DNA of 35,454 bases, from NCBI GenBank assembly GCA_964383425.1, contig CAYLGX010000003.1, positions 1 to 35,454 of the forward strand, given 5' to 3'. The notes under the pieces were generated by a model. The model did not search any database. It had not been told where the DNA came from and saw only the letters and a list, made by a program, of their open reading frames with translations. This DNA is from Candidatus Woesearchaeota archaeon (GTDB lineage: Archaea > Nanobdellota > Nanobdellia > Pacearchaeales > GW2011-AR1). Shown in pieces: positions 1 through 35,454 of this stretch. The translations under genes were made by a program, and so were the position numbers. How positions within the stretch are numbered: the first letter of the stretch is position 1; the number at the start of each line of letters is the position of its first letter.

Positions 1-3000
1 CAGTTAAGTTAGTAAACGCAGAATCAATTACCCAATTAGAACTTACATTGTATGCCGTATTAGTATAATTTGGAATATCACTGCCCATAAGATTAGAGAT
101 ATACGCATCTAAACTAATTGTTTGAGGTTTAATATAAACAATTGCAGGAGCAGAACTTATTGTTTGATATAAATAAGGCCCTGCTTGACTAGTTACTGCT
201 GTTACAGTCGCGTTTATTTGATAAGTATTAGTAAACTCACTAGTTTCGGAAGTAGATATTATTACAGCATCAGAGCGAACATCAAGGCCAAATACATAAC
301 TAACAGAAATGTTCTTCATTTCACCAGGCAATAAGGAATAGGCTGTAGATTTAGAAGCAGAATTAAGTGTTACTTTTCCGCTTTCAAGATTGTGTTGTGA
401 TTTAAATGTTAAAGTACAACCATCATTATAATTACTATCCCCAGTATTAGTTATAGAAATATTTCCAAGTTTCTTTGTTTCGCTGTAACCTGCAGTTGCT
501 TCAAGAGTGTTAGTTACACTCCAAGTACAATCCCAATAGCTACTAAAATTAAGTTCTGGACTTTCTCTTGCATTATTTGCAGTGTCTATAGCTAGTATCT
601 TAAAAGTATAATTTGTTTCATTAGAACTAGTTGTAAAATTAGTAGACCATACGCCATCATACTTAGTTCCTGAACCATTAACTAAATTCATAGTATAATT
701 CTGCCAATTATTTCCATCAAACATCTCAAGCACCGTAGCATTTACACTAGAAAGCGAATCCCGTACAGTCACATTAAATCGCATCAAAGTATTCGGATCA
801 ATACTACCATTTGTGTCGGGCGTATAAACCACATTAATCATAGTTGGCGCGTATGTATCAACCATCAAACTATTATTTCCCGACTGATTAGCATTACCAG
901 CCCAGTCAAATAAACTATAGAACCATTGGTAAATTCCATCCATCAAATTAACAACAACTCCAACAGTTGTCTGAACTGTTCCGCTAACAAAATTAATTGT
1001 TGTTTGATTTATTATTTGACTAACATTACTTCCATTAACAATGTTAAGTGTTGCATTTTGTATTCCTAAATTATCAGTTAAGTTAACAGTCAAATTAACT
1101 CCGTTATAATCGAAATAAGAATTATTTTCAAGTAATAGTGTTGCATTTGGGCTTGTTCGGTCAAGTACAATTACCTTTGTAGAAGTGTTAGTTACTTCTC
1201 CCACAGCATCTGTAGCTGTGGAGTTAAGATAGTAAATTCCCTCTGTTAAACTTGAATAATTTAGATATAAATTAATTGAAGAACCACTGGAATTATCAAA
1301 AGTTTGGTTTACTAAAGTAATTGTTAAATTCTGATAGTTATTTCTATAGTATAAATTAACATAACTTCCGTTCATATTTCCCTCATTGTCTGCAAAACTA
1401 ACATTGATAATTATTTCTGAAGAATTAAAGAATCCACTTTGTGTGGATGCATTGTCTACTGTAATCACCGGAGCAGTATTTCCTTTTACAAGTCTAGTTT
1501 CTGTTGTATTACTATTACCTGCTAGATCTATAACAGTAACATTGTAATAATATAATTGCCCCGGCAGTAATGCAGTCATATTTGTTAAACTTAAAGTCCA
1601 AACATTGTTTCCCAAATTTGTAAAGTTTGCGGAGTTATACCTATAAGTTACTCCATTCCAAGCAAAAGTAGCATTTGCAGGATTGATTTCAGTTACATTT
1701 ACTGCTATAGTTATTGCAACATTACTGCCAGTATCATTTCTTGGAGTTGGAGAAACAAAATACGGAACCGGAAGAGTTGTGTCAATATTCAGTGTGTTGT
1801 TAGTTGTTGAAAATTGATTATTTGCAAAATCAAATAAATTGTAGAACCAGTTATAAATTCCATCAATTAAATTAACAACAATGCCCACTGTTGAAGTTAA
1901 AGTTCCCTCTGCGCCCAAGATAATTACTAAAGTAGAATTAACTAAACTATTTGTTGAATTGTATATATTTAATGTTGCATTTGCTATTCCAGATTCATCA
2001 GTTAAATTAACAGTGTAGTTTTGTGTTTGATTATTTATATAACTTGCATTTGCAGGAGTAATTAAAATTGCATTAGGATTTACTAAATCTCTAATTAGAA
2101 TAGGCAGAGAATTAATTTGTGCGCCACAAGCAATAGAGTCGCAAGGCTGAACTTTGCTAGTAAATGAATCCCCTATAAATGTTTCATTTGAACCTAAAAT
2201 ATTTCCGCCATATTTTGAACCAGTGTATAATTGTTGAACTTCGTAATCAGATAAACTTCTATTGAAGATCATTACTTCATCTAGACTACCATTGAAAGAA
2301 GGAGTAGCGTCGTTAAAATGTTTACCCAAAACAATATTTTGAGCAGAAACTCCGCCACTAAAAGTTGAAGCTAGAAAAGATACAGATCCATTACTAGCTA
2401 TACCATTAACATATATTGTGATATTTTTTGTTACTACATTAACAATTGCAACTATGTGGGACCATTGATCCAAACTAATATTTTTGTAAGAATTTACAGA
2501 CTGGAAAGAATCGGAAGTACTACTTCTACCGCCCCATCTTATGGTCCCGTCCGTATATACTGCCAAAGTATTTCTTGCTTGGGACACTGTCGAAGTAGAT
2601 TCTCCATATAAGCCCATATTACTACCCAAACTTCTTGGTCTAATCCACATAGACACAGTCATTTCAGAATAACCATTAACTGTTGGCCCGGTGCCCAAAT
2701 TTATATAATCATTAATCCCATTAAAACTGTAAGCTCCTCCGACTTTTCCAGAATAATTTAATGTTGCTCCGCTAGTTGTTCCGTCATTAGCTCCAGCGTA
2801 ATCTAGCGTATCATTATTCAATGGATAATATGCTACAAGTCCATTTGTAATTAATGTTGTTCCAATTGTTTCATTAATCGCAGTTGAATTTGTTTTGTAC
2901 CATGAATAGATATTTGTAGTATTCCCATAACTATAACTTGAATTCAAATTAGGCAATATAGTTAAGTTTTGGTATGTATTATTATTTGAAATATTTGTGG

Positions 3001-6000
3001 AAGACAATATTACTGAACTTAATAACGGCGGAGATAAATAAACAGTTCCAACTCCTCCTGCAGTAGCAGATACATCCGTACTGCCTCCTGAAATTACATA
3101 AGTCAGATTAGATGAAGTTTGTTTCATATAAACTGCAATTCTTCCTCCTGCTCCTCCGCCAGCAGCACGATCCGCATTCCATGTACCTATTGAAGCAGTA
3201 GCTCCGCCAGCATTAACACTACCGGCCCCAATTATTCTTGTAGCATTTATAAGAATACTTCCGCCAGAACCGGCTCCAGAATTACAATAAATAGTTACCA
3301 AAGCTGGGGAGTTCCCTCTTGCATAAATATTTCCTGTTAAATTTAAGGTGTCTGTTATTTGTAATTTAATAATTCCTCCTCCACTTCCACCAATATTTTG
3401 GCCTGCACAATCATAACTTCTATGTCCTCCTCCGCCGCTACCAAAATCTACAGGGTTTGTTAAAGAACCATAACTTGTTCCTCCGGCTCCGCCCGCAGGA
3501 TATGCTCCTCCATTTCCACCTGCTCCCCCATAACCGGCTCCGCCACCTCCTGCATGTTGGACTGTATTTCCACTACCTCCGCCACCAAGTCCACTTCCGG
3601 CAGTATTATCTCCTCCTCCAGCATAACCTAGGCCAGTCGTATTAATTGTTCCAAGAACAGTTAAATTATTTGTGTAGATAGAGATATTCGCACCAGTAAT
3701 TTTTCCTCCAGCCATAATAGTGACTGTTGAAAAGTTAATTATTACTGATATTCTGCTGGTAACACTGTAAATGCTTCCAGTCGAATTAATAATTAAATTT
3801 CCAGTCCCACTAATAATTTCTCCATCTCTAAAATAATAAGTTCTGTTAAGTATACAAGTTGTAGATAAAGTTCCAGATGAACAAATATTCCCAATGGTTA
3901 AAGTATTATTTTGAGTGATAAGTTGATTATCATTAAAATCAAAAATATTCCAGAACCAATTGTAAATTCCATCTACTAGGTAAACTAGAATGCCCACTGT
4001 GGAAGTTAAAGTTCCACTTACTCCGGAAACGATTATTGAATTTTGATTAATTAAACTATTGGTAGAATTATAAACATTAAGTGTTGCATTTTTAATTCCC
4101 GCGAGATCATCTGTGAGATTTGCTGTAAAATTAACTCCGTTTAAATTATTTATTCCGCTATTATTCGCAGGACTAAAAGAGGTTACATTAACCGCATAAA
4201 TATCTGGATAATTTGACACATTGTAACTAAGAACATATGGAGCAACAGCAGTATTATTGGAATTAAAATTAGATTTAAATTGCATGAACTTTGAAGACGA
4301 AGCAGAATTAATTCCAACACCATCTCGCACATTTTGCGTTGTTGAGAAATTTCCACCATTACTCCAATTAATATGCATATTTCCCAAATTGTATAAATCG
4401 AGTACTTCTGCTGCGGAAAGAGAACGATTGTAGATACGAACTTCGTCGATAGAACCCGGATAATAATTTGCACCATAATTATAACTACCAATTTTTAGAA
4501 CCTGATTATTTGCTGCAATACCTGCGGAATAAAGTGTACCTGTCCCCTCCAATACCCCATCTACATAAATAAGTGAACGAGTACCATTATAAGTTCCAAC
4601 GATATGGTGCCACTTACCATCTTGAATATTTGAAGTTCCTTGTAATTGATTAAAGGTCGGACTTGTCGAATCTAACTCAATCATTGCTTTATTTGTGTTG
4701 GATTTCATCAAATTATAACCATTATAACCTGTGGTAAGTGTTTTTGATACTATATACCTATAACCGGAGTCGGTTGCAGAACCAAGTACCCAGGCAGACA
4801 TAGTTATATTTCCAGTAATGTTTAAACTAGGACTATCTGAAATATTGATAAAACTATTTGCACTTGCTGGAAAATATCCGCCGTTCCCAATAACACCGCT
4901 CGAAGAATTAATTATTGGACAAGTTGCACCAGAACATCCTCCCTGATTATTTCCATTGCTTAAATCAGTTCCTAGAATTTCATCTTCATCAAAATACCAT
5001 GTTGAAACTAAACTCGCATCTGCTGGCGCATGCATACCAAGTCCGAAATTATATAAATTTGATATTTCTGATGCCGATAGACTTCTATTGTATATTGCGA
5101 ATTCATCTAAGGAACCATTAAAATTAAGCCATCCCGAACCATCTAAAGATTTTCTCCCTATGTTTGCAGGAGTTGATGAACTTAAAGAACCAACAATATT
5201 ATTCACAGTAGTTGAAGCAAGAGCACCATCCAAATAGATTGTAAAATTTCCAGTCCTATTTATTGAAACGCTTAAATAATGCCATGAATTATTAATAGAA
5301 TTAACATTTGCCCAAATTGCAGAATTAAATGTACCGTTATTTAAAACGAAAGCAATTTGAGTTGCGTTATTAAGACCAAATAAATATCCCGCATTATTTA
5401 CATTACTTCGTTTATCCATTATAGTATTAGTTGCACTGCCCACCGTATTTATCCATGTAGAGATCGTAAAATCATTGGTGGCCATATTGGCTGCAGCGGC
5501 ATATGTTAAATTAACATAATCATTCACACCATCAAATTGTGCACAATTTCCGAGCTTACATCCAGTTTTATTTATCTTTACTCCGTTTTGAGGAACGCCG
5601 CCATTATTTCCCGAACTATCTGCAAAATTAAAATTATTCATTGCCCAGAATCCAACTAAACTCGGATCACTAACATTATAACTATTTGCAGTTCTTGTTT
5701 GTATTGTTACATTCGTATTTGCGTGCCCAGATAATCCGGATTTGTATAATTGATTAATTTCGGAAGTTGAAAGAGATTTGTTATAAACTAAAAATTCATC
5801 TAAACCTCCCATGTAATACGAACCGGCATTGTTATCAAAGGTTTTACCTAAATAACTTTTGCCACTTAATCCGATAGTATTTGGCCCCGTCATTATAAGA
5901 TTTCCATTTCGCCATAATGTTACATTTGTATCGTTAGCTACTGCTGTAATATAACTCCATTGCGACATTGGCACCACATCAGTTGGCGCAACCTGATTAG

Positions 6001-9000
6001 AACCGTCTGCAATTCCTAACTTACAACTGCTACCAATATACCAATCCGCATTATACCCTGTTTGACCAAAAATTCTATTTAATGAAGCCGAGCAAGTTCC
6101 AGTCAATGGATAAATCCATGCTGACATGGACCAATTCCGATTAGTAGTAATATTTGTAGATATATTTAATCCAATATTTAAATTGGCAGGAAATAAAATA
6201 GCATTACTTGATAAACCACTGTAATCACTTGGGCAATTAAGATTATTGTTATACCCATTGCAATAGGATATTGCACCAGTTTTAACGTCATTAAAATTAG
6301 TGTCCATCGAATAATAAACCATTAAATTCGGATTAGAAACATTAATAGAATTATCTTGATTAACAATTCCGCTTCTGCTTGTTGAATCTGCAGTCACTAA
6401 AGTTGTATTCCAATACGATTGTGTTGTGTTATAAAATACTCCGCTACTAAAAGAACTTAAAGCAGTTCTATATTTTCCAATTCTTGTTTGATTATTATAA
6501 ATTGCTAAAACATCTACTGCAGATAAATTGTAAGGCAAGACACGAACTTCATCGATAGTACCGTTGAAATAAACTAATGAACTATTTTTACCAAGATATA
6601 AAACATTTCCAGAATAATAAAATGGTTGTATCGGTACTATTCCTGCTACTCCGTTTACATAAGTACTTCCATTTGCATTTACAAAAAATTGCCAACCTGA
6701 ACCATTATTTATCCAAGCCATAGTTGTCATTTTTGTTTGAGTTATTGTTGTTGAAATAAAATCTCCACTAATTGCTCCGCCAAAATAATAAGCACTACTA
6801 GCATCTTTTCCGCCAGTCAGACTATATGTTGGCCCTTTACTTGTTCCAGATTGTCCAAGATAAGTTATCCCTCCGACAGAATTTCCTGCACTTACATCAA
6901 TAATTCCATTAAAAGAATTATCAGGATAAATCGCAATTCTTCCGCCAGCCCCACTTCCGGACCATTGTGTATAATTTGTTGATGCTCCCCCCTTTGCTGT
7001 AAAATTTCCAGAACCGGAAATATTTTGAGCATTAATCCAAACACTCCCGCCGGCTCCGCCGCCGCCCCTACAAGCTCCCGCTACTGCTCCCCAATTTCCA
7101 ATAATTCCACTGGATTCAATTAATCCATTATTTATTAATGTCCCGCTAATATTCATAAAAATTGCAGAACCACCGCGCCCCGTATAAACAATTCCGCAAT
7201 TAAGTAAATCTGCACCGCCCGCAGAACCCAGAGTAGTAGGATACATCATAGAACCATATACTGCTCCAACTACTGCGCCGCCAGTATTTGCCCCGCCAGT
7301 TCCACCATGACCCCCACCAGTTCCTCCCCCATGATTAGTTCCAGCTCCGGCTCCGGGGCCAGTTCCGTCCCGATAACCACAACCCGATAAATCAATGTAA
7401 GATCCAGCAGGTAATGTAAAGTTATTTGCGGTAATATTGACATATAAATTGGAAGTTGGAATTTGATTTCCGAGTACATTCCTAGTATAACCATAATTAA
7501 TATTACAGCCCAATTTAAAATTACCGATAAGAGTATGATTTTCTAAAATTAAATTAAAATTACTATACATTAATCTGGTATTAATATTGTCCAAAGTCAA
7601 ATTATGCCCGGTAAAATTCCAAGTACTATTTACTAATCTATTGAAGAAAGTTGTATCTTTATTGAACACATTTGTAGCCAAACCTCCGCGAATATAGATT
7701 TGTTTATGGTCTACGTCATTATAGACTAAAGAGCCAGAACCACTATAATTGTCTCCGGAGCTAACATTAGAGCTACCCAGTCCCGTCCAATCAGAAATAT
7801 TGTAGTAAACCGCTACTCTTCCTCCGCCACCGCCCCCCCCGTAATATGGCGCAGTATTACCTACTCCCCCCTTGGAAAGTAATAAACCATTACCGGATAA
7901 ATTATTAGTAGTGATATAAATAGAACCTCCTGCTCCTCCTGCTTCTCGCCCTCCTGAACCTGAAATTCCATTTGTAGTTATATTTGAATTTAATAAAATA
8001 TTTTGTGAATAAATATGGACTATTCCTCCGCCAGATTTACCTAAAGTTCCGGCCCCCCCGTCATTTGTTCCACCAGTACCGTAATCTGTTGGCATTAATA
8101 ATGAATCATGAGCACATCCGCCAAAATATTGACCCGAAGCATCTGCGCCATAACCACCATGACCCCCTCCAGCGCCCCCTCCATGAAACCCTGTGTCTCC
8201 CCTGCAAGTTCCAGTTTCACCAAGATAACCTAATCCCTCCGCATATATTTTAGAACCCGCATTCAAAGTTAGATTATCTGCAATAAGAGTAATATTCCCG
8301 CCCGTGATATTTCCCCCAGAAATAATTGTTATGGTTGCCCAATCCAGAATAATGCTCGCGCCATGATTTGTTCCAAAAACATTGGCAGAATAATTTGCAA
8401 TAGAACCTCTTGAACCAATAATTAAATTTCCAGCAGTACTTCCGCCCAAAATAATTCCACTTTGATAATAATAAGTATGATTCAATAAACAAGTTGTTGC
8501 AAATGAGCCAGTATCACAAAATCCATTACCCGTTGCGTTACCTACAAAAATTGTTCTAGTCTCTGTTTGAAAAGCATTATTAGAATTATCAAATAGAGTA
8601 TAAAACCAATTATATATTCCGTCAACTAATCCTACCACTACAGAAATTGTTTGTTGTAAATATGTTCCAAGAGTATTTGTAGTACTAGTATAGTTTGCTA
8701 CAAAACCTGTTTGATTGTTAATAGTTAAAGTTGCATTTGCTATTCCAGAAATATCATCTGTTGCAGTAACACTAAAATTAATATCTAAATTAGTAAAGTT
8801 AGAATTATTTAATGGAATTCCTAAAGAGGCATTAGGCACAACCGCATCGCTTAGGCCAATAGTTTGAGTTGAAAATCCAAGTAAATATGGCGAAACATCA
8901 GTAGTATTTGAATAGAAACTAGTTTTCATCTGCATAAACTTTCCAGGGAAACCTGCTTGAGAAGAAATTGATTGGCCCGTGCTTACTGTTTCAGTTGACC

Positions 9001-12000
9001 AATTTGAAACTCCACTAAACATTGTTAAGCCCATATTGTAAATATCTGCTGCTTCTGCTGCGCTAAGTGAACGATTATAGATTCTTATTTCATCAAGTAA
9101 ACCGTTATAACGGAAACTAGAATAACTTCCAGCTCTGCCGATTGCAGTACTACCATAAATAGAGGGAGGTAAAATTGCGCTTCCACCGGCAGTTGTTGTA
9201 ACTGAAACACCATTGAGATAACCTTGAACACCGTTAGTAAAATTTCTTACAAAAAGCACATGATACCATTTGCCTGCTTGAATTCCAGAAATAGTATAGG
9301 TTCTTCCGCCCACATTATTGCTCCAAGACATTTGAACAGAATTTGCAGGATTTGCTAAAACATTATACTGTGAATAAATTCCACCGGAATTATAATTAGA
9401 TAGCAGGTATCTTTGAGTACTAAAATCATTAGTATTAAACCATAAACTAACAGACATATTGGAGGACATATTTAATGAACTTGGTGTCCCCAAATCAATA
9501 AAATTACCATCATTGAAAGACATAGCTGGACCTACTATTGCTGAGGAGTTATAAACTGGTGCCGTGGTTGTTGTTCCATTCAATCCGTGACCGCTGTCAT
9601 CTTTCCAAATGCCAATTTCATCTTCATCAAATGCATAATATGAAACTAAATTAGGATCATATTCGAGATATTTTCTTCCATTATTTTGATTAGCATATAA
9701 TAAATTTATTTCGGAAGCAGAAAGACTTCTATTAAAAATCATAAACTCATCTAGGGAACCATTTACGGCAAAACCACTAGAATATCTGCCAATTTCCATA
9801 TTCCCTGATTGTAAGAAATTTCCATTGTAAACCGTACTGGAATTAGCAACCCATTGACCATTAAGATATAATTGATTATATTGTCCACTAGCTACTACTC
9901 CTGTAATTAATACCCAATTACCTGTTTGATTAGTCACATTATATCCTACAGTTTTATAAGTTACTCCAGTACCATTGAATGTGGAAAAGTATAACATTCC
10001 GGCACCATCAGTATTAAAATAATTCTGGAATGCGCCACCACTCGGAATAATCCATAAATAATTATTTGCTCCTGCGTCATATTTTATTTTAGCCCATATA
10101 GAAAATGTTGCACTTGGAACTCCATTTAGAGTTACACTCGAAGTTAACTTGTCATCAACACCATCGTAATTTAAACAAGAACCAACTTTACAAGTATTAG
10201 CTGAATTAGAAATTATTCCTCCGGAAGGAGTTGCGGGAAATCTCCCTTGTGAATCTTCCGCATAATATCCGTTTAATCCCCAATGACCGATAAGACTCGG
10301 ATCAGTATTATTATAATCCTGAGCAGTTCTTGTTTGCAAAGTTACATTTGTATTTGCATGTTGACTTAATCCAGATTTGTAAAGTTGCGAAACTTGACTT
10401 AAGGTTAAAGAAGTGTTATAGACTAATACCTCATCTAGGGAGCCGTTGAAATAGCCCAAAGCCGCTGCATAGTCAGCGTATCCTATTCCCAAATCAGTAT
10501 AACTTAATTTTGCTTGAGTTCCCGCCAAAGTATAGCCCGTCATTAGTTGATTATCGTAATAAACTAAATATTGTGTTCCATTCCAACTCAATACCATATG
10601 GTGCCAGTCGGCAGTAATGGAAGGTAAAGATGAAGATAAAACACAAGTTCTCGCAGAAGCACCATTATTCCAAATATTAATTAATTCATTAGCACAGACA
10701 CTTGTACTTGAGCCAAAAAATATTCCTTGAGAACTACCTGTTGAACCAATAAAATATCTATTTGTTGTTGCGGTTGTATGCGCAACTGCAGGCTTAAACC
10801 AAATACTTAATCCATCTACTGCTCCAACATTACCTGCATATATTCCTTGTGTTAAACCATCATATCTCATTGCATTTGAAGATAACCCGCTTGCATTATT
10901 AGGGCAATTAGTAGTACAAACTCCATTGTTAGCACCTTTTGCATCATTAAAGTTTTCATCTAAAGCCCAATAAGAAACTAAATTAGGATTAGATAAATTA
11001 ATTCCATTATTGTCCGCAATATCCCCAACTTGATTACCGTCTATCTTATTTATTGTTACATTCCAATAAGTTGGATAAGAATTATATTGTACTGGGGAGG
11101 CATAAGTTCCGCCCGGGGAGTGTCTTGCTGATTTATTTGCCAAAGTTCCGTTGTACAAATTCATAACTTCTGATGCGGATAAAGCTCGATTGAAAATTTG
11201 AACGTGGTCTAGTGAACCGTTGAAATAAGTTGCCGAATCTTGTCTTTTTCCCAGACTGTAAGTTACTCCTGAAACCGGATTAACTGAATAAGCTTCAGTA
11301 GTAGTCATAATTCCATTTTTGTACATACTTACATTAGCTCCACTATAAACTACCGTAATATATTCCCAGCTGTTTGAAGATAAATTTACTGCAGTTTTAT
11401 AATTATTATAAATTCCGTTTATTCTCCAAGCAGTAGAATTTGCAGCATTCATCCATAAACCAAAACCAGTAGTGCTATAAGTTCCAACATCAATAATCGC
11501 AGTATTATCTGCATTAGCTCCGTTTCTTTTTACCCAAGTAGATAATGTGAATGGGCCTGTAATAGATGACACTGATCCAGATATTACATCATTCACTCCG
11601 TCAAACATATAGGCCCCGCTACCATCTGGTCCACCTGCGGCGCCATATAATGGTGTTGTTAAAGAAGGATAGTTTGTTAATGTCGAAGTATTATTTCCCT
11701 TACTATCATTTGCTACGTTTCCAGATAGCTCGTCAAACTTATAGTATGAAACTAAATTTGAATCTGTTTCAAGACCAGAATTTCTAAGACCTAGTGATTG
11801 ATTATTGTAAAGATCAGTTATTTCTGTCTGAGATAAAGAGCGATTAAATAGCATTACTTCATCCATACTAGGTTTCCATAATCCGCCCGAAGCAGTTATT
11901 CCAGAACCTAACCTAATATTTCCGTTAGTCACTAATTGAGCACCAAAACTATTTGTACCGAGTCTAGACCCGTTAACAAAAATAGTTACATTCGAATAGG

Positions 12001-12661
12001 TAGTGTTAAAATTATTTACCACCATAACCAGGTGCATCCAATTTCCCGCGCTAAAATTAGCCAATTTACCCCAACAAGATCCACCTGTAACTCCTGTTGC
12101 TATCATATAAGCCCCACAAGTTGCCGGGCTCCAAGGAGATATTCTAACATCCCATTGGTTCGTATTTGATACCACCATATAAACTCCATTTCCATCTACC
12201 CCAGTAGTAGAAAGACTGTTGGTAAAATACCACCAAGATAAGGTATAGTTACTCCCTAAATTTGGCAAACTCGGAATATTAACATAATCATCGACGCCAT
12301 CAAACTGCAAACTGTTATTAATTTTACTTCCGATATTTCTCCAAGCGCTGTCATTGATATAACCGTTGGCAGTTCCATAATTATTATAGATGGAGTTATC
12401 TTTAATATAAGTTCCCTGAATAGGAGTAGAATTAATGTATATTGTTGGAGCATTTTCTGAAATAGTATTAAAATCCATTGCTAATATTGCGGCAGTATTT
12501 CTAATTCCAAAAGCAGTTGCTTCACTATTACTTACCAAAATATTATCACTTGAAGTATAAATGTAAGTTACTAGTGGAGCTATAATTAAAGCAGCCAATA
12601 AAATTACAATTAATAAAGGCGAAAATACTTTTAATTTATTTTTTTTAATCGAGAGTACCAT
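1..12661 (-). CDS. Giant membrane-anchored surface/adhesin-like protein, 3' end cut by the window edge (4220 codons visible). Signal anchor, 10 LamG (Laminin_G_3 / concanavalin-A-like lectin) domains, Ig-like modules and 3 glycine-rich beta-helix-like blocks.
   Basis: The minus-strand frame whose plus-strand triplets start at positions = 2 mod 3 has no tta/cta/tca triplet from position 2 up to the ATG at 12661-12659; I walked it 60-nt line by line. N-terminus MVLSIKKNKLKVFSPLLIVILLAALIIAPLVTYIYTSS is a Lys-rich n-region plus a hydrophobic anchor. Ten LamG C-terminal signatures of the type (L/I)DE(V/F)xI(Y/F)NRSLSxxE(V/I) lie at 2237-2284, 4403-4450, 5063-5110, 5756-5803, 6509-6556, 9050-9097, 9707-9754, 10391-10438, 11165-11212 and 11819-11866. 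Several that I translated upstream also show a GxW(H/M)H core, e.g. DGKWHHIVGTYNG. Ig-like motif DGIY(N/Q)WF occurs at 905-940, 1829-1864, 3938-3973 and 8588-8623. Gly-rich blocks lie at about 3040-3640, 6930-7390 and 7800-8245. The ORF is absent from the track only because no stop lies inside the window. Confidence 0.9.
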   Translation of the reverse strand, partial: MVLSIKKNKLKVFSPLLIVILLAALIIAPLVTYIYTSSDNILVSNSEATAFGIRNTAAILAMDFNTISENAPTIYINSTPIQGTYIKDNSIYNNYGTANGYINDSAWRNIGSKINNSLQFDGVDDYVNIPSLPNLGSNYTLSWWYFTNSLSTTGVDGNGVYMVVSNTNQWDVRISPWSPATCGAYMIATGVTGGSCWGKLANFSAGNWMHLVMVVNNFNTTYSNVTIFVNGSRLGTNSFGAQLVTNGNIRLGSGITASGGLWKPSMDEVMLFNRSLSQTEITDLYNNQSLGLRNSGLETDSNLVSYYKFDELSGNVANDSKGNNTSTLTNYPSLTTPLYGAAGGPDGSGAYMFDGVNDVISGSVSSITGPFTLSTWVKRNGANADNTAIIDVGTYSTTGFGLWMNAANSTAWRINGIYNNYKTAVNLSSNSWEYITVVYSGANVSMYKNGIMTTTEAYSVNPVSGVTYSLGKRQDSATYFNGSLDHVQIFNRALSASEVMNLYNGTLANKSARHSPGGTYASPVQYNSYPTYWNVTINKIDGNQVGDIADNNGINLSNPNLVSYWALDENFNDAKGANNGVCTTNCPNNASGLSSNAMRYDGLTQGIYAGNVGAVDGLSIWFKPAVAHTTATTNRYFIGSTGSSQGIFFGSSTSVCANELINIWNNGASARTCVLSSSLPSITADWHHMVLSWNGTQYLVYYDNQLMTGYTLAGTQAKLSYTDLGIGYADYAAALGYFNGSLDEVLVYNTSLTLSQVSQLYKSGLSQHANTNVTLQTRTAQDYNNTDPSLIGHWGLNGYYAEDSQGRFPATPSGGIISNSANTCKVGSCLNYDGVDDKLTSSVTLNGVPSATFSIWAKIKYDAGANNYLWIIPSGGAFQNYFNTDGAGMLYFSTFNGTGVTYKTVGYNVTNQTGNWVLITGVVASGQYNQLYLNGQWVANSSTVYNGNFLQSGNMEIGRYSSGFAVNGSLDEFMIFNRSLSASEINLLYANQNNGRKYLEYDPNLVSYYAFDEDEIGIWKDDSGHGLNGTTTTAPVYNSSAIVGPAMSFNDGNFIDLGTPSSLNMSSNMSVSLWFNTNDFSTQRYLLSNYNSGGIYSQYNVLANPANSVQMSWSNNVGGRTYTISGIQAGKWYHVLFVRNFTNGVQGYLNGVSVTTTAGGSAILPPSIYGSTAIGRAGSYSSFRYNGLLDEIRIYNRSLSAAEAADIYNMGLTMFSGVSNWSTETVSTGQSISSQAGFPGKFMQMKTSFYSNTTDVSPYLLGFSTQTIGLSDAVVPNASLGIPLNNSNFTNLDINFSVTATDDISGIANATLTINNQTGFVANYTSTTNTLGTYLQQTISVVVGLVDGIYNWFYTLFDNSNNAFQTETRTIFVGNATGNGFCDTGSFATTCLLNHTYYYQSGIILGGSTAGNLIIGSRGSIANYSANVFGTNHGASIILDWATITIISGGNITGGNITLIADNLTLNAGSKIYAEGLGYLGETGTCRGDTGFHGGGAGGGHGGYGADASGQYFGGCAHDSLLMPTDYGTGGTNDGGAGTLGKSGGGIVHIYSQNILLNSNITTNGISGSGGREAGGAGGSIYITTNNLSGNGLLLSKGGVGNTAPYYGGGGGGGRVAVYYNISDWTGLGSSNVSSGDNYSGSGSLVYNDVDHKQIYIRGGLATNVFNKDTTFFNRLVNSTWNFTGHNLTLDNINTRLMYSNFNLILENHTLIGNFKLGCNINYGYTRNVLGNQIPTSNLYVNITANNFTLPAGSYIDLSGCGYRDGTGPGAGAGTNHGGGTGGGHGGTGGANTGGAVVGAVYGSMMYPTTLGSAGGADLLNCGIVYTGRGGSAIFMNISGTLINNGLIESSGIIGNWGAVAGACRGGGGAGGSVWINAQNISGSGNFTAKGGASTNYTQWSGSGAGGRIAIYPDNSFNGIIDVSAGNSVGGITYLGQSGTSKGPTYSLTGGKDASSAYYFGGAISGDFISTTITQTKMTTMAWINNGSGWQFFVNANGSTYVNGVAGIVPIQPFYYSGNVLYLGKNSSLVYFNGTIDEVRVLPYNLSAVDVLAIYNNQTRIGKYRTALSSFSSGVFYNTTQSYWNTTLVTADSTSRSGIVNQDNSINVSNPNLMVYYSMDTNFNDVKTGAISYCNGYNNNLNCPSDYSGLSSNAILFPANLNIGLNISTNITTNRNWSMSAWIYPLTGTCSASLNRIFGQTGYNADWYIGSSCKLGIADGSNQVAPTDVVPMSQWSYITAVANDTNVTLWRNGNLIMTGPNTIGLSGKSYLGKTFDNNAGSYYMGGLDEFLVYNKSLSTSEINQLYKSGLSGHANTNVTIQTRTANSYNVSDPSLVGFWAMNNFNFADSSGNNGGVPQNGVKINKTGCKLGNCAQFDGVNDYVNLTYAAAANMATNDFTISTWINTVGSATNTIMDKRSNVNNAGYLFGLNNATQIAFVLNNGTFNSAIWANVNSINNSWHYLSVSINRTGNFTIYLDGALASTTVNNIVGSLSSSTPANIGRKSLDGSGWLNFNGSLDEFAIYNRSLSASEISNLYNFGLGMHAPADASLVSTWYFDEDEILGTDLSNGNNQGGCSGATCPIINSSSGVIGNGGYFPASANSFINISDSPSLNITGNITMSAWVLGSATDSGYRYIVSKTLTTGYNGYNLMKSNTNKAMIELDSTSPTFNQLQGTSNIQDGKWHHIVGTYNGTRSLIYVDGVLEGTGTLYSAGIAANNQVLKIGSYNYGANYYPGSIDEVRIYNRSLSAAEVLDLYNLGNMHINWSNGGNFSTTQNVRDGVGINSASSSKFMQFKSNFNSNNTAVAPYVLSYNVSNYPDIYAVNVTSFSPANNSGINNLNGVNFTANLTDDLAGIKNATLNVYNSTNSLINQNSIIVSGVSGTLTSTVGILVYLVDGIYNWFWNIFDFNDNQLITQNNTLTIGNICSSGTLSTTCILNRTYYFRDGEIISGTGNLIINSTGSIYSVTSRISVIINFSTVTIMAGGKITGANISIYTNNLTVLGTINTTGLGYAGGGDNTAGSGLGGGGSGNTVQHAGGGGAGYGGAGGNGGAYPAGGAGGTSYGSLTNPVDFGSGGGGHRSYDCAGQNIGGSGGGIIKLQITDTLNLTGNIYARGNSPALVTIYCNSGAGSGGSILINATRIIGAGSVNAGGATASIGTWNADRAAGGGAGGRIAVYMKQTSSNLTYVISGGSTDVSATAGGVGTVYLSPPLLSSVILSSTNISNNNTYQNLTILPNLNSSYSYGNTTNIYSWYKTNSTAINETIGTTLITNGLVAYYPLNNDTLDYAGANDGTTSGATLNYSGKVGGAYSFNGINDYINLGTGPTVNGYSEMTVSMWIRPRSLGSNMGLYGESTSTVSQARNTLAVYTDGTIRWGGRSSTSDSFQSVNSYKNISLDQWSHIVAIVNVVTKNITIYVNGIASNGSVSFLASTFSGGVSAQNIVLGKHFNDATPSFNGSLDEVMIFNRSLSDYEVQQLYTGSKYGGNILGSNETFIGDSFTSKVQPCDSIACGAQINSLPILIRDLVNPNAILITPANASYINNQTQNYTVNLTDESGIANATLNIYNSTNSLVNSTLVIILGAEGTLTSTVGIVVNLIDGIYNWFYNLFDFANNQFSTTNNTLNIDTTLPVPYFVSPTPRNDTGSNVAITIAVNVTEINPANATFAWNGVTYRYNSANFTNLGNNVWTLSLTNMTALLPGQLYYYNVTVIDLAGNSNTTETRLVKGNTAPVITVDNASTQSGFFNSSEIIINVSFADNEGNMNGSYVNLYYRNNYQNLTITLVNQTFDNSSGSSINLYLNYSSLTEGIYYLNSTATDAVGEVTNTSTKVIVLDRTSPNATLLLENNSYFDYNGVNLTVNLTDNLGIQNATLNIVNGSNVSQIINQTTINFVSGTVQTTVGVVVNLMDGIYQWFYSLFDWAGNANQSGNNSLMVDTYAPTMINVVYTPDTNGSIDPNTLMRFNVTVRDSLSSVNATVLEMFDGNNWQNYTMNLVNGSGTKYDGVWSTNFTTSSNETNYTFKILAIDTANNARESPELNFSSYWDCTWSVTNTLEATAGYSETKKLGNISITNTGDSNYNDGCTLTFKSQHNLESGKVTLNSASKSTAYSLLPGEMKNISVSYVFGLDVRSDAVIISTSETSEFTNTYQINATVTAVTSQAGPYLYQTISSAPAIVYIKPQTISLDAYISNLMGSDIPNYTNTAYNVSSNWVIDSAFTNLT
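3050..6650 (-). repeat. Intragenic higher-order repeat unit B (4 LamG + Ig-like + Gly-rich block) of the giant CDS
   Basis: Domain signatures in this unit sit 4635-4656 nt from their counterparts in unit A. LamG motifs at 6509/5756/5063/4403 pair with 11165/10391/9707/9050, and the DGIYNWF motif at 3938 pairs with 8588. The DNA is diverged, so this is an old duplication. Boundaries are approximate. Confidence 0.55.
7700..11300 (-). repeat. Intragenic higher-order repeat unit A (4 LamG + Ig-like + Gly-rich block) of the giant CDS
   Basis: Same evidence as unit B. The order and spacing of the four LamG signatures, the Ig-like motif and the Gly-rich block are conserved at an offset of about 4.65 kb. 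Confidence 0.55.
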
Positions 12662-12986
12662 AATTATTGTATATTGATTTATCTACTACAGTTATTGGGC
12701 CGAGTGTGGAATTTGTTGTTTCTGCAGCCTCATTAAAATCAAAATAAAGTGAACTGGCCGTAGGTCTAACTCCGTAGGGTGTGCTTTCAGTAGAATTAGA
12801 GAATACTAAATCGCCGGATGTTGAAAATAAAAAGTATGCTGCTGGTGCAATGATCAAAGCGCAAAGAAGAATAATTAATGCTATGATCAAAACAACTTTC
12901 AATACGGGTTTAAAATTTTTAAATTTATTTTCTTTCTTTTGTTTTTTCCCGATTTTTCCCGATTTTACTTTTTTTTGCTTTTTCAT
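12645..12986 (-). CDS. 113-aa membrane-anchored 'leader-only' paralogue of the giant protein N-terminus
   Basis: ATG at 12986. A Lys-rich n-region is followed by TM VVLIIALIILLCALIIAPAAYFLF. The protein aligns to the first ~100 aa of the giant protein: ILL.ALIIAP, L.(V/F)SNS, DFN, NST and the exact octapeptide SIYNNYGT. It stops 2 codons after that octapeptide, where the first LamG domain of the giant protein begins. It overlaps the giant ATG by 17 nt and the upstream gene by ATGA. Confidence 0.6.
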   Translation of the reverse strand: MKKQKKVKSGKIGKKQKKENKFKNFKPVLKVVLIIALIILLCALIIAPAAYFLFSTSGDLVFSNSTESTPYGVRPTASSLYFDFNEAAETTNSTLGPITVVDKSIYNNYGTLD

Positions 12987-13165
12987 TTTTCACCCTCAAA
13001 AATTATTTTTACTCTCTTGCCCAAGTATTCTTTTGGGACGATAACATGACATCCTGTTCCAAAACCTGCAACTTGTCTTTCGAGAATTTCACTTCCAGTT
13101 AGCTGTAGAATTATTTCGCTCTTTCCGAAGCTTTCTTCACCTTTTCCTTCTTTTTTCGAACTCAT
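12983..13165 (-). CDS. Small DUF2080-like protein (60 aa), first gene of the giant-protein operon
   Basis: ATG at 13165. The C-terminal motif FGTGCHVIVPKEYLGKRVKIIF matches my recollection of the archaeal DUF2080 pattern (fG.s..v.vPk.wiGk.v.vi). Its stop overlaps the next ATG (ATGA at 12983-12986). Confidence 0.55.
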   Translation of the reverse strand: MSSKKEGKGEESFGKSEIILQLTGSEILERQVAGFGTGCHVIVPKEYLGKRVKIIFEGEK

Positions 13166-13168
13166 GAT

Positions 13169-13194
13169 TGATATATATTTGATATATATTTAAA
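13169..13194 (-). promoter_or_regulatory. TATA-like box plus perfect tandem 11-mer upstream of the DUF2080/giant-protein operon
   Basis: The plus strand has tgatatatatt twice in tandem (13169-13179 and 13180-13190). On the minus strand this reads TTTAAATATATA (13194-13183), 18-29 nt upstream of the ATG at 13165. That spacing is consistent with an archaeal TATA box driving a leaderless or short-leader mRNA. Confidence 0.35.
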
Positions 13195-13279
13195 CCTTTT
13201 CAATTAGGAAAAATTAATAATTCCTCAGATTTTGATGGCCCATAACAATAATTAAAAAGCAATAAAGACATGTTTAATT

Positions 13280-13597
13280 ATGAAACCTAAACCTCTGGCC
13301 AATTTAGAACAAGATTATGATCTGGAACTAGCTCGGGCAGTAAAAGAAATAAAAAAACAGAAGGCAAAACGAGTTTTACTCCAGGTTCCTGACTTTTTTA
13401 AGCCGTATGCTACTCAAATTGCAGATAAACTTGAAAAAGCTACAAAAGTAGAAGTCTTTATTTATTTTGGTTCTTGCTTTGGAGCCTGCGATATTCCTAC
13501 GGATGAGGCCAAGGCAGTAAATTGCGATATGATTATACAGCTAGGTCATTCTAACTGGGACTTTAAGGATAAAAAAGAGATTCAGGTATTAAAGTAA
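13280..13597 (+). pseudogene. dph2: N-terminal domain-1 fragment of diphthamide synthase Dph2 (truncated or split gene)
   Basis: AKRVLLQVPDFFKPYATQIADKLE..VEVFIYFGSCFGACDIPTDEAKAVNCDMIIQLGHS matches the Dph2 N-terminal domain, including the GACD cysteine motif. The ORF stops after 105 aa, whereas archaeal Dph2 is about 330-350 aa. Only 146 nt of AT-rich spacer follow before the next gene. Confidence 0.7.
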
Positions 13598-13743
13598 TAT
13601 AGTTAATGGTACACAAGATCTAATGCTATGGCCCATTTACTAGATAGGAAAAGATAAAACTTCTAATTTTTTTATATTTTACTATATATATTATTCTACA
13701 TAAAACATTAAAAACAATTTTTTACCTTTAATTTTGAACTAAA

Positions 13744-14505
13744 ATGGGTATTTTTGGATTTGGTAGCAAGGAAACTCTCTATTTTCCGGGTTGTTATAGC
13801 TCTGCTTTTTTACCAAATATCATTGAAAATTATGAAAAAATTCTTAAAAAACTAGATATTGAGTTTACAACTACTTCTGATTTTATATGCTGCGGCGGTC
13901 TACTTGATGAATGCGGTTATGAAAAACAGTTTAGAACAAAAGCTCGCGAAAATATGGAATTTTTTAAGACCAAGGCTACAAAGAAAATAATAACCAGTTG
14001 TGCAATGTGCTTTAAGGTGCTTTCTGCAAATTATAAAGAAATGCTTCCGGACTGGAATATCACTGTAGAACCAATAGCCACCTCAATTTTAAATAAGTTA
14101 AAACAAGACCAAAGTTATATCAAAGCAATATTCTATGAACCTGTCATTTATCTTGACTCTTGTTATTTGGGCAGATATTCTGGAATATACGATCAGCCTC
14201 GCGAAATATTATCACTTTTGGGATATAAATTAATTGAAATGCGTCATACTAAAGAAGAAAGTGCATGTGATGGATCTTGCGGAAACCTAAAATATACTAA
14301 TCCTGAACTTTCTAAAAAAATTGCTAATACTCTAATAAATAAATTAGTCAAACAGGCAAAAAAATATAATGTAAAAAAAGTAGTTGTTTGTGATAGCAGA
14401 ATTTACAAAAATCTAAAAGAAAATATGGAGCAAAGAATGATTGGAGAAATAGAACTCTATGAAATGAGCGAAGTTGTTTGCGATGCCCTTAAAATAAAAC
14501 GATAA
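13744..14505 (+). CDS. CCG-domain (cysteine-rich) Fe-S oxidoreductase subunit, equivalent to the C-terminal half of GlcF/LutA/HdrB
   Basis: ATG at 13744. Cysteine-rich motifs include YFPGCY, FICCGGLLDECG, SCAMCF, YLDSCYLG and CDGSCGN. No ferredoxin CxxCxxCxxxCP motif is present in this ORF. Confidence 0.75.
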   Translation: MGIFGFGSKETLYFPGCYSSAFLPNIIENYEKILKKLDIEFTTTSDFICCGGLLDECGYEKQFRTKARENMEFFKTKATKKIITSCAMCFKVLSANYKEMLPDWNITVEPIATSILNKLKQDQSYIKAIFYEPVIYLDSCYLGRYSGIYDQPREILSLLGYKLIEMRHTKEESACDGSCGNLKYTNPELSKKIANTLINKLVKQAKKYNVKKVVVCDSRIYKNLKENMEQRMIGEIELYEMSEVVCDALKIKR

Positions 14506-14511
14506 AATAAT

Positions 14512-15735
14512 ATGACTAAAATATTAAAAAATAAAATAGTATACGAACAAGAGATAAATGGCTTAAACGGAAAAGCAAATCTAATTGTTTATCCAGAATC
14601 CCTTGAAGAAGTAAAAGCAGTAGTTAATACTTACAAAGATATAATTCCTAGGGGCTATGGGACTAGCTTTACTGGAGCAGTTCATCCTAATAAATCTGTA
14701 ATAGTCGACCTTAGCAAAAGCAATAGAGTTCTAGAGATTAATACTAATAAAAGACTAGTTTATGTTGAGACAGGAATAACTTTGAAAGAATTAAATGAAC
14801 AACTCGAAGAATACAGTTTAGAATTTCCAGTAGAGACAATTTTTTCGGGAGTAGAAACTCTCGGAGGAATACTTGCAAAAAATTCTGCAGGAATACGCGA
14901 GCTAAAATATGGTAAAGCCATGGCGTGGGTAGACTCACTTGAAATTGTTAACTCGAGCGGAGAACTTGTAAAAATAAGAAAATCAGATTTAAGCGAACAT
15001 GTTGGAATGGAAGGCACTACTGGAATTATTCTAAGGGCTACACTGCGACTTACTCCATTAAAATCTAGATCTATTTCAATTCTTAAATCAGATAGCTTAG
15101 AAAATATTTTTGATGCAAATAGAAAACTTAGAATTGAACAAGAAGTTTGTGCTGTGGATTTAATAAATAAACAAATTTCTACCTTGCTGGGCATGGAAAA
15201 TAAGTATCATTTATTTGTAGAATTTGAAGGAGACAAGGGAAATTTTAAAGGGCAAGAATATACGAGGTTTTACAAATTAAAATCTAAAGTCTACAATAAA
15301 ATAGCACAAGAAGGTTATCCGCAAATAGAAAATATAAAAAGTTTTTCAGACGGAGTAGCTGATATTATTTCGTACCTTGAAGAGAAAAAAATACCCTATT
15401 TTTCAAATCTTGCATCTGGATTTTTTTATTGTTTTTTTAAAAATGAAGAAAAGGATAAAAGAAAAAATTTCCTGGACTTTGCTAAAAAACTGCGAACAAA
15501 AATCGCATATAACTTTGGAATAGGCCTAACTCGTAAAGAATTTTTAGATCATAGTGAAAAAGAAATAATAAGTCGTGTAAAAAAAAGAGTAGATCCCAAT
15601 TTTAAATTTAATAATAACAAACTAATTGATACAATTAAACATAAAGACTTAAAAGAAGATGCGGCCGAAGAAGTAGAAGATGAAATAGAAGAACATTTAC
15701 TTGAAGAAGAGGAGGAAGATGAAGATGACAATTGA
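14512..15735 (+). CDS. FAD-binding oxidase, GlcD / D-lactate dehydrogenase-like, with a strongly acidic C-terminal tail
   Basis: The FAD_binding_4-type N-terminal region (IIPRGYGTSFTGAV, GGILAKNSAGIRELKYG, MEGTTGIILRATLRL) sits between two GlcF-like pieces. The tail is EEDAAEEVEDEIEEHLLEEEEEDEDDN. Confidence 0.75.
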   Translation: MTKILKNKIVYEQEINGLNGKANLIVYPESLEEVKAVVNTYKDIIPRGYGTSFTGAVHPNKSVIVDLSKSNRVLEINTNKRLVYVETGITLKELNEQLEEYSLEFPVETIFSGVETLGGILAKNSAGIRELKYGKAMAWVDSLEIVNSSGELVKIRKSDLSEHVGMEGTTGIILRATLRLTPLKSRSISILKSDSLENIFDANRKLRIEQEVCAVDLINKQISTLLGMENKYHLFVEFEGDKGNFKGQEYTRFYKLKSKVYNKIAQEGYPQIENIKSFSDGVADIISYLEEKKIPYFSNLASGFFYCFFKNEEKDKRKNFLDFAKKLRTKIAYNFGIGLTRKEFLDHSEKEIISRVKKRVDPNFKFNNNKLIDTIKHKDLKEDAAEEVEDEIEEHLLEEEEEDEDDN

Positions 15736-16066
15736 ACAACATAACGCTAAAGAAGAAGTAATTGAAATAGCAGAAAAGTGCATTAAATGCGGACTATGTA
15801 AGGAACTATGCCCTGTTTTCAAAACAATACTTGAAGAGCAATATTCTCCTCGCGGCCACATGATTCTTTTACAAAATAAAATTTATGATAAACTGTTATT
15901 TGATTGTTCGCTATGTAAGTTATGCGAAGAAAAATGTCCAATGAATCTTAAGATCTGCAATGCAGTTAGAAAAGCACGCCAAGTTCTTAATCTTAAAAAT
16001 AAAGATCATGTAAAAAATAAAGAAATGGCATCAAAAGTTGCAAATAATAAAAATCCTTATTTGTAA
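15719..16066 (+). CDS. 2x[4Fe-4S] ferredoxin-type subunit, equivalent to the N-terminal half of GlcF
   Basis: Two CxxCxxCxxxCP motifs are present (CIKCGLCKELCP and CSLCKLCEEKCP). The track start at 15701 is a TTG. In-frame ATGs at 15719 and 15725 overlap the upstream stop (15733-15735). Confidence 0.75.
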   Translation: MKMTIEQHNAKEEVIEIAEKCIKCGLCKELCPVFKTILEEQYSPRGHMILLQNKIYDKLLFDCSLCKLCEEKCPMNLKICNAVRKARQVLNLKNKDHVKNKEMASKVANNKNPYL

Positions 16067-16076
16067 AAATTATTTT

Positions 16077-17207
16077 CTAAAGTTTACGAGGCAATTCATA
16101 ACCTACTCTTGCATCTATTTTAAATCCACTATTGCCTATTTCTCCTGCAGCATTTGCTAGGTGCCATTTTTTTCCACATTTTTCCAAATATTTTGAATCT
16201 ATTTTAAATCTTACTTCAATTCCTTCGCAATTTTCTATTGGTCGATTACCTGTCTTTATTTGCAAGTCCCTTAGCCACATATTACTACTTTCTTCTCGAC
16301 TAATTCCATCCAGAGTATACATATATGCCTGTGCAAGTTGACCTGCAACAAGGATAGAATCTACTGATGAAAAATGAGCGGTGCAGACTTTATCTTTTTT
16401 AATTGACCAGTCTCCGCCAGCATAAGTTAAATCTACTTTAGCAGTTATTTCTTTTTCAGCTAGATTTATTTCAACATTATGAATATTATGCCGAGTATTT
16501 CTATATCCATTTGAAAAAAATCTTTTTGTCGGGTCTCCAAGTATATCTTCAATCTTATCAAAATAGACTACTTCTCCTTGCTTTTTGCCGCCATAAGTAG
16601 TACTGCTGGCATCAAGATCTAATGCGTTAACTATTCGATCTAATCTTTCTTGGACGCTTCCACCTATAATGACTGGATTAAATCCTAATTCTCTCCAAGC
16701 TCCAAGGAGTATTTCATCTGCCTTTTTTCTAAAATCTTCTGATACCGGCCTATGTCCGTCTTTAGGTAAGGCAAACTCTACAGGTAAATGAATAATATCA
16801 GTATAATTTTGTTTAGCATGTCGTTTTACTATTTCTCCGAATGTTTTCATTCCAAATTCATATTCTTTAGAAATTAATTCTGTTCCCTTGCCCATTGCAC
16901 CCTCTACTTGTCTTCCATATCCATATGCCCATTCATGAAGCGCAGAACCATCAGAGATAAAACCACTCATAACTGCTCGTTCGAGCGCAACTCTTTCCCC
17001 GTATCTAATTATTCCCAGTTGTAATAATTCACTTTCTCCGCATTCTTCTAGTTTTTTTCCAGGAAAGGTTTCCGGCAAGATATCTCTCATTCCCCTAGCT
17101 ACCGCTTTTGGAATACCCGTAACTCTTGCTAATTCATTTGTTATTGTGGATTTTCCAGTTCCGTAAGTTCCAGAAATTACAATTCTTTTATTTAAATTAC
17201 TAGCCAT
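16077..17207 (-). CDS. P-loop NTPase/kinase (AAA_28 / NadR-kinase-like) fused to a ~170-aa C-terminal domain of unknown family
   Basis: ATG at 17207. Walker A is ISGTYGTGKST. The N-terminal ~200 aa resemble AAA_28-type ATPases (..IPKAVARG.., FISDGSALHEWAYG, IIHLPVEF.LPKDGHRP, GGSVQERL). I do not recognise the C-terminal half (RFFSNGYRNTRH...HFSSVDSILVAGQLAQAYMY...). Confidence 0.65.
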   Translation of the reverse strand: MASNLNKRIVISGTYGTGKSTITNELARVTGIPKAVARGMRDILPETFPGKKLEECGESELLQLGIIRYGERVALERAVMSGFISDGSALHEWAYGYGRQVEGAMGKGTELISKEYEFGMKTFGEIVKRHAKQNYTDIIHLPVEFALPKDGHRPVSEDFRKKADEILLGAWRELGFNPVIIGGSVQERLDRIVNALDLDASSTTYGGKKQGEVVYFDKIEDILGDPTKRFFSNGYRNTRHNIHNVEINLAEKEITAKVDLTYAGGDWSIKKDKVCTAHFSSVDSILVAGQLAQAYMYTLDGISREESSNMWLRDLQIKTGNRPIENCEGIEVRFKIDSKYLEKCGKKWHLANAAGEIGNSGFKIDARVGYELPRKL

Positions 17208-17211
17208 GTTC

Positions 17212-17880
17212 TTATTTTTTTACCTCATTATTTTTTAAATAATTCATAGCACCTTCCCAGTTTTTTCTTCCTTCAACTAAGTTATCTAGGTAGGAGACTG
17301 TGATTAAATTTCTAACAGGTTCAAATGCATGGTCATGATGATTTGTAGAAGTAACTATTATAGTAGGTAATCCTTTTTCTTTTGCTTCTTCGGCTACAAT
17401 TATTCCGAGGGGTAAATTTCTTCCGGCCCGAATATCTTCTTCAATTGTTAAGAATTGATTATATCTCACAGAATCATTTATACCCGCTACTGCGTCGCGA
17501 GCTGCCCTAAGCACACTAGGTATAGTATTAAATTTAGGCATATAAATTTCAACATATTCCTTGGGTGTTATTCCAAACATTTCAGCACAAGCACATACTG
17601 CCCTTAAAACAACCTGGGATCCTTCTTGTTTACTAAATCTGCTTCTCTTAAAATCTTCATAAAGAGGTAAAATTCTTTTTGAAAAATCAGTAGTAGAAAC
17701 ATTTCCTGCTGGAAAAAATAAATCAGTTGCAACTCGGTCTGCTGAAGGCAAATATTTTAGGGCAGTTTCTAAATCAGTGGCCACTAGTAACTCTGTGTAT
17801 CCTGCTTTGGCTGCTTCGCCTTGTGCATAAATTGCTTCTTCAATTCTGTCTTCAACTATTAATAATTGGGCTTGTGCCAT
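17212..17880 (-). CDS. Stand-alone receiver (CheY-like)-related protein with a ~100-aa insertion
   Basis: ATG at 17880. Elements are LLIVEDRIEEA (beta1 acidic pair), ELLVATDLETALKYL, RVATDLFFP (a DxxxP phospho-acceptor-like strand) and, after about 100 aa, PTIIVTSTN (beta4-like). No output domain is present. The gene lies 4 nt upstream of the next gene's start. Confidence 0.5.
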   Translation of the reverse strand: MAQAQLLIVEDRIEEAIYAQGEAAKAGYTELLVATDLETALKYLPSADRVATDLFFPAGNVSTTDFSKRILPLYEDFKRSRFSKQEGSQVVLRAVCACAEMFGITPKEYVEIYMPKFNTIPSVLRAARDAVAGINDSVRYNQFLTIEEDIRAGRNLPLGIIVAEEAKEKGLPTIIVTSTNHHDHAFEPVRNLITVSYLDNLVEGRKNWEGAMNYLKNNEVKK

Positions 17881-17881
17881 T

Positions 17882-18526
17882 TTAATCTACCACCTTGGCT
17901 TCAAGGCCATTATTGTTTAGTATTTGAGCTACTTCGCTATGATCTGCTCTTCCAAAATCTTGTGAAGAACCGTAAATTTCAAGTGTAGGTTTTCCGAACA
18001 TACTTTTATTTACTTTGAATCTTCCTCCGCTGATATTGCTAAGTTTGTTTCCAGTAATTCTTTCTACTTCTGCCACCATATCTCTGTGCATTCCAAAACC
18101 GTATATGGCTGCAACTACTTTTTTACCTTGATCACTTGTGGCAGTGATATATTTTAGACTAGGAGTTATCTTGGCTCCAAAAAATCTATCAAAACCATGA
18201 TTCCATTCAGCTTCCTTTTTAGTAGGTAATTCTAAAAGTAAATCTACCTTTTCTCCTTTTGAAAACTGACAATATTTATCTTCGAAAGTATATTTTGCGC
18301 AAGGCAGCGTTGCTGCACGCGCTCTCATTTCTTTTTCAACATCATATCGATAGTTAGGTAAAACTTCCCTTAGCTTATCTGCGAAAGTATATCCTCCGTA
18401 GATCGAATCAAAAACTTCTTGATAGATTGCTTTTGCTAAAAGTTTTGATTGCTCTGCCAAGTTTAATCTAAATGTTTTATATTGTGGTGTTTCCATTTTG
18501 TTTTCTCCATGAGTATTTTTACTCAT
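17882..18526 (-). CDS. Hypothetical protein (214 aa), first gene of the three-gene operon
   Basis: ATG at 18526, with an alternative ATG at 18496 (METPQYK). The gap to the next gene is 1 nt. No TM segment or signal is seen, and I recognise no family. Confidence 0.6.
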   Translation of the reverse strand: MSKNTHGENKMETPQYKTFRLNLAEQSKLLAKAIYQEVFDSIYGGYTFADKLREVLPNYRYDVEKEMRARAATLPCAKYTFEDKYCQFSKGEKVDLLLELPTKKEAEWNHGFDRFFGAKITPSLKYITATSDQGKKVVAAIYGFGMHRDMVAEVERITGNKLSNISGGRFKVNKSMFGKPTLEIYGSSQDFGRADHSEVAQILNNNGLEAKVVD

Positions 18527-18563
18527 AGTTTATTTATGGAAAAAAGAATTATAATTATTATCC

Positions 18564-18577
18564 CCCCTAATGAGGGG
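18564..18577 (-). other. Small GC hairpin in the spacer between the 105-aa gene and the three-gene operon
   Basis: cccct-aatg-agggg forms a 5-bp G/C stem with a 4-nt loop. It is the only G/C-rich element in a 120-nt AT-rich spacer. On the minus strand a T6 run follows at 18539-18546. Confidence 0.2.
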
Positions 18578-18646
18578 TTTAAAATAAAACTAAAAATAGA
18601 TTGGATTTATTTAAAAAAATTAATAATTATTATAGAATATAGTTTA

Positions 18647-18964
18647 CTATTCTGCTTGTATAATTAACATTTCAACTTCTTTTTTATCTGTTGCCAAAAG
18701 CTCTTCTAATTTTAAGGTTACGGTTCTCTTATTTGAAATAGAAAGAGTAAGATACTCCTGCTTTGGCTTCACAGATAATGCCATAGCATTATGAGACTCA
18801 CTAACTGCGTCTAGATATTTAGTAACTAATGGCCCTAGGCTATCAGACATATCATGATCTCCTCTGCTAATCGATGGTTCACCCAAGGTATAGAGTATGT
18901 ACTTTACACTAGACATCTCTTTCCCATTTATCCTTGATACTTTTGCTAATGTATAACTTTCCAT
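18647..18964 (-). CDS. Hypothetical protein (105 aa)
   Basis: ATG at 18964. It is on the same strand as, and has similar elevated G+C to, the downstream operon. No family recognised. Confidence 0.5.
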   Translation of the reverse strand: MESYTLAKVSRINGKEMSSVKYILYTLGEPSISRGDHDMSDSLGPLVTKYLDAVSESHNAMALSVKPKQEYLTLSISNKRTVTLKLEELLATDKKEVEMLIIQAE

Positions 18965-19001
18965 AAAATAAATTACTAGCGGAAGTTTATAAGTTTTTAT
19001 A

Positions 19002-19538
19002 TTAAGAAGTAAGAGTCTTGTTTTCGTAACTTATTTCAATAGGTTCACCGTTTTCGATAAGCTGAACAATTCTTGCAGCCCCATCACCAGCTAATTTTAC
19101 TTTAACTTCCATGCCCCTTGTTTGAAATGTGGCGCCTCTTTCAAAAAAATACTGCTCAACACCATATTCGACTTGCATGTTATTTCCGTAAATTGATTTG
19201 ATAGTACCTCTAATGAATAAATTATCGCTTGTGGGTCTTTCTAATGAAGCGCTTTGATATCTAGCAGTACCGTTCACATCTTCTTTTAATGAAACATAAA
19301 CATTATTTCCTACTTCTGCGCCGGGGATTGAATTCATTGAACCTATTTCATACCTAATTACTACATATTGCCCACGAAATAAATCAAATGGATCTACTGG
19401 CTGTGTTGCTAAAACTGCGGTTTTTGTACTCAGTAATGGATAAGAAACATATAACAAGAAGCTACCTATAATTGCTACGAAGACTAAAATGATTAATCCT
19501 AGTTTAAGTAGTTCTTTATTTTTTGATTTAGAGTCCAT
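19002..19538 (-). CDS. GDYXXLXY-domain membrane-anchored protein
   Basis: The motif is PVDPFDLFRGQYVVIRYEI, after an N-terminal TM LGLIILVFVAIIGSFLLYV. The ATG at 19538 lies 1 nt after the upstream stop (19540-19542). The track start at 19586 would overlap the upstream gene by 47 nt. Confidence 0.7.
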   Translation of the reverse strand: MDSKSKNKELLKLGLIILVFVAIIGSFLLYVSYPLLSTKTAVLATQPVDPFDLFRGQYVVIRYEIGSMNSIPGAEVGNNVYVSLKEDVNGTARYQSASLERPTSDNLFIRGTIKSIYGNNMQVEYGVEQYFFERGATFQTRGMEVKVKLAGDGAARIVQLIENGEPIEISYENKTLTS

Positions 19539-19539
19539 T

Positions 19540-20712
19540 TTAATAGATAGTATAACCTTGTTGTGCTTTTGCTTGAGTTTTTTCAATTAATCTTTTTCTC
19601 CACTTATCAATACCAAATCCGCCTGCGATTAAGATTATTCCCCCAATTATAGACATAACTGCGAAACCCATTTGTCCTCCAAAGTCCATAATAAACCCAA
19701 TATAACGAGTAATAATATCTAGAGCAAAAAACATAATTGCCAAATTAACAACCTTAACTGATTTGTATCTTGTTCCGTAACCTATGACTGATAAAATAAC
19801 TAAAATAAATAAAAGATTATCAAAAAGCCACATAGCCCAAAGCCCGCCACTAAGTGTACTGTTATAAAATCTATCACCTGAAATGAGGCTGGCTAAACTA
19901 ATTAACATAATATACAGAAAGACTAGTCCCACAAAACCTATAACTTCTTTTCCTGAGAGTTTATTTTTATTAACAGACATAGATATTCCAATGATTGCTA
20001 AAAATATTGCTACAATAGACATCACAATTAGAAAAACCAAAACATTAGCAGTTAGTTGAAAACCACTTGGCCACAGGATTGGAAGAAGACTTTGAAAACT
20101 TAAAATATAAGTTAAAAGAAGAACGTAAAAAGCAGTCCAGTATCTATAAACGCTAGCGAATTTATGATCAGTTGATTTATGTAATTGAGTTAGACCATAT
20201 AATGCAATTGCAACCACTAGATAGATTAGAGTTAAAATGCCTACTGAAAAATCTCCCCTGAATAATTCTACAAATGAAAAGTATTGTAAACTAATCCAGA
20301 TTAAAAATTCACCTAGTGCAATAACTAAACTTGCAGAAGAATCAAAGATATAAGCTGCTAAGAATACGCCGATCCAAGCTAAAAGCAATAAGATAGCATT
20401 ACCTTGTATAGAGGTGGATAAATTAAATATTTGAGCAATTAAAAATATACTTAATGTGTATAGTAAAGCTCCAAGAACTAAAAGTGAGTCTCCTATTTTT
20501 TCATAATCATTTATTCTAAGTAAAACTCCTGCAGAATAAGCTCCAATTGTAGCTAATAGTAAAATTAAAACCTTTAGAGCTGAAGGAATACTTGCCCAGT
20601 TTAGTGCAATTAACCATGCAATCCCTAACGCAATTAAAATAGAACCAATCGTAGCTATAATTCCTCCAAAAGAAACACTCTGCTTCAAATCTACTTCTTC
20701 ACCTTGAGCCAT
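19540..20712 (-). CDS. Polytopic membrane protein, DUF2157-like partner of the GDYXXLXY protein
   Basis: ATG at 20712. The 390-aa protein has about 10-12 hydrophobic segments and is directly coupled to the GDYXXLXY gene. The family call rests on the known DUF2157-GDYXXLXY gene pairing. Confidence 0.6.
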   Translation of the reverse strand: MAQGEEVDLKQSVSFGGIIATIGSILIALGIAWLIALNWASIPSALKVLILLLATIGAYSAGVLLRINDYEKIGDSLLVLGALLYTLSIFLIAQIFNLSTSIQGNAILLLLAWIGVFLAAYIFDSSASLVIALGEFLIWISLQYFSFVELFRGDFSVGILTLIYLVVAIALYGLTQLHKSTDHKFASVYRYWTAFYVLLLTYILSFQSLLPILWPSGFQLTANVLVFLIVMSIVAIFLAIIGISMSVNKNKLSGKEVIGFVGLVFLYIMLISLASLISGDRFYNSTLSGGLWAMWLFDNLLFILVILSVIGYGTRYKSVKVVNLAIMFFALDIITRYIGFIMDFGGQMGFAVMSIIGGIILIAGGFGIDKWRKRLIEKTQAKAQQGYTIY

Positions 20713-20822
20713 TATTAAAAAAGTAAAAGTTTACTTATTTATATACTTATTGCCAGAATAGATTGCTAGTATCAAATTAAAAGAGAGTGATATCTAGCCT
20801 CAAAATATAAAAAGCCAGGGCG

Positions 20823-20833
20823 TTTATTTAAAA
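20823..20833 (+). promoter_or_regulatory. TATA-like box upstream of hjc
   Basis: tttatttaaaa lies 17-27 nt upstream of the ATG at 20850. Confidence 0.3.
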
Positions 20834-20849
20834 CTACAAGAGGGGAAAA

Positions 20850-21293
20850 ATGCCAGGAAATAAAGCAAAAGGAAGTAAAGCTGAAAGAGAGCTGTATGAT
20901 TTATTTGTTCAAAATAACTTTCGTGCTGTGCGAGTAGCTGGAAGCGGTATGATGGAGAATACTGCCTGCGATCTAATTGCTGGAAAGGCAAGTACAGATG
21001 GAAAGCAAAAGTATGCAATTGAAGCGAAATCCTCTAAGGCCCCTGTAAAATATATTACTAAAGAACAAATAGAACAGTTTGTTGTTTTTAGTGAAATTTT
21101 TGGATTAACTCCAGTGGTTGCATTAAGATTTAATCGAGAAGGATGGCTATTTGTTAATCCTAGTCAACTTAGAGATTCGGGTAAAAACTGGGCAATAAAA
21201 CTAGATGAAGCAAAGATTATTGGAAAGAAATTTGGACAATTTTTTTGTAATTCTTCTTCATGTGGAGATACATCCCAAAACCACAATAATTAA
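20850..21293 (+). CDS. hjc: Archaeal Holliday junction resolvase Hjc
   Basis: KGSKAERELYDLFVQNNFRAVRVAGSG...DLIAG...YAIEAKSS...FGLTPVVALRF..EGW follows the Hjc pattern of Pyrococcus/Sulfolobus. It carries an extra ~25-aa Cys/Ser-rich C-terminal tail. Confidence 0.85.
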   Translation: MPGNKAKGSKAERELYDLFVQNNFRAVRVAGSGMMENTACDLIAGKASTDGKQKYAIEAKSSKAPVKYITKEQIEQFVVFSEIFGLTPVVALRFNREGWLFVNPSQLRDSGKNWAIKLDEAKIIGKKFGQFFCNSSSCGDTSQNHNN

Positions 21294-21317
21294 AAATCTG
21301 GTTCATGTATACTTTTC

Positions 21318-22544
21318 ATGAAAATGTTTATAGGTTTAATTATTTTAGCTCTAAGTTTTACTTTTGCAAGCGCAGATATTTTTATTAATGAAGTTGAACT
21401 TAATCCAGAAGGCACTGACAGTGCAAATGAATGGCTGGAGTTATATAGTGATTCTTTTGTAAATCTTACTAACTGGGTTATAAGTAGCAGCAATGGTAGA
21501 AATATGACATTTAATGCTTCATTTAGCGGATTTTATATTATTAATACTTCGACTAATCTTTTAACCAATACAGACAACAATCTCCTACTCAAAAATAGTA
21601 GCTCTGGTATAATTTTTTCTTCTATAAATTTAACTGATTCATTAGATGATGCTCGTACATGGCAATATTGTAGCGGTAGCTGGAACTTTTCAATTTCTAC
21701 TCCTGGCGCAGCAAATAACTGCACAATTACCAGCAATAATACTAACTCCACTACAAATTCAACAAATAATACTTGTACTGGAAGTTATACTTGCACTTCT
21801 TGGACTTCGTGCTCTAGTAGTCTACAAACAAGGGCCTGTACCAATACTAGCACCAGCTGCGTGATTAGTACCCGAACTGAAAGCCAAAGCTGCACTAGTT
21901 CTTCAGATATTAGTCTTGATTTTAGTTGGAATGAAGAAGAGATAATAAATAATCGTGTGTTTAATATTACTCTTGAAGCAAATAATTTGGAAGATATGAA
22001 ATATGATATAAAAGTATGGCTTGAATCCGATGAAACCGATCTTGATTTAAAATCAGAGACATATGATGAAGATTTAGAAACCTGGAAGTCATCTAATTAT
22101 TTTATTGAAAAATTCTTTAAAGGGGACGGAGATAAAACAAAAGAAATCCAGATCAGGATAAAATCCAGTTATACTGATTATGCTGGGGAAGCAACAATCT
22201 ACTTTAGGCTAAGGGAGAGTGATTCAGAAAAGACTATAACTACTATTGATGACTCTATTGAAATTATTGTTTCCGAAGAGGAAGAGATACAAGATAGCGT
22301 AGAGACTAACTCAATACCAACTGCTTATGCAATATCTAATTCTGATTCAACAAGTGAAAATAAACTAACTACTACTTCCCTAATTAAGAAAACTGCTAAA
22401 ACAGAAGATATAAAAATGCCAGAAAATTCAATTTATTTGTCTAGAACAGAACAAATAAAGAGATATGCGCCTTATGCCTTTTGCATACTATGCATTTTTT
22501 TATTAGCTTTGATTATAATAGACTCAAAAAAACATAAAAACTAA
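21318..22544 (+). CDS. Secreted lamin-tail-domain (LTD) protein with a Cys-rich motif, an acidic region and a C-terminal TM anchor
   Basis: A signal peptide MKMFIGLIILALSFTFASA is followed by the LTD signature IFINEVELNPEGTDSANEWLELY. The Cys motif is CTGSYTCTSWTSCSSSLQTRACTNTSTSC. The C-terminal TM is FCILCIFLLALIIID. Confidence 0.75.
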   Translation: MKMFIGLIILALSFTFASADIFINEVELNPEGTDSANEWLELYSDSFVNLTNWVISSSNGRNMTFNASFSGFYIINTSTNLLTNTDNNLLLKNSSSGIIFSSINLTDSLDDARTWQYCSGSWNFSISTPGAANNCTITSNNTNSTTNSTNNTCTGSYTCTSWTSCSSSLQTRACTNTSTSCVISTRTESQSCTSSSDISLDFSWNEEEIINNRVFNITLEANNLEDMKYDIKVWLESDETDLDLKSETYDEDLETWKSSNYFIEKFFKGDGDKTKEIQIRIKSSYTDYAGEATIYFRLRESDSEKTITTIDDSIEIIVSEEEEIQDSVETNSIPTAYAISNSDSTSENKLTTTSLIKKTAKTEDIKMPENSIYLSRTEQIKRYAPYAFCILCIFLLALIIIDSKKHKN

Positions 22545-22545
22545 A

Positions 22546-23118
22546 ATGGGATTTTTTAATGACGGAAAAGTGAAAGCAAACCTCGTATTTGAGATGATGG
22601 GTAGACCTAAGGAGCATTTAGAATCAACCATGACTGATTTTCTTAAACAACTAGATAATGAAGCTGGTATAAAGGTAACGAACAAAACTGCTCATCCTGC
22701 TAAACTTATGGAACCTAAAAAAGATGAAAAAACTGGTGAAATGCAAGTAACACAGGAACTGTATACTACTTTTGCTGAAATAGAAGTTAGTGCTGAAAAA
22801 CTAACTGATATTGCTCTAATTGTGTTCAAATATTTACCTTCTCACCTAGAAATAATTTCACCTGAAAGCTTCAGTATGGATAATTCCGAATTCAATATTT
22901 TATTTAATGAGATTGTCGCGCGATTGCATAATTATGACTCCATAGCTAAAACTGCTTTGATGCATAATCAAATGTTAGCTAAAAAGTTCCTTGAATTAAA
23001 AGAGGGTAAGACTCAAATGGATATCACTGAAGAAAAGAAAGAACATCCTAGGGTAGAAGATAAAAAAACACAAGAAAAATCTACTGAAAAAAAGAATAAG
23101 AAATCTAAGAAGAAATAA
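22546..23118 (+). CDS. Hypothetical cytoplasmic protein (190 aa) with a Lys-rich tail
   Basis: The ATG at 22546 lies 1 nt after the LTD gene stop. No TM segment is seen. The C-terminus is EKSTEKKNKKSKKK. No family recognised. Confidence 0.55.
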   Translation: MGFFNDGKVKANLVFEMMGRPKEHLESTMTDFLKQLDNEAGIKVTNKTAHPAKLMEPKKDEKTGEMQVTQELYTTFAEIEVSAEKLTDIALIVFKYLPSHLEIISPESFSMDNSEFNILFNEIVARLHNYDSIAKTALMHNQMLAKKFLELKEGKTQMDITEEKKEHPRVEDKKTQEKSTEKKNKKSKKK

Positions 23119-23156
23119 TAATTTATAATTTTAAGCTATAATTAAAAAATACTTAA

Positions 23157-24443
23157 TTAATTTTTAGTCAATCCTGTTCGAACTTCTTTAGGTTCGGATT
23201 CAATTCTTTTCTTGTAATCTTCGCTTCTTTTAGAAATTATGCCCTTTGTTAGTTCCTTAAAATTCTGACCTTCCTTAGACTTATTGTATAAAAACCAGCC
23301 ACCCACTCCGAGGATTATAAGTATTAGTACAATCCATACCCATTTGCCAGAAGAACTGCTGCTTTGACAGGTGCCTAGGCAGCAATATCTATTAGAAGAA
23401 TCCATCTGTGAAAGGGCTGAACAAGATTCTCCAACTAAACAGGTTTTTCCGTTCATTTCAGCGCATGTTTTAACTACAATTGGAGGAGTAGTAGAATTTA
23501 CCTCTAAAGGATTTTTTGTGATTTTAATGTTCACTGGAACAATTACTGAATTTTTTCCCATGCTTATATTGATAAAACTACTCTCGGCTTTTTTCCCGAT
23601 AATCTTTACCTGAGTAACATAATTACTAAGCATTTCTACAAGAATGTTTGGGCTTGAAGAAGAAACCACTACATTTCTAATAGATGAACTTCTATTTTGA
23701 ATATTAATTTCATATAACTGCACTTCATCTACTTGCAATGTCACATTTAATTCAGTTAAACTTAAATCAAACGTATCTGCTAAATCCGGATCGTCAAGAG
23801 TAGTATTGGTTTGGTTTACTGGTGCAATTTTTTGAGTAATAATTATGGCCGGAATAGAATACGCCCCTATTTTTATTTTGCTCTCAGTGATGTTAGTTAT
23901 ATTTGCTATTGAGATATAAAATGTTTTAAGGCCATCTTTACCTTGAACTATGGACTTAGTTTGCACAAAACCTGCTTCTGGAAATTCTACGGTAACATCT
24001 TGATTTCCGCTATAAGCAATAACGTCTATTGAAAAATCCTTTGAAGTATAGATAAATCCCGGACTGTAACTTAGATAAGAGTTATTTGATTCCACTACAC
24101 TAAAACTTGCTTCAACAGTATCGCTAGATTCATGAGTCCCAACATAATGCTTCGTATTTTCTATCCTTAATAAATAATTCCCAGTAGATTCGGGAGCAAT
24201 AGCATAAACGTAATATTTATCGTTATATTTTACAAAATAAACCATATCTCCGGTAGGATGAACTGATCCTACTTGGTAAATATTAATATTTTCTTGAACC
24301 AAATTCTCAATGAATCCCCCAGTAATTTCTGCTTGCAAAGTTTCCATAGAGTTATAGCTATTTTTTTCTAAATTAATATCTATTGTAGCCGAGATAAAAC
24401 TAAGTGATAAAATTAAAACTATCAATATACCTGCTTTTTTCAT
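23157..24443 (-). CDS. Secreted surface protein (428 aa) with a juxtamembrane Cys module and a C-terminal TM anchor
   Basis: ATG at 24443. Signal peptide MKKAGILIVLILSLSFISA. The Cys module CAEMNGKTCLVGESCSALSQMDSSNRYCCLGTC maps to about 23343-23465. It is followed by TM WVWIVLILIILGVGGWFL and a basic tail. Confidence 0.75.
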   Translation of the reverse strand: MKKAGILIVLILSLSFISATIDINLEKNSYNSMETLQAEITGGFIENLVQENINIYQVGSVHPTGDMVYFVKYNDKYYVYAIAPESTGNYLLRIENTKHYVGTHESSDTVEASFSVVESNNSYLSYSPGFIYTSKDFSIDVIAYSGNQDVTVEFPEAGFVQTKSIVQGKDGLKTFYISIANITNITESKIKIGAYSIPAIIITQKIAPVNQTNTTLDDPDLADTFDLSLTELNVTLQVDEVQLYEINIQNRSSSIRNVVVSSSSPNILVEMLSNYVTQVKIIGKKAESSFINISMGKNSVIVPVNIKITKNPLEVNSTTPPIVVKTCAEMNGKTCLVGESCSALSQMDSSNRYCCLGTCQSSSSSGKWVWIVLILIILGVGGWFLYNKSKEGQNFKELTKGIISKRSEDYKKRIESEPKEVRTGLTKN

Positions 24444-24511
24444 AGATAGAAGAGAAAGATAGAGTTAATAAAGATTTTTATTGGTTACCAGCCCAATAAT
24501 GCCTCTACCTG

Positions 24512-24537
24512 AATAACCTGACTTTGTCAAGGTTATT
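24512..24537 (-). terminator. Intergenic stem-loop between the two surface-protein genes
   Basis: aataacct-gac-ttt-gtc-a-aggttatt forms 8 + 3 bp with a one-base bulge and a 3-nt loop. It lies 140 nt downstream of the 629-aa gene stop and 69 nt upstream of the 428-aa gene ATG. No immediate oligo-T follows on the minus strand. Confidence 0.3.
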
Positions 24538-24676
24538 TTCGATGTAATTTAGTAATGCTTGCATATTTTAATCAAAAGTTTAATATTTTAAAAAATTAAA
24601 GTTAAATAAAATTATTACGATTAATAAAATAGATAACCTAGTTCTTGTAAATTACTAAATATCTAAAAAAATCTAA

Positions 24677-26491
24677 CTACATTCCTTTAAGTTTCTTTAA
24701 AGTAGCATCTAGCTCATTGTCTTTTGGAAAAGGTCTAGGTGAAACCGGAACTTGTCTTTGTCCCATTCCCTGCATAGGCGGTCTTTGTTGTGCCGCAACT
24801 GGTTGCTTATTGAACTTATTTTGCATCGTAAACCACCACATCTTTATTTTATCTTTGAAAACAATTGCTAAAATTATGATTATAATTAATATCAATAACA
24901 ACCATACCCACCAGTAACTTGGAGAGGTTTTAGTTTGACAACAAACTTCGCCAACAGCGCCACAGTCTACATTAACTGATTGTTCACTTGAAGAACAACT
25001 TAGTTTACAGCTATTTCCCAAGCTTACACAAGGAATCACATCTGGCTCAACTACTGGCGATTCAATACAATCGCCTACGCAACATTGACTAGTATCTGAA
25101 GCAAGAACTTCACTGCCACTACATTCTTCATTTGACAAACATTTTTTTCCTAACTTTTCTGAACAAGTAGTTTCTACTACTTTTTTATCACAGCAAATTC
25201 CGCTACCTAAACAATCGAAATTTTTACTAATATCAGTTCCGCCTAACTGATCACATTGTGTAAAAGAAGTACAAGAGTAACCCGGAAATTCCTCGCATTT
25301 ACTTCTAGGAGTTAAAGTTCCAGTTGAAGAAGCAGGTTTTGGATTTGTAGAATATAGTATGAATGCAGTATCTCTTATTGAATTTTGCCAACATCCTTCG
25401 CCCTGAACCTTTGGATCAAGTAAATAGGAATTTGCTTTTTCTGCTTGCGATGTGGATTTTCCGTATAATGAAAGTAATGCTAGGGCAGTATCATAATATC
25501 TTTTAGCAGTATCGGTTATTTGCCAAAAACCAAGTGTATTTTGAGCATTTGAAATTTCTGAGAAATATTCATCATATCCAGTAATGGAATATAAAAATGT
25601 ACTTGGAGAAAATCTTTTACTATTAGTATCTTCGTAAAGAGTAATTAAATAAGGGAGAAACTTTTTAAGAGAATCTTTATTTGTAGAAGCTTTTTGAAGT
25701 GCTAGTGTTGCCCATAAATTTCCCTCATAGTTGCATGCAGTACCTTGTTTAAAACAAAGTGATTCTATTTTTTCAGTAGTTTTTCCATTTGCGGGAGCAG
25801 TATTTGTTAAATCAGAAACATAATAGGTTGAGCCTGAAGATCTTCGATAAAATGTGGAAGTTAAGAAATCTTGATCGCAAGTAATTTCGAATTGTTTACC
25901 TATACAAGAATTAGAAACTTCAAGCCAGTATCCGCCATAAGCTGAAACAAAACATCCCCCAAAATTTCCAGTAACTTTTTTATCTTGTTCAACAGTCATA
26001 GTTTTTGTTAGATTGTCATAATTGATTTTACATTGAGATTTATTAGTAGTGTCAATTTGAAGATACCAAACTAAATCAGTAGAATAAGAAGTCTGATTAA
26101 GAAGCCAGTTCTCAATATCCTTGGTATCTTTTCTGATGTAATTATATGCTAGCAATACTTGTGAAGTCTCTTTAATAGTACAGGCTGATTTTGGCCAACA
26201 GTTATTAGTATCTTTTCGAGATTCAATTTCATCTTTAATATCTGCTTGTCTTGTAGCATCATAACCTAGCGCCATTAAAGAAAAAGTTAATTCTTCTAAA
26301 GTTAGATCCTTATATTTGTTAGTTTTTGCGTCGATAGAATTTTGTAAACATTTATATGATTTTTCAAAACCAGTAAGATTAGCAGTAGAAGTTGACTCAT
26401 TTGCAGCTGTTGTAAATGAAATAGAAAGTATTGCAAAAGCTAAAATCAAAGATAATAACACCACTCCCCTTTTTTTATTCATAGACAACAT
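24677..26491 (-). CDS. Secreted surface protein with alpha/alpha-toroid (prenyltransferase/squalene-cyclase-like) repeats, three Cys modules, a TM anchor and a Pro/Gln-rich cytoplasmic tail
   Basis: The track start at 26566 is a TTG that overlaps the Cas4-like gene. In-frame ATGs at 26491 (MLSMNKKRGVVLLSLILAFAILS) and 26482 give a normal signal peptide. Repeat-like motifs are NCWPKSACTIKETSQVLLAY, GFWQITDTAKRYYDTALALLSL and GCWQNSIRDTAFILYS. The Cys modules map to about 24917-25300, followed by TM YWWVWLLLILIIIIILAIVF. Confidence 0.7.
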   Translation of the reverse strand: MLSMNKKRGVVLLSLILAFAILSISFTTAANESTSTANLTGFEKSYKCLQNSIDAKTNKYKDLTLEELTFSLMALGYDATRQADIKDEIESRKDTNNCWPKSACTIKETSQVLLAYNYIRKDTKDIENWLLNQTSYSTDLVWYLQIDTTNKSQCKINYDNLTKTMTVEQDKKVTGNFGGCFVSAYGGYWLEVSNSCIGKQFEITCDQDFLTSTFYRRSSGSTYYVSDLTNTAPANGKTTEKIESLCFKQGTACNYEGNLWATLALQKASTNKDSLKKFLPYLITLYEDTNSKRFSPSTFLYSITGYDEYFSEISNAQNTLGFWQITDTAKRYYDTALALLSLYGKSTSQAEKANSYLLDPKVQGEGCWQNSIRDTAFILYSTNPKPASSTGTLTPRSKCEEFPGYSCTSFTQCDQLGGTDISKNFDCLGSGICCDKKVVETTCSEKLGKKCLSNEECSGSEVLASDTSQCCVGDCIESPVVEPDVIPCVSLGNSCKLSCSSSEQSVNVDCGAVGEVCCQTKTSPSYWWVWLLLILIIIIILAIVFKDKIKMWWFTMQNKFNKQPVAAQQRPPMQGMGQRQVPVSPRPFPKDNELDATLKKLKGM

Positions 26492-26550
26492 AGTGCGGTT
26501 GTATTTAAAAGACTTTCGATTAATTATGAGGAGAGTACGAATTTGCCAGA

Positions 26551-27363
26551 TTAGATCTTCATGCAATCTTCTTGCAAGTCACATTTGGCACATTTACTAA
26601 AATTAGATAGTATTGGCGGCGGGGGACTTTTTCCTAAATTTCTTACTTCTTCTGCAAGTTTTAGAACATTATCCTTATGATCCTGAGTAATATCTATTTC
26701 TTGCTTATTAGCACCAGATTCAATAAATCCCCTACATATTTTTTGTTTGTACATGTCTTCAAGAAGCATAGCATACGCAGTTAATTGTAATTCATCAGAA
26801 TAAAACACTTTTTCGCCTATTCTAGTTTTAAGCTCACATGGAATAACTTGGCCTGTTTTCTTAGATACTTCAATACGATCTACTCTGCCGCGAAGACCAT
26901 AAGCTAAAGATTCTACCCTCAGCTCCGAAATATAAAGAGTATCTAGGTTCGCCCATAATTCTTCTTTAATAAATCCCCGATCTAAAGATTTTTTTATAGA
27001 CTCTATTCTTATTTTTAAATCGCTCGAAAAATCATGCAAGGTAGTTTTAAGAATTTCCGCGGGGTCGAGCCGCATAGATTCTAGAAGAGCGAGATGTTGA
27101 ATAAATACATTTTTAGCTAACGCGGTTAAATAATCTTCATAAATTAAAACTAAATCTAATTTATCATAATTTTTTTCTAGCGTACAGACAAGTTTTTCCT
27201 CATTCTTAGAAAATAATTCTAAAATTTCGTGCTTAATTTTTCCAATAATCATCTTTGAATTTGGAGGAGCAGATAATTTTAAAATTTTAGTAAGAAATAA
27301 CTTCCTAGGGCAATAAAGATAAGAAGTAATATCAGTTATACTAATTAAATTATTTTTTTGCAT
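26551..27363 (-). CDS. Cas4-family PD-(D/E)XK exonuclease with a 4-Cys Fe-S cluster signature (no CRISPR context)
   Basis: ATG at 27363. N-terminal Cys in YLYCPRK. Nuclease motifs are RGRVDRIE ... CELK and QLTAYAMLL. The C-terminal CAKCDLQEDC is a C-x2-C-x5-C motif. Confidence 0.8.
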   Translation of the reverse strand: MQKNNLISITDITSYLYCPRKLFLTKILKLSAPPNSKMIIGKIKHEILELFSKNEEKLVCTLEKNYDKLDLVLIYEDYLTALAKNVFIQHLALLESMRLDPAEILKTTLHDFSSDLKIRIESIKKSLDRGFIKEELWANLDTLYISELRVESLAYGLRGRVDRIEVSKKTGQVIPCELKTRIGEKVFYSDELQLTAYAMLLEDMYKQKICRGFIESGANKQEIDITQDHKDNVLKLAEEVRNLGKSPPPPILSNFSKCAKCDLQEDCMKI

Positions 27364-28891
27364 TGCTTGTTGCCTGTCCCCTTGAAAACGCTTTTTTTAT
27401 TGTATAACTTACAGGATTCTTTGTTTTAATCTCTTCTGCAGTAGGCGTAATTCCAATTTCCTTGTAAAAGGGTTTATCAAAATTGGGAGGCATTTTTGGT
27501 TTGGTTTTAGAATACCAACTTAGTTGTGCCTTGATATAACCGGATTTAAGAGGTTCGTAATTCTTTTTATTCCACTCTTCTACTGCTGCGCTAATTTGTT
27601 CTAAAGAAAGTTTAAGGGAAGTAAAAAAGTTGAGCAAGATAAATAATCCTCTTTTTCTACCATCAGTCGGCATTCCAGCTAAAATCTTTTGAATAGTGGG
27701 CGGATACATATCCGGAGTAAGATTTGTAATTGTAACATCATTGAACTTTTTTTCTCCGAAATTATCTGTTGGAACTCTTTTTTGCTCTTCTTCTGGAAGG
27801 ACCATCTCTAAAGATTCCCTAAGCAAATTAAATGCTTCGTTAGGTTGTGAATCTGGCATAAATGGCAGAGGTGTTATTCTTAATGGATCTGCATCTTTAA
27901 CTTCAAAATCAAGGATTTTATCCTGATCGATTACTACGCTAGCTAAAGCAGTTTTTTCATGAAGAGAATAAGGCATTCTAAATAAATGTCTTGAAGAAAC
28001 TAAAACTAAATCAAGACCTAGTATCGCGAATATGTCTCCAAATTGTTTCATAGTTTTAAAATTGTCAGGGGACCGTTTAGAATTAATATTACAAGTGTTA
28101 CACTGATAAAAACTTTCTCGAAATTCTTCTTTCATCTGTTTTCCACATTTTACATCAGGACAGCGAATAATTCTTTTTTTTGCAATAGTTTCTGGATGAG
28201 CTTCAAGTTTATTTTTACATAAAGGACAAACAAAAATTAGTTTTTCTTTTGTTTCAGCTATATTTTTACATTTCTCGCACCTAACTCCTACTTTAAAATT
28301 TGATTCGCTTAAATCTTCATTAGCCATTTGTGCCTCTAAAAATGGTCTTGACTGCTCCTTTAGATAATAACATATTTGCCTGGGCCACTCTGGAAACATA
28401 TCACAAGTTTTCTTTCCAGACATGTCTACTGGAAAAGCTTTACTTGGCACAATTATATGAAAACCTTTTCCCCCAGAATATTTAACTCCGATATTTTTAA
28501 CTCCGGCTTTCTTAAGAGCTTCAACTATAGCATAAGCTGCTTTTTTACTATATTCCAGATATTTACAGTCTATATCTATAAGCAAATCCCAGCCAATTCG
28601 GTTTTCTTTAGTCTCTTTATCAGTCATAGAAGTATGAATTAACAATGGGTCGCTCCAAATTTCCTCTGAGCCATGAAAACTAGTAGCTCCTTTTTTGGCA
28701 TGTTCTAAAATGTCTGAATCAAAACTAAAGGTATCTGGTCTTTTTCCAAAACCTTCAAAATACCTGGGCACACACTCCCTATTTTTAGAAAACTCAAACA
28801 TAGCCTTTCTGATATCTTGCCTAGAATAATAGGATAACGCCATCTTTCTAATCCTTTCTTCTTTTACCGAAATAGTATTTTCATCTCCCAT
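27350..28891 (-). CDS. Archaeo-eukaryotic DNA primase: PriS catalytic domain with a Zn-ribbon insertion, fused to a cysteine-less PriL-CTD-like helical domain
   Basis: PriS motifs are LLIDIDC, SGGKGFHI and LFRMPYSLHEKT. A Cys-pair insertion CEKCKN..CPLCKN..CPDVKCG..CNTCN maps to about 28094-28279. The C-terminal YPPTIQKILAGMPTDGRKRGLFILLNFF... (27353-27709) resembles the PriL C-terminal domain but contains no Cys at all. The track start at 28912 is a TTG. The ATG at 28891 lies 21-29 nt downstream of a TATA-like box. Confidence 0.8.
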   Translation of the reverse strand: MGDENTISVKEERIRKMALSYYSRQDIRKAMFEFSKNRECVPRYFEGFGKRPDTFSFDSDILEHAKKGATSFHGSEEIWSDPLLIHTSMTDKETKENRIGWDLLIDIDCKYLEYSKKAAYAIVEALKKAGVKNIGVKYSGGKGFHIIVPSKAFPVDMSGKKTCDMFPEWPRQICYYLKEQSRPFLEAQMANEDLSESNFKVGVRCEKCKNIAETKEKLIFVCPLCKNKLEAHPETIAKKRIIRCPDVKCGKQMKEEFRESFYQCNTCNINSKRSPDNFKTMKQFGDIFAILGLDLVLVSSRHLFRMPYSLHEKTALASVVIDQDKILDFEVKDADPLRITPLPFMPDSQPNEAFNLLRESLEMVLPEEEQKRVPTDNFGEKKFNDVTITNLTPDMYPPTIQKILAGMPTDGRKRGLFILLNFFTSLKLSLEQISAAVEEWNKKNYEPLKSGYIKAQLSWYSKTKPKMPPNFDKPFYKEIGITPTAEEIKTKNPVSYTIKKAFSRGQATSNAKK

Positions 28892-28911
28892 GTATAATAT
28901 AGCTGATTTCA

Positions 28912-28920
28912 ATTTAAATA
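28912..28920 (-). promoter_or_regulatory. TATA-like box for the primase operon
   Basis: The minus strand reads TATTTAAAT, 21-29 nt upstream of the ATG at 28891. Confidence 0.35.
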
Positions 28921-29000
28921 GTCAGTTATGCTAGATTATACAGTTAACTTTAATAAATTTTCTAAATCAAAAAACCTAACTAAGCCGCAAGCGAAGAAAC

Positions 29001-29026
29001 ACCCCTATAATATACCCCTAAGTATA
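29001..29026 (+). repeat. Tandem ACCCCTA-core direct repeat in the primase/PCNA divergent intergenic region
   Basis: acccctataatat and acccctaagtata abut each other, with the ACCCCT cores at 29001 and 29014 (13-nt period). They lie immediately upstream of the PCNA TATA-like box. Confidence 0.4.
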
Positions 29027-29030
29027 ACAA

Positions 29031-29040
29031 TATTTAAAAG
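29031..29040 (+). promoter_or_regulatory. TATA-like box for PCNA
   Basis: tatttaaaag lies 22-31 nt upstream of the ATG at 29062. Confidence 0.35.
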
Positions 29041-29061
29041 CGGTTAATGTTATAGAGTAAT

Positions 29062-29793
29062 ATGCTATTAAAACTAGAAAATCCAAAAGTATTTTCAGAT
29101 ATTATTGGTATAATTTCAGAACTCGTTACTGAAGTAAAGATAAGGGTGACTAAAGACGGAATGTCTATTGTAGCTATTGATCCTGCTAATGTAGCTATGG
29201 TATTACTTAATGTTCCAGCTAAAACTTTTGCACAAATTGAAGTTGAAGATGAATCTATTGGAGTTAGTTTAGATAGTTTTAAGGCAGTTTTAAGAAGATG
29301 TTCTTTTGGAAGTTCGCTTATAATGAAAACCGAAGAAAATACATTGAAACTTGAAATTTCAGATAAGGTAAAAAGAGAATTCACACTTACATTACTTGAC
29401 TTAGATCGAAAAGACAAACCAATTCCGAGTTTAGAATTTGCTTCTAAAGTTGAAATAAACTCTGTTGATTTTGCAGAAGCAGTTGAAGATTGCGCTATTG
29501 TTGCAGATTCTTGTGCTTTTGAAGCAGAAGCCAATAGATTTGAAATTTCTGCTAAGGGTTCATTAAATGCAGCTAAACTAACATATAGTTCTGATGAAGT
29601 CTATATTGAATCTCCTGGAAAATCAAGAGGTAAATACTCACTTGAATACTTACAAAAAATGATTAGAGGAACAAAGATAACTGAAAAAACAATAATTAGC
29701 TTCTCAAATGACTATCCACTTAGAGTTGATTTTGTAACTCCAACCCTTAGTTTGGGATTTATTCTGGCCCCAAGAGTTGAATCGGAAGAATAA
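29062..29793 (+). CDS. pcn: DNA polymerase sliding clamp PCNA
   Basis: The 243-aa protein follows the PCNA pattern throughout: ..VKIRVTKDGMSIVAIDPANVAMV.., and the C-terminal FILAPRVESEE matches the archaeal PCNA LAPRVE end. Confidence 0.9.
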   Translation: MLLKLENPKVFSDIIGIISELVTEVKIRVTKDGMSIVAIDPANVAMVLLNVPAKTFAQIEVEDESIGVSLDSFKAVLRRCSFGSSLIMKTEENTLKLEISDKVKREFTLTLLDLDRKDKPIPSLEFASKVEINSVDFAEAVEDCAIVADSCAFEAEANRFEISAKGSLNAAKLTYSSDEVYIESPGKSRGKYSLEYLQKMIRGTKITEKTIISFSNDYPLRVDFVTPTLSLGFILAPRVESEE

Positions 29794-29835
29794 TTCTGTT
29801 ATCATTAGATAATTAATCAGTTACCATACAATTAA

Positions 29836-29847
29836 TTTTTAATTTTT
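29836..29847 (+). terminator. Two T5 runs downstream of PCNA (archaeal oligo-T terminator candidate)
   Basis: ttttt at 29836-29840 and 29843-29847, 43-54 nt after the PCNA stop. Confidence 0.3.
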
Positions 29848-29901
29848 GAAAACGTTTATAAAGAGTAAATAATATTATATAATACTAGATAATATTAAGT
29901 A

Positions 29902-29925
29902 TTATTTAGTAATACGGAGTAATAC
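29902..29925 (+). promoter_or_regulatory. TATA-like box overlapped by a direct repeat AGTAATAC-GG-AGTAATAC (candidate RHH operator)
   Basis: ttatttag lies at 29902-29909. agtaatac occurs at 29908-29915 and again at 29918-29925, ending 2 nt before the RHH ATG. Confidence 0.35.
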
Positions 29926-29927
29926 TT

Positions 29928-30065
29928 ATGAAAGAGAGGATATCTGCAACTATCGAACCTGAGACTAGAAAGAGAATTGAGAAACTACTAGAAGTAGGAG
30001 ATTATAGGAATATTTCACATATCATCGAAAAAGCAATACAACTTCTGGAGGAAAAACATAAATGA
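29928..30065 (+). CDS. Ribbon-helix-helix (CopG-like) DNA-binding protein, 45 aa (below the ORF-track length cutoff)
   Basis: Hand translation gives MKERISATIEPETRKRIEKLLEVGDYRNISHIIEKAIQLLEEKHK, a beta-strand followed by two helices typical of RHH. The stop TGA at 30063-30065 overlaps the next ATG (ATGA). GGAGG at 30047-30051 could serve the downstream gene. Confidence 0.65.
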   Translation: MKERISATIEPETRKRIEKLLEVGDYRNISHIIEKAIQLLEEKHK

Positions 30066-30550
30066 TCTGTGTAAATAATGAATTGGAATTTCAGAATTGG
30101 TTTAAAGAGAATTATAAACAGTTTGGCTTCGATAGTATCTCAATATGTAACAATACTTTTCCGGATTTTATAATGATTCAAGAAGGTAAAAAAATTTCAT
30201 TAGAACTTGAAACTTATTCTTCTAATTTTTTACTCCATAAACATGATTCTAAAAAAGTGAATAAAGTACTTTGCATTATTGAAGATATTAAACTAGGTAT
30301 CCCTACATTAATTGCAGAAAATGTTAAATTAACTGAAGATAAAAATAATACGGCTTATTCAATGCTTAGCTTAATAAGGAGATTACTTCAGAAAAGCCCA
30401 GAAGGACTTACTGCTGCAGATATATCCAAAAAATTAGATATCACTAGGCATACTGCATCAGTCGCACTAGCTGAGTTAAAGGGAGCTCAACTGATACGAA
30501 TTAGAGAAGTAGGAAAAGCTAAACTAAATTATTGGGGCGGCAGCAAATGA
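30062..30550 (+). CDS. PD-(D/E)XK-nuclease-like N-terminal domain fused to a winged-helix DNA-binding domain
   Basis: The N-terminal FPDFIMIQEGKKISLELE...HKHD...VLCIIED has restriction-endonuclease-like D/E-x-E spacing. The C-terminal LIRRLLQKSPEGLTAADISKKLDITRHTASVALAELKGAQLIRIREVGKAKLNYW is a MarR/ArsR-type wHTH. ATGA overlaps occur at both ends. Confidence 0.5.
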   Translation: MICVNNELEFQNWFKENYKQFGFDSISICNNTFPDFIMIQEGKKISLELETYSSNFLLHKHDSKKVNKVLCIIEDIKLGIPTLIAENVKLTEDKNNTAYSMLSLIRRLLQKSPEGLTAADISKKLDITRHTASVALAELKGAQLIRIREVGKAKLNYWGGSK

Positions 30551-31308
30551 AACGTTCTAATAAAAAAGCACAGTTAACCCTCTTTGTCATAGTCGCAATA
30601 ATAATTATTTCTGCGCTTACTATCGGACTTGTATATTTTAAACAAACTCAGCAAATTCCAGTAGAAGAAGATTTGCAAGGCTACGTTGAAAAATGTATTA
30701 ATGATCAAGTTAAAATAAGTGAGGCTAAACTTCGTGATAGTAATGGTTATCTTAATTTATCAGATAATTATTTAGTATATTACGGCAAAAAAGTTCCATA
30801 TTTATGTAAGGCTACTGAATTTTATGTTCCTTGTATTAATCAAGAACCAATGTATATTGGACATTTGAAAAAAGAACTTGAAATGGATATTACTCCGAAA
30901 GCAGTAGTTTGTTTTTCTGATTTGAAATACTTACTTGAAAAGAAAGGATACAGTGTAGATGAAGGAACAATGAGTTTAAATCTAGATATTTCACAAAAAG
31001 CAGTTGTAGTAAATATTGATAAAAAATTTAATATTAAAAAAGAAACTATAAGTAAAAGTTATAATAATTTTAAATCAACTCAGCTATCTCCACTTTATGA
31101 TTTAGCTATTACAACTGAGCGAATTGTTAATTATGAATCTACATTTTGTGAATTTGATAATGTGGGCTGGATGCTTACTAATCCAGATTCTAAAGTTTAT
31201 AGATTTGTAACTAGCGACGGAAGTAAAGTTTATACTTTAACAGATAGAATTTCTAATTCTTCAATTAAATTTGCAGTTAAAACCTGCGTAATGCCGGCTG
31301 GAATATGA
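30547..31308 (+). CDS. Secreted protein with a prepilin-like (class III-type) N-terminus, 253 aa from the ATG
   Basis: The track start at 30532 is a TTG. The ATG at 30547 overlaps the upstream stop (ATGA). The N-terminus MKRSNKKA-QLTLFVIVAIIIISALTIGLVYF has a basic stretch, a small residue, Gln and then a long hydrophobic helix. The mature part has paired Cys residues. Confidence 0.65.
   Translation: MKRSNKKAQLTLFVIVAIIIISALTIGLVYFKQTQQIPVEEDLQGYVEKCINDQVKISEAKLRDSNGYLNLSDNYLVYYGKKVPYLCKATEFYVPCINQEPMYIGHLKKELEMDITPKAVVCFSDLKYLLEKKGYSVDEGTMSLNLDISQKAVVVNIDKKFNIKKETISKSYNNFKSTQLSPLYDLAITTERIVNYESTFCEFDNVGWMLTNPDSKVYRFVTSDGSKVYTLTDRISNSSIKFAVKTCVMPAGI
30571..30649 (+). repeat. Copy 1 of the 79-nt leader-coding repeat (partner at 35376-35454)
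   Basis: 75 of 79 nt are identical to 35376-35454, and the last 55 nt are identical without interruption. Identity begins at the CAG (Gln) codon of the putative processing site. Confidence 0.9.
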
Positions 31309-34300
31309 TTCATAAAAAAACTTTACTAGCGGGAATATGTTTTTCAGAAATATTTATGATGATACTTTCTACTTTTGCTTTTGCATTTATGATTGCAAGT
31401 ACACTTGCAGTAACTGCGGTTGCAGCTACTCCTATTGTTGATGCTGCTTCCCCACTAGACTTTACTGTAAAAGGATGTTGTACCCAAGCTAATGATGGAA
31501 GTGTTTGTCAAGATATGAGTGCTGGCGCTGCAGAATTATTATGTAAAAATCCACTTGTACTAACTGATTGTAATCACGTTTCAAATTGTCAGAAAGGATG
31601 TTGTTATAGTAAAGAAGATGGTGTTTGTTCAATGAATTCTCCTAAAGAAAAATGTACAGACAATGGCGGCGAATGGAGCAGTAACGCAATGTGTAATATT
31701 CCTGAATGTTATATGGGCTGCTGCGTGATTAATGATCAAGCTTCAGTTACTAGTTCAAGAGAATGTACAAAACTTTCAAGAGATTATAAAGTAACTAAAC
31801 AACTTATGCCTCTTGATGAAAACGGAGGATGTAGTGCTTATTCTGGCTTAACAAACAAGGGTGCTTGTTTAATTCCGACTGATGATTATTCTGGAGAAAA
31901 TACTTGCCAATCTACAACTAAAGCTGCATGTAATGGAATATTCTATGAAAATTATTTATGCACGGCTCCTGAACTAAATACTGATTGTATGAAATCAACC
32001 AATACTACTTGTTATACTGACGACAGAATTTATTATCAGGATACTTGCGGAAATATGGCAAATGTATATGATTCTACAAAATACAATAGTGTGGATTACT
32101 GGACTTATGTTGAGGACCCTAGATACTCTTGTTCAAATCCTTCTGCAAGTTGCGGAAATTGCCAATATGTCGGCGGAACTAGATGCACTGCTTATGATAA
32201 ATTAAAAGATGCTAAACCTACTTACGGAGATAATGTTTGCAGAAGTCTTAACTGTGATAACGGAAGAAAACATGGAGAGAGCTGGTGTATTTCAGATTAT
32301 AATACTGCACAATTTGGAGCAAGCCCAGTAGGCAGTAGATTCTATCGAGGCATTTGTATGGACGGAGAAATATCAATTGAAACTTGCGCAGATTTTAATA
32401 ACGAAGTTTGTATGGAGGTAGCTAGCGGAAGTTATACTGAAGCTAAATGTCAAACAAATCAATGGAGAAGTTGTCTTGCTGCAAATAATAAACAAACTTA
32501 TGAAGAAATAAAAAGTGAATGCGATAAATACGAACAATGCACTCTTTTTGAAGATATAATTTTTGAAGGATTAAAAACTGAGGCTGGAGAATCTGAAACT
32601 TCGAATGGAACTGCGCCATGGTCAAGCATGCCTGGATTTTTAAGAGTAAATAATAATAAGCAAGGAGCTAGCGACGATGGAGTAGGTAAAGAAGCTAATC
32701 CAGTTGTAGCTCACTGCGTTCCAAAATATACCCCTGGAATGGTTTTCTGGCAAAGTGAATCTGCTACTAAAAATCCTACTACTGCTGCAACACCAACTAA
32801 CGCCGTAGCATCGGCTAACTCAGAATATGGGGGCAGTGTTGCAGAAACAAATGCAATTTGCTCACTAGGAGGATTTGTTTGTATAAATCATTTAAAAAAA
32901 GAAAACCCATTAAATCCAAGTAGTAGCTGGAGTAATGCTGACTTAAATAATTGGGTTTGTAATATTGATTCTAATAATGCTAAATCTGAAACTAGTATTC
33001 CAATATGGATGGCTGGTTTGAATGAAAAATGTAAAATGCTCGGACCATGCGGAATTTCTCCTAACATTGCTGGAGAGATAGGAAATTATGTCGAGGGTTC
33101 TTCTAATTCTTCGATAAAAAGAAGTATGGTTGATGAAAAAAGTAAAACTAAAGATAATCTCGATGTTTCAAAATATAATATTGATAAAACTTATATTGAA
33201 AATTTAGTAGAACGACCCCAAATAAAAACAATTGGATCAATAACAGATAAAGCAGATTCTGCCCTGGCCGGAGATATTAAACTAACAACTGCAGGAAGTT
33301 CTAGCGAAACAATTCCTAGCGCGGGTTCTACTGAAACCTCAGTTACTGCTGCAGAAACTGCTGCACAAGCTGCAATTAATTCACAGAATAAAATGGACGC
33401 AGAAAAATTACTCGGTACATTATTTGGAACTGCGGGATTATTTGGAATACAATCCGTAGGTGGGGCTGGGACAATCTGGACTGGCTCTGAAACAGTTAAT
33501 GCAGCAGGGCAAACAATCACAAAAGGCGGACCTACTATTGGAAAACCTGGCTGGGCAGGACAAGCATCAGCAGCAGCACTAGGTGCATCTGCAGGAGCAC
33601 TACTCGGAGGATTAATTGCAGATAAATGGCTTCATTATTCTCCTGGGAAAACAAAAGCGTTTACTAATGCTATGATGGGAGTAGGAGCAGCAGCAGGAGT
33701 TGCAATATATTCTTATCTTCCCGCAATGATGTCAGATAAAGTTGTCGCCACCTGGGGTACACCCGGCGGTTTTGGTTGGACAGTTATAGTCATAGCAATA
33801 ATTTATGCAATATATTCTTATTATTTTACGGGCGTGGATAATGAGTATTATATTACCGAATATTCTTGTAAAGCTTGGGAACCTCCAGCTAAAGGTGAAT
33901 GTGATGCCTGTAATACTGATGTTAGACCATGCAGCGAATATAGTTGCAGATCAATTGGAAAAAATTGTCAATATTACACGGATCTTGGAGAACCGGGATA
34001 TTGTGCACAAATGACTGATACGGGCAGCGCTACAATAAGTCCATGGCAACAAGTAATTACGGAAGGCCATAAATATACAGATGTAGGAGAAATGAGATTT
34101 AGTATTGCTACAAGTTCTGATAGAGAACTTGATGCTTGGAAAGGAGTTGAATTTGGAATTGTTACTGATAAACCTGCTAATTGTAAAATTGATACAACTC
34201 ACAGAGATACATATGACGAAATGGCAACTAGTTTTACAATTGATAATTCAGATGCAAATAATGTAGAAAATACGCATCATAAAATTGCTATTTCTCCATT

Positions 34301-35348
34301 CGTAACTGCTGGAGGAATTGCACAATCTACATTATCAATGAAACCTGGAGAAAATAATTATTATATTAGATGTAAGAATTTTGCAGGTAGTTGGAATACT
34401 GCAGAGTTTGCAGTAAAAGTAAATGTTGGCCAGGGCCCAGATTTAACTCCGCCAATAATTACTAGTTTTACTCCCGAATCTGGAAGTTATGTAAAATTTG
34501 GAGAGAATATTACTACAATAAGCCTTAATGTAAATGAACCTAGCGAATGTAGATACACTCAAGAAAATAATTTAAGATTTGAAGACATGACTGGAAAAAT
34601 GTCTTGCTTTAGTGTACCTAGTGCTGGAACACTTGGAAACTGGCCTTGCACCGCTACAACTGGAAATTTAACTAAGGGAGAAAATAAATTCTATTTCCAG
34701 TGCAAAGATCATCCAGAATATGAGGCTGAAGAAAAATCTACTCAAAGAAATATTAATCGAGTAAGTAAAGAATACACTGCGAATTTATGTATGGAAGGAT
34801 TAAAAATTATTGATGTTAAACCTGATTCCAAAATAATAACAGGCATATCTCCAATTTCAATAGATCTTGAGGCTACAACTGCCGGATGCATAAATAATGG
34901 AGAAGCAACTTGTGCTTACAGTATTAACAATAAAGGTTATGTTGAATTTTATACAACGAATGGAAAAACACATACTCAAACATTTAGCACAATGATTCCA
35001 GGAAATTATAATATCAGTGTACAATGTAGTGATAAGGCTGGAAATACTGCAGAAAGAAGTGTTCTATTAAAAATAGATTTAGATAATACTGTTCCAATAA
35101 TAACTAGAACTTATGATCTTAATAAAAATTTATATGTTATGACTAATGAAAATACAGTTTGTGCTTATAATAATAATATTTCAACTGCTTGTTCATTTAA
35201 GTTCACAGATAATGTAACTATCATGAGCGGAGAATATTCACTATTGCATACTACTCCTTGGAAAGTAAATCAACCTTATTTTATTAAGTGCAAAGATATC
35301 TACGGAAATACCAACGATGATTGCGCAATAAAACTTAATACTTACTAA
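31305..35348 (+). CDS. 1347-aa cysteine-rich polytopic envelope protein: signal peptide, Cys-rich N-terminal ectodomain, central Gly/Ala-rich TM bundle, and four C-terminal Ig-like repeats
   Basis: The ATG at 31305 overlaps the upstream stop (ATGA). CC-containing motifs are KGCCTQANDGSVCQD, QKGCCYSKEDGVCS and CYMGCCVIND. Hydrophobic segments lie at about 33409-33830 (LLGTLFGTAGLFGIQ, AALGASAGALLGGLIA, AMMGVGAAAGVAIYSYL, FGWTVIVIAIIYAIYSYYF). The four C-terminal repeats end in GENNYYIRCKNFAGS, GENKFYFQCKDHPE, GNYNISVQCSDKAGN and QPYFIKCKDIYGN. Confidence 0.8.
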   Translation: MIHKKTLLAGICFSEIFMMILSTFAFAFMIASTLAVTAVAATPIVDAASPLDFTVKGCCTQANDGSVCQDMSAGAAELLCKNPLVLTDCNHVSNCQKGCCYSKEDGVCSMNSPKEKCTDNGGEWSSNAMCNIPECYMGCCVINDQASVTSSRECTKLSRDYKVTKQLMPLDENGGCSAYSGLTNKGACLIPTDDYSGENTCQSTTKAACNGIFYENYLCTAPELNTDCMKSTNTTCYTDDRIYYQDTCGNMANVYDSTKYNSVDYWTYVEDPRYSCSNPSASCGNCQYVGGTRCTAYDKLKDAKPTYGDNVCRSLNCDNGRKHGESWCISDYNTAQFGASPVGSRFYRGICMDGEISIETCADFNNEVCMEVASGSYTEAKCQTNQWRSCLAANNKQTYEEIKSECDKYEQCTLFEDIIFEGLKTEAGESETSNGTAPWSSMPGFLRVNNNKQGASDDGVGKEANPVVAHCVPKYTPGMVFWQSESATKNPTTAATPTNAVASANSEYGGSVAETNAICSLGGFVCINHLKKENPLNPSSSWSNADLNNWVCNIDSNNAKSETSIPIWMAGLNEKCKMLGPCGISPNIAGEIGNYVEGSSNSSIKRSMVDEKSKTKDNLDVSKYNIDKTYIENLVERPQIKTIGSITDKADSALAGDIKLTTAGSSSETIPSAGSTETSVTAAETAAQAAINSQNKMDAEKLLGTLFGTAGLFGIQSVGGAGTIWTGSETVNAAGQTITKGGPTIGKPGWAGQASAAALGASAGALLGGLIADKWLHYSPGKTKAFTNAMMGVGAAAGVAIYSYLPAMMSDKVVATWGTPGGFGWTVIVIAIIYAIYSYYFTGVDNEYYITEYSCKAWEPPAKGECDACNTDVRPCSEYSCRSIGKNCQYYTDLGEPGYCAQMTDTGSATISPWQQVITEGHKYTDVGEMRFSIATSSDRELDAWKGVEFGIVTDKPANCKIDTTHRDTYDEMATSFTIDNSDANNVENTHHKIAISPFVTAGGIAQSTLSMKPGENNYYIRCKNFAGSWNTAEFAVKVNVGQGPDLTPPIITSFTPESGSYVKFGENITTISLNVNEPSECRYTQENNLRFEDMTGKMSCFSVPSAGTLGNWPCTATTGNLTKGENKFYFQCKDHPEYEAEEKSTQRNINRVSKEYTANLCMEGLKIIDVKPDSKIITGISPISIDLEATTAGCINNGEATCAYSINNKGYVEFYTTNGKTHTQTFSTMIPGNYNISVQCSDKAGNTAERSVLLKIDLDNTVPIITRTYDLNKNLYVMTNENTVCAYNNNISTACSFKFTDNVTIMSGEYSLLHTTPWKVNQPYFIKCKDIYGNTNDDCAIKLNTY

Positions 35349-35351
35349 CTA

Positions 35352-35454
35352 ATGATCTATAAAAATAAACGTGGCCAGCTAACCCTCTTCGTCATAATTG
35401 CAATAATAATTATTTCTGCGCTTACTATCGGACTTGTATATTTTAAACAAACTC
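35352..35454 (+). CDS. 5' end of a second prepilin-like gene (paralogue of 30547-31308), cut by the window edge
   Basis: The ATG at 35352 lies 3 nt after the upstream stop. It encodes MIYKNKRG-QLTLFVIIAIIIISALTIGLVYFKQT. Confidence 0.7.
   Translation, partial: MIYKNKRGQLTLFVIIAIIIISALTIGLVYFKQT
35376..35454 (+). repeat. Copy 2 of the 79-nt leader-coding repeat
   Basis: See 30571-30649. The repeat may continue beyond the window end. Confidence 0.9.

Follow-up and report, generated by a model that had tools for sequence, protein, structure and literature searches.

Results

The first third of the window (the whole stretch of DNA that was analysed, 35,454 nt) is one real, very long gene. With a probability of about 70%, its product is a type-I membrane-anchored, heavily N-glycosylated modular surface adhesin of approximately 4750 residues, belonging to a DPANN-type archaeon of the Woese-/Pacearchaeota group. 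The visible part, 4220 residues, combines ten LamG domains with three Gly-rich beta-helix domains and a series of probable Ig-like modules, and runs into the start of a conserved stalk where the window ends (Table 1).

A single reading frame from position 12661 to the window edge

Translation of the reverse complement of positions 2-12661 gave 4220 codons with no stop. The start codon is the ATG at 12661-12659, preceded 7 codons upstream by an in-frame stop at 12685. In each of the five remaining frames across these 12.66 kb there are 239-486 stops. Given the base composition of the strand, each codon has a stop probability of 0.076, and a run of 4220 open codons would arise by chance with a probability of approximately 10^-145. 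An earlier note on this DNA had claimed a stop-free frame from this ATG to the window edge that is absent from the ORF track, and both statements were borne out. In 1-12661 the track contains just two ORFs of at least 100 aa, 4183-4491 and 12645-12986, and the giant ORF is missing because the ORF lister omits ORFs running off an end. ORF tracks that drop edge-truncated ORFs can conceal the largest gene of a contig.

The visible part of the protein has a mass of 447 kDa and a pI of 4.85. Internal nucleotide repeats of the gene are only 60-87% identical, and a collapse of repeats in the assembly is therefore unlikely. At 32-39%, the GC content of the gene differs little from that of the remaining window sequence, so that a recent foreign origin is not indicated.

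Neighbouring genes in the window are archaeal and include Hjc, PCNA, a primase small-subunit-like protein and a diphthamide-synthesis fragment. Based on these genes and on the taxonomy of the homologues described below, the organism carrying the gene is assigned to the DPANN-type archaea, in the Woese-/Pacearchaeota group. No tRNA genes were found in the window, and protein-guided scans of genome, metagenome and viral contigs returned no copy of it; no database record matched a neighbouring protein exactly. A 1347-aa ORF at 31305-35348 was considered as a paralogue of the giant protein and rejected; it is Cys-rich, contains only 8 sequons, and had no BLASTP match to the giant protein or to its homologue P0002.

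Table 1. Positions of the giant gene, its predicted domains and the two ORFs upstream of it
Feature	Positions	Strand	Residues	Basis or remark
Giant ORF	2..12661	-		4220 codons, ATG 12661, 3' end cut by window edge
Lys-rich segment and hydrophobic helix, putative Sec-type signal peptide or signal anchor	12548..12661	-	1-38	Hydropathy
LamG domain 1	11798..12310	-	118-288	Pfam, copy-derived HMM
LamG domain 2	11144..11611	-	351-506	Pfam, copy-derived HMM
LamG domain 3	10370..10870	-	598-764	Pfam, copy-derived HMM
LamG domain 4	9686..10174	-	830-992	Pfam, copy-derived HMM
LamG domain 5	9029..9523	-	1047-1211	Pfam, copy-derived HMM
DGIYNWF module 1	8528..8860	-	1268-1378	Motif, homology to modules 2-4
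Gly-rich beta-helix domain 1	7709..8524	-	1380-1651	Preceded by C-x8-C pair
Gly-rich beta-helix domain 2	6839..7627	-	1679-1941	Homology between blocks
LamG domain 6	6488..6928	-	1912-2058	Pfam, copy-derived HMM
LamG domain 7	5735..6196	-	2156-2309	Pfam, copy-derived HMM
LamG domain 8	5042..5542	-	2374-2540	Pfam, HMM; also Toxin_R_bind_N match
LamG domain 9	4382..4876	-	2596-2760	Pfam (best stretch), copy-derived HMM
DGIYNWF module 2	3878..4216	-	2816-2928	Motif; Big_3_2 E 0.0066
Gly-rich beta-helix domain 3	3017..3889	-	2925-3215	Modelled copy, AF2 pLDDT 91.6, pTM 0.91
LamG domain 10	2216..2731	-	3311-3482	Pfam, HMM; also Sialidase N-terminal lectin domain and Pentaxin matches
DGIYNWF module 3	1769..2101	-	3521-3631	Motif; 56% identical to P0007 module over Big_13 threshold
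About two more beta-sandwich (Ig-like) modules	1175..1768	-	3632-3829	Weak Big_13 match; homology to P0001, P0002, P0006
DGIYQWF module 4	845..1174	-	3830-3939	Motif
Start of conserved family stalk, cut by window edge	2..844	-	3940-4220	Alignment, related loci, homologue model
Duplication copy A, ~1050 aa (four LamG, Ig module, start of Gly block)	8219..11368	-	432-1481	BLASTP, DNA repeats
Duplication copy B	3617..6694	-	1990-3015	BLASTP, DNA repeats
113-aa ORF, directly upstream of giant gene	12645..12986	-		17-nt overlap with giant ATG, other frame
60-aa DUF2080 ORF	12983..13165	-		Pfam DUF2080, 26 bits against cut-off 21.5

The N terminus and the upstream ORFs

A Lys-rich stretch at the start of the giant protein precedes a hydrophobic segment at aa 8-38, in which 19-residue windows starting at aa 8-20 reach a Kyte-Doolittle mean of up to 2.9. 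The 113-aa ORF directly upstream resembles this region, with 43% identity to the giant protein over 68 aa (BLASTP, E 2e-11) and an alignment at the DNA level too. It shares the Lys-rich N terminus, the TM helix and the sequence ...SIYNNYGT, and by this similarity is identified as a diverged duplicate of the first ~97 codons of the giant gene. That the two form one gene split by a frameshift in an A8 run was considered and rejected. The TAA of the upstream ORF begins before the run, and therefore no change in run length can remove it. A fusion is also disfavoured because the second TM helix would put the ectodomain inside the cell. The stop of the 60-aa DUF2080 ORF overlaps the start of the 113-aa ORF (ATGA), and an A/T-rich TATA-like box, TTTAAATATATA, was recognised, by eye only, a short way upstream of the ATG of the DUF2080 ORF. 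This ORF is probably the first gene of the operon.

Domain composition of the visible protein

A Pfam scan with Laminin_G_3 (PF13385) matched the giant protein in 10 stretches with a total of 561 bits (E 1.6e-170; gathering threshold 27.6 bits), and an HMM built from the LamG copies themselves gave exactly 10 envelopes. Recurrent motifs are F-D-G-x-D/N-D-Y, present in 4 copies, and G-x-L/I-D-E-V/F...N-R-S-L-S, present in 8. Weaker matches went to the N-terminal lectin domain of sialidase and the receptor-binding domain of clostridial toxin; every one of these folds is of the lectin type. The NCBIfam model of the TafC family fimbrial protein (NF052521) scored 207 bits, against an equivalog cut-off of 410 over the full model; this score is the sum of 7 partial stretches and comes from the LamG part of the model alone (positions 200-362 of 373).

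Four DGIY(N/Q)WF motifs, at aa 1347, 2897, 3600 and 3908, mark homologous units of approximately 110 aa. Pfam scores for Ig-like families in the giant protein are below threshold, with Big_3_2 at 17-22 bits (threshold 23.3) and Big_13 at ~20 bits (threshold 27). In the homologue P0007, a module that is 56% identical passes the Big_13 threshold with 35.4 bits, and a beta-sandwich fold was modelled in the closest stalk-family homologue. For aa 1212-1380, the region of module 1, a Pfam scan returned no family, and its assignment as a Big_13/Big_3_2-type Ig-like beta-sandwich, which is probable, relies on homology to modules 2-4. The region between modules 3 and 4 (aa 3632-3829) is the most sequon-dense part of the protein according to the sequon profile.

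The three Gly-rich blocks are homologous, approximately 270 aa long and 33-39% identical pairwise. An AF2 model of the third block is a beta-helix with high confidence (Table 1). An exhaustive profile search found the domain in approximately 8900 representative proteins, many of them 2000-6500 aa long, whereas a word-index search with the block gave 6 matches, probably owing to its low-complexity composition. Carriers with a name are large surface proteins of bacteria, under the labels S-layer, CARDB or dockerin. No Pfam family was assigned to any of 23 scanned copies, even at E<=1. Foldseek of the model against the PDB returned nothing at E<=0.001, all matches having E>0.4 and TM<0.3; these weak neighbours are mostly beta-helix proteins such as pectate lyases, alginate lyases and polygalacturonase. 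Predicted viral structures alone were matched by the model (E down to 3e-7, TM up to 0.52). Sequence searches of the PDB with the whole giant protein and with the Gly-block profile gave nothing meaningful. Judged from the model and the profile search, the Gly-rich blocks are predicted to be a defined, widespread beta-helix domain rather than low-complexity linkers.

N-x-S/T sequons occur 186 times in the giant protein, compared with 103.6±8.5 expected from 2000 shuffles (z = 9.7; shuffle maximum 131), a 1.8-fold enrichment. The reversed motif occurs 106 times and is not enriched. Sequon density is 4.4 per 100 aa, whereas most other ORFs in the window have 0-1.2 and two have 2.3 and 3.4. In addition, 16 close Cys pairs were counted. 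The ten LamG domains, the three Gly-rich blocks, the N-terminal signal anchor and the dense sequons had all been read from the sequence in the earlier note and were confirmed here computationally. Its description of at least four DGIYNWF-type Ig-like modules stands as regards their number, and the Ig-like label rests on the sub-threshold Pfam scores together with the P0007 module.

Tiled BLASTP queries revealed colinear matches between two parts of the protein (copies A and B) at an offset of approximately 1550 aa and with 30-49% identity, and DNA repeats in the gene are spaced 4635-4650 nt apart. Amino-acid identity among the internal repeats is 25-60%. These matches show that the gene grew through an old tandem duplication of a ~1550-aa supermodule.

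The C-terminal stalk-and-anchor family

The visible C-terminal module has relatives at 31 GTDB loci (tblastn E down to 4e-59). Of these, 27 carry the label Woese-, Pace- or Nanoarchaeota or the unclassified label 'archaeon'; the other four come from bacterial-labelled bins (three) and a Methanosarcinales bin (one). At least 83 further protein clusters contain the stalk module, and the named ones are from the same archaeal groups, with a few labelled Aenigmarchaeota or bacterial bins. The first element of the stalk is an Ig-like module with sub-threshold matches to Big_3_2, DUF7035 and DUF7743; after it come a WDCTW beta-sandwich and an NTAYNVS-NW motif. In the alignment of relatives, W158, D159, C160, T161 and W162 are the same in every sequence, and the TA-N-S-N motif is also conserved. 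By this homology, the visible C-terminal end of the giant protein is assigned to a conserved Woese-/Pacearchaeota stalk-and-anchor family.

Most of the complete relatives extend 526-548 residues beyond the cut point, and from these homologues the full giant protein is estimated to be probably ~4750 aa long. In the closest homologue the extra residues comprise beta-sandwiches, a Cys-rich knot and a poly-Gly linker, as well as a helical bundle, a single TM helix and ~150 aa of helical cytoplasmic tail; its AF2 model (pLDDT 84.8) shows a beta-sandwich stalk, the helical bundle, the TM helix and cytoplasmic helices. Homologue tails are helical or coiled-coil, and no Pfam domain was found in them. 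Foldseek of the stalk model matched tandem Ig-like stalks, among them integrin legs, cadherins, an RTX adhesin extender and macroglobulins. The heads of the family vary at the N terminus and include LamG, Big_13, Beta_helix, F5/8-type-C and DUF2341 domains, and among the 31 GTDB loci several genomes carry two or more copies of the family. Varied heads together with multiple copies in several genomes would fit an adhesin repertoire.

Proposed function and alternatives

In the proposed mechanism, the Lys-rich N terminus and the hydrophobic helix would direct Sec export. The ectodomain is a chain of independently folding modules (ten LamG, three Gly-rich beta-helices and at least six to seven probable Ig-like beta-sandwiches), in which the Cys pairs may provide disulfide stabilisation and the sequons a dense coat of N-glycans. 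Beyond the window, the C terminus is expected to continue as in the stalk-and-anchor relatives, with further beta-sandwiches leading through a TM helix to a cytoplasmic tail. Carried on the anchored stalk, a very long and multivalent lectin array would be kept at a distance from the small cell, and the array may bind glycans of a host cell envelope or of another surface, acting as an attachment factor. The attachment role is an inference; the LamG and beta-helix folds are found in enzymes and structural proteins of the envelope as well. The earlier note had put host attachment forward as plausible, which agrees with the literature: large secreted DPANN proteins that are rich in LamG domains and sequons have already been proposed as host-attachment systems (PMC7443923, PMC5498576, PMC10266531).

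A structural role is unlikely, but has several points in its favour. The stalk family could be the main coat of Woese-/Pacearchaeota, an S-layer-type envelope protein with the LamG and beta-helix head as an outer canopy. Lectin-like domains have been reported in putative S-layer proteins of Nanobdella (bioRxiv 10.1101/2023.10.27.564410). The anchor module is conserved across the lineage, high sequon density and acidic pI are also found in archaeal S-layer glycoproteins, and one bacterial protein with the Gly-rich domain is labelled 'S-layer family protein'. However, head domains differ greatly among the members, their lengths run from 1062 aa to over 4220 aa, and several genomes encode two or more paralogues. 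To our knowledge, a monomer of ~4750 aa would also far exceed any lattice-forming S-layer protein. Even less probable is a cell-bound protein that captures or degrades polysaccharides for feeding, with lyase- or hydrolase-like Gly-rich beta-helices and LamG domains as carbohydrate-binding modules. It could draw on the lyases and polygalacturonase among the weak Foldseek neighbours, on the LamG/ConA-like carbohydrate-binding modules of glycoside hydrolases (Pfam PF13385 description) and on a dockerin in one homologous protein, yet neither Pfam nor NCBIfam yielded a catalytic family at E<=0.01, and the PDB fold matches are as poor as given above. Since the conserved residues of the Gly block are almost all Gly, the block is more readily understood as structural than as catalytic.

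It is also quite improbable, though a shade less so than a feeding role, that the protein is the outer part of an ATP-driven trans-envelope device like the one proposed for the nanohaloarchaeal giant 'SPEARE' proteins, its cytoplasmic coiled-coil tail coupling to a KaiC-type ATPase and a small membrane partner for secretion, signalling or force generation. In the homologue loci a membrane protein of ~300 aa is encoded directly downstream, often with overlapping stop and start, and its cytoplasmic tail weakly resembles the tail of the giant family (35% over 76 aa, E 1e-4). In 11 of the 31 loci a KaiC-type ATPase (PF06745, E 2e-40) is encoded within 10 kb, and in nanohaloarchaeal giants a VirB4-like ATPase domain lies in the cytoplasm and an ATPase is encoded alongside (PMC10266531). 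On the other hand, the position and strand of the KaiC gene vary among loci, none of these partner genes is present in the window, the downstream side of the giant gene being outside it, and neither an ATPase nor a channel domain was detected by Pfam or NCBIfam in the 4220 visible residues. A non-functional locus (a chance open frame, a pseudogene or an assembly chimera) might be suspected from the truncation at the window edge, the duplicated 5' fragment and the A8 run, which lies in codons 5-8 of the giant gene. It is effectively refuted by the odds against such a frame, by ten Pfam domains scoring far over threshold, by an architecture common to the homologues, and by the low identity of the internal DNA repeats, which speaks against a chimera as it does against collapse. 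The preferred reading remains a membrane-anchored adhesin. In a more tentative and rather doubtful extension, no larger member than the giant protein would be known from a surface system that is specific to the Woese-/Pacearchaeota lineage and so far undescribed, in which a TM-anchored stalk with a cytoplasmic coiled-coil tail and swappable lectin heads, the ~300-aa partner, a ~160-aa membrane protein and the KaiC-type ATPase form an adhesin controlled with ATP from inside the cell (for clustering, signalling or release), with a widespread ~270-aa Gly-rich beta-helix domain that has neither a Pfam family nor a solved structural relative.

Relation to known systems

DPANN archaea are thought to need physical contact with other cells, and their attachment molecules are known by prediction only, mostly from Nanohaloarchaeota and Nanoarchaeota sensu stricto. 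The locus adds a candidate from the poorly studied Woese-/Pacearchaeota that is very large, well delimited and clearly mapped in its domains, and the at least 83 clusters of the stalk family, with their interchangeable lectin heads, could be mined for host-range determinants. One comparison is with this unnamed family itself (for example P0002, P0006, P0189 and P0197, all annotated as hypothetical), to which the visible C-terminal ~335 aa align at 32-37% identity and some members of which have LamG heads like the giant protein. Other members are 1062-2533 aa long with 0-5 LamG domains, whereas the giant has at least 4220 aa and ten LamG domains, with its anchor beyond the window.

Giant RTX adhesins of the SiiE, MpIBP and LapA type follow the same logic, in that a long chain of beta-sandwich extenders holds the domains that bind ligand at a great distance from the cell (PMC7493085, PMC5550230), and the MpAFP extender is among the Foldseek matches to the stalk model. 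RTX adhesins, however, depend on type 1 secretion, consist of near-identical Ca2+-dependent BIg repeats and reside in the outer membrane, whereas the giant protein has a Sec-type N terminus and diverged, heterogeneous modules; no Pfam match to RTX/HemolysinCabind was found in its visible part. Bacterial 'beta strand repeat-containing' surface proteins (Bacteriovorax, Auribacterota, Desulfatibacillum) share the ~270-aa Gly-rich domain, often in 4-11 copies, and a metagenomic giant, P0017 (5850 aa), combines it with 8 LamG domains and a C-terminal TM helix. The Gly-rich bacterial and unassigned proteins differ in having other anchors (dockerin, lipoprotein) and are not colinear with the giant.

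The nanohaloarchaeal SPEARE or giant surface proteins, proposed to function in host interaction, are 5998-9409 aa long and have a Sec-type N terminus, an Ig-like ectodomain, an anchor near the C terminus and a cytoplasmic portion (PMC10266531, PMC6642349). The giant protein resembles them in its size, its Sec-type N terminus and its huge ectodomain with Ig-like modules, while an anchor and a cytoplasmic portion are predicted from its homologues. WD40-like propellers and a VirB4/TraG-like ATPase domain in the cytoplasm are features of SPEARE proteins; neither had a Pfam or NCBIfam match in the 4220 visible residues, and the tail of the giant family is instead helical or coiled-coil.

The LamG/ConA-like lectin proteins of Ca. 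Nanohalobium constans LC1Nh, Ca. Nanohalococcus SVXNc and ARMAN-2 Mia14 contain multiple LamG domains, as does the giant protein. They have been described as organism-specific, secreted or membrane-bound proteins with up to five LamG domains and numerous sites for N-glycosylation, and have been predicted to mediate host attachment (PMC7443923, PMC10266531, PMC5498576). Unlike these proteins as described, the giant carries ten LamG domains on a single chain of 4220 aa or more, and adds three Gly-rich beta-helices and the C-terminal stalk of Woese-, Pace- and Nanoarchaeota. To a specialist, a protein of this type would come as no surprise: multi-LamG, sequon-rich giant surface proteins have already been described for DPANN archaea, and the one presented here is an unusually large example.

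The giant reading frame

When the reverse complement of positions 2-12661 was translated by machine, it gave a single uninterrupted frame of 4220 codons, from the ATG at 12661 to base 2, with zero stops, as had been read directly from the sequence. An in-frame stop codon lies seven codons upstream of the ATG, and no stop closes the frame by base 2. The remaining five frames over the region contain 239-486 stops each, and the chance of an open frame of this length in the composition of this strand is about 10^-145. The frame (hereafter the giant) had been described as absent from the ORF track, and the ORF lister indeed returns just two ORFs of 100 aa or more there; the region looked empty because the lister, according to its documentation, omits ORFs running off an end. 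DNA repeats inside the giant are only 60-87% identical and its GC content is close to that in the rest of the window, so there is no sign of assembly collapse or recent foreign origin. The giant is a real gene.

The N terminus, MVLSIKKNKLKV, is followed by a strongly hydrophobic stretch (hydrophobic windows at aa 8-38), which bears out the signal anchor proposed in the earlier note. Asn (12.1%), Gly (11.9%), Ser (11.0%), and Thr (9.8%) are abundant. The visible part weighs 447 kDa and has an acidic pI of 4.85, and its 32 cysteine residues form 16 close pairs spaced by 4-42 residues. The dense N-x-S/T sequons claimed earlier are statistically enriched, with 186 occurrences where composition-preserving shuffles give 103.6±8.5 (z = 9.7); the motif read in reverse, with 106 occurrences, is not enriched. 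Sequon density is 4.4 per 100 aa in the giant as opposed to 0-1.2 in most other ORFs of the window.

Density is also raised in the 408-aa ORF (3.4 per 100 aa), which has a weak Lamin Tail Domain match, and in the 428-aa ORF (2.3 per 100 aa); judged by sequence, both may encode further glycosylated surface proteins. The 1347-aa ORF, unrelated to the giant, has only 8 sequons. Its N terminus has a hydrophobic segment, its first ~600 aa are very rich in Cys, its middle is hydrophobic and rich in Gly and Ala, and its beta-rich C terminus gives a weak Big_13 match; it probably encodes another envelope or membrane protein.

Features of the giant and of the remaining window (~, approximate)
Feature	Position	Strand	Remark
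Gly-rich blocks of the giant	3017-3889, 6839-7627, 7709-8524	-	~270-aa domains
A8 homopolymer	~12639-12648	-	ATT AAA AAA AAT, giant codons 5-8
113-aa ORF	12645-12986	-	directly upstream of giant; overlaps its ATG by 17 nt in another frame
60-aa DUF2080 ORF	12983-13165	-	'putative transposon-encoded protein'; stop overlaps 113-aa ORF start
TATA-like TTTAAATATATA	~13185-13196		shortly upstream of DUF2080 ORF's ATG
105-aa ORF	13280-13597	+	
376-aa ORF	16077-17207	-	
408-aa ORF	21318-22544	+	
428-aa ORF	23157-24443	-	
Replication/repair-type cluster	24677-30550		
1347-aa ORF	31305-35348	+	

Domain architecture

The HMM search proposed in the earlier note placed Pfam Laminin_G_3 in ten stretches of the giant (561 bits, E = 1.6e-170), in agreement with the ten LamG domains predicted, and an HMM made from the giant's own copies returned exactly ten envelopes. 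Weaker Pfam matches that overlap these are to other lectin-type folds (sialidase N-terminal domain, clostridial toxin receptor-binding N-domain, Laminin_G_1, Laminin_G_2, pentaxin). At least four Ig-like DGIYNWF-type modules had been predicted as well. Four DGIY(N/Q)WF modules of ~110 aa were found, with pairwise identities of 44-60% where BLASTP aligns them; their Ig-like assignment is less firm, as the Big_3_2 and Big_13 scores are below threshold. A module of the homologue P0007 is 56% identical to one of them and passes the Big_13 threshold. Additional beta-sandwich modules lie between and after the last two.

The three Gly-rich blocks are homologous domains with 33-39% mutual identity, and a C-x8-C pair precedes two of them. 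An AlphaFold2 model from a 23-row alignment is beta-helix-like (pLDDT 91.6, pTM 0.91). No Pfam family and no sequence match in the PDB were found for the domain. Foldseek of the model against PDB folds gave nothing at E ≤ 0.001, the weak neighbours being mostly beta-helix proteins; the sole structural matches were predicted Gly-rich proteins of giant and algal viruses (E down to 3e-7, TM up to 0.52). When 1.84 billion representatives were searched with a profile of the domain, 8946 proteins from bacteria and archaea matched at E ≤ 1e-3, of which 1911 reached E ≤ 1e-30. Many are 2000-6500 aa long with 4-11 copies, and those that carry names are large surface proteins of bacteria (Bacteriovorax, Auribacterota, Desulfatibacillum). 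P0017, a metagenomic protein of 5850 aa, has 8 LamG and 6 Gly-rich domains and a C-terminal TM helix.

Residues 432-1481 are colinear with residues 1990-3015 at 30-49% identity (offset ~1550 aa), and DNA repeats spaced by 4635-4650 nt mirror this arrangement. The giant therefore grew by old tandem duplication of a supermodule in which several LamG domains are joined with one Ig-like module and one Gly-rich block.

Relatives and the C-terminal end

No copy of the window was found in the protein collection or the three contig collections searched. The last 720 aa of the giant matched 13 proteins at 28-48% identity, the named ones being archaeal MAG proteins. Of the 31 loci that an alignment search with the WDCTW region, a beta-sandwich near the visible C terminus, found among GTDB species genomes, 27 bear the label Woese-, Pace-, or Nanoarchaeota or that of an unclassified 'archaeon'. 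The other four, three of them in bins labelled bacterial and one in a Methanosarcinales bin, are taken to be binning noise or rare transfer. By its visible part the giant belongs to a family of Woese-/Pacearchaeota proteins, here called the stalk family. Searching with the C-terminal module recovered no fewer than 83 protein clusters, most of them 1000-1400 aa long and almost all carrying the annotation 'hypothetical'; the Gly-rich domain ranges well beyond this family.

Sequences and an AlphaFold2 model of the C-terminal 830 aa of the closest homologue (pLDDT 84.8) show beta-sandwiches first, then a Cys-rich stretch and a poly-Gly linker, one more beta-sandwich, a bundle of helices, a long helix that holds the single TM segment, and finally cytoplasmic helices. 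In Foldseek the stalk model resembles tandem Ig-like chains of a generic sort, such as integrin legs, cadherins, macroglobulin domains, and an RTX-adhesin extender. Because most of the complete relatives carry 526-548 more residues beyond the cut point, a total of ~4750 aa is expected for the giant. N-terminal heads in the family are variable (among them LamG, Big_13, Beta_helix, F5/8-type-C, DUF2341, NPCBM-associated). The largest complete members among the fetched loci have 2533 and 2292 aa, two members have five LamG domains, and the giant is by far the largest member seen here.

Neighbouring genes

The 113-aa ORF duplicates the giant's first ~97 codons in diverged form (43% identity, E = 2e-11), sharing the Lys-rich start, TM helix, and ...SIYNNYGT; it is either a 5' tandem-duplication remnant or a separate small membrane protein. 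Together with the DUF2080 ORF, where transcription would start, it probably forms one operon with the giant. A one-base length change in the A8 run would switch the giant off, but phase variation is mere speculation, because such runs are expected by chance, by estimate, in 34% GC DNA.

Elsewhere in the window, the 105-aa ORF matches only positions 2-61 of a 302-position diphthamide-synthesis profile, which suggests a dph2 gene that is truncated or split. The 376-aa protein joins an AAA_28 ATPase domain to an AvrD (Pseudomonas avirulence D) domain, a pairing that to our knowledge has no archaeal precedent. The replication/repair-type cluster (a 629-aa protein without assigned function, Cas4/PD-(D/E)XK nuclease, a weakly matched primase/PrimPol-like protein, PCNA, MarR/HTH) might represent a core locus for replication or else an integrated element.

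Proposed role

The giant has a modular lectin, beta-helix, and Ig-like architecture with extracellular-glycoprotein signatures. We read it, with a probability of about 0.7, as an exported, N-glycosylated, TM-anchored surface protein acting as an attachment factor, in line with the role considered plausible in the earlier note. Its N-terminal sequence would direct Sec export, the sequons and Cys pairs point to N-glycosylation and disulfides, and the off-window end would supply a C-terminal TM anchor and cytoplasmic tail. By binding glycans multivalently on a partner cell or another surface, the protein would then mediate attachment. 'Surface protein' is held with much higher confidence than 'host adhesin'.

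An extracellular glycoprotein of this architecture might also be a structural coat protein, which we consider unlikely. At homologue loci, the gene directly downstream, whose start often overlaps the homologue's stop, encodes a ~300-aa protein with a signal, a helical ectodomain, a TM helix, and a cytoplasmic coiled coil; the tail of this protein weakly resembles the stalk-family tail. Six loci also have a gene for a ~160-aa membrane protein nearby, and 11 of the 31 have one for a KaiC-type ATPase (PF06745, E = 2e-40); the neighbourhood is conserved at L003, L004, L006, L009-L014, L017, L020, L022, L023, L028, L029, and L031. These partners, which for the giant would lie outside the window, are the basis for reading the giant as part of an ATPase-coupled trans-envelope device, an ATP-controlled surface system, to which we give little credence. 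A protein acting on polysaccharides is slightly less probable still. That the uninterrupted frame is non-functional sequence is barely credible.

Comparison with known systems

Three assignments to known types were rejected: SPEARE, the giant nanohaloarchaeal surface proteins, as the visible part has no ATPase or WD40 domain; the fimbrial NCBIfam family TafC, as only the LamG part of the model matched (207 bits against a cut-off of 410); and RTX adhesins, as Pfam gave no RTX repeat match and the internal repeats are diverged. Large, sequon-rich secreted LamG/ConA-like proteins are typical of DPANN archaea and probably belong to host-attachment systems (PMC7443923, PMC5498576), and cultivated nanohaloarchaea have proteins with up to five LamG domains (PMC10266531). 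The kind is therefore already known, and the giant is unusually large for it. It sets no size record: cultivated nanohaloarchaea also have giant membrane-anchored surface proteins of 8880-9409 aa (PMC10266531).

What the first reader, a model, noticed from the sequence alone, without database searches (positions are those of the whole stretch)
12645..12986. A 'leader-only' paralogue of the giant protein's N-terminus sits directly upstream and overlaps its start
The 113-aa ORF reproduces the first ~100 aa of the giant protein: a basic n-region, a TM containing ILL.ALIIAP, then SNS / DFN / NST and the exact octapeptide SIYNNYGT. It terminates two codons after that octapeptide, exactly where the first LamG domain starts in the giant protein. 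The giant gene's ATG lies inside this ORF's last codons (T-ATG-GT), giving a 17-nt overlap. Synonymous sites differ (TCA ATA TAC AAT AAT TAT GGT vs TCC ATC TAT AAT AAT TAT GGA), so the copy is not recent. It could be the 5' stump of a deleted upstream paralogue. It could instead be a separately made membrane stub that partners or competes with the giant protein during secretion or anchoring. A third option is a 5' cassette for recombinational switching.
Basis: seen in the sequence. Interest (0 to 1): 0.6.

Follow-up and report, generated by a model that had tools for sequence, protein, structure and literature searches.

The report
Small membrane partner of giant protein
The 113-residue gene is a real, separately encoded copy of the membrane anchor plus the opening piece of a lectin-type (LamG) domain. 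The same kind of small gene sits directly before related giant surface-protein genes in at least three other uncultured archaea, so it is more likely a partner subunit carrying one half of a split domain than a dead gene fragment.

Summary
ORF 12645-12986(-) encodes 113 aa that match the giant protein's first ~100 aa (BLASTP E 2e-10). Against a family profile built without it, it scores 77 bits (E 3e-22). The giant's ATG lies in its TAT-GGT codons, giving a 17-nt overlap. Three independent run assemblies carry the identical junction.

The shared piece is not a leader. This ~60-aa "module" also occurs far inside other proteins, always directly before a LamG core.

Profile and metagenome searches found three other loci (L062, L066/67, L068). 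In each, an ORF stops 1-2 codons after the module's G-T-L and overlaps the start of a giant gene. Those giants are collinear with the window's giant from residue 1382. They have no module of their own, and behind a beta-helix block they carry the LamG core that follows the module in unsplit relatives. The window's giant has the same module-less core at ~1941-2060. Two of the small proteins show dN/dS 0.14.

Best reading (about 0.5): the stub is the small, membrane-anchored half of a split LamG domain and docks onto the giant protein. This docking is inferred, not shown.

Main rival (about 0.3): a relic with no protein function. No orthologue of this particular stub exists to test selection.

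The parts
12983..13165 (-). 60-aa DUF2080 (AbrB-like) gene, first gene of the operon. Its TGA overlaps the stub's ATG (ATGA). A TATA-like box (tttaaatatatat) lies upstream.
   Evidence: Pfam PF09853 at 26 bits against a cut-off of 21.5. It is the only copy in the genome. Start context. Among the loci fetched by then (L019-L065), a DUF2080 gene turned up only at L062/L064; L066-L068 were fetched later and not scanned.
12990..12997 (-). Shine-Dalgarno-like GAGGGTGA, 3 nt before the stub's ATG
12897..12986 (-). Stub residues 1-30: long Lys-rich, presumably cytoplasmic tail. It contains a 10-nt tandem duplication (AAAATCGGG at 12966-12958 and 12956-12948).
12822..12896 (-). Stub residues 31-55: single hydrophobic membrane span (VVLIIALIILLCALIIAPAAYFLF)
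   Evidence: Read from the translation. It aligns with the membrane spans of the paralogues.
12648..12821 (-). Stub residues 56-113: the family 'module' (..VFSNSTE..G.R..A..L.FDFN..E...VDKSIYNNYGTLD), followed by TAA at 12645-12647
   Evidence: All 13 invariant columns of the family alignment are kept. Profile match of 77 bits. Two of five near-invariant columns deviate, M to F and Y to T.
12645..12661 (-). 17-nt overlap. The giant's ATG (12661-12659) sits inside the stub's TAT GGT codons, and the stub's stop is at 12647-12645. An A8 run lies at 12646-12639.
   Evidence: There is no SD-like or TATA-like element before this ATG.
12371..12598 (-). Giant residues 22-97: its own membrane span and module B, contiguous with its first LamG domain (Pfam match 121-281)
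6857..8518 (-). Giant residues ~1382-1935: Gly-rich beta-helix block. From residue 1382 the protein is collinear with the mature giants of L062, L067 and L068.
   Evidence: BLASTP 32-35% identity over 1400-1700 aa. Sequence.
6482..6841 (-). Giant residues ~1941-2060: 'small LamG' core (PTYSLTGGKDASSAYYFGG...YFNGTIDEVRV) directly behind the beta-helix, with no module or canonical N-terminal strands in cis. This is the proposed docking site of the stub.

Best explanation
The stub is a functional small membrane protein. It belongs to a recurrent but undescribed class: a cytoplasmic tail, one membrane span and an external ~60-aa module that is the opening part of a LamG (ConA-like) domain, ending 1-2 residues after a conserved G-T-L. 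It is encoded immediately upstream of, and overlapping, a giant surface-protein gene. That giant carries, behind a Gly-rich beta-helix block, a LamG core lacking that opening part.

Proposed working:
- DUF2080, stub and giant are transcribed together from the TATA-like box upstream of the DUF2080 gene.
- The stub is translated from its own Shine-Dalgarno site.
- Ribosomes finishing the stub restart at the giant's ATG, 14 nt upstream of the stub's stop codon.
- After export, the stub's external module completes the module-less LamG core of the giant (residues ~1941-2060) by beta-strand complementation. This ties that part of the giant protein to the membrane.

Shown: the homology, the operon layout, the recurrence of the architecture in three other loci, purifying selection on two of the small proteins, the absence of a module in the partner giants, and the presence of exactly one free module and one module-less core of this subtype in the 942 kb assembled.

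Inferred: membrane topology, translational coupling and, above all, the trans-complementation.
For: Family and module:
- The module is a family element, not a leader. It occurs in four further paralogues in this genome, in Woesearchaeota genomes and in 36 metagenome loci. It often has 100-1600 residues before it, and it occurs twice in P0007.
- In every unsplit case it is followed within about 8-25 residues by ..N.TGG.D.S.AY.FDG, where Pfam's LamG_3 match begins.

Recurrence of module-terminated ORFs:
- L062/L033: 491 aa, ends GTLR*.
- L066/67: 101 aa, ends GTLK*.
- L068: 173 aa, ends GTLQP*.
- Each overlaps by 4 nt the ATG of a giant gene.
- The L062 arrangement is seen on contigs from at least 4 samples.

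Partner giants:
- They align with the window's giant from residue 1382 onward at 32-35% identity.
- They have no module.
- After the beta-helix they carry the same small LamG core that follows the module directly in unsplit P0006 and P0010.
- The window's giant has this module-less core at ~1941-2060.

Selection and structure:
- P0014 against P0013 over 79 codons: dN/dS 0.14, dS 0.74.
- AlphaFold2 model of a paralogue (pLDDT 72, pTM 0.74) puts LLFMDF in a strand (pLDDT ~73) ahead of the confident jelly roll. Foldseek finds ConA-like lectin folds.
- A relative (L081) has the same small LamG with canonical N-strands ..NESGTVYDNSSYGNDGT, which resemble the module's ..NESSYVKDNSIYNNFGT.

The stub itself:
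- It is intact, has a strong SD, keeps all invariant residues and is identical in four assemblies.
- DUF2080 lies upstream in the window and in L062/L064 only, among the loci scanned (L019-L065).
Against: - No orthologue of this particular stub was found, so selection on it cannot be measured. This covers 40 relatives, 401 genomes of the order, 1.84 billion representative proteins and the metagenome scan.
- The window differs from the three other loci. The giant here has its own membrane span, its own module B and 1381 extra N-terminal residues in place of a signal peptide. The overlap is 17 nt rather than ATGA. The stub keeps the family's Tyr, where the others have Trp or Gly codons that make an SD-like G-run before the giant's ATG.
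- The stub scores lower against the profile than the intact paralogues (77 against 89-110 bits). It deviates at 2 of 5 near-invariant columns and has a longish terminal branch, 0.95-1.04 against a median of 0.53-0.66.
- The module tree does not group the four split modules, although a single origin is not excluded.
- Profile-profile comparison did not align the module with canonical LamG N-terminal strands, and a profile of those strands does not hit the stub.
- The four loci were all found by searching with the module, so the association is partly a product of how they were ascertained. The reverse search found no further module-less cores.
Confidence: 0.5

Rival explanations
1. Relic. The stub peptide has no function of its own. 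It would be either the 5' stump of an upstream paralogue whose body was deleted, or the obsolete small subunit of an ancestral split arrangement, made redundant when the giant gained its own anchor and module. At most it survives as an upstream ORF whose translation, from a good SD, delivers ribosomes to the SD-less ATG of the giant gene.
For: - The stub is unique to this genome.
- The giant has its own span and module.
- The giant's ATG has no SD or promoter-like element and lies inside the stub.
- The junction is not 'tuned' as in the other three loci.
- The stub is slightly more divergent than intact copies.
- The neighbourhood holds another split gene, Dph2.
- The stub is no closer to the giant's module (43%) than to other paralogues (41-50%), so it derives from a distinct old copy.
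Against: - The ORF is intact at 113 codons in a 32.5% GC genome and keeps all 13 invariant residues.
- It ends at exactly the position where three selected, module-terminated proteins end, in front of a homologous giant. A random deletion end-point would rarely do that.
- The same operon holds the one module-less LamG core of this subtype found in the genome.
Confidence: 0.3
2. Functional small membrane protein, but not by strand complementation. It could be a secretion or insertion helper, or a competitor that uses the same anchor and module to occupy the site (translocon, glycosylation machinery, S-layer or host receptor) used by the giant's own N-terminus.
For: The stub has the same kind of n-region, span and N-glycosylation sequons (NST, NST) as the giant's N-terminus. 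It is co-transcribed and overlapping. Such small proteins are conserved elsewhere.
Against: This does not explain why the partners in the three other loci lack exactly the module and keep the matching core. It also does not explain why the ORFs always end right after G-T-L.
Confidence: 0.12
3. A 5' cassette for recombinational switching. Recombination between the two SIYNNYGT-coding stretches would swap or delete the giant's own anchor and module.
For: Direct repeats about 300 nt apart share AATAATTATGG. Recombination there would give an in-frame fusion of the stub to the giant's body.
Against: Only 11 identical bases are shared. There is no variation among four assemblies. No recombinase and no array of silent copies lies nearby. 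The three related loci have no second copy to switch with.
Confidence: 0.04
4. Assembly or sequencing artefact, or one gene read through by a frameshift.
For: The genome is a fragmented assembly with many paralogues (116 contigs), and an A8 run lies at the junction.
Against: The sequence is identical in three independent run assemblies and a JGI record. The stub's stop precedes the A-run. A fusion would place a second membrane span in the middle of the protein and put the lectin array on the wrong side of the membrane.
Confidence: 0.02

Closest known systems
Donor-strand (beta-strand) complementation between surface subunits: chaperone-usher pili, archaeal threads (PMC9715654), Pyrodictium cannulae (10.1101/2024.12.30.630787)
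   Same: In both, an incomplete beta-sandwich in one polypeptide would be completed by a strand or strands supplied by another, outside the cell and without covalent linkage. In archaea such systems work without a dedicated chaperone.
   Different: Here the fold is a LamG/ConA-like jelly roll, not an Ig-like pilin. The donor is a membrane-anchored 113-aa protein and the acceptor a protein of more than 4000 aa, so no polymer is formed. The complementation is inferred from gene architecture only.
Giant LamG-rich surface proteins of DPANN archaea (for example the Nanohaloarchaeota proteins described in PMC10266531)
   Same: The downstream gene is of this kind: more than 4220 aa, ten Laminin_G_3 matches, Ig-like and Gly-rich blocks, in a 0.94-Mb archaeal genome of the Woesearchaeota type.
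   Different: As far as I found, those descriptions do not include a small upstream gene carrying a detached piece of one LamG domain.
Split genes of small-genome (DPANN) archaea
   Same: A domain normally encoded in one gene is divided between two genes. In this same genome Dph2 is also in two pieces, on two contigs.
   Different: In the known examples (recalled from my own knowledge of Nanoarchaeum equitans; no paper was read for this) the halves are cytoplasmic enzymes or tRNAs. Here the two halves are adjacent, overlapping and exported, and a 550-680-aa beta-helix block with (in relatives) its own signal peptide lies between them.
Membrane-anchored stalk plus large outer subunit, as in Sulfolobus S-layer SlaB/SlaA (my own knowledge)
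   Same: A small anchored protein holds a large surface protein.
   Different: There is no sequence or fold relation, and SlaA/SlaB do not share a split domain.

Membership tests
Unnamed 'module' family (N.TE..G.R..A..L.MDFN..E..Y..D.S.YNN.GT preceding a LamG core) | Significant match to a profile of the family built without the query | tested here: met
   77.2 bits, E 2.8e-22 among 6624 ORFs. All 13 invariant columns are kept.
Unnamed 'module' family | Module is contiguous with a LamG core (..N.TGG.D.S.AY.FDG) in the same polypeptide | tested here: not met
   The stub stops 2 codons after G-T. This is what sets it, and three other ORFs, apart.
Module-terminated small subunit upstream of a giant (L062 491-aa protein, P0014, P0013) | N-terminal signal or membrane span, with the ORF ending no more than 3 residues after the module's G-T-L | tested here: met
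   GTLD* in the window; GTLR*, GTLK* and GTLQP* in the others
Module-terminated small subunit upstream of a giant | Stop overlaps the start of a giant gene that has a beta-helix block followed by a module-less small LamG core | tested here: met
   17-nt overlap. The giant is collinear with g62, g67 and g68 from residue 1382, with the module-less core at ~1941-2060.
Module-terminated small subunit upstream of a giant | Giant starts directly with a cleavable signal peptide and the beta-helix; ATGA junction preceded by a G-run made by Trp/Gly codons | tested here: not met
   The window's giant has its own span, module B and 1381 residues before the beta-helix. The overlap is 17 nt, and TAT is kept at the Trp/Gly position.
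Module-terminated small subunit upstream of a giant | Purifying selection on the small protein | tested here: inconclusive
   dN/dS is 0.14 for P0014 against P0013. No orthologue of the window's stub exists, and dS against the other members is saturated.
Laminin_G_3 / ConA-like lectin domain (Pfam PF13385) | Match to the Pfam model | tested here: not met
   The stub has no Pfam hit. In the giant the model starts at residue 121, after the module.
Laminin_G_3 / ConA-like lectin domain | Module forms the first strands of the jelly roll | tested here: inconclusive
   AlphaFold2 puts LFM in a strand at pLDDT ~73, and the fold matches ConA-like lectins. L081 has canonical strands that resemble the module. 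hhalign and an HMM of canonical strands do not align it.
Donor-strand complementation systems | Acceptor fold lacks a strand that is supplied in trans, shown by structure or binding | not testable with these tools
Only the gene architecture supports it.
DUF2080 (PF09853), for the upstream 60-aa gene | Match above Pfam's gathering score | tested here: met
   26 bits against 21.5; 25 bits in the genome scan

The most novel reading that the evidence does not exclude
A lineage of DPANN (Woesearchaeota-type) archaea has split one LamG lectin domain between two genes. A small membrane-anchored protein carries the first strands, and a giant secreted adhesin carries the rest behind an inserted beta-helix block. 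The two halves would reassemble outside the cell by strand complementation. That would be a previously undescribed way of docking a giant surface protein to the membrane, built on a jelly-roll lectin fold rather than a pilin fold. The window's stub would be the fourth member, in a variant where the giant has gained a second anchor of its own.
Probability: 0.35. Interest if true: 0.75.

Novelty: new variant of a known kind. Interest (0 to 1): 0.6.

Why it matters
Giant LamG-rich proteins are the main candidates for how ultra-small DPANN archaea hold on to their hosts, yet how they are anchored and assembled is unknown. If a small membrane protein supplies the missing strands of a lectin domain in the giant, that gives a concrete and testable assembly and anchoring mechanism. 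It would also extend strand complementation from pilus-type folds to LamG jelly rolls. A practical rule follows as well: a short 'hypothetical' ORF overlapping the start of a giant gene should not be dismissed as a fragment. Even if this stub turns out to be a relic, the three related loci show a selected split-domain architecture that deserves a structural test.

Tried and rejected
- Assembly artefact: rejected, because independent assemblies are identical.
- 'Leader' reading: rejected, because the module occurs internally in other proteins.
- Recent local duplication of the giant's own 5' end: not supported. The stub is 43% identical to the giant's module and 41-50% to other paralogues. The tree is star-like.
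- First AlphaFold2 run on giant residues 1-300 with 11 sequences was too poor to use (pLDDT 50).
- An HMM of canonical LamG N-terminal segments does not hit the stub, and hhalign aligns only the ..AY.FDG part. Homology of the module to canonical strands therefore rests on the model and on one bridging sequence.
- I considered that the giant's n-region (IKKNK, 12 nt GATTAAAAAAAA shared with L068) is a remnant of the relatives' signal peptide. I dropped this because the N-terminus aligns just as well with ordinary paralogues such as C74.
- Searches for stub-plus-giant arrangements in 40 relatives, 401 genomes of the order and 401 of the class found none beyond this genome.
- DUF2080 was absent from three related genomes.
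- A frameshift fusion of stub and giant was considered and rejected on topology, and because the stop precedes the A-run.


Full report
**1. What is there**

On the minus strand, three ORFs follow one another with overlapping ends.
- A 60-aa DUF2080 gene at 13165-12983 (Pfam 26 bits, cut-off 21.5).
- The 113-aa stub at 12986-12645.
- A giant ORF from 12661 to the window and contig edge, at least 4220 aa, with ten Laminin_G_3 matches.

The DUF2080 stop and the stub start share ATGA. The stub is preceded by GAGGGTGA, 3 nt before its ATG. The giant's ATG is the T-ATG-G of the stub's Tyr-Gly codons, 17 nt before the end of the stub's stop codon. It has no SD-like or TATA-like element of its own. 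A TATA-like box lies before the DUF2080 gene.

The genome is a 0.94-Mb, 32.5% GC, 116-contig archaeal assembly. Its closest module-bearing relatives are labelled Woesearchaeota or 'uncultured archaeon'.

**2.

- The stub matches the giant's N-terminus at E 2e-10.
- Three Logan assemblies of separate runs are 100% identical across stub and junction, and a JGI record holds the same gene order. The arrangement is therefore real DNA.

**3. The shared segment is a family module, not a leader**

The genome holds four more copies (contigs C2, C65, C74, C64). Wherever the contig allows, they run on into a LamG body.

Outside this genome the module is rare.
- 8 representative proteins at E below 0.001 among 1.84 billion.
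- 4 loci in GTDB genomes.
- 36 metagenome loci.
- 5 of 401 genomes of the order.

In many of these, 100-1600 residues precede it, and P0007 has it twice.

It is always followed within about 8-25 residues by ..N.TGG.D.S.AY.FDG, where Pfam's LamG_3 model begins. The loop after its final G-T also accepts large in-frame insertions: a CBM-like domain in P0008 and P0009, and a ~250-aa repeat block in P0004.

An AlphaFold2 model of the C65 paralogue (27-sequence alignment, pLDDT 72, pTM 0.74) makes LLFMDF a strand at pLDDT ~73, ahead of the confident jelly roll. Foldseek matches ConA-like lectin folds.

A relative (L081) has the same LamG subtype with canonical N-terminal strands ..NESGTVYDNSSYGNDGT. 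These resemble the module's ..NESSYVKDNSIYNNFGT.

Profile methods, however, did not align the module with canonical strands. 'The module is the first strands of the LamG fold' is therefore likely but not proven.

**4. The turn: the stub is not alone**

In the metagenome loci, one ORF (L033, the same as L062) ends ..DNSLYNSWGTLR*, the same place as the stub's ..SIYNNYGTLD*.

A profile search restricted to short proteins then found two more.
- P0014: 101 aa, ends ..NNWGTLK*.
- P0013: 173 aa as called, ends ..NNGGTLQP*.
- Both consist of an n-region, a membrane span and the module.

Their contigs show true stops and a 4-nt overlap with the ATG of a giant gene.
- L062: DUF2080 ... a small winged-helix gene, then the 491-aa protein, then a 2726-aa giant.
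- L066/67: a 52-aa ribbon-helix-helix-like gene, then 101 aa, then at least 1332 aa.
- L068: 173 aa, then at least 1378 aa.

The L062 arrangement is seen on contigs from at least four samples.

**5. The partner giants**

All three giants begin with a cleavable-looking signal peptide (..PSLNA|LTCNSGD). A 550-680-aa Gly-rich beta-helix block follows, with an Ig-like domain as well in L068. Then comes ..(P)TYN.TGGYDGSGAY.FDG..W.KNST..W.H.VW... This is the 'small LamG' core that follows the module directly in unsplit P0006 and P0010. None of the three has a module.

From residue 24 they are collinear with the window's giant from residue 1382, at 32-35% identity over 1400-1700 residues.

The window's giant has the same beta-helix (1382-1935). 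Right behind it lies a module-less core (PTYSLTGGKDASSAYYFGG.., ~1941-2060). Its only module is the N-terminal one, at residues 22-97.

In the assembled genome there is therefore exactly one free-standing module (the stub) and one module-less core of this subtype, both in the same operon. Three other SP-plus-beta-helix genes in the genome (C106, C12, C14) have neither a stub nor this core.

**6. Selection**

- P0014 against P0013 over 79 aligned codons (span plus module): 84% identity, dS 0.74, dN 0.10, dN/dS 0.14.
- In the three ATGA loci, the family's Tyr/Phe before G-T is replaced by Trp or Gly codons (CTGGGGGAC, TGGGGGGAC, CTGGGGTAC). These form a G-run 8-12 nt before the giant's ATG. Such a junction looks adapted for coupled translation.

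These small genes are therefore maintained, not decaying.

**7. How the window differs, and what that means**

- The window's giant has 1381 extra residues in place of the signal peptide: its own span, module B, several LamG domains and an Ig-like part.
- The overlap is 17 nt.
- The stub keeps Tyr, and that very TAT-GGT supplies the giant's ATG.
- The stub is somewhat more divergent than intact paralogues: 77 against 89-110 bits, 2 of 5 near-invariant columns changed, and a terminal branch of about 1.0 against a median of 0.5-0.7.
- No orthologue exists to test selection on it.
- The module tree is unresolved and neither groups nor separates the four split modules.

Parsimony favours an ancestral split arrangement. 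The four loci share the same break point, the same homologous partner, and the same position immediately upstream. A DUF2080 gene lies upstream in the window and in L062/L064 and in no other locus scanned (L019-L065; L066-L068 were fetched afterwards and not scanned). The giant's N-terminal extension would then be the derived feature. An independent truncation, or a partner that has since become redundant, cannot be excluded.

**8. Verdict**

The most likely reading (about 0.5) is a functional small membrane subunit whose module completes the giant's module-less LamG core in trans. The gene architecture, its recurrence and the selection on relatives are shown. The docking itself is inferred.

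The main rival (about 0.3) is a relic kept, at most, as a coupling upstream ORF. Other partner or competitor roles take about 0.12. Cassette switching and artefact are unlikely.

**9. Comparison with what is known**

Giant LamG proteins of DPANN archaea are well known (PMC10266531). Strand complementation between archaeal surface subunits is established for threads and cannulae (PMC9715654; 10.1101/2024.12.30.630787).

I found no description of a LamG domain split between a small anchored protein and a giant adhesin. Earlier notes of this scan report comparable split beta-sandwich cases in other genomes (e1-4272507, e1-1344424). Those are leads only and were not tested here.

Noticed in passing
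window 13280-13597 (+) and genome contig C48:1691-2386 (-): Diphthamide synthase Dph2 is in two pieces on different contigs. Pfam positions 2-65 lie here (105-aa ORF), and positions 62-274 lie in a 232-aa open frame on C48 with a candidate ATG start. This may be a split gene or a rearrangement break about 300 nt from the operon's promoter.
   Followed up: partly
window 12639-12646: An A8 run sits immediately at and after the stub's stop and inside codons 5-8 of the giant. A change of one A would put a stop into the giant's frame within 3 codons, so it is a possible on/off slippage site. All four assemblies show A8.
   Followed up: no
window 12948-12966: A 10-nt tandem duplication (AAAATCGGG twice, 10 nt apart) in the stub's Lys-rich tail encodes KSGKIGK. 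This tail (30 aa) is about twice as long as in the paralogues.
   Followed up: no
L066 3975, L068 7854, L062 11473: In the three ATGA-coupled loci, the family's Tyr/Phe codon before G-T is Trp or Gly. This creates a GGGG(G) run 8-12 nt before the giant's ATG, so a protein-coding motif appears to have been reshaped into a ribosome-binding site.
   Followed up: partly
genome contigs C106:2-904(-), C12:2-2284(-), C14:9903-14804(+): Three further giant genes start with near-identical signal peptides (M..NNKKTIFVI.VALFF..F..SFASA) and a beta-helix. The sequence just upstream of their ATGs is also conserved (in-frame ..YLKKK.VN). These shared 5' ends could promote recombination among them.
   Followed up: no
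C74:325-513(-); L066 3505-3663; L062 9793-10008; L020 4311-4556; L022 5765-6043: Small DNA-binding-type genes repeatedly sit just upstream of module-bearing giant genes: ribbon-helix-helix-like, a winged-helix family ending GSGKGTWIWW, and DUF2080. They are probably operon regulators.
   Followed up: no
P0004 (~255-520), P0008 and P0009 (~100-230): The loop right after the module's G-T takes large in-frame insertions: a repeated FYKDSSWYL block, and a CBM-like domain. This is the same loop where the gene is split in four loci.
   Followed up: partly
L062 8229-9417: The DUF2080 gene of L062 lies next to a DDE_Tnp_1 transposase gene on the opposite strand. An IS66-type transposase lies at the far end of the operon, so the giant-gene operon there may be flanked by mobile elements.
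   Followed up: no
L062 19650-21304; L022 4731-5702: A KaiC/RecA-like ATPase gene (PF06745) follows the L062 giant operon. A similar ATPase-like gene (..EGGPGSGKTIFC..) lies upstream of the L022 giant.
   Followed up: no

Follow-up and report, generated by a model that had tools for sequence, protein, structure and literature searches.

A conserved cluster of pilin-like and giant cysteine-rich membrane protein genes in Pacearchaeota/Woesearchaeota as a candidate surface or host-contact apparatus

Introduction

In the described systems closest to the locus studied here, pilin-like proteins are combined with larger proteins of the cell surface. A "PilY-like adhesin" has been reported for the archaeal type IV filament subsystem 4A/B, and the same work reports an Epd/EppA-type "system 1" in DPANN (bioRxiv 10.64898/2026.04.22.720090). 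In the Sulfolobus bindosome (Bas), sugar-binding proteins carrying class III signals are assembled with the small pilin-like BasABC (PMC3047682). The type IV pilus loci of Thermoproteales contain large cysteine-rich "S-layer-like" and "adhesin or minor pilin" proteins; almost all of their components have multiple conserved cysteines, disulfides have been predicted and the function is unknown (Makarova, Koonin and Albers 2016, PMC4858521).

Pacearchaeota show unusually strong host attachment, organisms of the Pacearchaeota/Woesearchaeota type combine a minimal metabolism with host dependence, and ultrasmall groundwater cells carry pili-like appendages (PMC7906910). In this work we describe a chain of genes from a Candidatus Woesearchaeota archaeon (assembly GCA_964383425.1, contig CAYLGX010000003.1), located at the end of a 35,454-nt stretch of DNA (hereafter the window, meaning this whole stretch), and we compare it with its counterparts in at least 78 genomes of DPANN archaea, where its four complete genes open a conserved supercluster of ~15-20 kb.

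Results

Organization of the gene chain

The chain and its upstream region comprise the following features:

29848-29862, forward strand: BRE/TATA-like element gaaaacg-TTTATAAA, 73 nt before the start codon of the RHH gene, its TATA occupying 29855-29862
29870-29925, forward strand: 10-bp-phased TAATAY array, putative RHH operator, ending in two perfect AGTAATAC copies
29928-30065, forward strand: RHH (ribbon-helix-helix) gene, 45 aa
30062-30550, forward strand: wHTH (winged helix-turn-helix) regulator gene, 162 aa (residues 1-98, 30062-30355, possible degenerate PD-(D/E)xK-like domain; residues 99-162, wHTH)
30547-31308, forward strand: small-subunit gene, 253 aa counted from ATG
31305-35348, forward strand: giant-subunit gene, 1347 aa
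31317-31448, forward strand: TM1 of the giant, aa 5-48, from hydropathy
31476-33050, forward strand: Cys-rich ectodomain 1 of the giant, aa 58-582, from the Cys map
Between ectodomain 1 and the TM bundle, forward strand: Ser/Thr/Ala linker of the giant
33402-33839, forward strand: Gly/Ala-rich TM bundle of the giant, aa ~700-845, from hydropathy
33867-34004, forward strand: Cys knot of the giant, aa 855-900, from the Cys map
34017-35345, forward strand: about four Ig-like repeats of the giant, reaching its C-terminus
35352-35454, forward strand: beginning of another small-subunit gene (MIYKNKRGQLTLFVII...), which opens the next unit and is truncated where the window stops

A first-pass annotation of this DNA had described a coupled chain of four ORFs with three ATGA overlaps and, 3 nt further on, a fifth gene; both the coupling and the positions were confirmed in the sequence: the overlaps lie at 30062-30065, 30547-30550 and 31305-31308, and the stop codon of the giant (TAA, 35346-35348) is followed by "cta" and then by the ATG at 35352, which opens MIYKNKRGQLTLFVIIAIIIISALTIGLVYFKQT in a reading frame that leaves the window. 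No other same-strand junction of the window has an ATGA overlap. ATGA overlaps are also a general trait of compact genomes. The small-subunit ORF can be extended to a TTG at 30532, and 32 homologues begin at the position equivalent to the ATG. At their 5' ends the two small genes share a direct repeat of 91 nt (30559-30649 and 35364-35454, 90% identical), the last 55 nt of which match perfectly. We consider these ORFs to be real genes and not chance reading frames because homologues are numerous: in a set of 5.8 billion proteins there are 118 for the giant (E = 0 for the best 32) and 35 for the small protein, and the N-terminal domain of the giant (ectodomain 1) is represented by 1117 representative clusters at E <= 1e-3. 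Read from the sequence, the RHH, wHTH, small, giant and second small genes form one tightly packed predicted transcription unit starting from the BRE/TATA-like element.

Regulators and putative operator

The 45-aa product, previously proposed to be an RHH protein, scores 19.3 bits against Pfam RHH_1 (E = 1.1e-3), slightly below the 20.5-bit cut-off, and is matched by the NCBIfam ParD-type RHH model at E = 2e-5, also below cut-off; RHH_1 matches 11 of the 12 RHH orthologues (best E = 2.8e-6), which align with a mean column identity of 60%, and the proposal is upheld. The description of the 162-aa product as "nuclease-like/wHTH" is borne out for its wHTH part, where MarR_2 reaches 27.7 bits over residues 109-150 (cut-off 27), HTH_20 and HTH_11 support the same call and the NCBIfam ArsR/SmtB model matches at E = 7e-5. 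Its nuclease-like part was not established: the N-terminal domain has a PD...ExE motif (FPD(35)...ELE(48-50), kept in four loci with the catalytic Lys replaced) and a weak phmmer match to the arenavirus L endonuclease (E = 0.09), and no Pfam family matches it. The fusion is rare (two relatives in the database), its N-terminal domain being present in 4 of 86 loci, the window and three others; the usual partner at this position is a 60-90-aa wHTH, or the RHH gene alone.

These two genes could also be taken as the antitoxin (RHH) and toxin (nuclease-like wHTH) of a toxin-antitoxin cassette, or as part of a mobile element or provirus, lying beside unrelated membrane genes. The best NCBIfam match of the RHH protein is indeed a ParD antitoxin, the gene after it has the PD-(D/E)xK-like motif, and TA-like insertions (MNT/HEPN, ParE) occur inside the cluster in two of the related loci; however, in 10 of the 12 RHH-bearing loci the RHH gene stands immediately before the small gene, without a nuclease-like gene, and the chromosomal place beside PCNA and primase is fixed in ~40 genomes. 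Additionally, there are no significant PHROG matches, the GC content is even across the window and the window contains neither integrase nor tRNA boundaries. This possibility, already largely refuted by synteny, is so improbable that we give it next to no weight.

We predict instead that the 45-aa protein is the autoregulator of the operon. The best BRE/TATA match upstream of it is gaaaacgTTTATAAA (TATA at 29855-29862), and most loci with an RHH gene have an equivalent element (aaaGGTTTAWATAG), mostly placed ~50-70 nt before its ATG (L017, L036, L056, L074 and L079 are examples). The two perfect AGTAATAC copies lie at 29908-29915 and 29918-29925, separated by GG, with a Shine-Dalgarno-like GGAG (29916-29919) between the repeats; only 4 copies occur in the window, against 1.57 expected. 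The direct repeat reported in the first-pass annotation is thus real, but its proposed overlap with a TATA-like box is imprecise: the best TATA match is 73 nt upstream of the ATG and the repeats occupy positions -20 to -3, between the TATA and the start codon. The suggestion that the repeat would suit RHH autorepression gains from phylogenetic footprinting, which backs the putative operator: tandem nGTAATAY copies are conserved upstream of RHH genes in at least six divergent genomes, the form nGTAATAYnn x2 also standing immediately 5' of the RHH ATG in L074, L017, L036, L019 and L079. In the zone from PCNA to the first small gene, AGTAATA occurs 21 times, against 8.5 +/- 2.7 (maximum 17) in shuffled sequences, which is a density of 0.90 per kb compared with a background of 0.12 per kb.

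The giant subunit

The giant had been described as a Cys-rich membrane protein, and its family agrees with this, with ~60 cysteines invariant across 35 homologues, strong overall conservation and long invariant motifs. The TM segments are conserved family-wide, their number between the ectodomains is even, and the ectodomains are acidic; given these features, together with the invariant cysteines and the Ig-like Big_13 matches, we place the ectodomains outside the cytoplasm. Big_13 scores 19.8 bits against the C-terminal part of the window protein (below the cut-off of 27) and matches the same part of 20 of 35 homologues (E <= 0.01, best 4.4e-6). These weak C-terminal Ig-like matches are all that Pfam returns for the giant, which resembles neither the PilC/TadC/FlaJ platform family T2SSF nor S-layer families such as S_layer_C, and which matches the PilY1/PilC adhesin neither in sequence (Pfam) nor in fold (Foldseek). 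The AF2 model of ectodomain 1 (pLDDT 82.4) finds no match in the PDB by Foldseek (best E 0.26) and nothing in BFVD. In ectodomain 1, N-glycosylation sequons are depleted (2 observed, 8.5 +/- 2.5 expected), and this scarcity, taken with the strong conservation, makes the family resemble housekeeping machinery more closely than an adhesin that evolves quickly and is specific to a host.

The architecture of the giant also invites the idea of an exchange or fusion machine, in which the Gly/Ala-rich (glycine-zipper-like) TM bundle would act on the membrane or form a channel, with the Cys-rich ectodomains engaging the host membrane, for lipid or metabolite uptake or for a cytoplasmic bridge. A conserved four-helix Gly/Ala-rich TM region between two large ectodomains would fit this idea, as would the minimal metabolism and host dependence of these organisms (PMC7906910), and ectodomain 1 has a non-significant local Foldseek match to the archaeal Fusexin1 (7p4l; 76 columns, probability 0.47, E = 0.37). 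That match is far from significant, however, and extends over just 76 of 558 residues, and BFVD gives no viral fusogen-like match; conservation within the giant is lowest in the TM region, and Pfam and NCBIfam profile searches detect no transporter, ATPase or lipid-binding family. We hold a role in exchange or fusion to be distinctly improbable.

The small subunit

The small protein begins with a stretch resembling a prepilin-type signal (MKRSNKKA|QLTLFVIV...); behind it come a 220-aa globular domain, which has three disulfides, and the C-terminal FAVKTCVMPAGI. In the family alignment Q9 is near-invariant (>=90%), and six cysteines and the C-terminus are conserved; the near-invariant signature is [KR][KR][GAS], Q-x-T-x-F and ~22 hydrophobic residues (median run 22). 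The class III motif is present in 132 of 140 family members, with K/R at -3 in 121 and at -2 in 113, G/A/S at -1 in 131 of the 132, T at +3 in 118 and F at +5 in 126, the Q at +1 being fixed by the search pattern in these counts. The earlier description of this protein as prepilin-like holds, on these figures, for its signal. EppA substrates carry Q at +1, and for this reason the Epd/EppA-type "system 1" suits the family.

The AF2 model (pLDDT 89.6) consists of a TM helix (residues 6-33), a break and three helix-plus-sheet modules, for which Foldseek finds no pilin or other match in the PDB (best E = 5e-3, TM <= 0.16). A Pfam scan of 32 small proteins returns no family, pilin families (Pilin_N, Class_IIIsignal, N_methyl) included, and no NCBIfam pilin family was found to match. 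Taking these results with those for the giant, neither envelope protein (the small one counted as 258 aa in the first-pass annotation) is mapped to a known system by Pfam, NCBIfam, PHROG or Foldseek against PDB and BFVD. The first-pass annotation had found no known pilus, archaellum or S-layer counterpart for them and had named such a mapping as grounds for refutation, which therefore did not materialize.

If the operon encoded a true type IV pilus, the 253-aa protein would be its major filament subunit and the giant its assembly platform. The class III signature of the small family speaks for this, as do the pili-like appendages of ultrasmall cells (PMC7906910), and the JGI automatic annotation of one homologue reads "Tfp pilus assembly protein PilE". 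Yet a length of 253 aa and a three-module alpha/beta domain without a pilin fold match are atypical of a major pilin, an apparent 1:1 gene coupling to a 1300-aa protein is ill-suited to a polymer subunit, and the giant does not resemble the T2SSF platform family. Type IV filament ATPase, platform protein and prepilin peptidase genes are absent from the window, from ~10 kb around the cluster in five annotated relative loci and from the region beyond the S-layer gene in relatives. We judge a pilus operon of this kind to be very unlikely.

The conserved supercluster

The order primase (-), PCNA (+), RHH/wHTH, small, giant, small, giant paralogue is common to five database loci and 78 GTDB loci. 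The head of the supercluster is PCNA followed by RHH and/or a small wHTH, after which the pair of ~255-aa pilin-like and ~1300-aa giant genes occurs in two to four tandem paralogous copies per locus, the downstream units being homologous to the first; the repetition of the unit and the co-occurrence of its genes, both raised in the first-pass annotation, are thus found in the relatives, so that the second observation named there as refuting, a lack of co-occurrence, was not made either. A small gene lies directly before 136 of 144 ORFs with ectodomain 1, and such an ORF directly follows 129 of 133 small genes, at distances of mostly -4 (28 cases), +1 (25) or -1 (13), so that both the pairing of a small with a large gene and the tight junction between them are kept with hardly an exception. 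The pairs are followed by four more pilin-like proteins (pA, pB, pC and pD, in ~40 loci), by an HVO_A0114-like wHTH on the opposite strand and by an S_layer_C protein, encoded separately downstream in 25 loci. Of these four proteins one is large (about 315 aa), and all that they have in common is a class III-type N-terminus (KK[GA]Q or KKG[LF][EQ], then ~23 hydrophobic residues), and no Pfam pilin family matched the examples scanned. The supercluster is vertically conserved and specific to Pacearchaeota/Woesearchaeota, archaea of tiny size (Nanoarchaeota, DPANN, in GTDB).

Some paralogues of the giant are split. Those with ectodomain 1 only (n = 56) have a single N-terminal hydrophobic segment and no C-terminal TM, the segment being Sec-signal-like in 14 of 14 examined (...VSA|E then CCEKT...), and a small gene always comes before them. 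Proteins with the C-terminal half only have TM segment(s) before ectodomain 2 in 37 of 37 cases, and most of those examined retain the conserved TM1. Since the split ectodomain 1 appears Sec-secreted and its gene always follows a small gene, this arrangement suggests that the small protein tethers secreted ectodomain 1.

Such conservation raises the question of a housekeeping envelope scaffold, in which the pairs would be parts of the cell wall or pseudo-periplasm (S-layer anchors, spacers or a second wall layer) with no appendage or adhesin, and the class III-like N-termini would be the ordinary surface-protein signal or anchor type of the lineage. The cluster does adjoin the S-layer gene and, in its neighbourhood, a weak exosortase-like match; it is lineage-wide, fixed in chromosomal position and strongly conserved in sequence, and filament motor genes are absent nearby (the five annotated loci and downstream of the S-layer gene). 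An analogy is the S-layer operon of Sulfolobales, with its two components SlaA and SlaB. On the other hand, a canonical S-layer protein is already encoded separately next door, the sequon-poor ectodomain 1 is unlike typical archaeal wall glycoproteins, and at least six distinct pilin-like families in one cluster exceed a generic anchoring habit. Moreover, class III signals are not the default of the lineage, since the giant and the window's surface proteins p629, p428 and p408 use Sec-type signals. A scaffold of this sort seems to us unlikely, although it deserves serious consideration.

Discussion

We give about an even chance to the reading in which the region, with its regulators and first structural genes, is the front of a chromosomal envelope supercluster that encodes a surface or host-contact apparatus. 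As regards the cluster as a whole, what can be deduced from its genes makes it a strong but unproven candidate for a cell-surface or host-contact apparatus. The surface-appendage or attachment cassette put forward in the first-pass annotation is partly supported: the operon is a conserved envelope operon, and its appendage or attachment function is something that we infer.

In the mechanism that we propose for this apparatus, the RHH protein would bind the 10-bp-spaced AGTAATAY repeats between TATA box and ATG and repress its own operon, with the wHTH protein, here fused to a degenerate nuclease-like putative sensor domain, as a second regulatory input. The small protein would enter the membrane via its N-terminal hydrophobic helix and would probably be cut after [KR][GAS] by a prepilin-type peptidase encoded elsewhere, leaving Gln at +1. 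The giant would cross the membrane by TM1 and the Gly/Ala-rich bundle, exposing two disulfide-locked ectodomains outside; as a polytopic membrane protein, the giant itself could not be pushed out on a filament. The small subunit would bind ectodomain 1 in a 1:1 ratio and, in the split paralogues, hold the Sec-secreted ectodomain 1 to the cell, a function comparable to that of minor pilins bearing the non-pilin adhesin PilY1 or to that of the Sulfolobus bindosome. Together, the pairs and the four downstream pilin-like proteins could build a short assembly, type IV filament-like or anchored on a pseudopilus, that passes through the S-layer and whose most likely role would be contact with other cells or surfaces.

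Comparison with known systems

The cluster resembles the bacterial type IVa minor pilins with PilY1/PilC (fimU-pilVWXY1E) in combining several class III-type pilin-like proteins with a large Sec-exported non-pilin surface protein; here, the split ectodomain 1 is secreted and its gene always follows a pilin-like gene, and four accessory pilin-like genes are present, one of which encodes about 315 aa. It differs in having neither sequence nor fold similarity to PilY1 or the minor pilins, in the polytopic giant of its first unit, in the lack of linked ATPase, platform and peptidase genes and in the tandem duplication of the pairs.

With the Sulfolobus bindosome, the cluster shares globular non-filament proteins with prepilin-type signals held at the surface and small pilin-like accessory proteins encoded close by. 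The bindosome locus, however, has its own ATPase and membrane protein (BasEF) and its cargo consists of solute-binding proteins of known fold, whereas the cargo here matches no PDB fold and an ABC transporter is not linked. The Thermoproteales loci (PMC4858521) are likewise archaeal and bring pilin-like genes together with those for two large surface proteins, and the multiple conserved cysteines of their components are a further likeness; in contrast to the present cluster, they are defined by secretion ATPase and TadC genes, no homology was detected, and their lineage is Thermoproteota, not DPANN.

For the regulatory part, the closest likeness is with the CopG/Arc/MetJ-type RHH autorepressors. 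The putative targets differ, being envelope genes and not plasmid copy number or a toxin, but, as in those systems, the 45-aa RHH gene is the first of the operon that it putatively controls, and tandem direct repeats with helical (10-bp) spacing lie between promoter and start codon.

Gene organization of the unit and its surroundings

The four-gene unit codes for an RHH protein, a wHTH regulator, a prepilin-like protein (the "small" protein) and a Cys-rich "giant" protein, whose N- and C-terminal outer domains (ectodomains 1 and 2) are separated by a transmembrane (TM) region. The first, second and fourth ORFs were read from the ORF list and the raw sequence, and the start of the third was set by alignment of 32 homologues:

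29928-30065, +: RHH protein, 45 aa
30062-30550, +: regulator, 162 aa
30547 (ATG)-31308, +: small protein, 253 aa
31305-35348, +: giant, 1347 aa

For the small gene, the mechanical ORF list gives an earlier TTG start (30532); the homologue alignment (n=32) favours the ATG. Every coordinate of the first-pass annotation is borne out by the ORF list and the raw sequence, including the three ATGA overlaps (30062-30065, 30547-30550 and 31305-31308), which occur at no other same-strand junction in the window, and a fifth gene (small2) that begins with the ATG at 35352, three bases past the TAA of the giant (35346-35348), and exits the window. The first 34 residues of this fifth gene, MIYKNKRGQLTLFVIIAIIIISALTIGLVYFKQT, are similar to the N-terminus of the 253-aa protein and, at the DNA level, the starts of the two small genes form a 91-nt direct repeat (90% identity, with the final 55 nt identical), which points to a recent duplication or gene conversion.

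The window (GC ~32%) contains, from left to right, a LamG-repeat ORF, a CCG and FAD_binding_4 pair, Hjc, three type I surface proteins, a Cas4/Dna2-like nuclease, a fused primase and, directly upstream of the four-gene unit, PCNA. Rfam and tRNA scans of the window for RNA genes were empty, and a scan for bacterial-type promoters and terminators was uninformative, the organism being an archaeon. Several of the other genes deserve mention in their own right:

2-12682, -: ORF of more than 4215 aa with LamG repeats, running past the left window edge
13280-13597, +: 105-aa ORF matching only the first ~60 of the 302 Diphthamide_syn profile positions
16077-17207, -: 376-aa protein, AAA_28 fused to a Pseudomonas AvrD-like domain (E = 1.1e-20)
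17882-18526, -: 214-aa protein with a Janus/Ocnus (phosphohistidine phosphatase) match (E = 7.8e-9)
21318-22544, +: p408, type I membrane protein, 408 aa
23157-24443, -: p428, type I membrane protein, 428 aa
24677-26566, -: p629, type I membrane protein, 629 aa

The leftmost ORF, with nine Laminin_G_3 domains (E = 1.6e-170) and regions resembling a sialidase N-terminal domain and a clostridial-neurotoxin receptor-binding domain, is by its predicted domains a giant lectin-like surface protein, of a kind reported from other DPANN archaea. The 105-aa ORF is possibly a fragment of a gene or part of a split one. The 376-aa and 214-aa proteins are both atypical of archaea, the Janus/Ocnus family being mainly eukaryotic. 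The proteins p629, p428 and p408 each combine a signal peptide with a C-terminal TM anchor and Cys-rich juxtamembrane modules (C-x6-C-x5-C...CC-x2-C), which recall the "GCC" modules of the giant; p629 and p428 are related to each other, have no Pfam family and are syntenic 5' of the primase in many relatives (21 and 28 loci). Both were considered as platform proteins of a type IV filament and rejected on account of their type I surface architecture (signal peptide plus C-terminal anchor).

Promoter and putative operator

Upstream of the RHH gene, two elements can be recognized:

29848-29862, +: BRE/TATA-like element gaaaacgTTTATAAA
29870-29925, +: TAATAY array with 10-bp phasing, 3' of the BRE/TATA-like element

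The direct repeat that had been proposed to overlap the TATA-like box and to mediate autorepression, AGTAATAC-GG-AGTAATAC, is present at the end of the TAATAY array, directly 5' of the RHH ATG; the array follows the BRE/TATA-like element, and whether the repeat overlaps a functional TATA box hinges on the transcription start. The GG between the two copies is part of a Shine-Dalgarno-like GGAG, and relatives have GAGG, GGTGG or AGGGG at an equal distance from the RHH ATG. In most RHH-bearing loci a TATA-like element lies mostly ~50-70 nt upstream, with copies of (A)GTAATAY in the interval up to the ATG, and in five of the related DPANN loci (L074, L017, L036, L019 and L079) two such copies, spaced by 10 bp, adjoin the RHH ATG as in the window. 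Across 40 loci, the zone from PCNA to the first small gene contains 21 AGTAATA occurrences vs 8.5 +/- 2.7 (maximum 17) in composition-preserving shuffles, with a density of 0.90 per kb vs 0.12 per kb elsewhere. These recurring repeats and the AGTAATA enrichment back, in silico, the expectation of RHH autorepression, and a putative conserved operator with RHH autoregulation thus has good computational support.

The two regulators

The RHH protein aligns end to end with Pfam RHH_1, slightly below the cut-off (E = 1.1e-3, 19.3 bits vs 20.5), and 11 of its 12 orthologues match this family, the best with E = 2.8e-6. These orthologues have a mean column identity of 60% and share the invariant K-x-R-[IV]-S-A-T-[IV]...YRN-K-S-H-x-I-E-x-A-I. 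The 162-aa protein ends in a wHTH of 60 residues (MarR_2, 27.7 bits vs a cut-off of 27), and its residues 1-98 carry an FPD...ELE motif, with a weak match to a PD-(D/E)xK endonuclease (E = 0.09). This fusion is rare (two relatives among 5.8 billion clusters), its N-terminal domain being found in 4 of 86 loci. PDB profile searches gave nothing significant for the 162-aa protein or the RHH family, the RHH profile retrieving only spurious helical-repeat designs. A regulator gene (RHH or wHTH) overlaps the first small gene in about two thirds of the loci with sufficient upstream sequence and, given this recurrence, the predicted co-transcription of regulator and envelope genes appears to be conserved and not an accident of the window genome.

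Conservation of the neighborhood

The neighborhood was compared using HMMs built from alignments, in five loci with precomputed annotation and 78 from GTDB species representatives. At least 571 stretches of the latter matched, and the N-terminal domain of the giant alone retrieved 1117 representative protein clusters. In the canonical order, two surface proteins (-), a Cas4-like protein (-; not in all loci), the primase (-) and PCNA (+) are followed by an RHH protein (44-51 aa; 12 loci including the window) and/or a wHTH protein (60-90 aa; ~30 loci), and then by small1, a first giant G1 (ectodomain 1, TM region and ectodomain 2), small2 and a paralogous giant G2. G2 occurs either as one fused protein or as two, an ectodomain 1 protein (500-770 aa) and a TM/ectodomain 2 protein (700-1050 aa), and some loci add a small3 and another ectodomain 1 protein. 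The first-pass suggestion that the unit repeats therefore holds in relatives, where the units further downstream are genuinely paralogous to the first one. After the last small/giant unit, ~40 loci encode four further pilin-like proteins with conserved Cys (pA-pD; ~170, 315, 175 and 167 aa), as in these examples:

L006, 19878-22376: pA-pD quartet
L028, 16211-18600: pA-pD quartet
L074, 16137-18545: pA-pD quartet

On the 3' side of pA-pD follow an HVO_A0114-like wHTH (-) and an S_layer_C protein of ~800-900 aa (25 loci). Of this larger conserved cluster, the window thus holds approximately the first third; the part beyond the right window edge is inferred from relatives, an exact-sequence look-up of the window giant having matched no record. 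The pairing of small and giant genes is tight: a small gene lies within 900 bp upstream of 136 of 144 ectodomain 1-containing ORFs, such an ORF comes next after 129 of 133 small genes, and the commonest junctions between the two are -4, +1 or -1 nt.

This synteny excludes an origin as a mobile element or toxin-antitoxin system. The main rival to a cell-contact function is that the cluster encodes a housekeeping envelope scaffold, for which both the adjoining S-layer gene and the strong conservation speak.

A few loci depart from or extend this order. Toxin-antitoxin-type insertions (NTP_transf_2/HepT-like pairs, ParE) lie between paralogous units in L002 (18637-19240) and L007 (17079-18245). 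The left boundary of the cluster is not universal, since L007 (8530-8800) lacks the upstream PCNA, having tRNA-like sequences between TFIIB and the first small gene. On the 3' side of the S-layer gene there are a membrane protein of 179 aa, whose exosortase/archaeosortase-like match is weak (E = 2.4e-3), and a VTT/DedA-family protein, and several loci share the gene order of this region:

L078, 20584-21123, -: gene beyond the S-layer gene
L077, 10836-11459, -: gene beyond the S-layer gene

A conserved 577-aa gene in this region was considered as a secretion ATPase and set aside, its only match being a weak Wzt_C-like one.

The small protein and its class III signal

Searches of all four unit proteins against PHROGs, Pfam and NCBIfam returned only the RHH and wHTH matches and a weak Big_13, leaving the small protein without a family in any of the three. 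Its 32 aligned homologues share a near-invariant Gln9, six conserved Cys and a C-terminal FAVKTCV[LM]PAGI. In the AF2 model (pLDDT 89.6), a TM helix (residues 6-33) is connected by a short unstructured link to three helix-plus-sheet modules, for which Foldseek found no PDB match at E <= 1e-3 (best E 5e-3, all TM-scores <=0.16); PDB profile searches with the small or the giant family were likewise not significant.

The N-terminus is more informative. In 132 of 140 family members it reads [KR]-[KR]-[GAS]-Q-[VIL]-T-[IL]-F-[IV]-I, with G, A or S at position -1 in 131 of the 132 and a 22-residue hydrophobic run after it. The pA-pD proteins, which matched no Pfam family, have four comparable N-termini (KGQ-x-x-LSFGMIF, KG-[LF]-[EQ]-x-SFAW-x-F, KAQ-x-KIQQM and K[GA]QEE-x-VGF). 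By their motifs, all of these conform to the class III (prepilin) signal pattern, which gives the small protein a predicted cleavage site; Gln at +1 is typical of EppA substrates in Methanococcus. The pattern appears to be specific to these families and not a lineage-wide default, since the giant and the other window surface proteins carry Sec-like N-termini. Among themselves and with the small family, pA-pD are alike over the first 30-90 columns only, and the idea that they are globular paralogues of the small protein was dropped, the hhalign likeness being limited to these N-terminal columns.

Against membership in a type IV filament stand the lack of a match of the small family to any curated pilin family and of its model to a pilin fold. 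Additionally, neither the window nor the surrounding ~10 kb in relatives contained an ATPase, platform protein or peptidase, and none was found on the 3' side of the S-layer gene. For DPANN, type IV filament machineries of the EppA type ("system 1") have been reported (bioRxiv 10.64898/2026.04.22.720090).

The giant and its split paralogues

The giant begins with a TM segment (aa 5-48) and the Cys-rich ectodomain 1 (aa 58-582), which opens with three "GCC" modules of ~40 aa each, and continues with a Ser/Thr/Ala linker, a Gly/Ala-rich membrane region (~aa 700-845), a seven-Cys knot (aa 855-900) and approximately four repeats, each ending in Y-x-I-x-C-x-D-x-x-G-N. These C-terminal repeats are Ig-like, with Big_13 matched in 20 of 35 homologues (19.8 bits in the window giant vs a cut-off of 27). 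Across the 35 homologues (28-48% identity) ~60 Cys are invariant, and the identity of at most 48% to the nearest one marks the window as a seemingly distinct lineage. Homologues come solely from MAGs labelled Pacearchaeota, Woesearchaeota, Nanoarchaeota or archaeon, with one exception by label, a contig named Paceibacterota whose neighbour genes are archaeal; the window is therefore assigned to a DPANN archaeon of the Pacearchaeota/Woesearchaeota group. The ectodomain 1 model (pLDDT 82.4) had no Foldseek match at E <= 1e-3 in PDB or BFVD, and a likeness to the archaeal Fusexin1 (76-column local match, E = 0.37) was discarded as not significant. The top conserved non-Cys motif of ectodomain 1, D-S-C-G-N-x-A-N-[IV]-Y-D, possibly binds a metal or ligand.

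Family-wide, ectodomains 1 and 2 are set apart by four hydrophobic segments, therefore both should be extracellular. Ectodomain 1 (31476-33050) is poor in N-x-S/T sequons (2 observed vs 8.5 +/- 2.5 expected by composition), unlike the visibly sequon-rich p408 (21318-22544), and this scarcity is a further point in favour of the envelope scaffold. A channel or fusion role is also conceivable but rather unlikely.

The split paralogues suggest how the parts may work together. The ectodomain 1-only proteins (n=56) lack a C-terminal TM and have just one hydrophobic segment, at the N-terminus, which in the 14 examined is a short signal peptide of the Sec type (...VSA|E, followed by CCEKT..GAWCQN), so that they should be secreted. 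In all 37 proteins that consist of the C-terminal half alone, ectodomain 2 is preceded by hydrophobic segments, and most of those examined keep the first TM helix of G1 (E/Q-I-x-x-L-I-x-x-x-F-A-F-S-F) plus further TM segments. The small gene consistently accompanies the gene encoding ectodomain 1, split paralogues included, and the simplest reading is thus that the small subunit binds ectodomain 1 and would tether it where it is secreted. The first TM helix, the TM bundle and ectodomain 2 would constitute a separate membrane-embedded module, both modules being fused in G1.

Discussion

It is well supported that the cluster is a chromosomal, lineage-wide and (by prediction) autoregulated envelope operon, in which a pilin-like subunit and a giant surface protein rich in disulfides are encoded as stoichiometrically coupled pairs. 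As to its function, we favour, by inference, a surface assembly whose anchoring resembles that of a type IV filament or pseudopilus and which works like minor pilins with PilY1 or like a bindosome, probably serving contact with other cells. Pacearchaeota have been reported to be unusually firmly host-attached, and ultrasmall groundwater cells to bear pili-like appendages (PMC7906910).

A bolder and rather doubtful version is that the cluster encodes an undescribed, lineage-specific host-contact organelle of Pacearchaeota/Woesearchaeota, that is, a new class of archaeal surface machine. In such an organelle, ectodomain 1 would be a Sec-secreted, disulfide-locked "head" on dedicated pilin-like tethers; the tethers would sit on a short pseudopilus of the four accessory pilin-like proteins, which itself would rest in a membrane base made up of the conserved first TM helix and the Gly/Ala-rich bundle, with ectodomain 2 as an Ig-like stalk. 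The organelle would serve to attach to host cells and might also allow exchange with them.

Within the uncultivated DPANN archaea, Pacearchaeota and Woesearchaeota rank with the most abundant, and their metabolism is minimal; for their attachment or envelope apparatus, we know of no molecular component. The supercluster of ~15-20 kb defined here is present across this lineage, carries its own conserved regulator and putative operator, and encodes at least six distinct pilin-like families; nearly all of its families are without an above-threshold Pfam assignment and both modelled components are without a PDB fold match. It provides a predicted cleavage site, a predicted 1:1 tether/head pair, a putative DNA operator and marker genes for the apparatus. 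If the function is structural and not host-directed, the cluster still represents major unknown envelope components of a large archaeal radiation.

A literature search for these families or this cluster found no description. The closest published analogues are in Thermoproteales, where predicted and uncharacterised type IV pilus loci include large Cys-rich proteins (PMC4858521). The present cluster is probably a variant of the already known surface assemblies built on class III signals.
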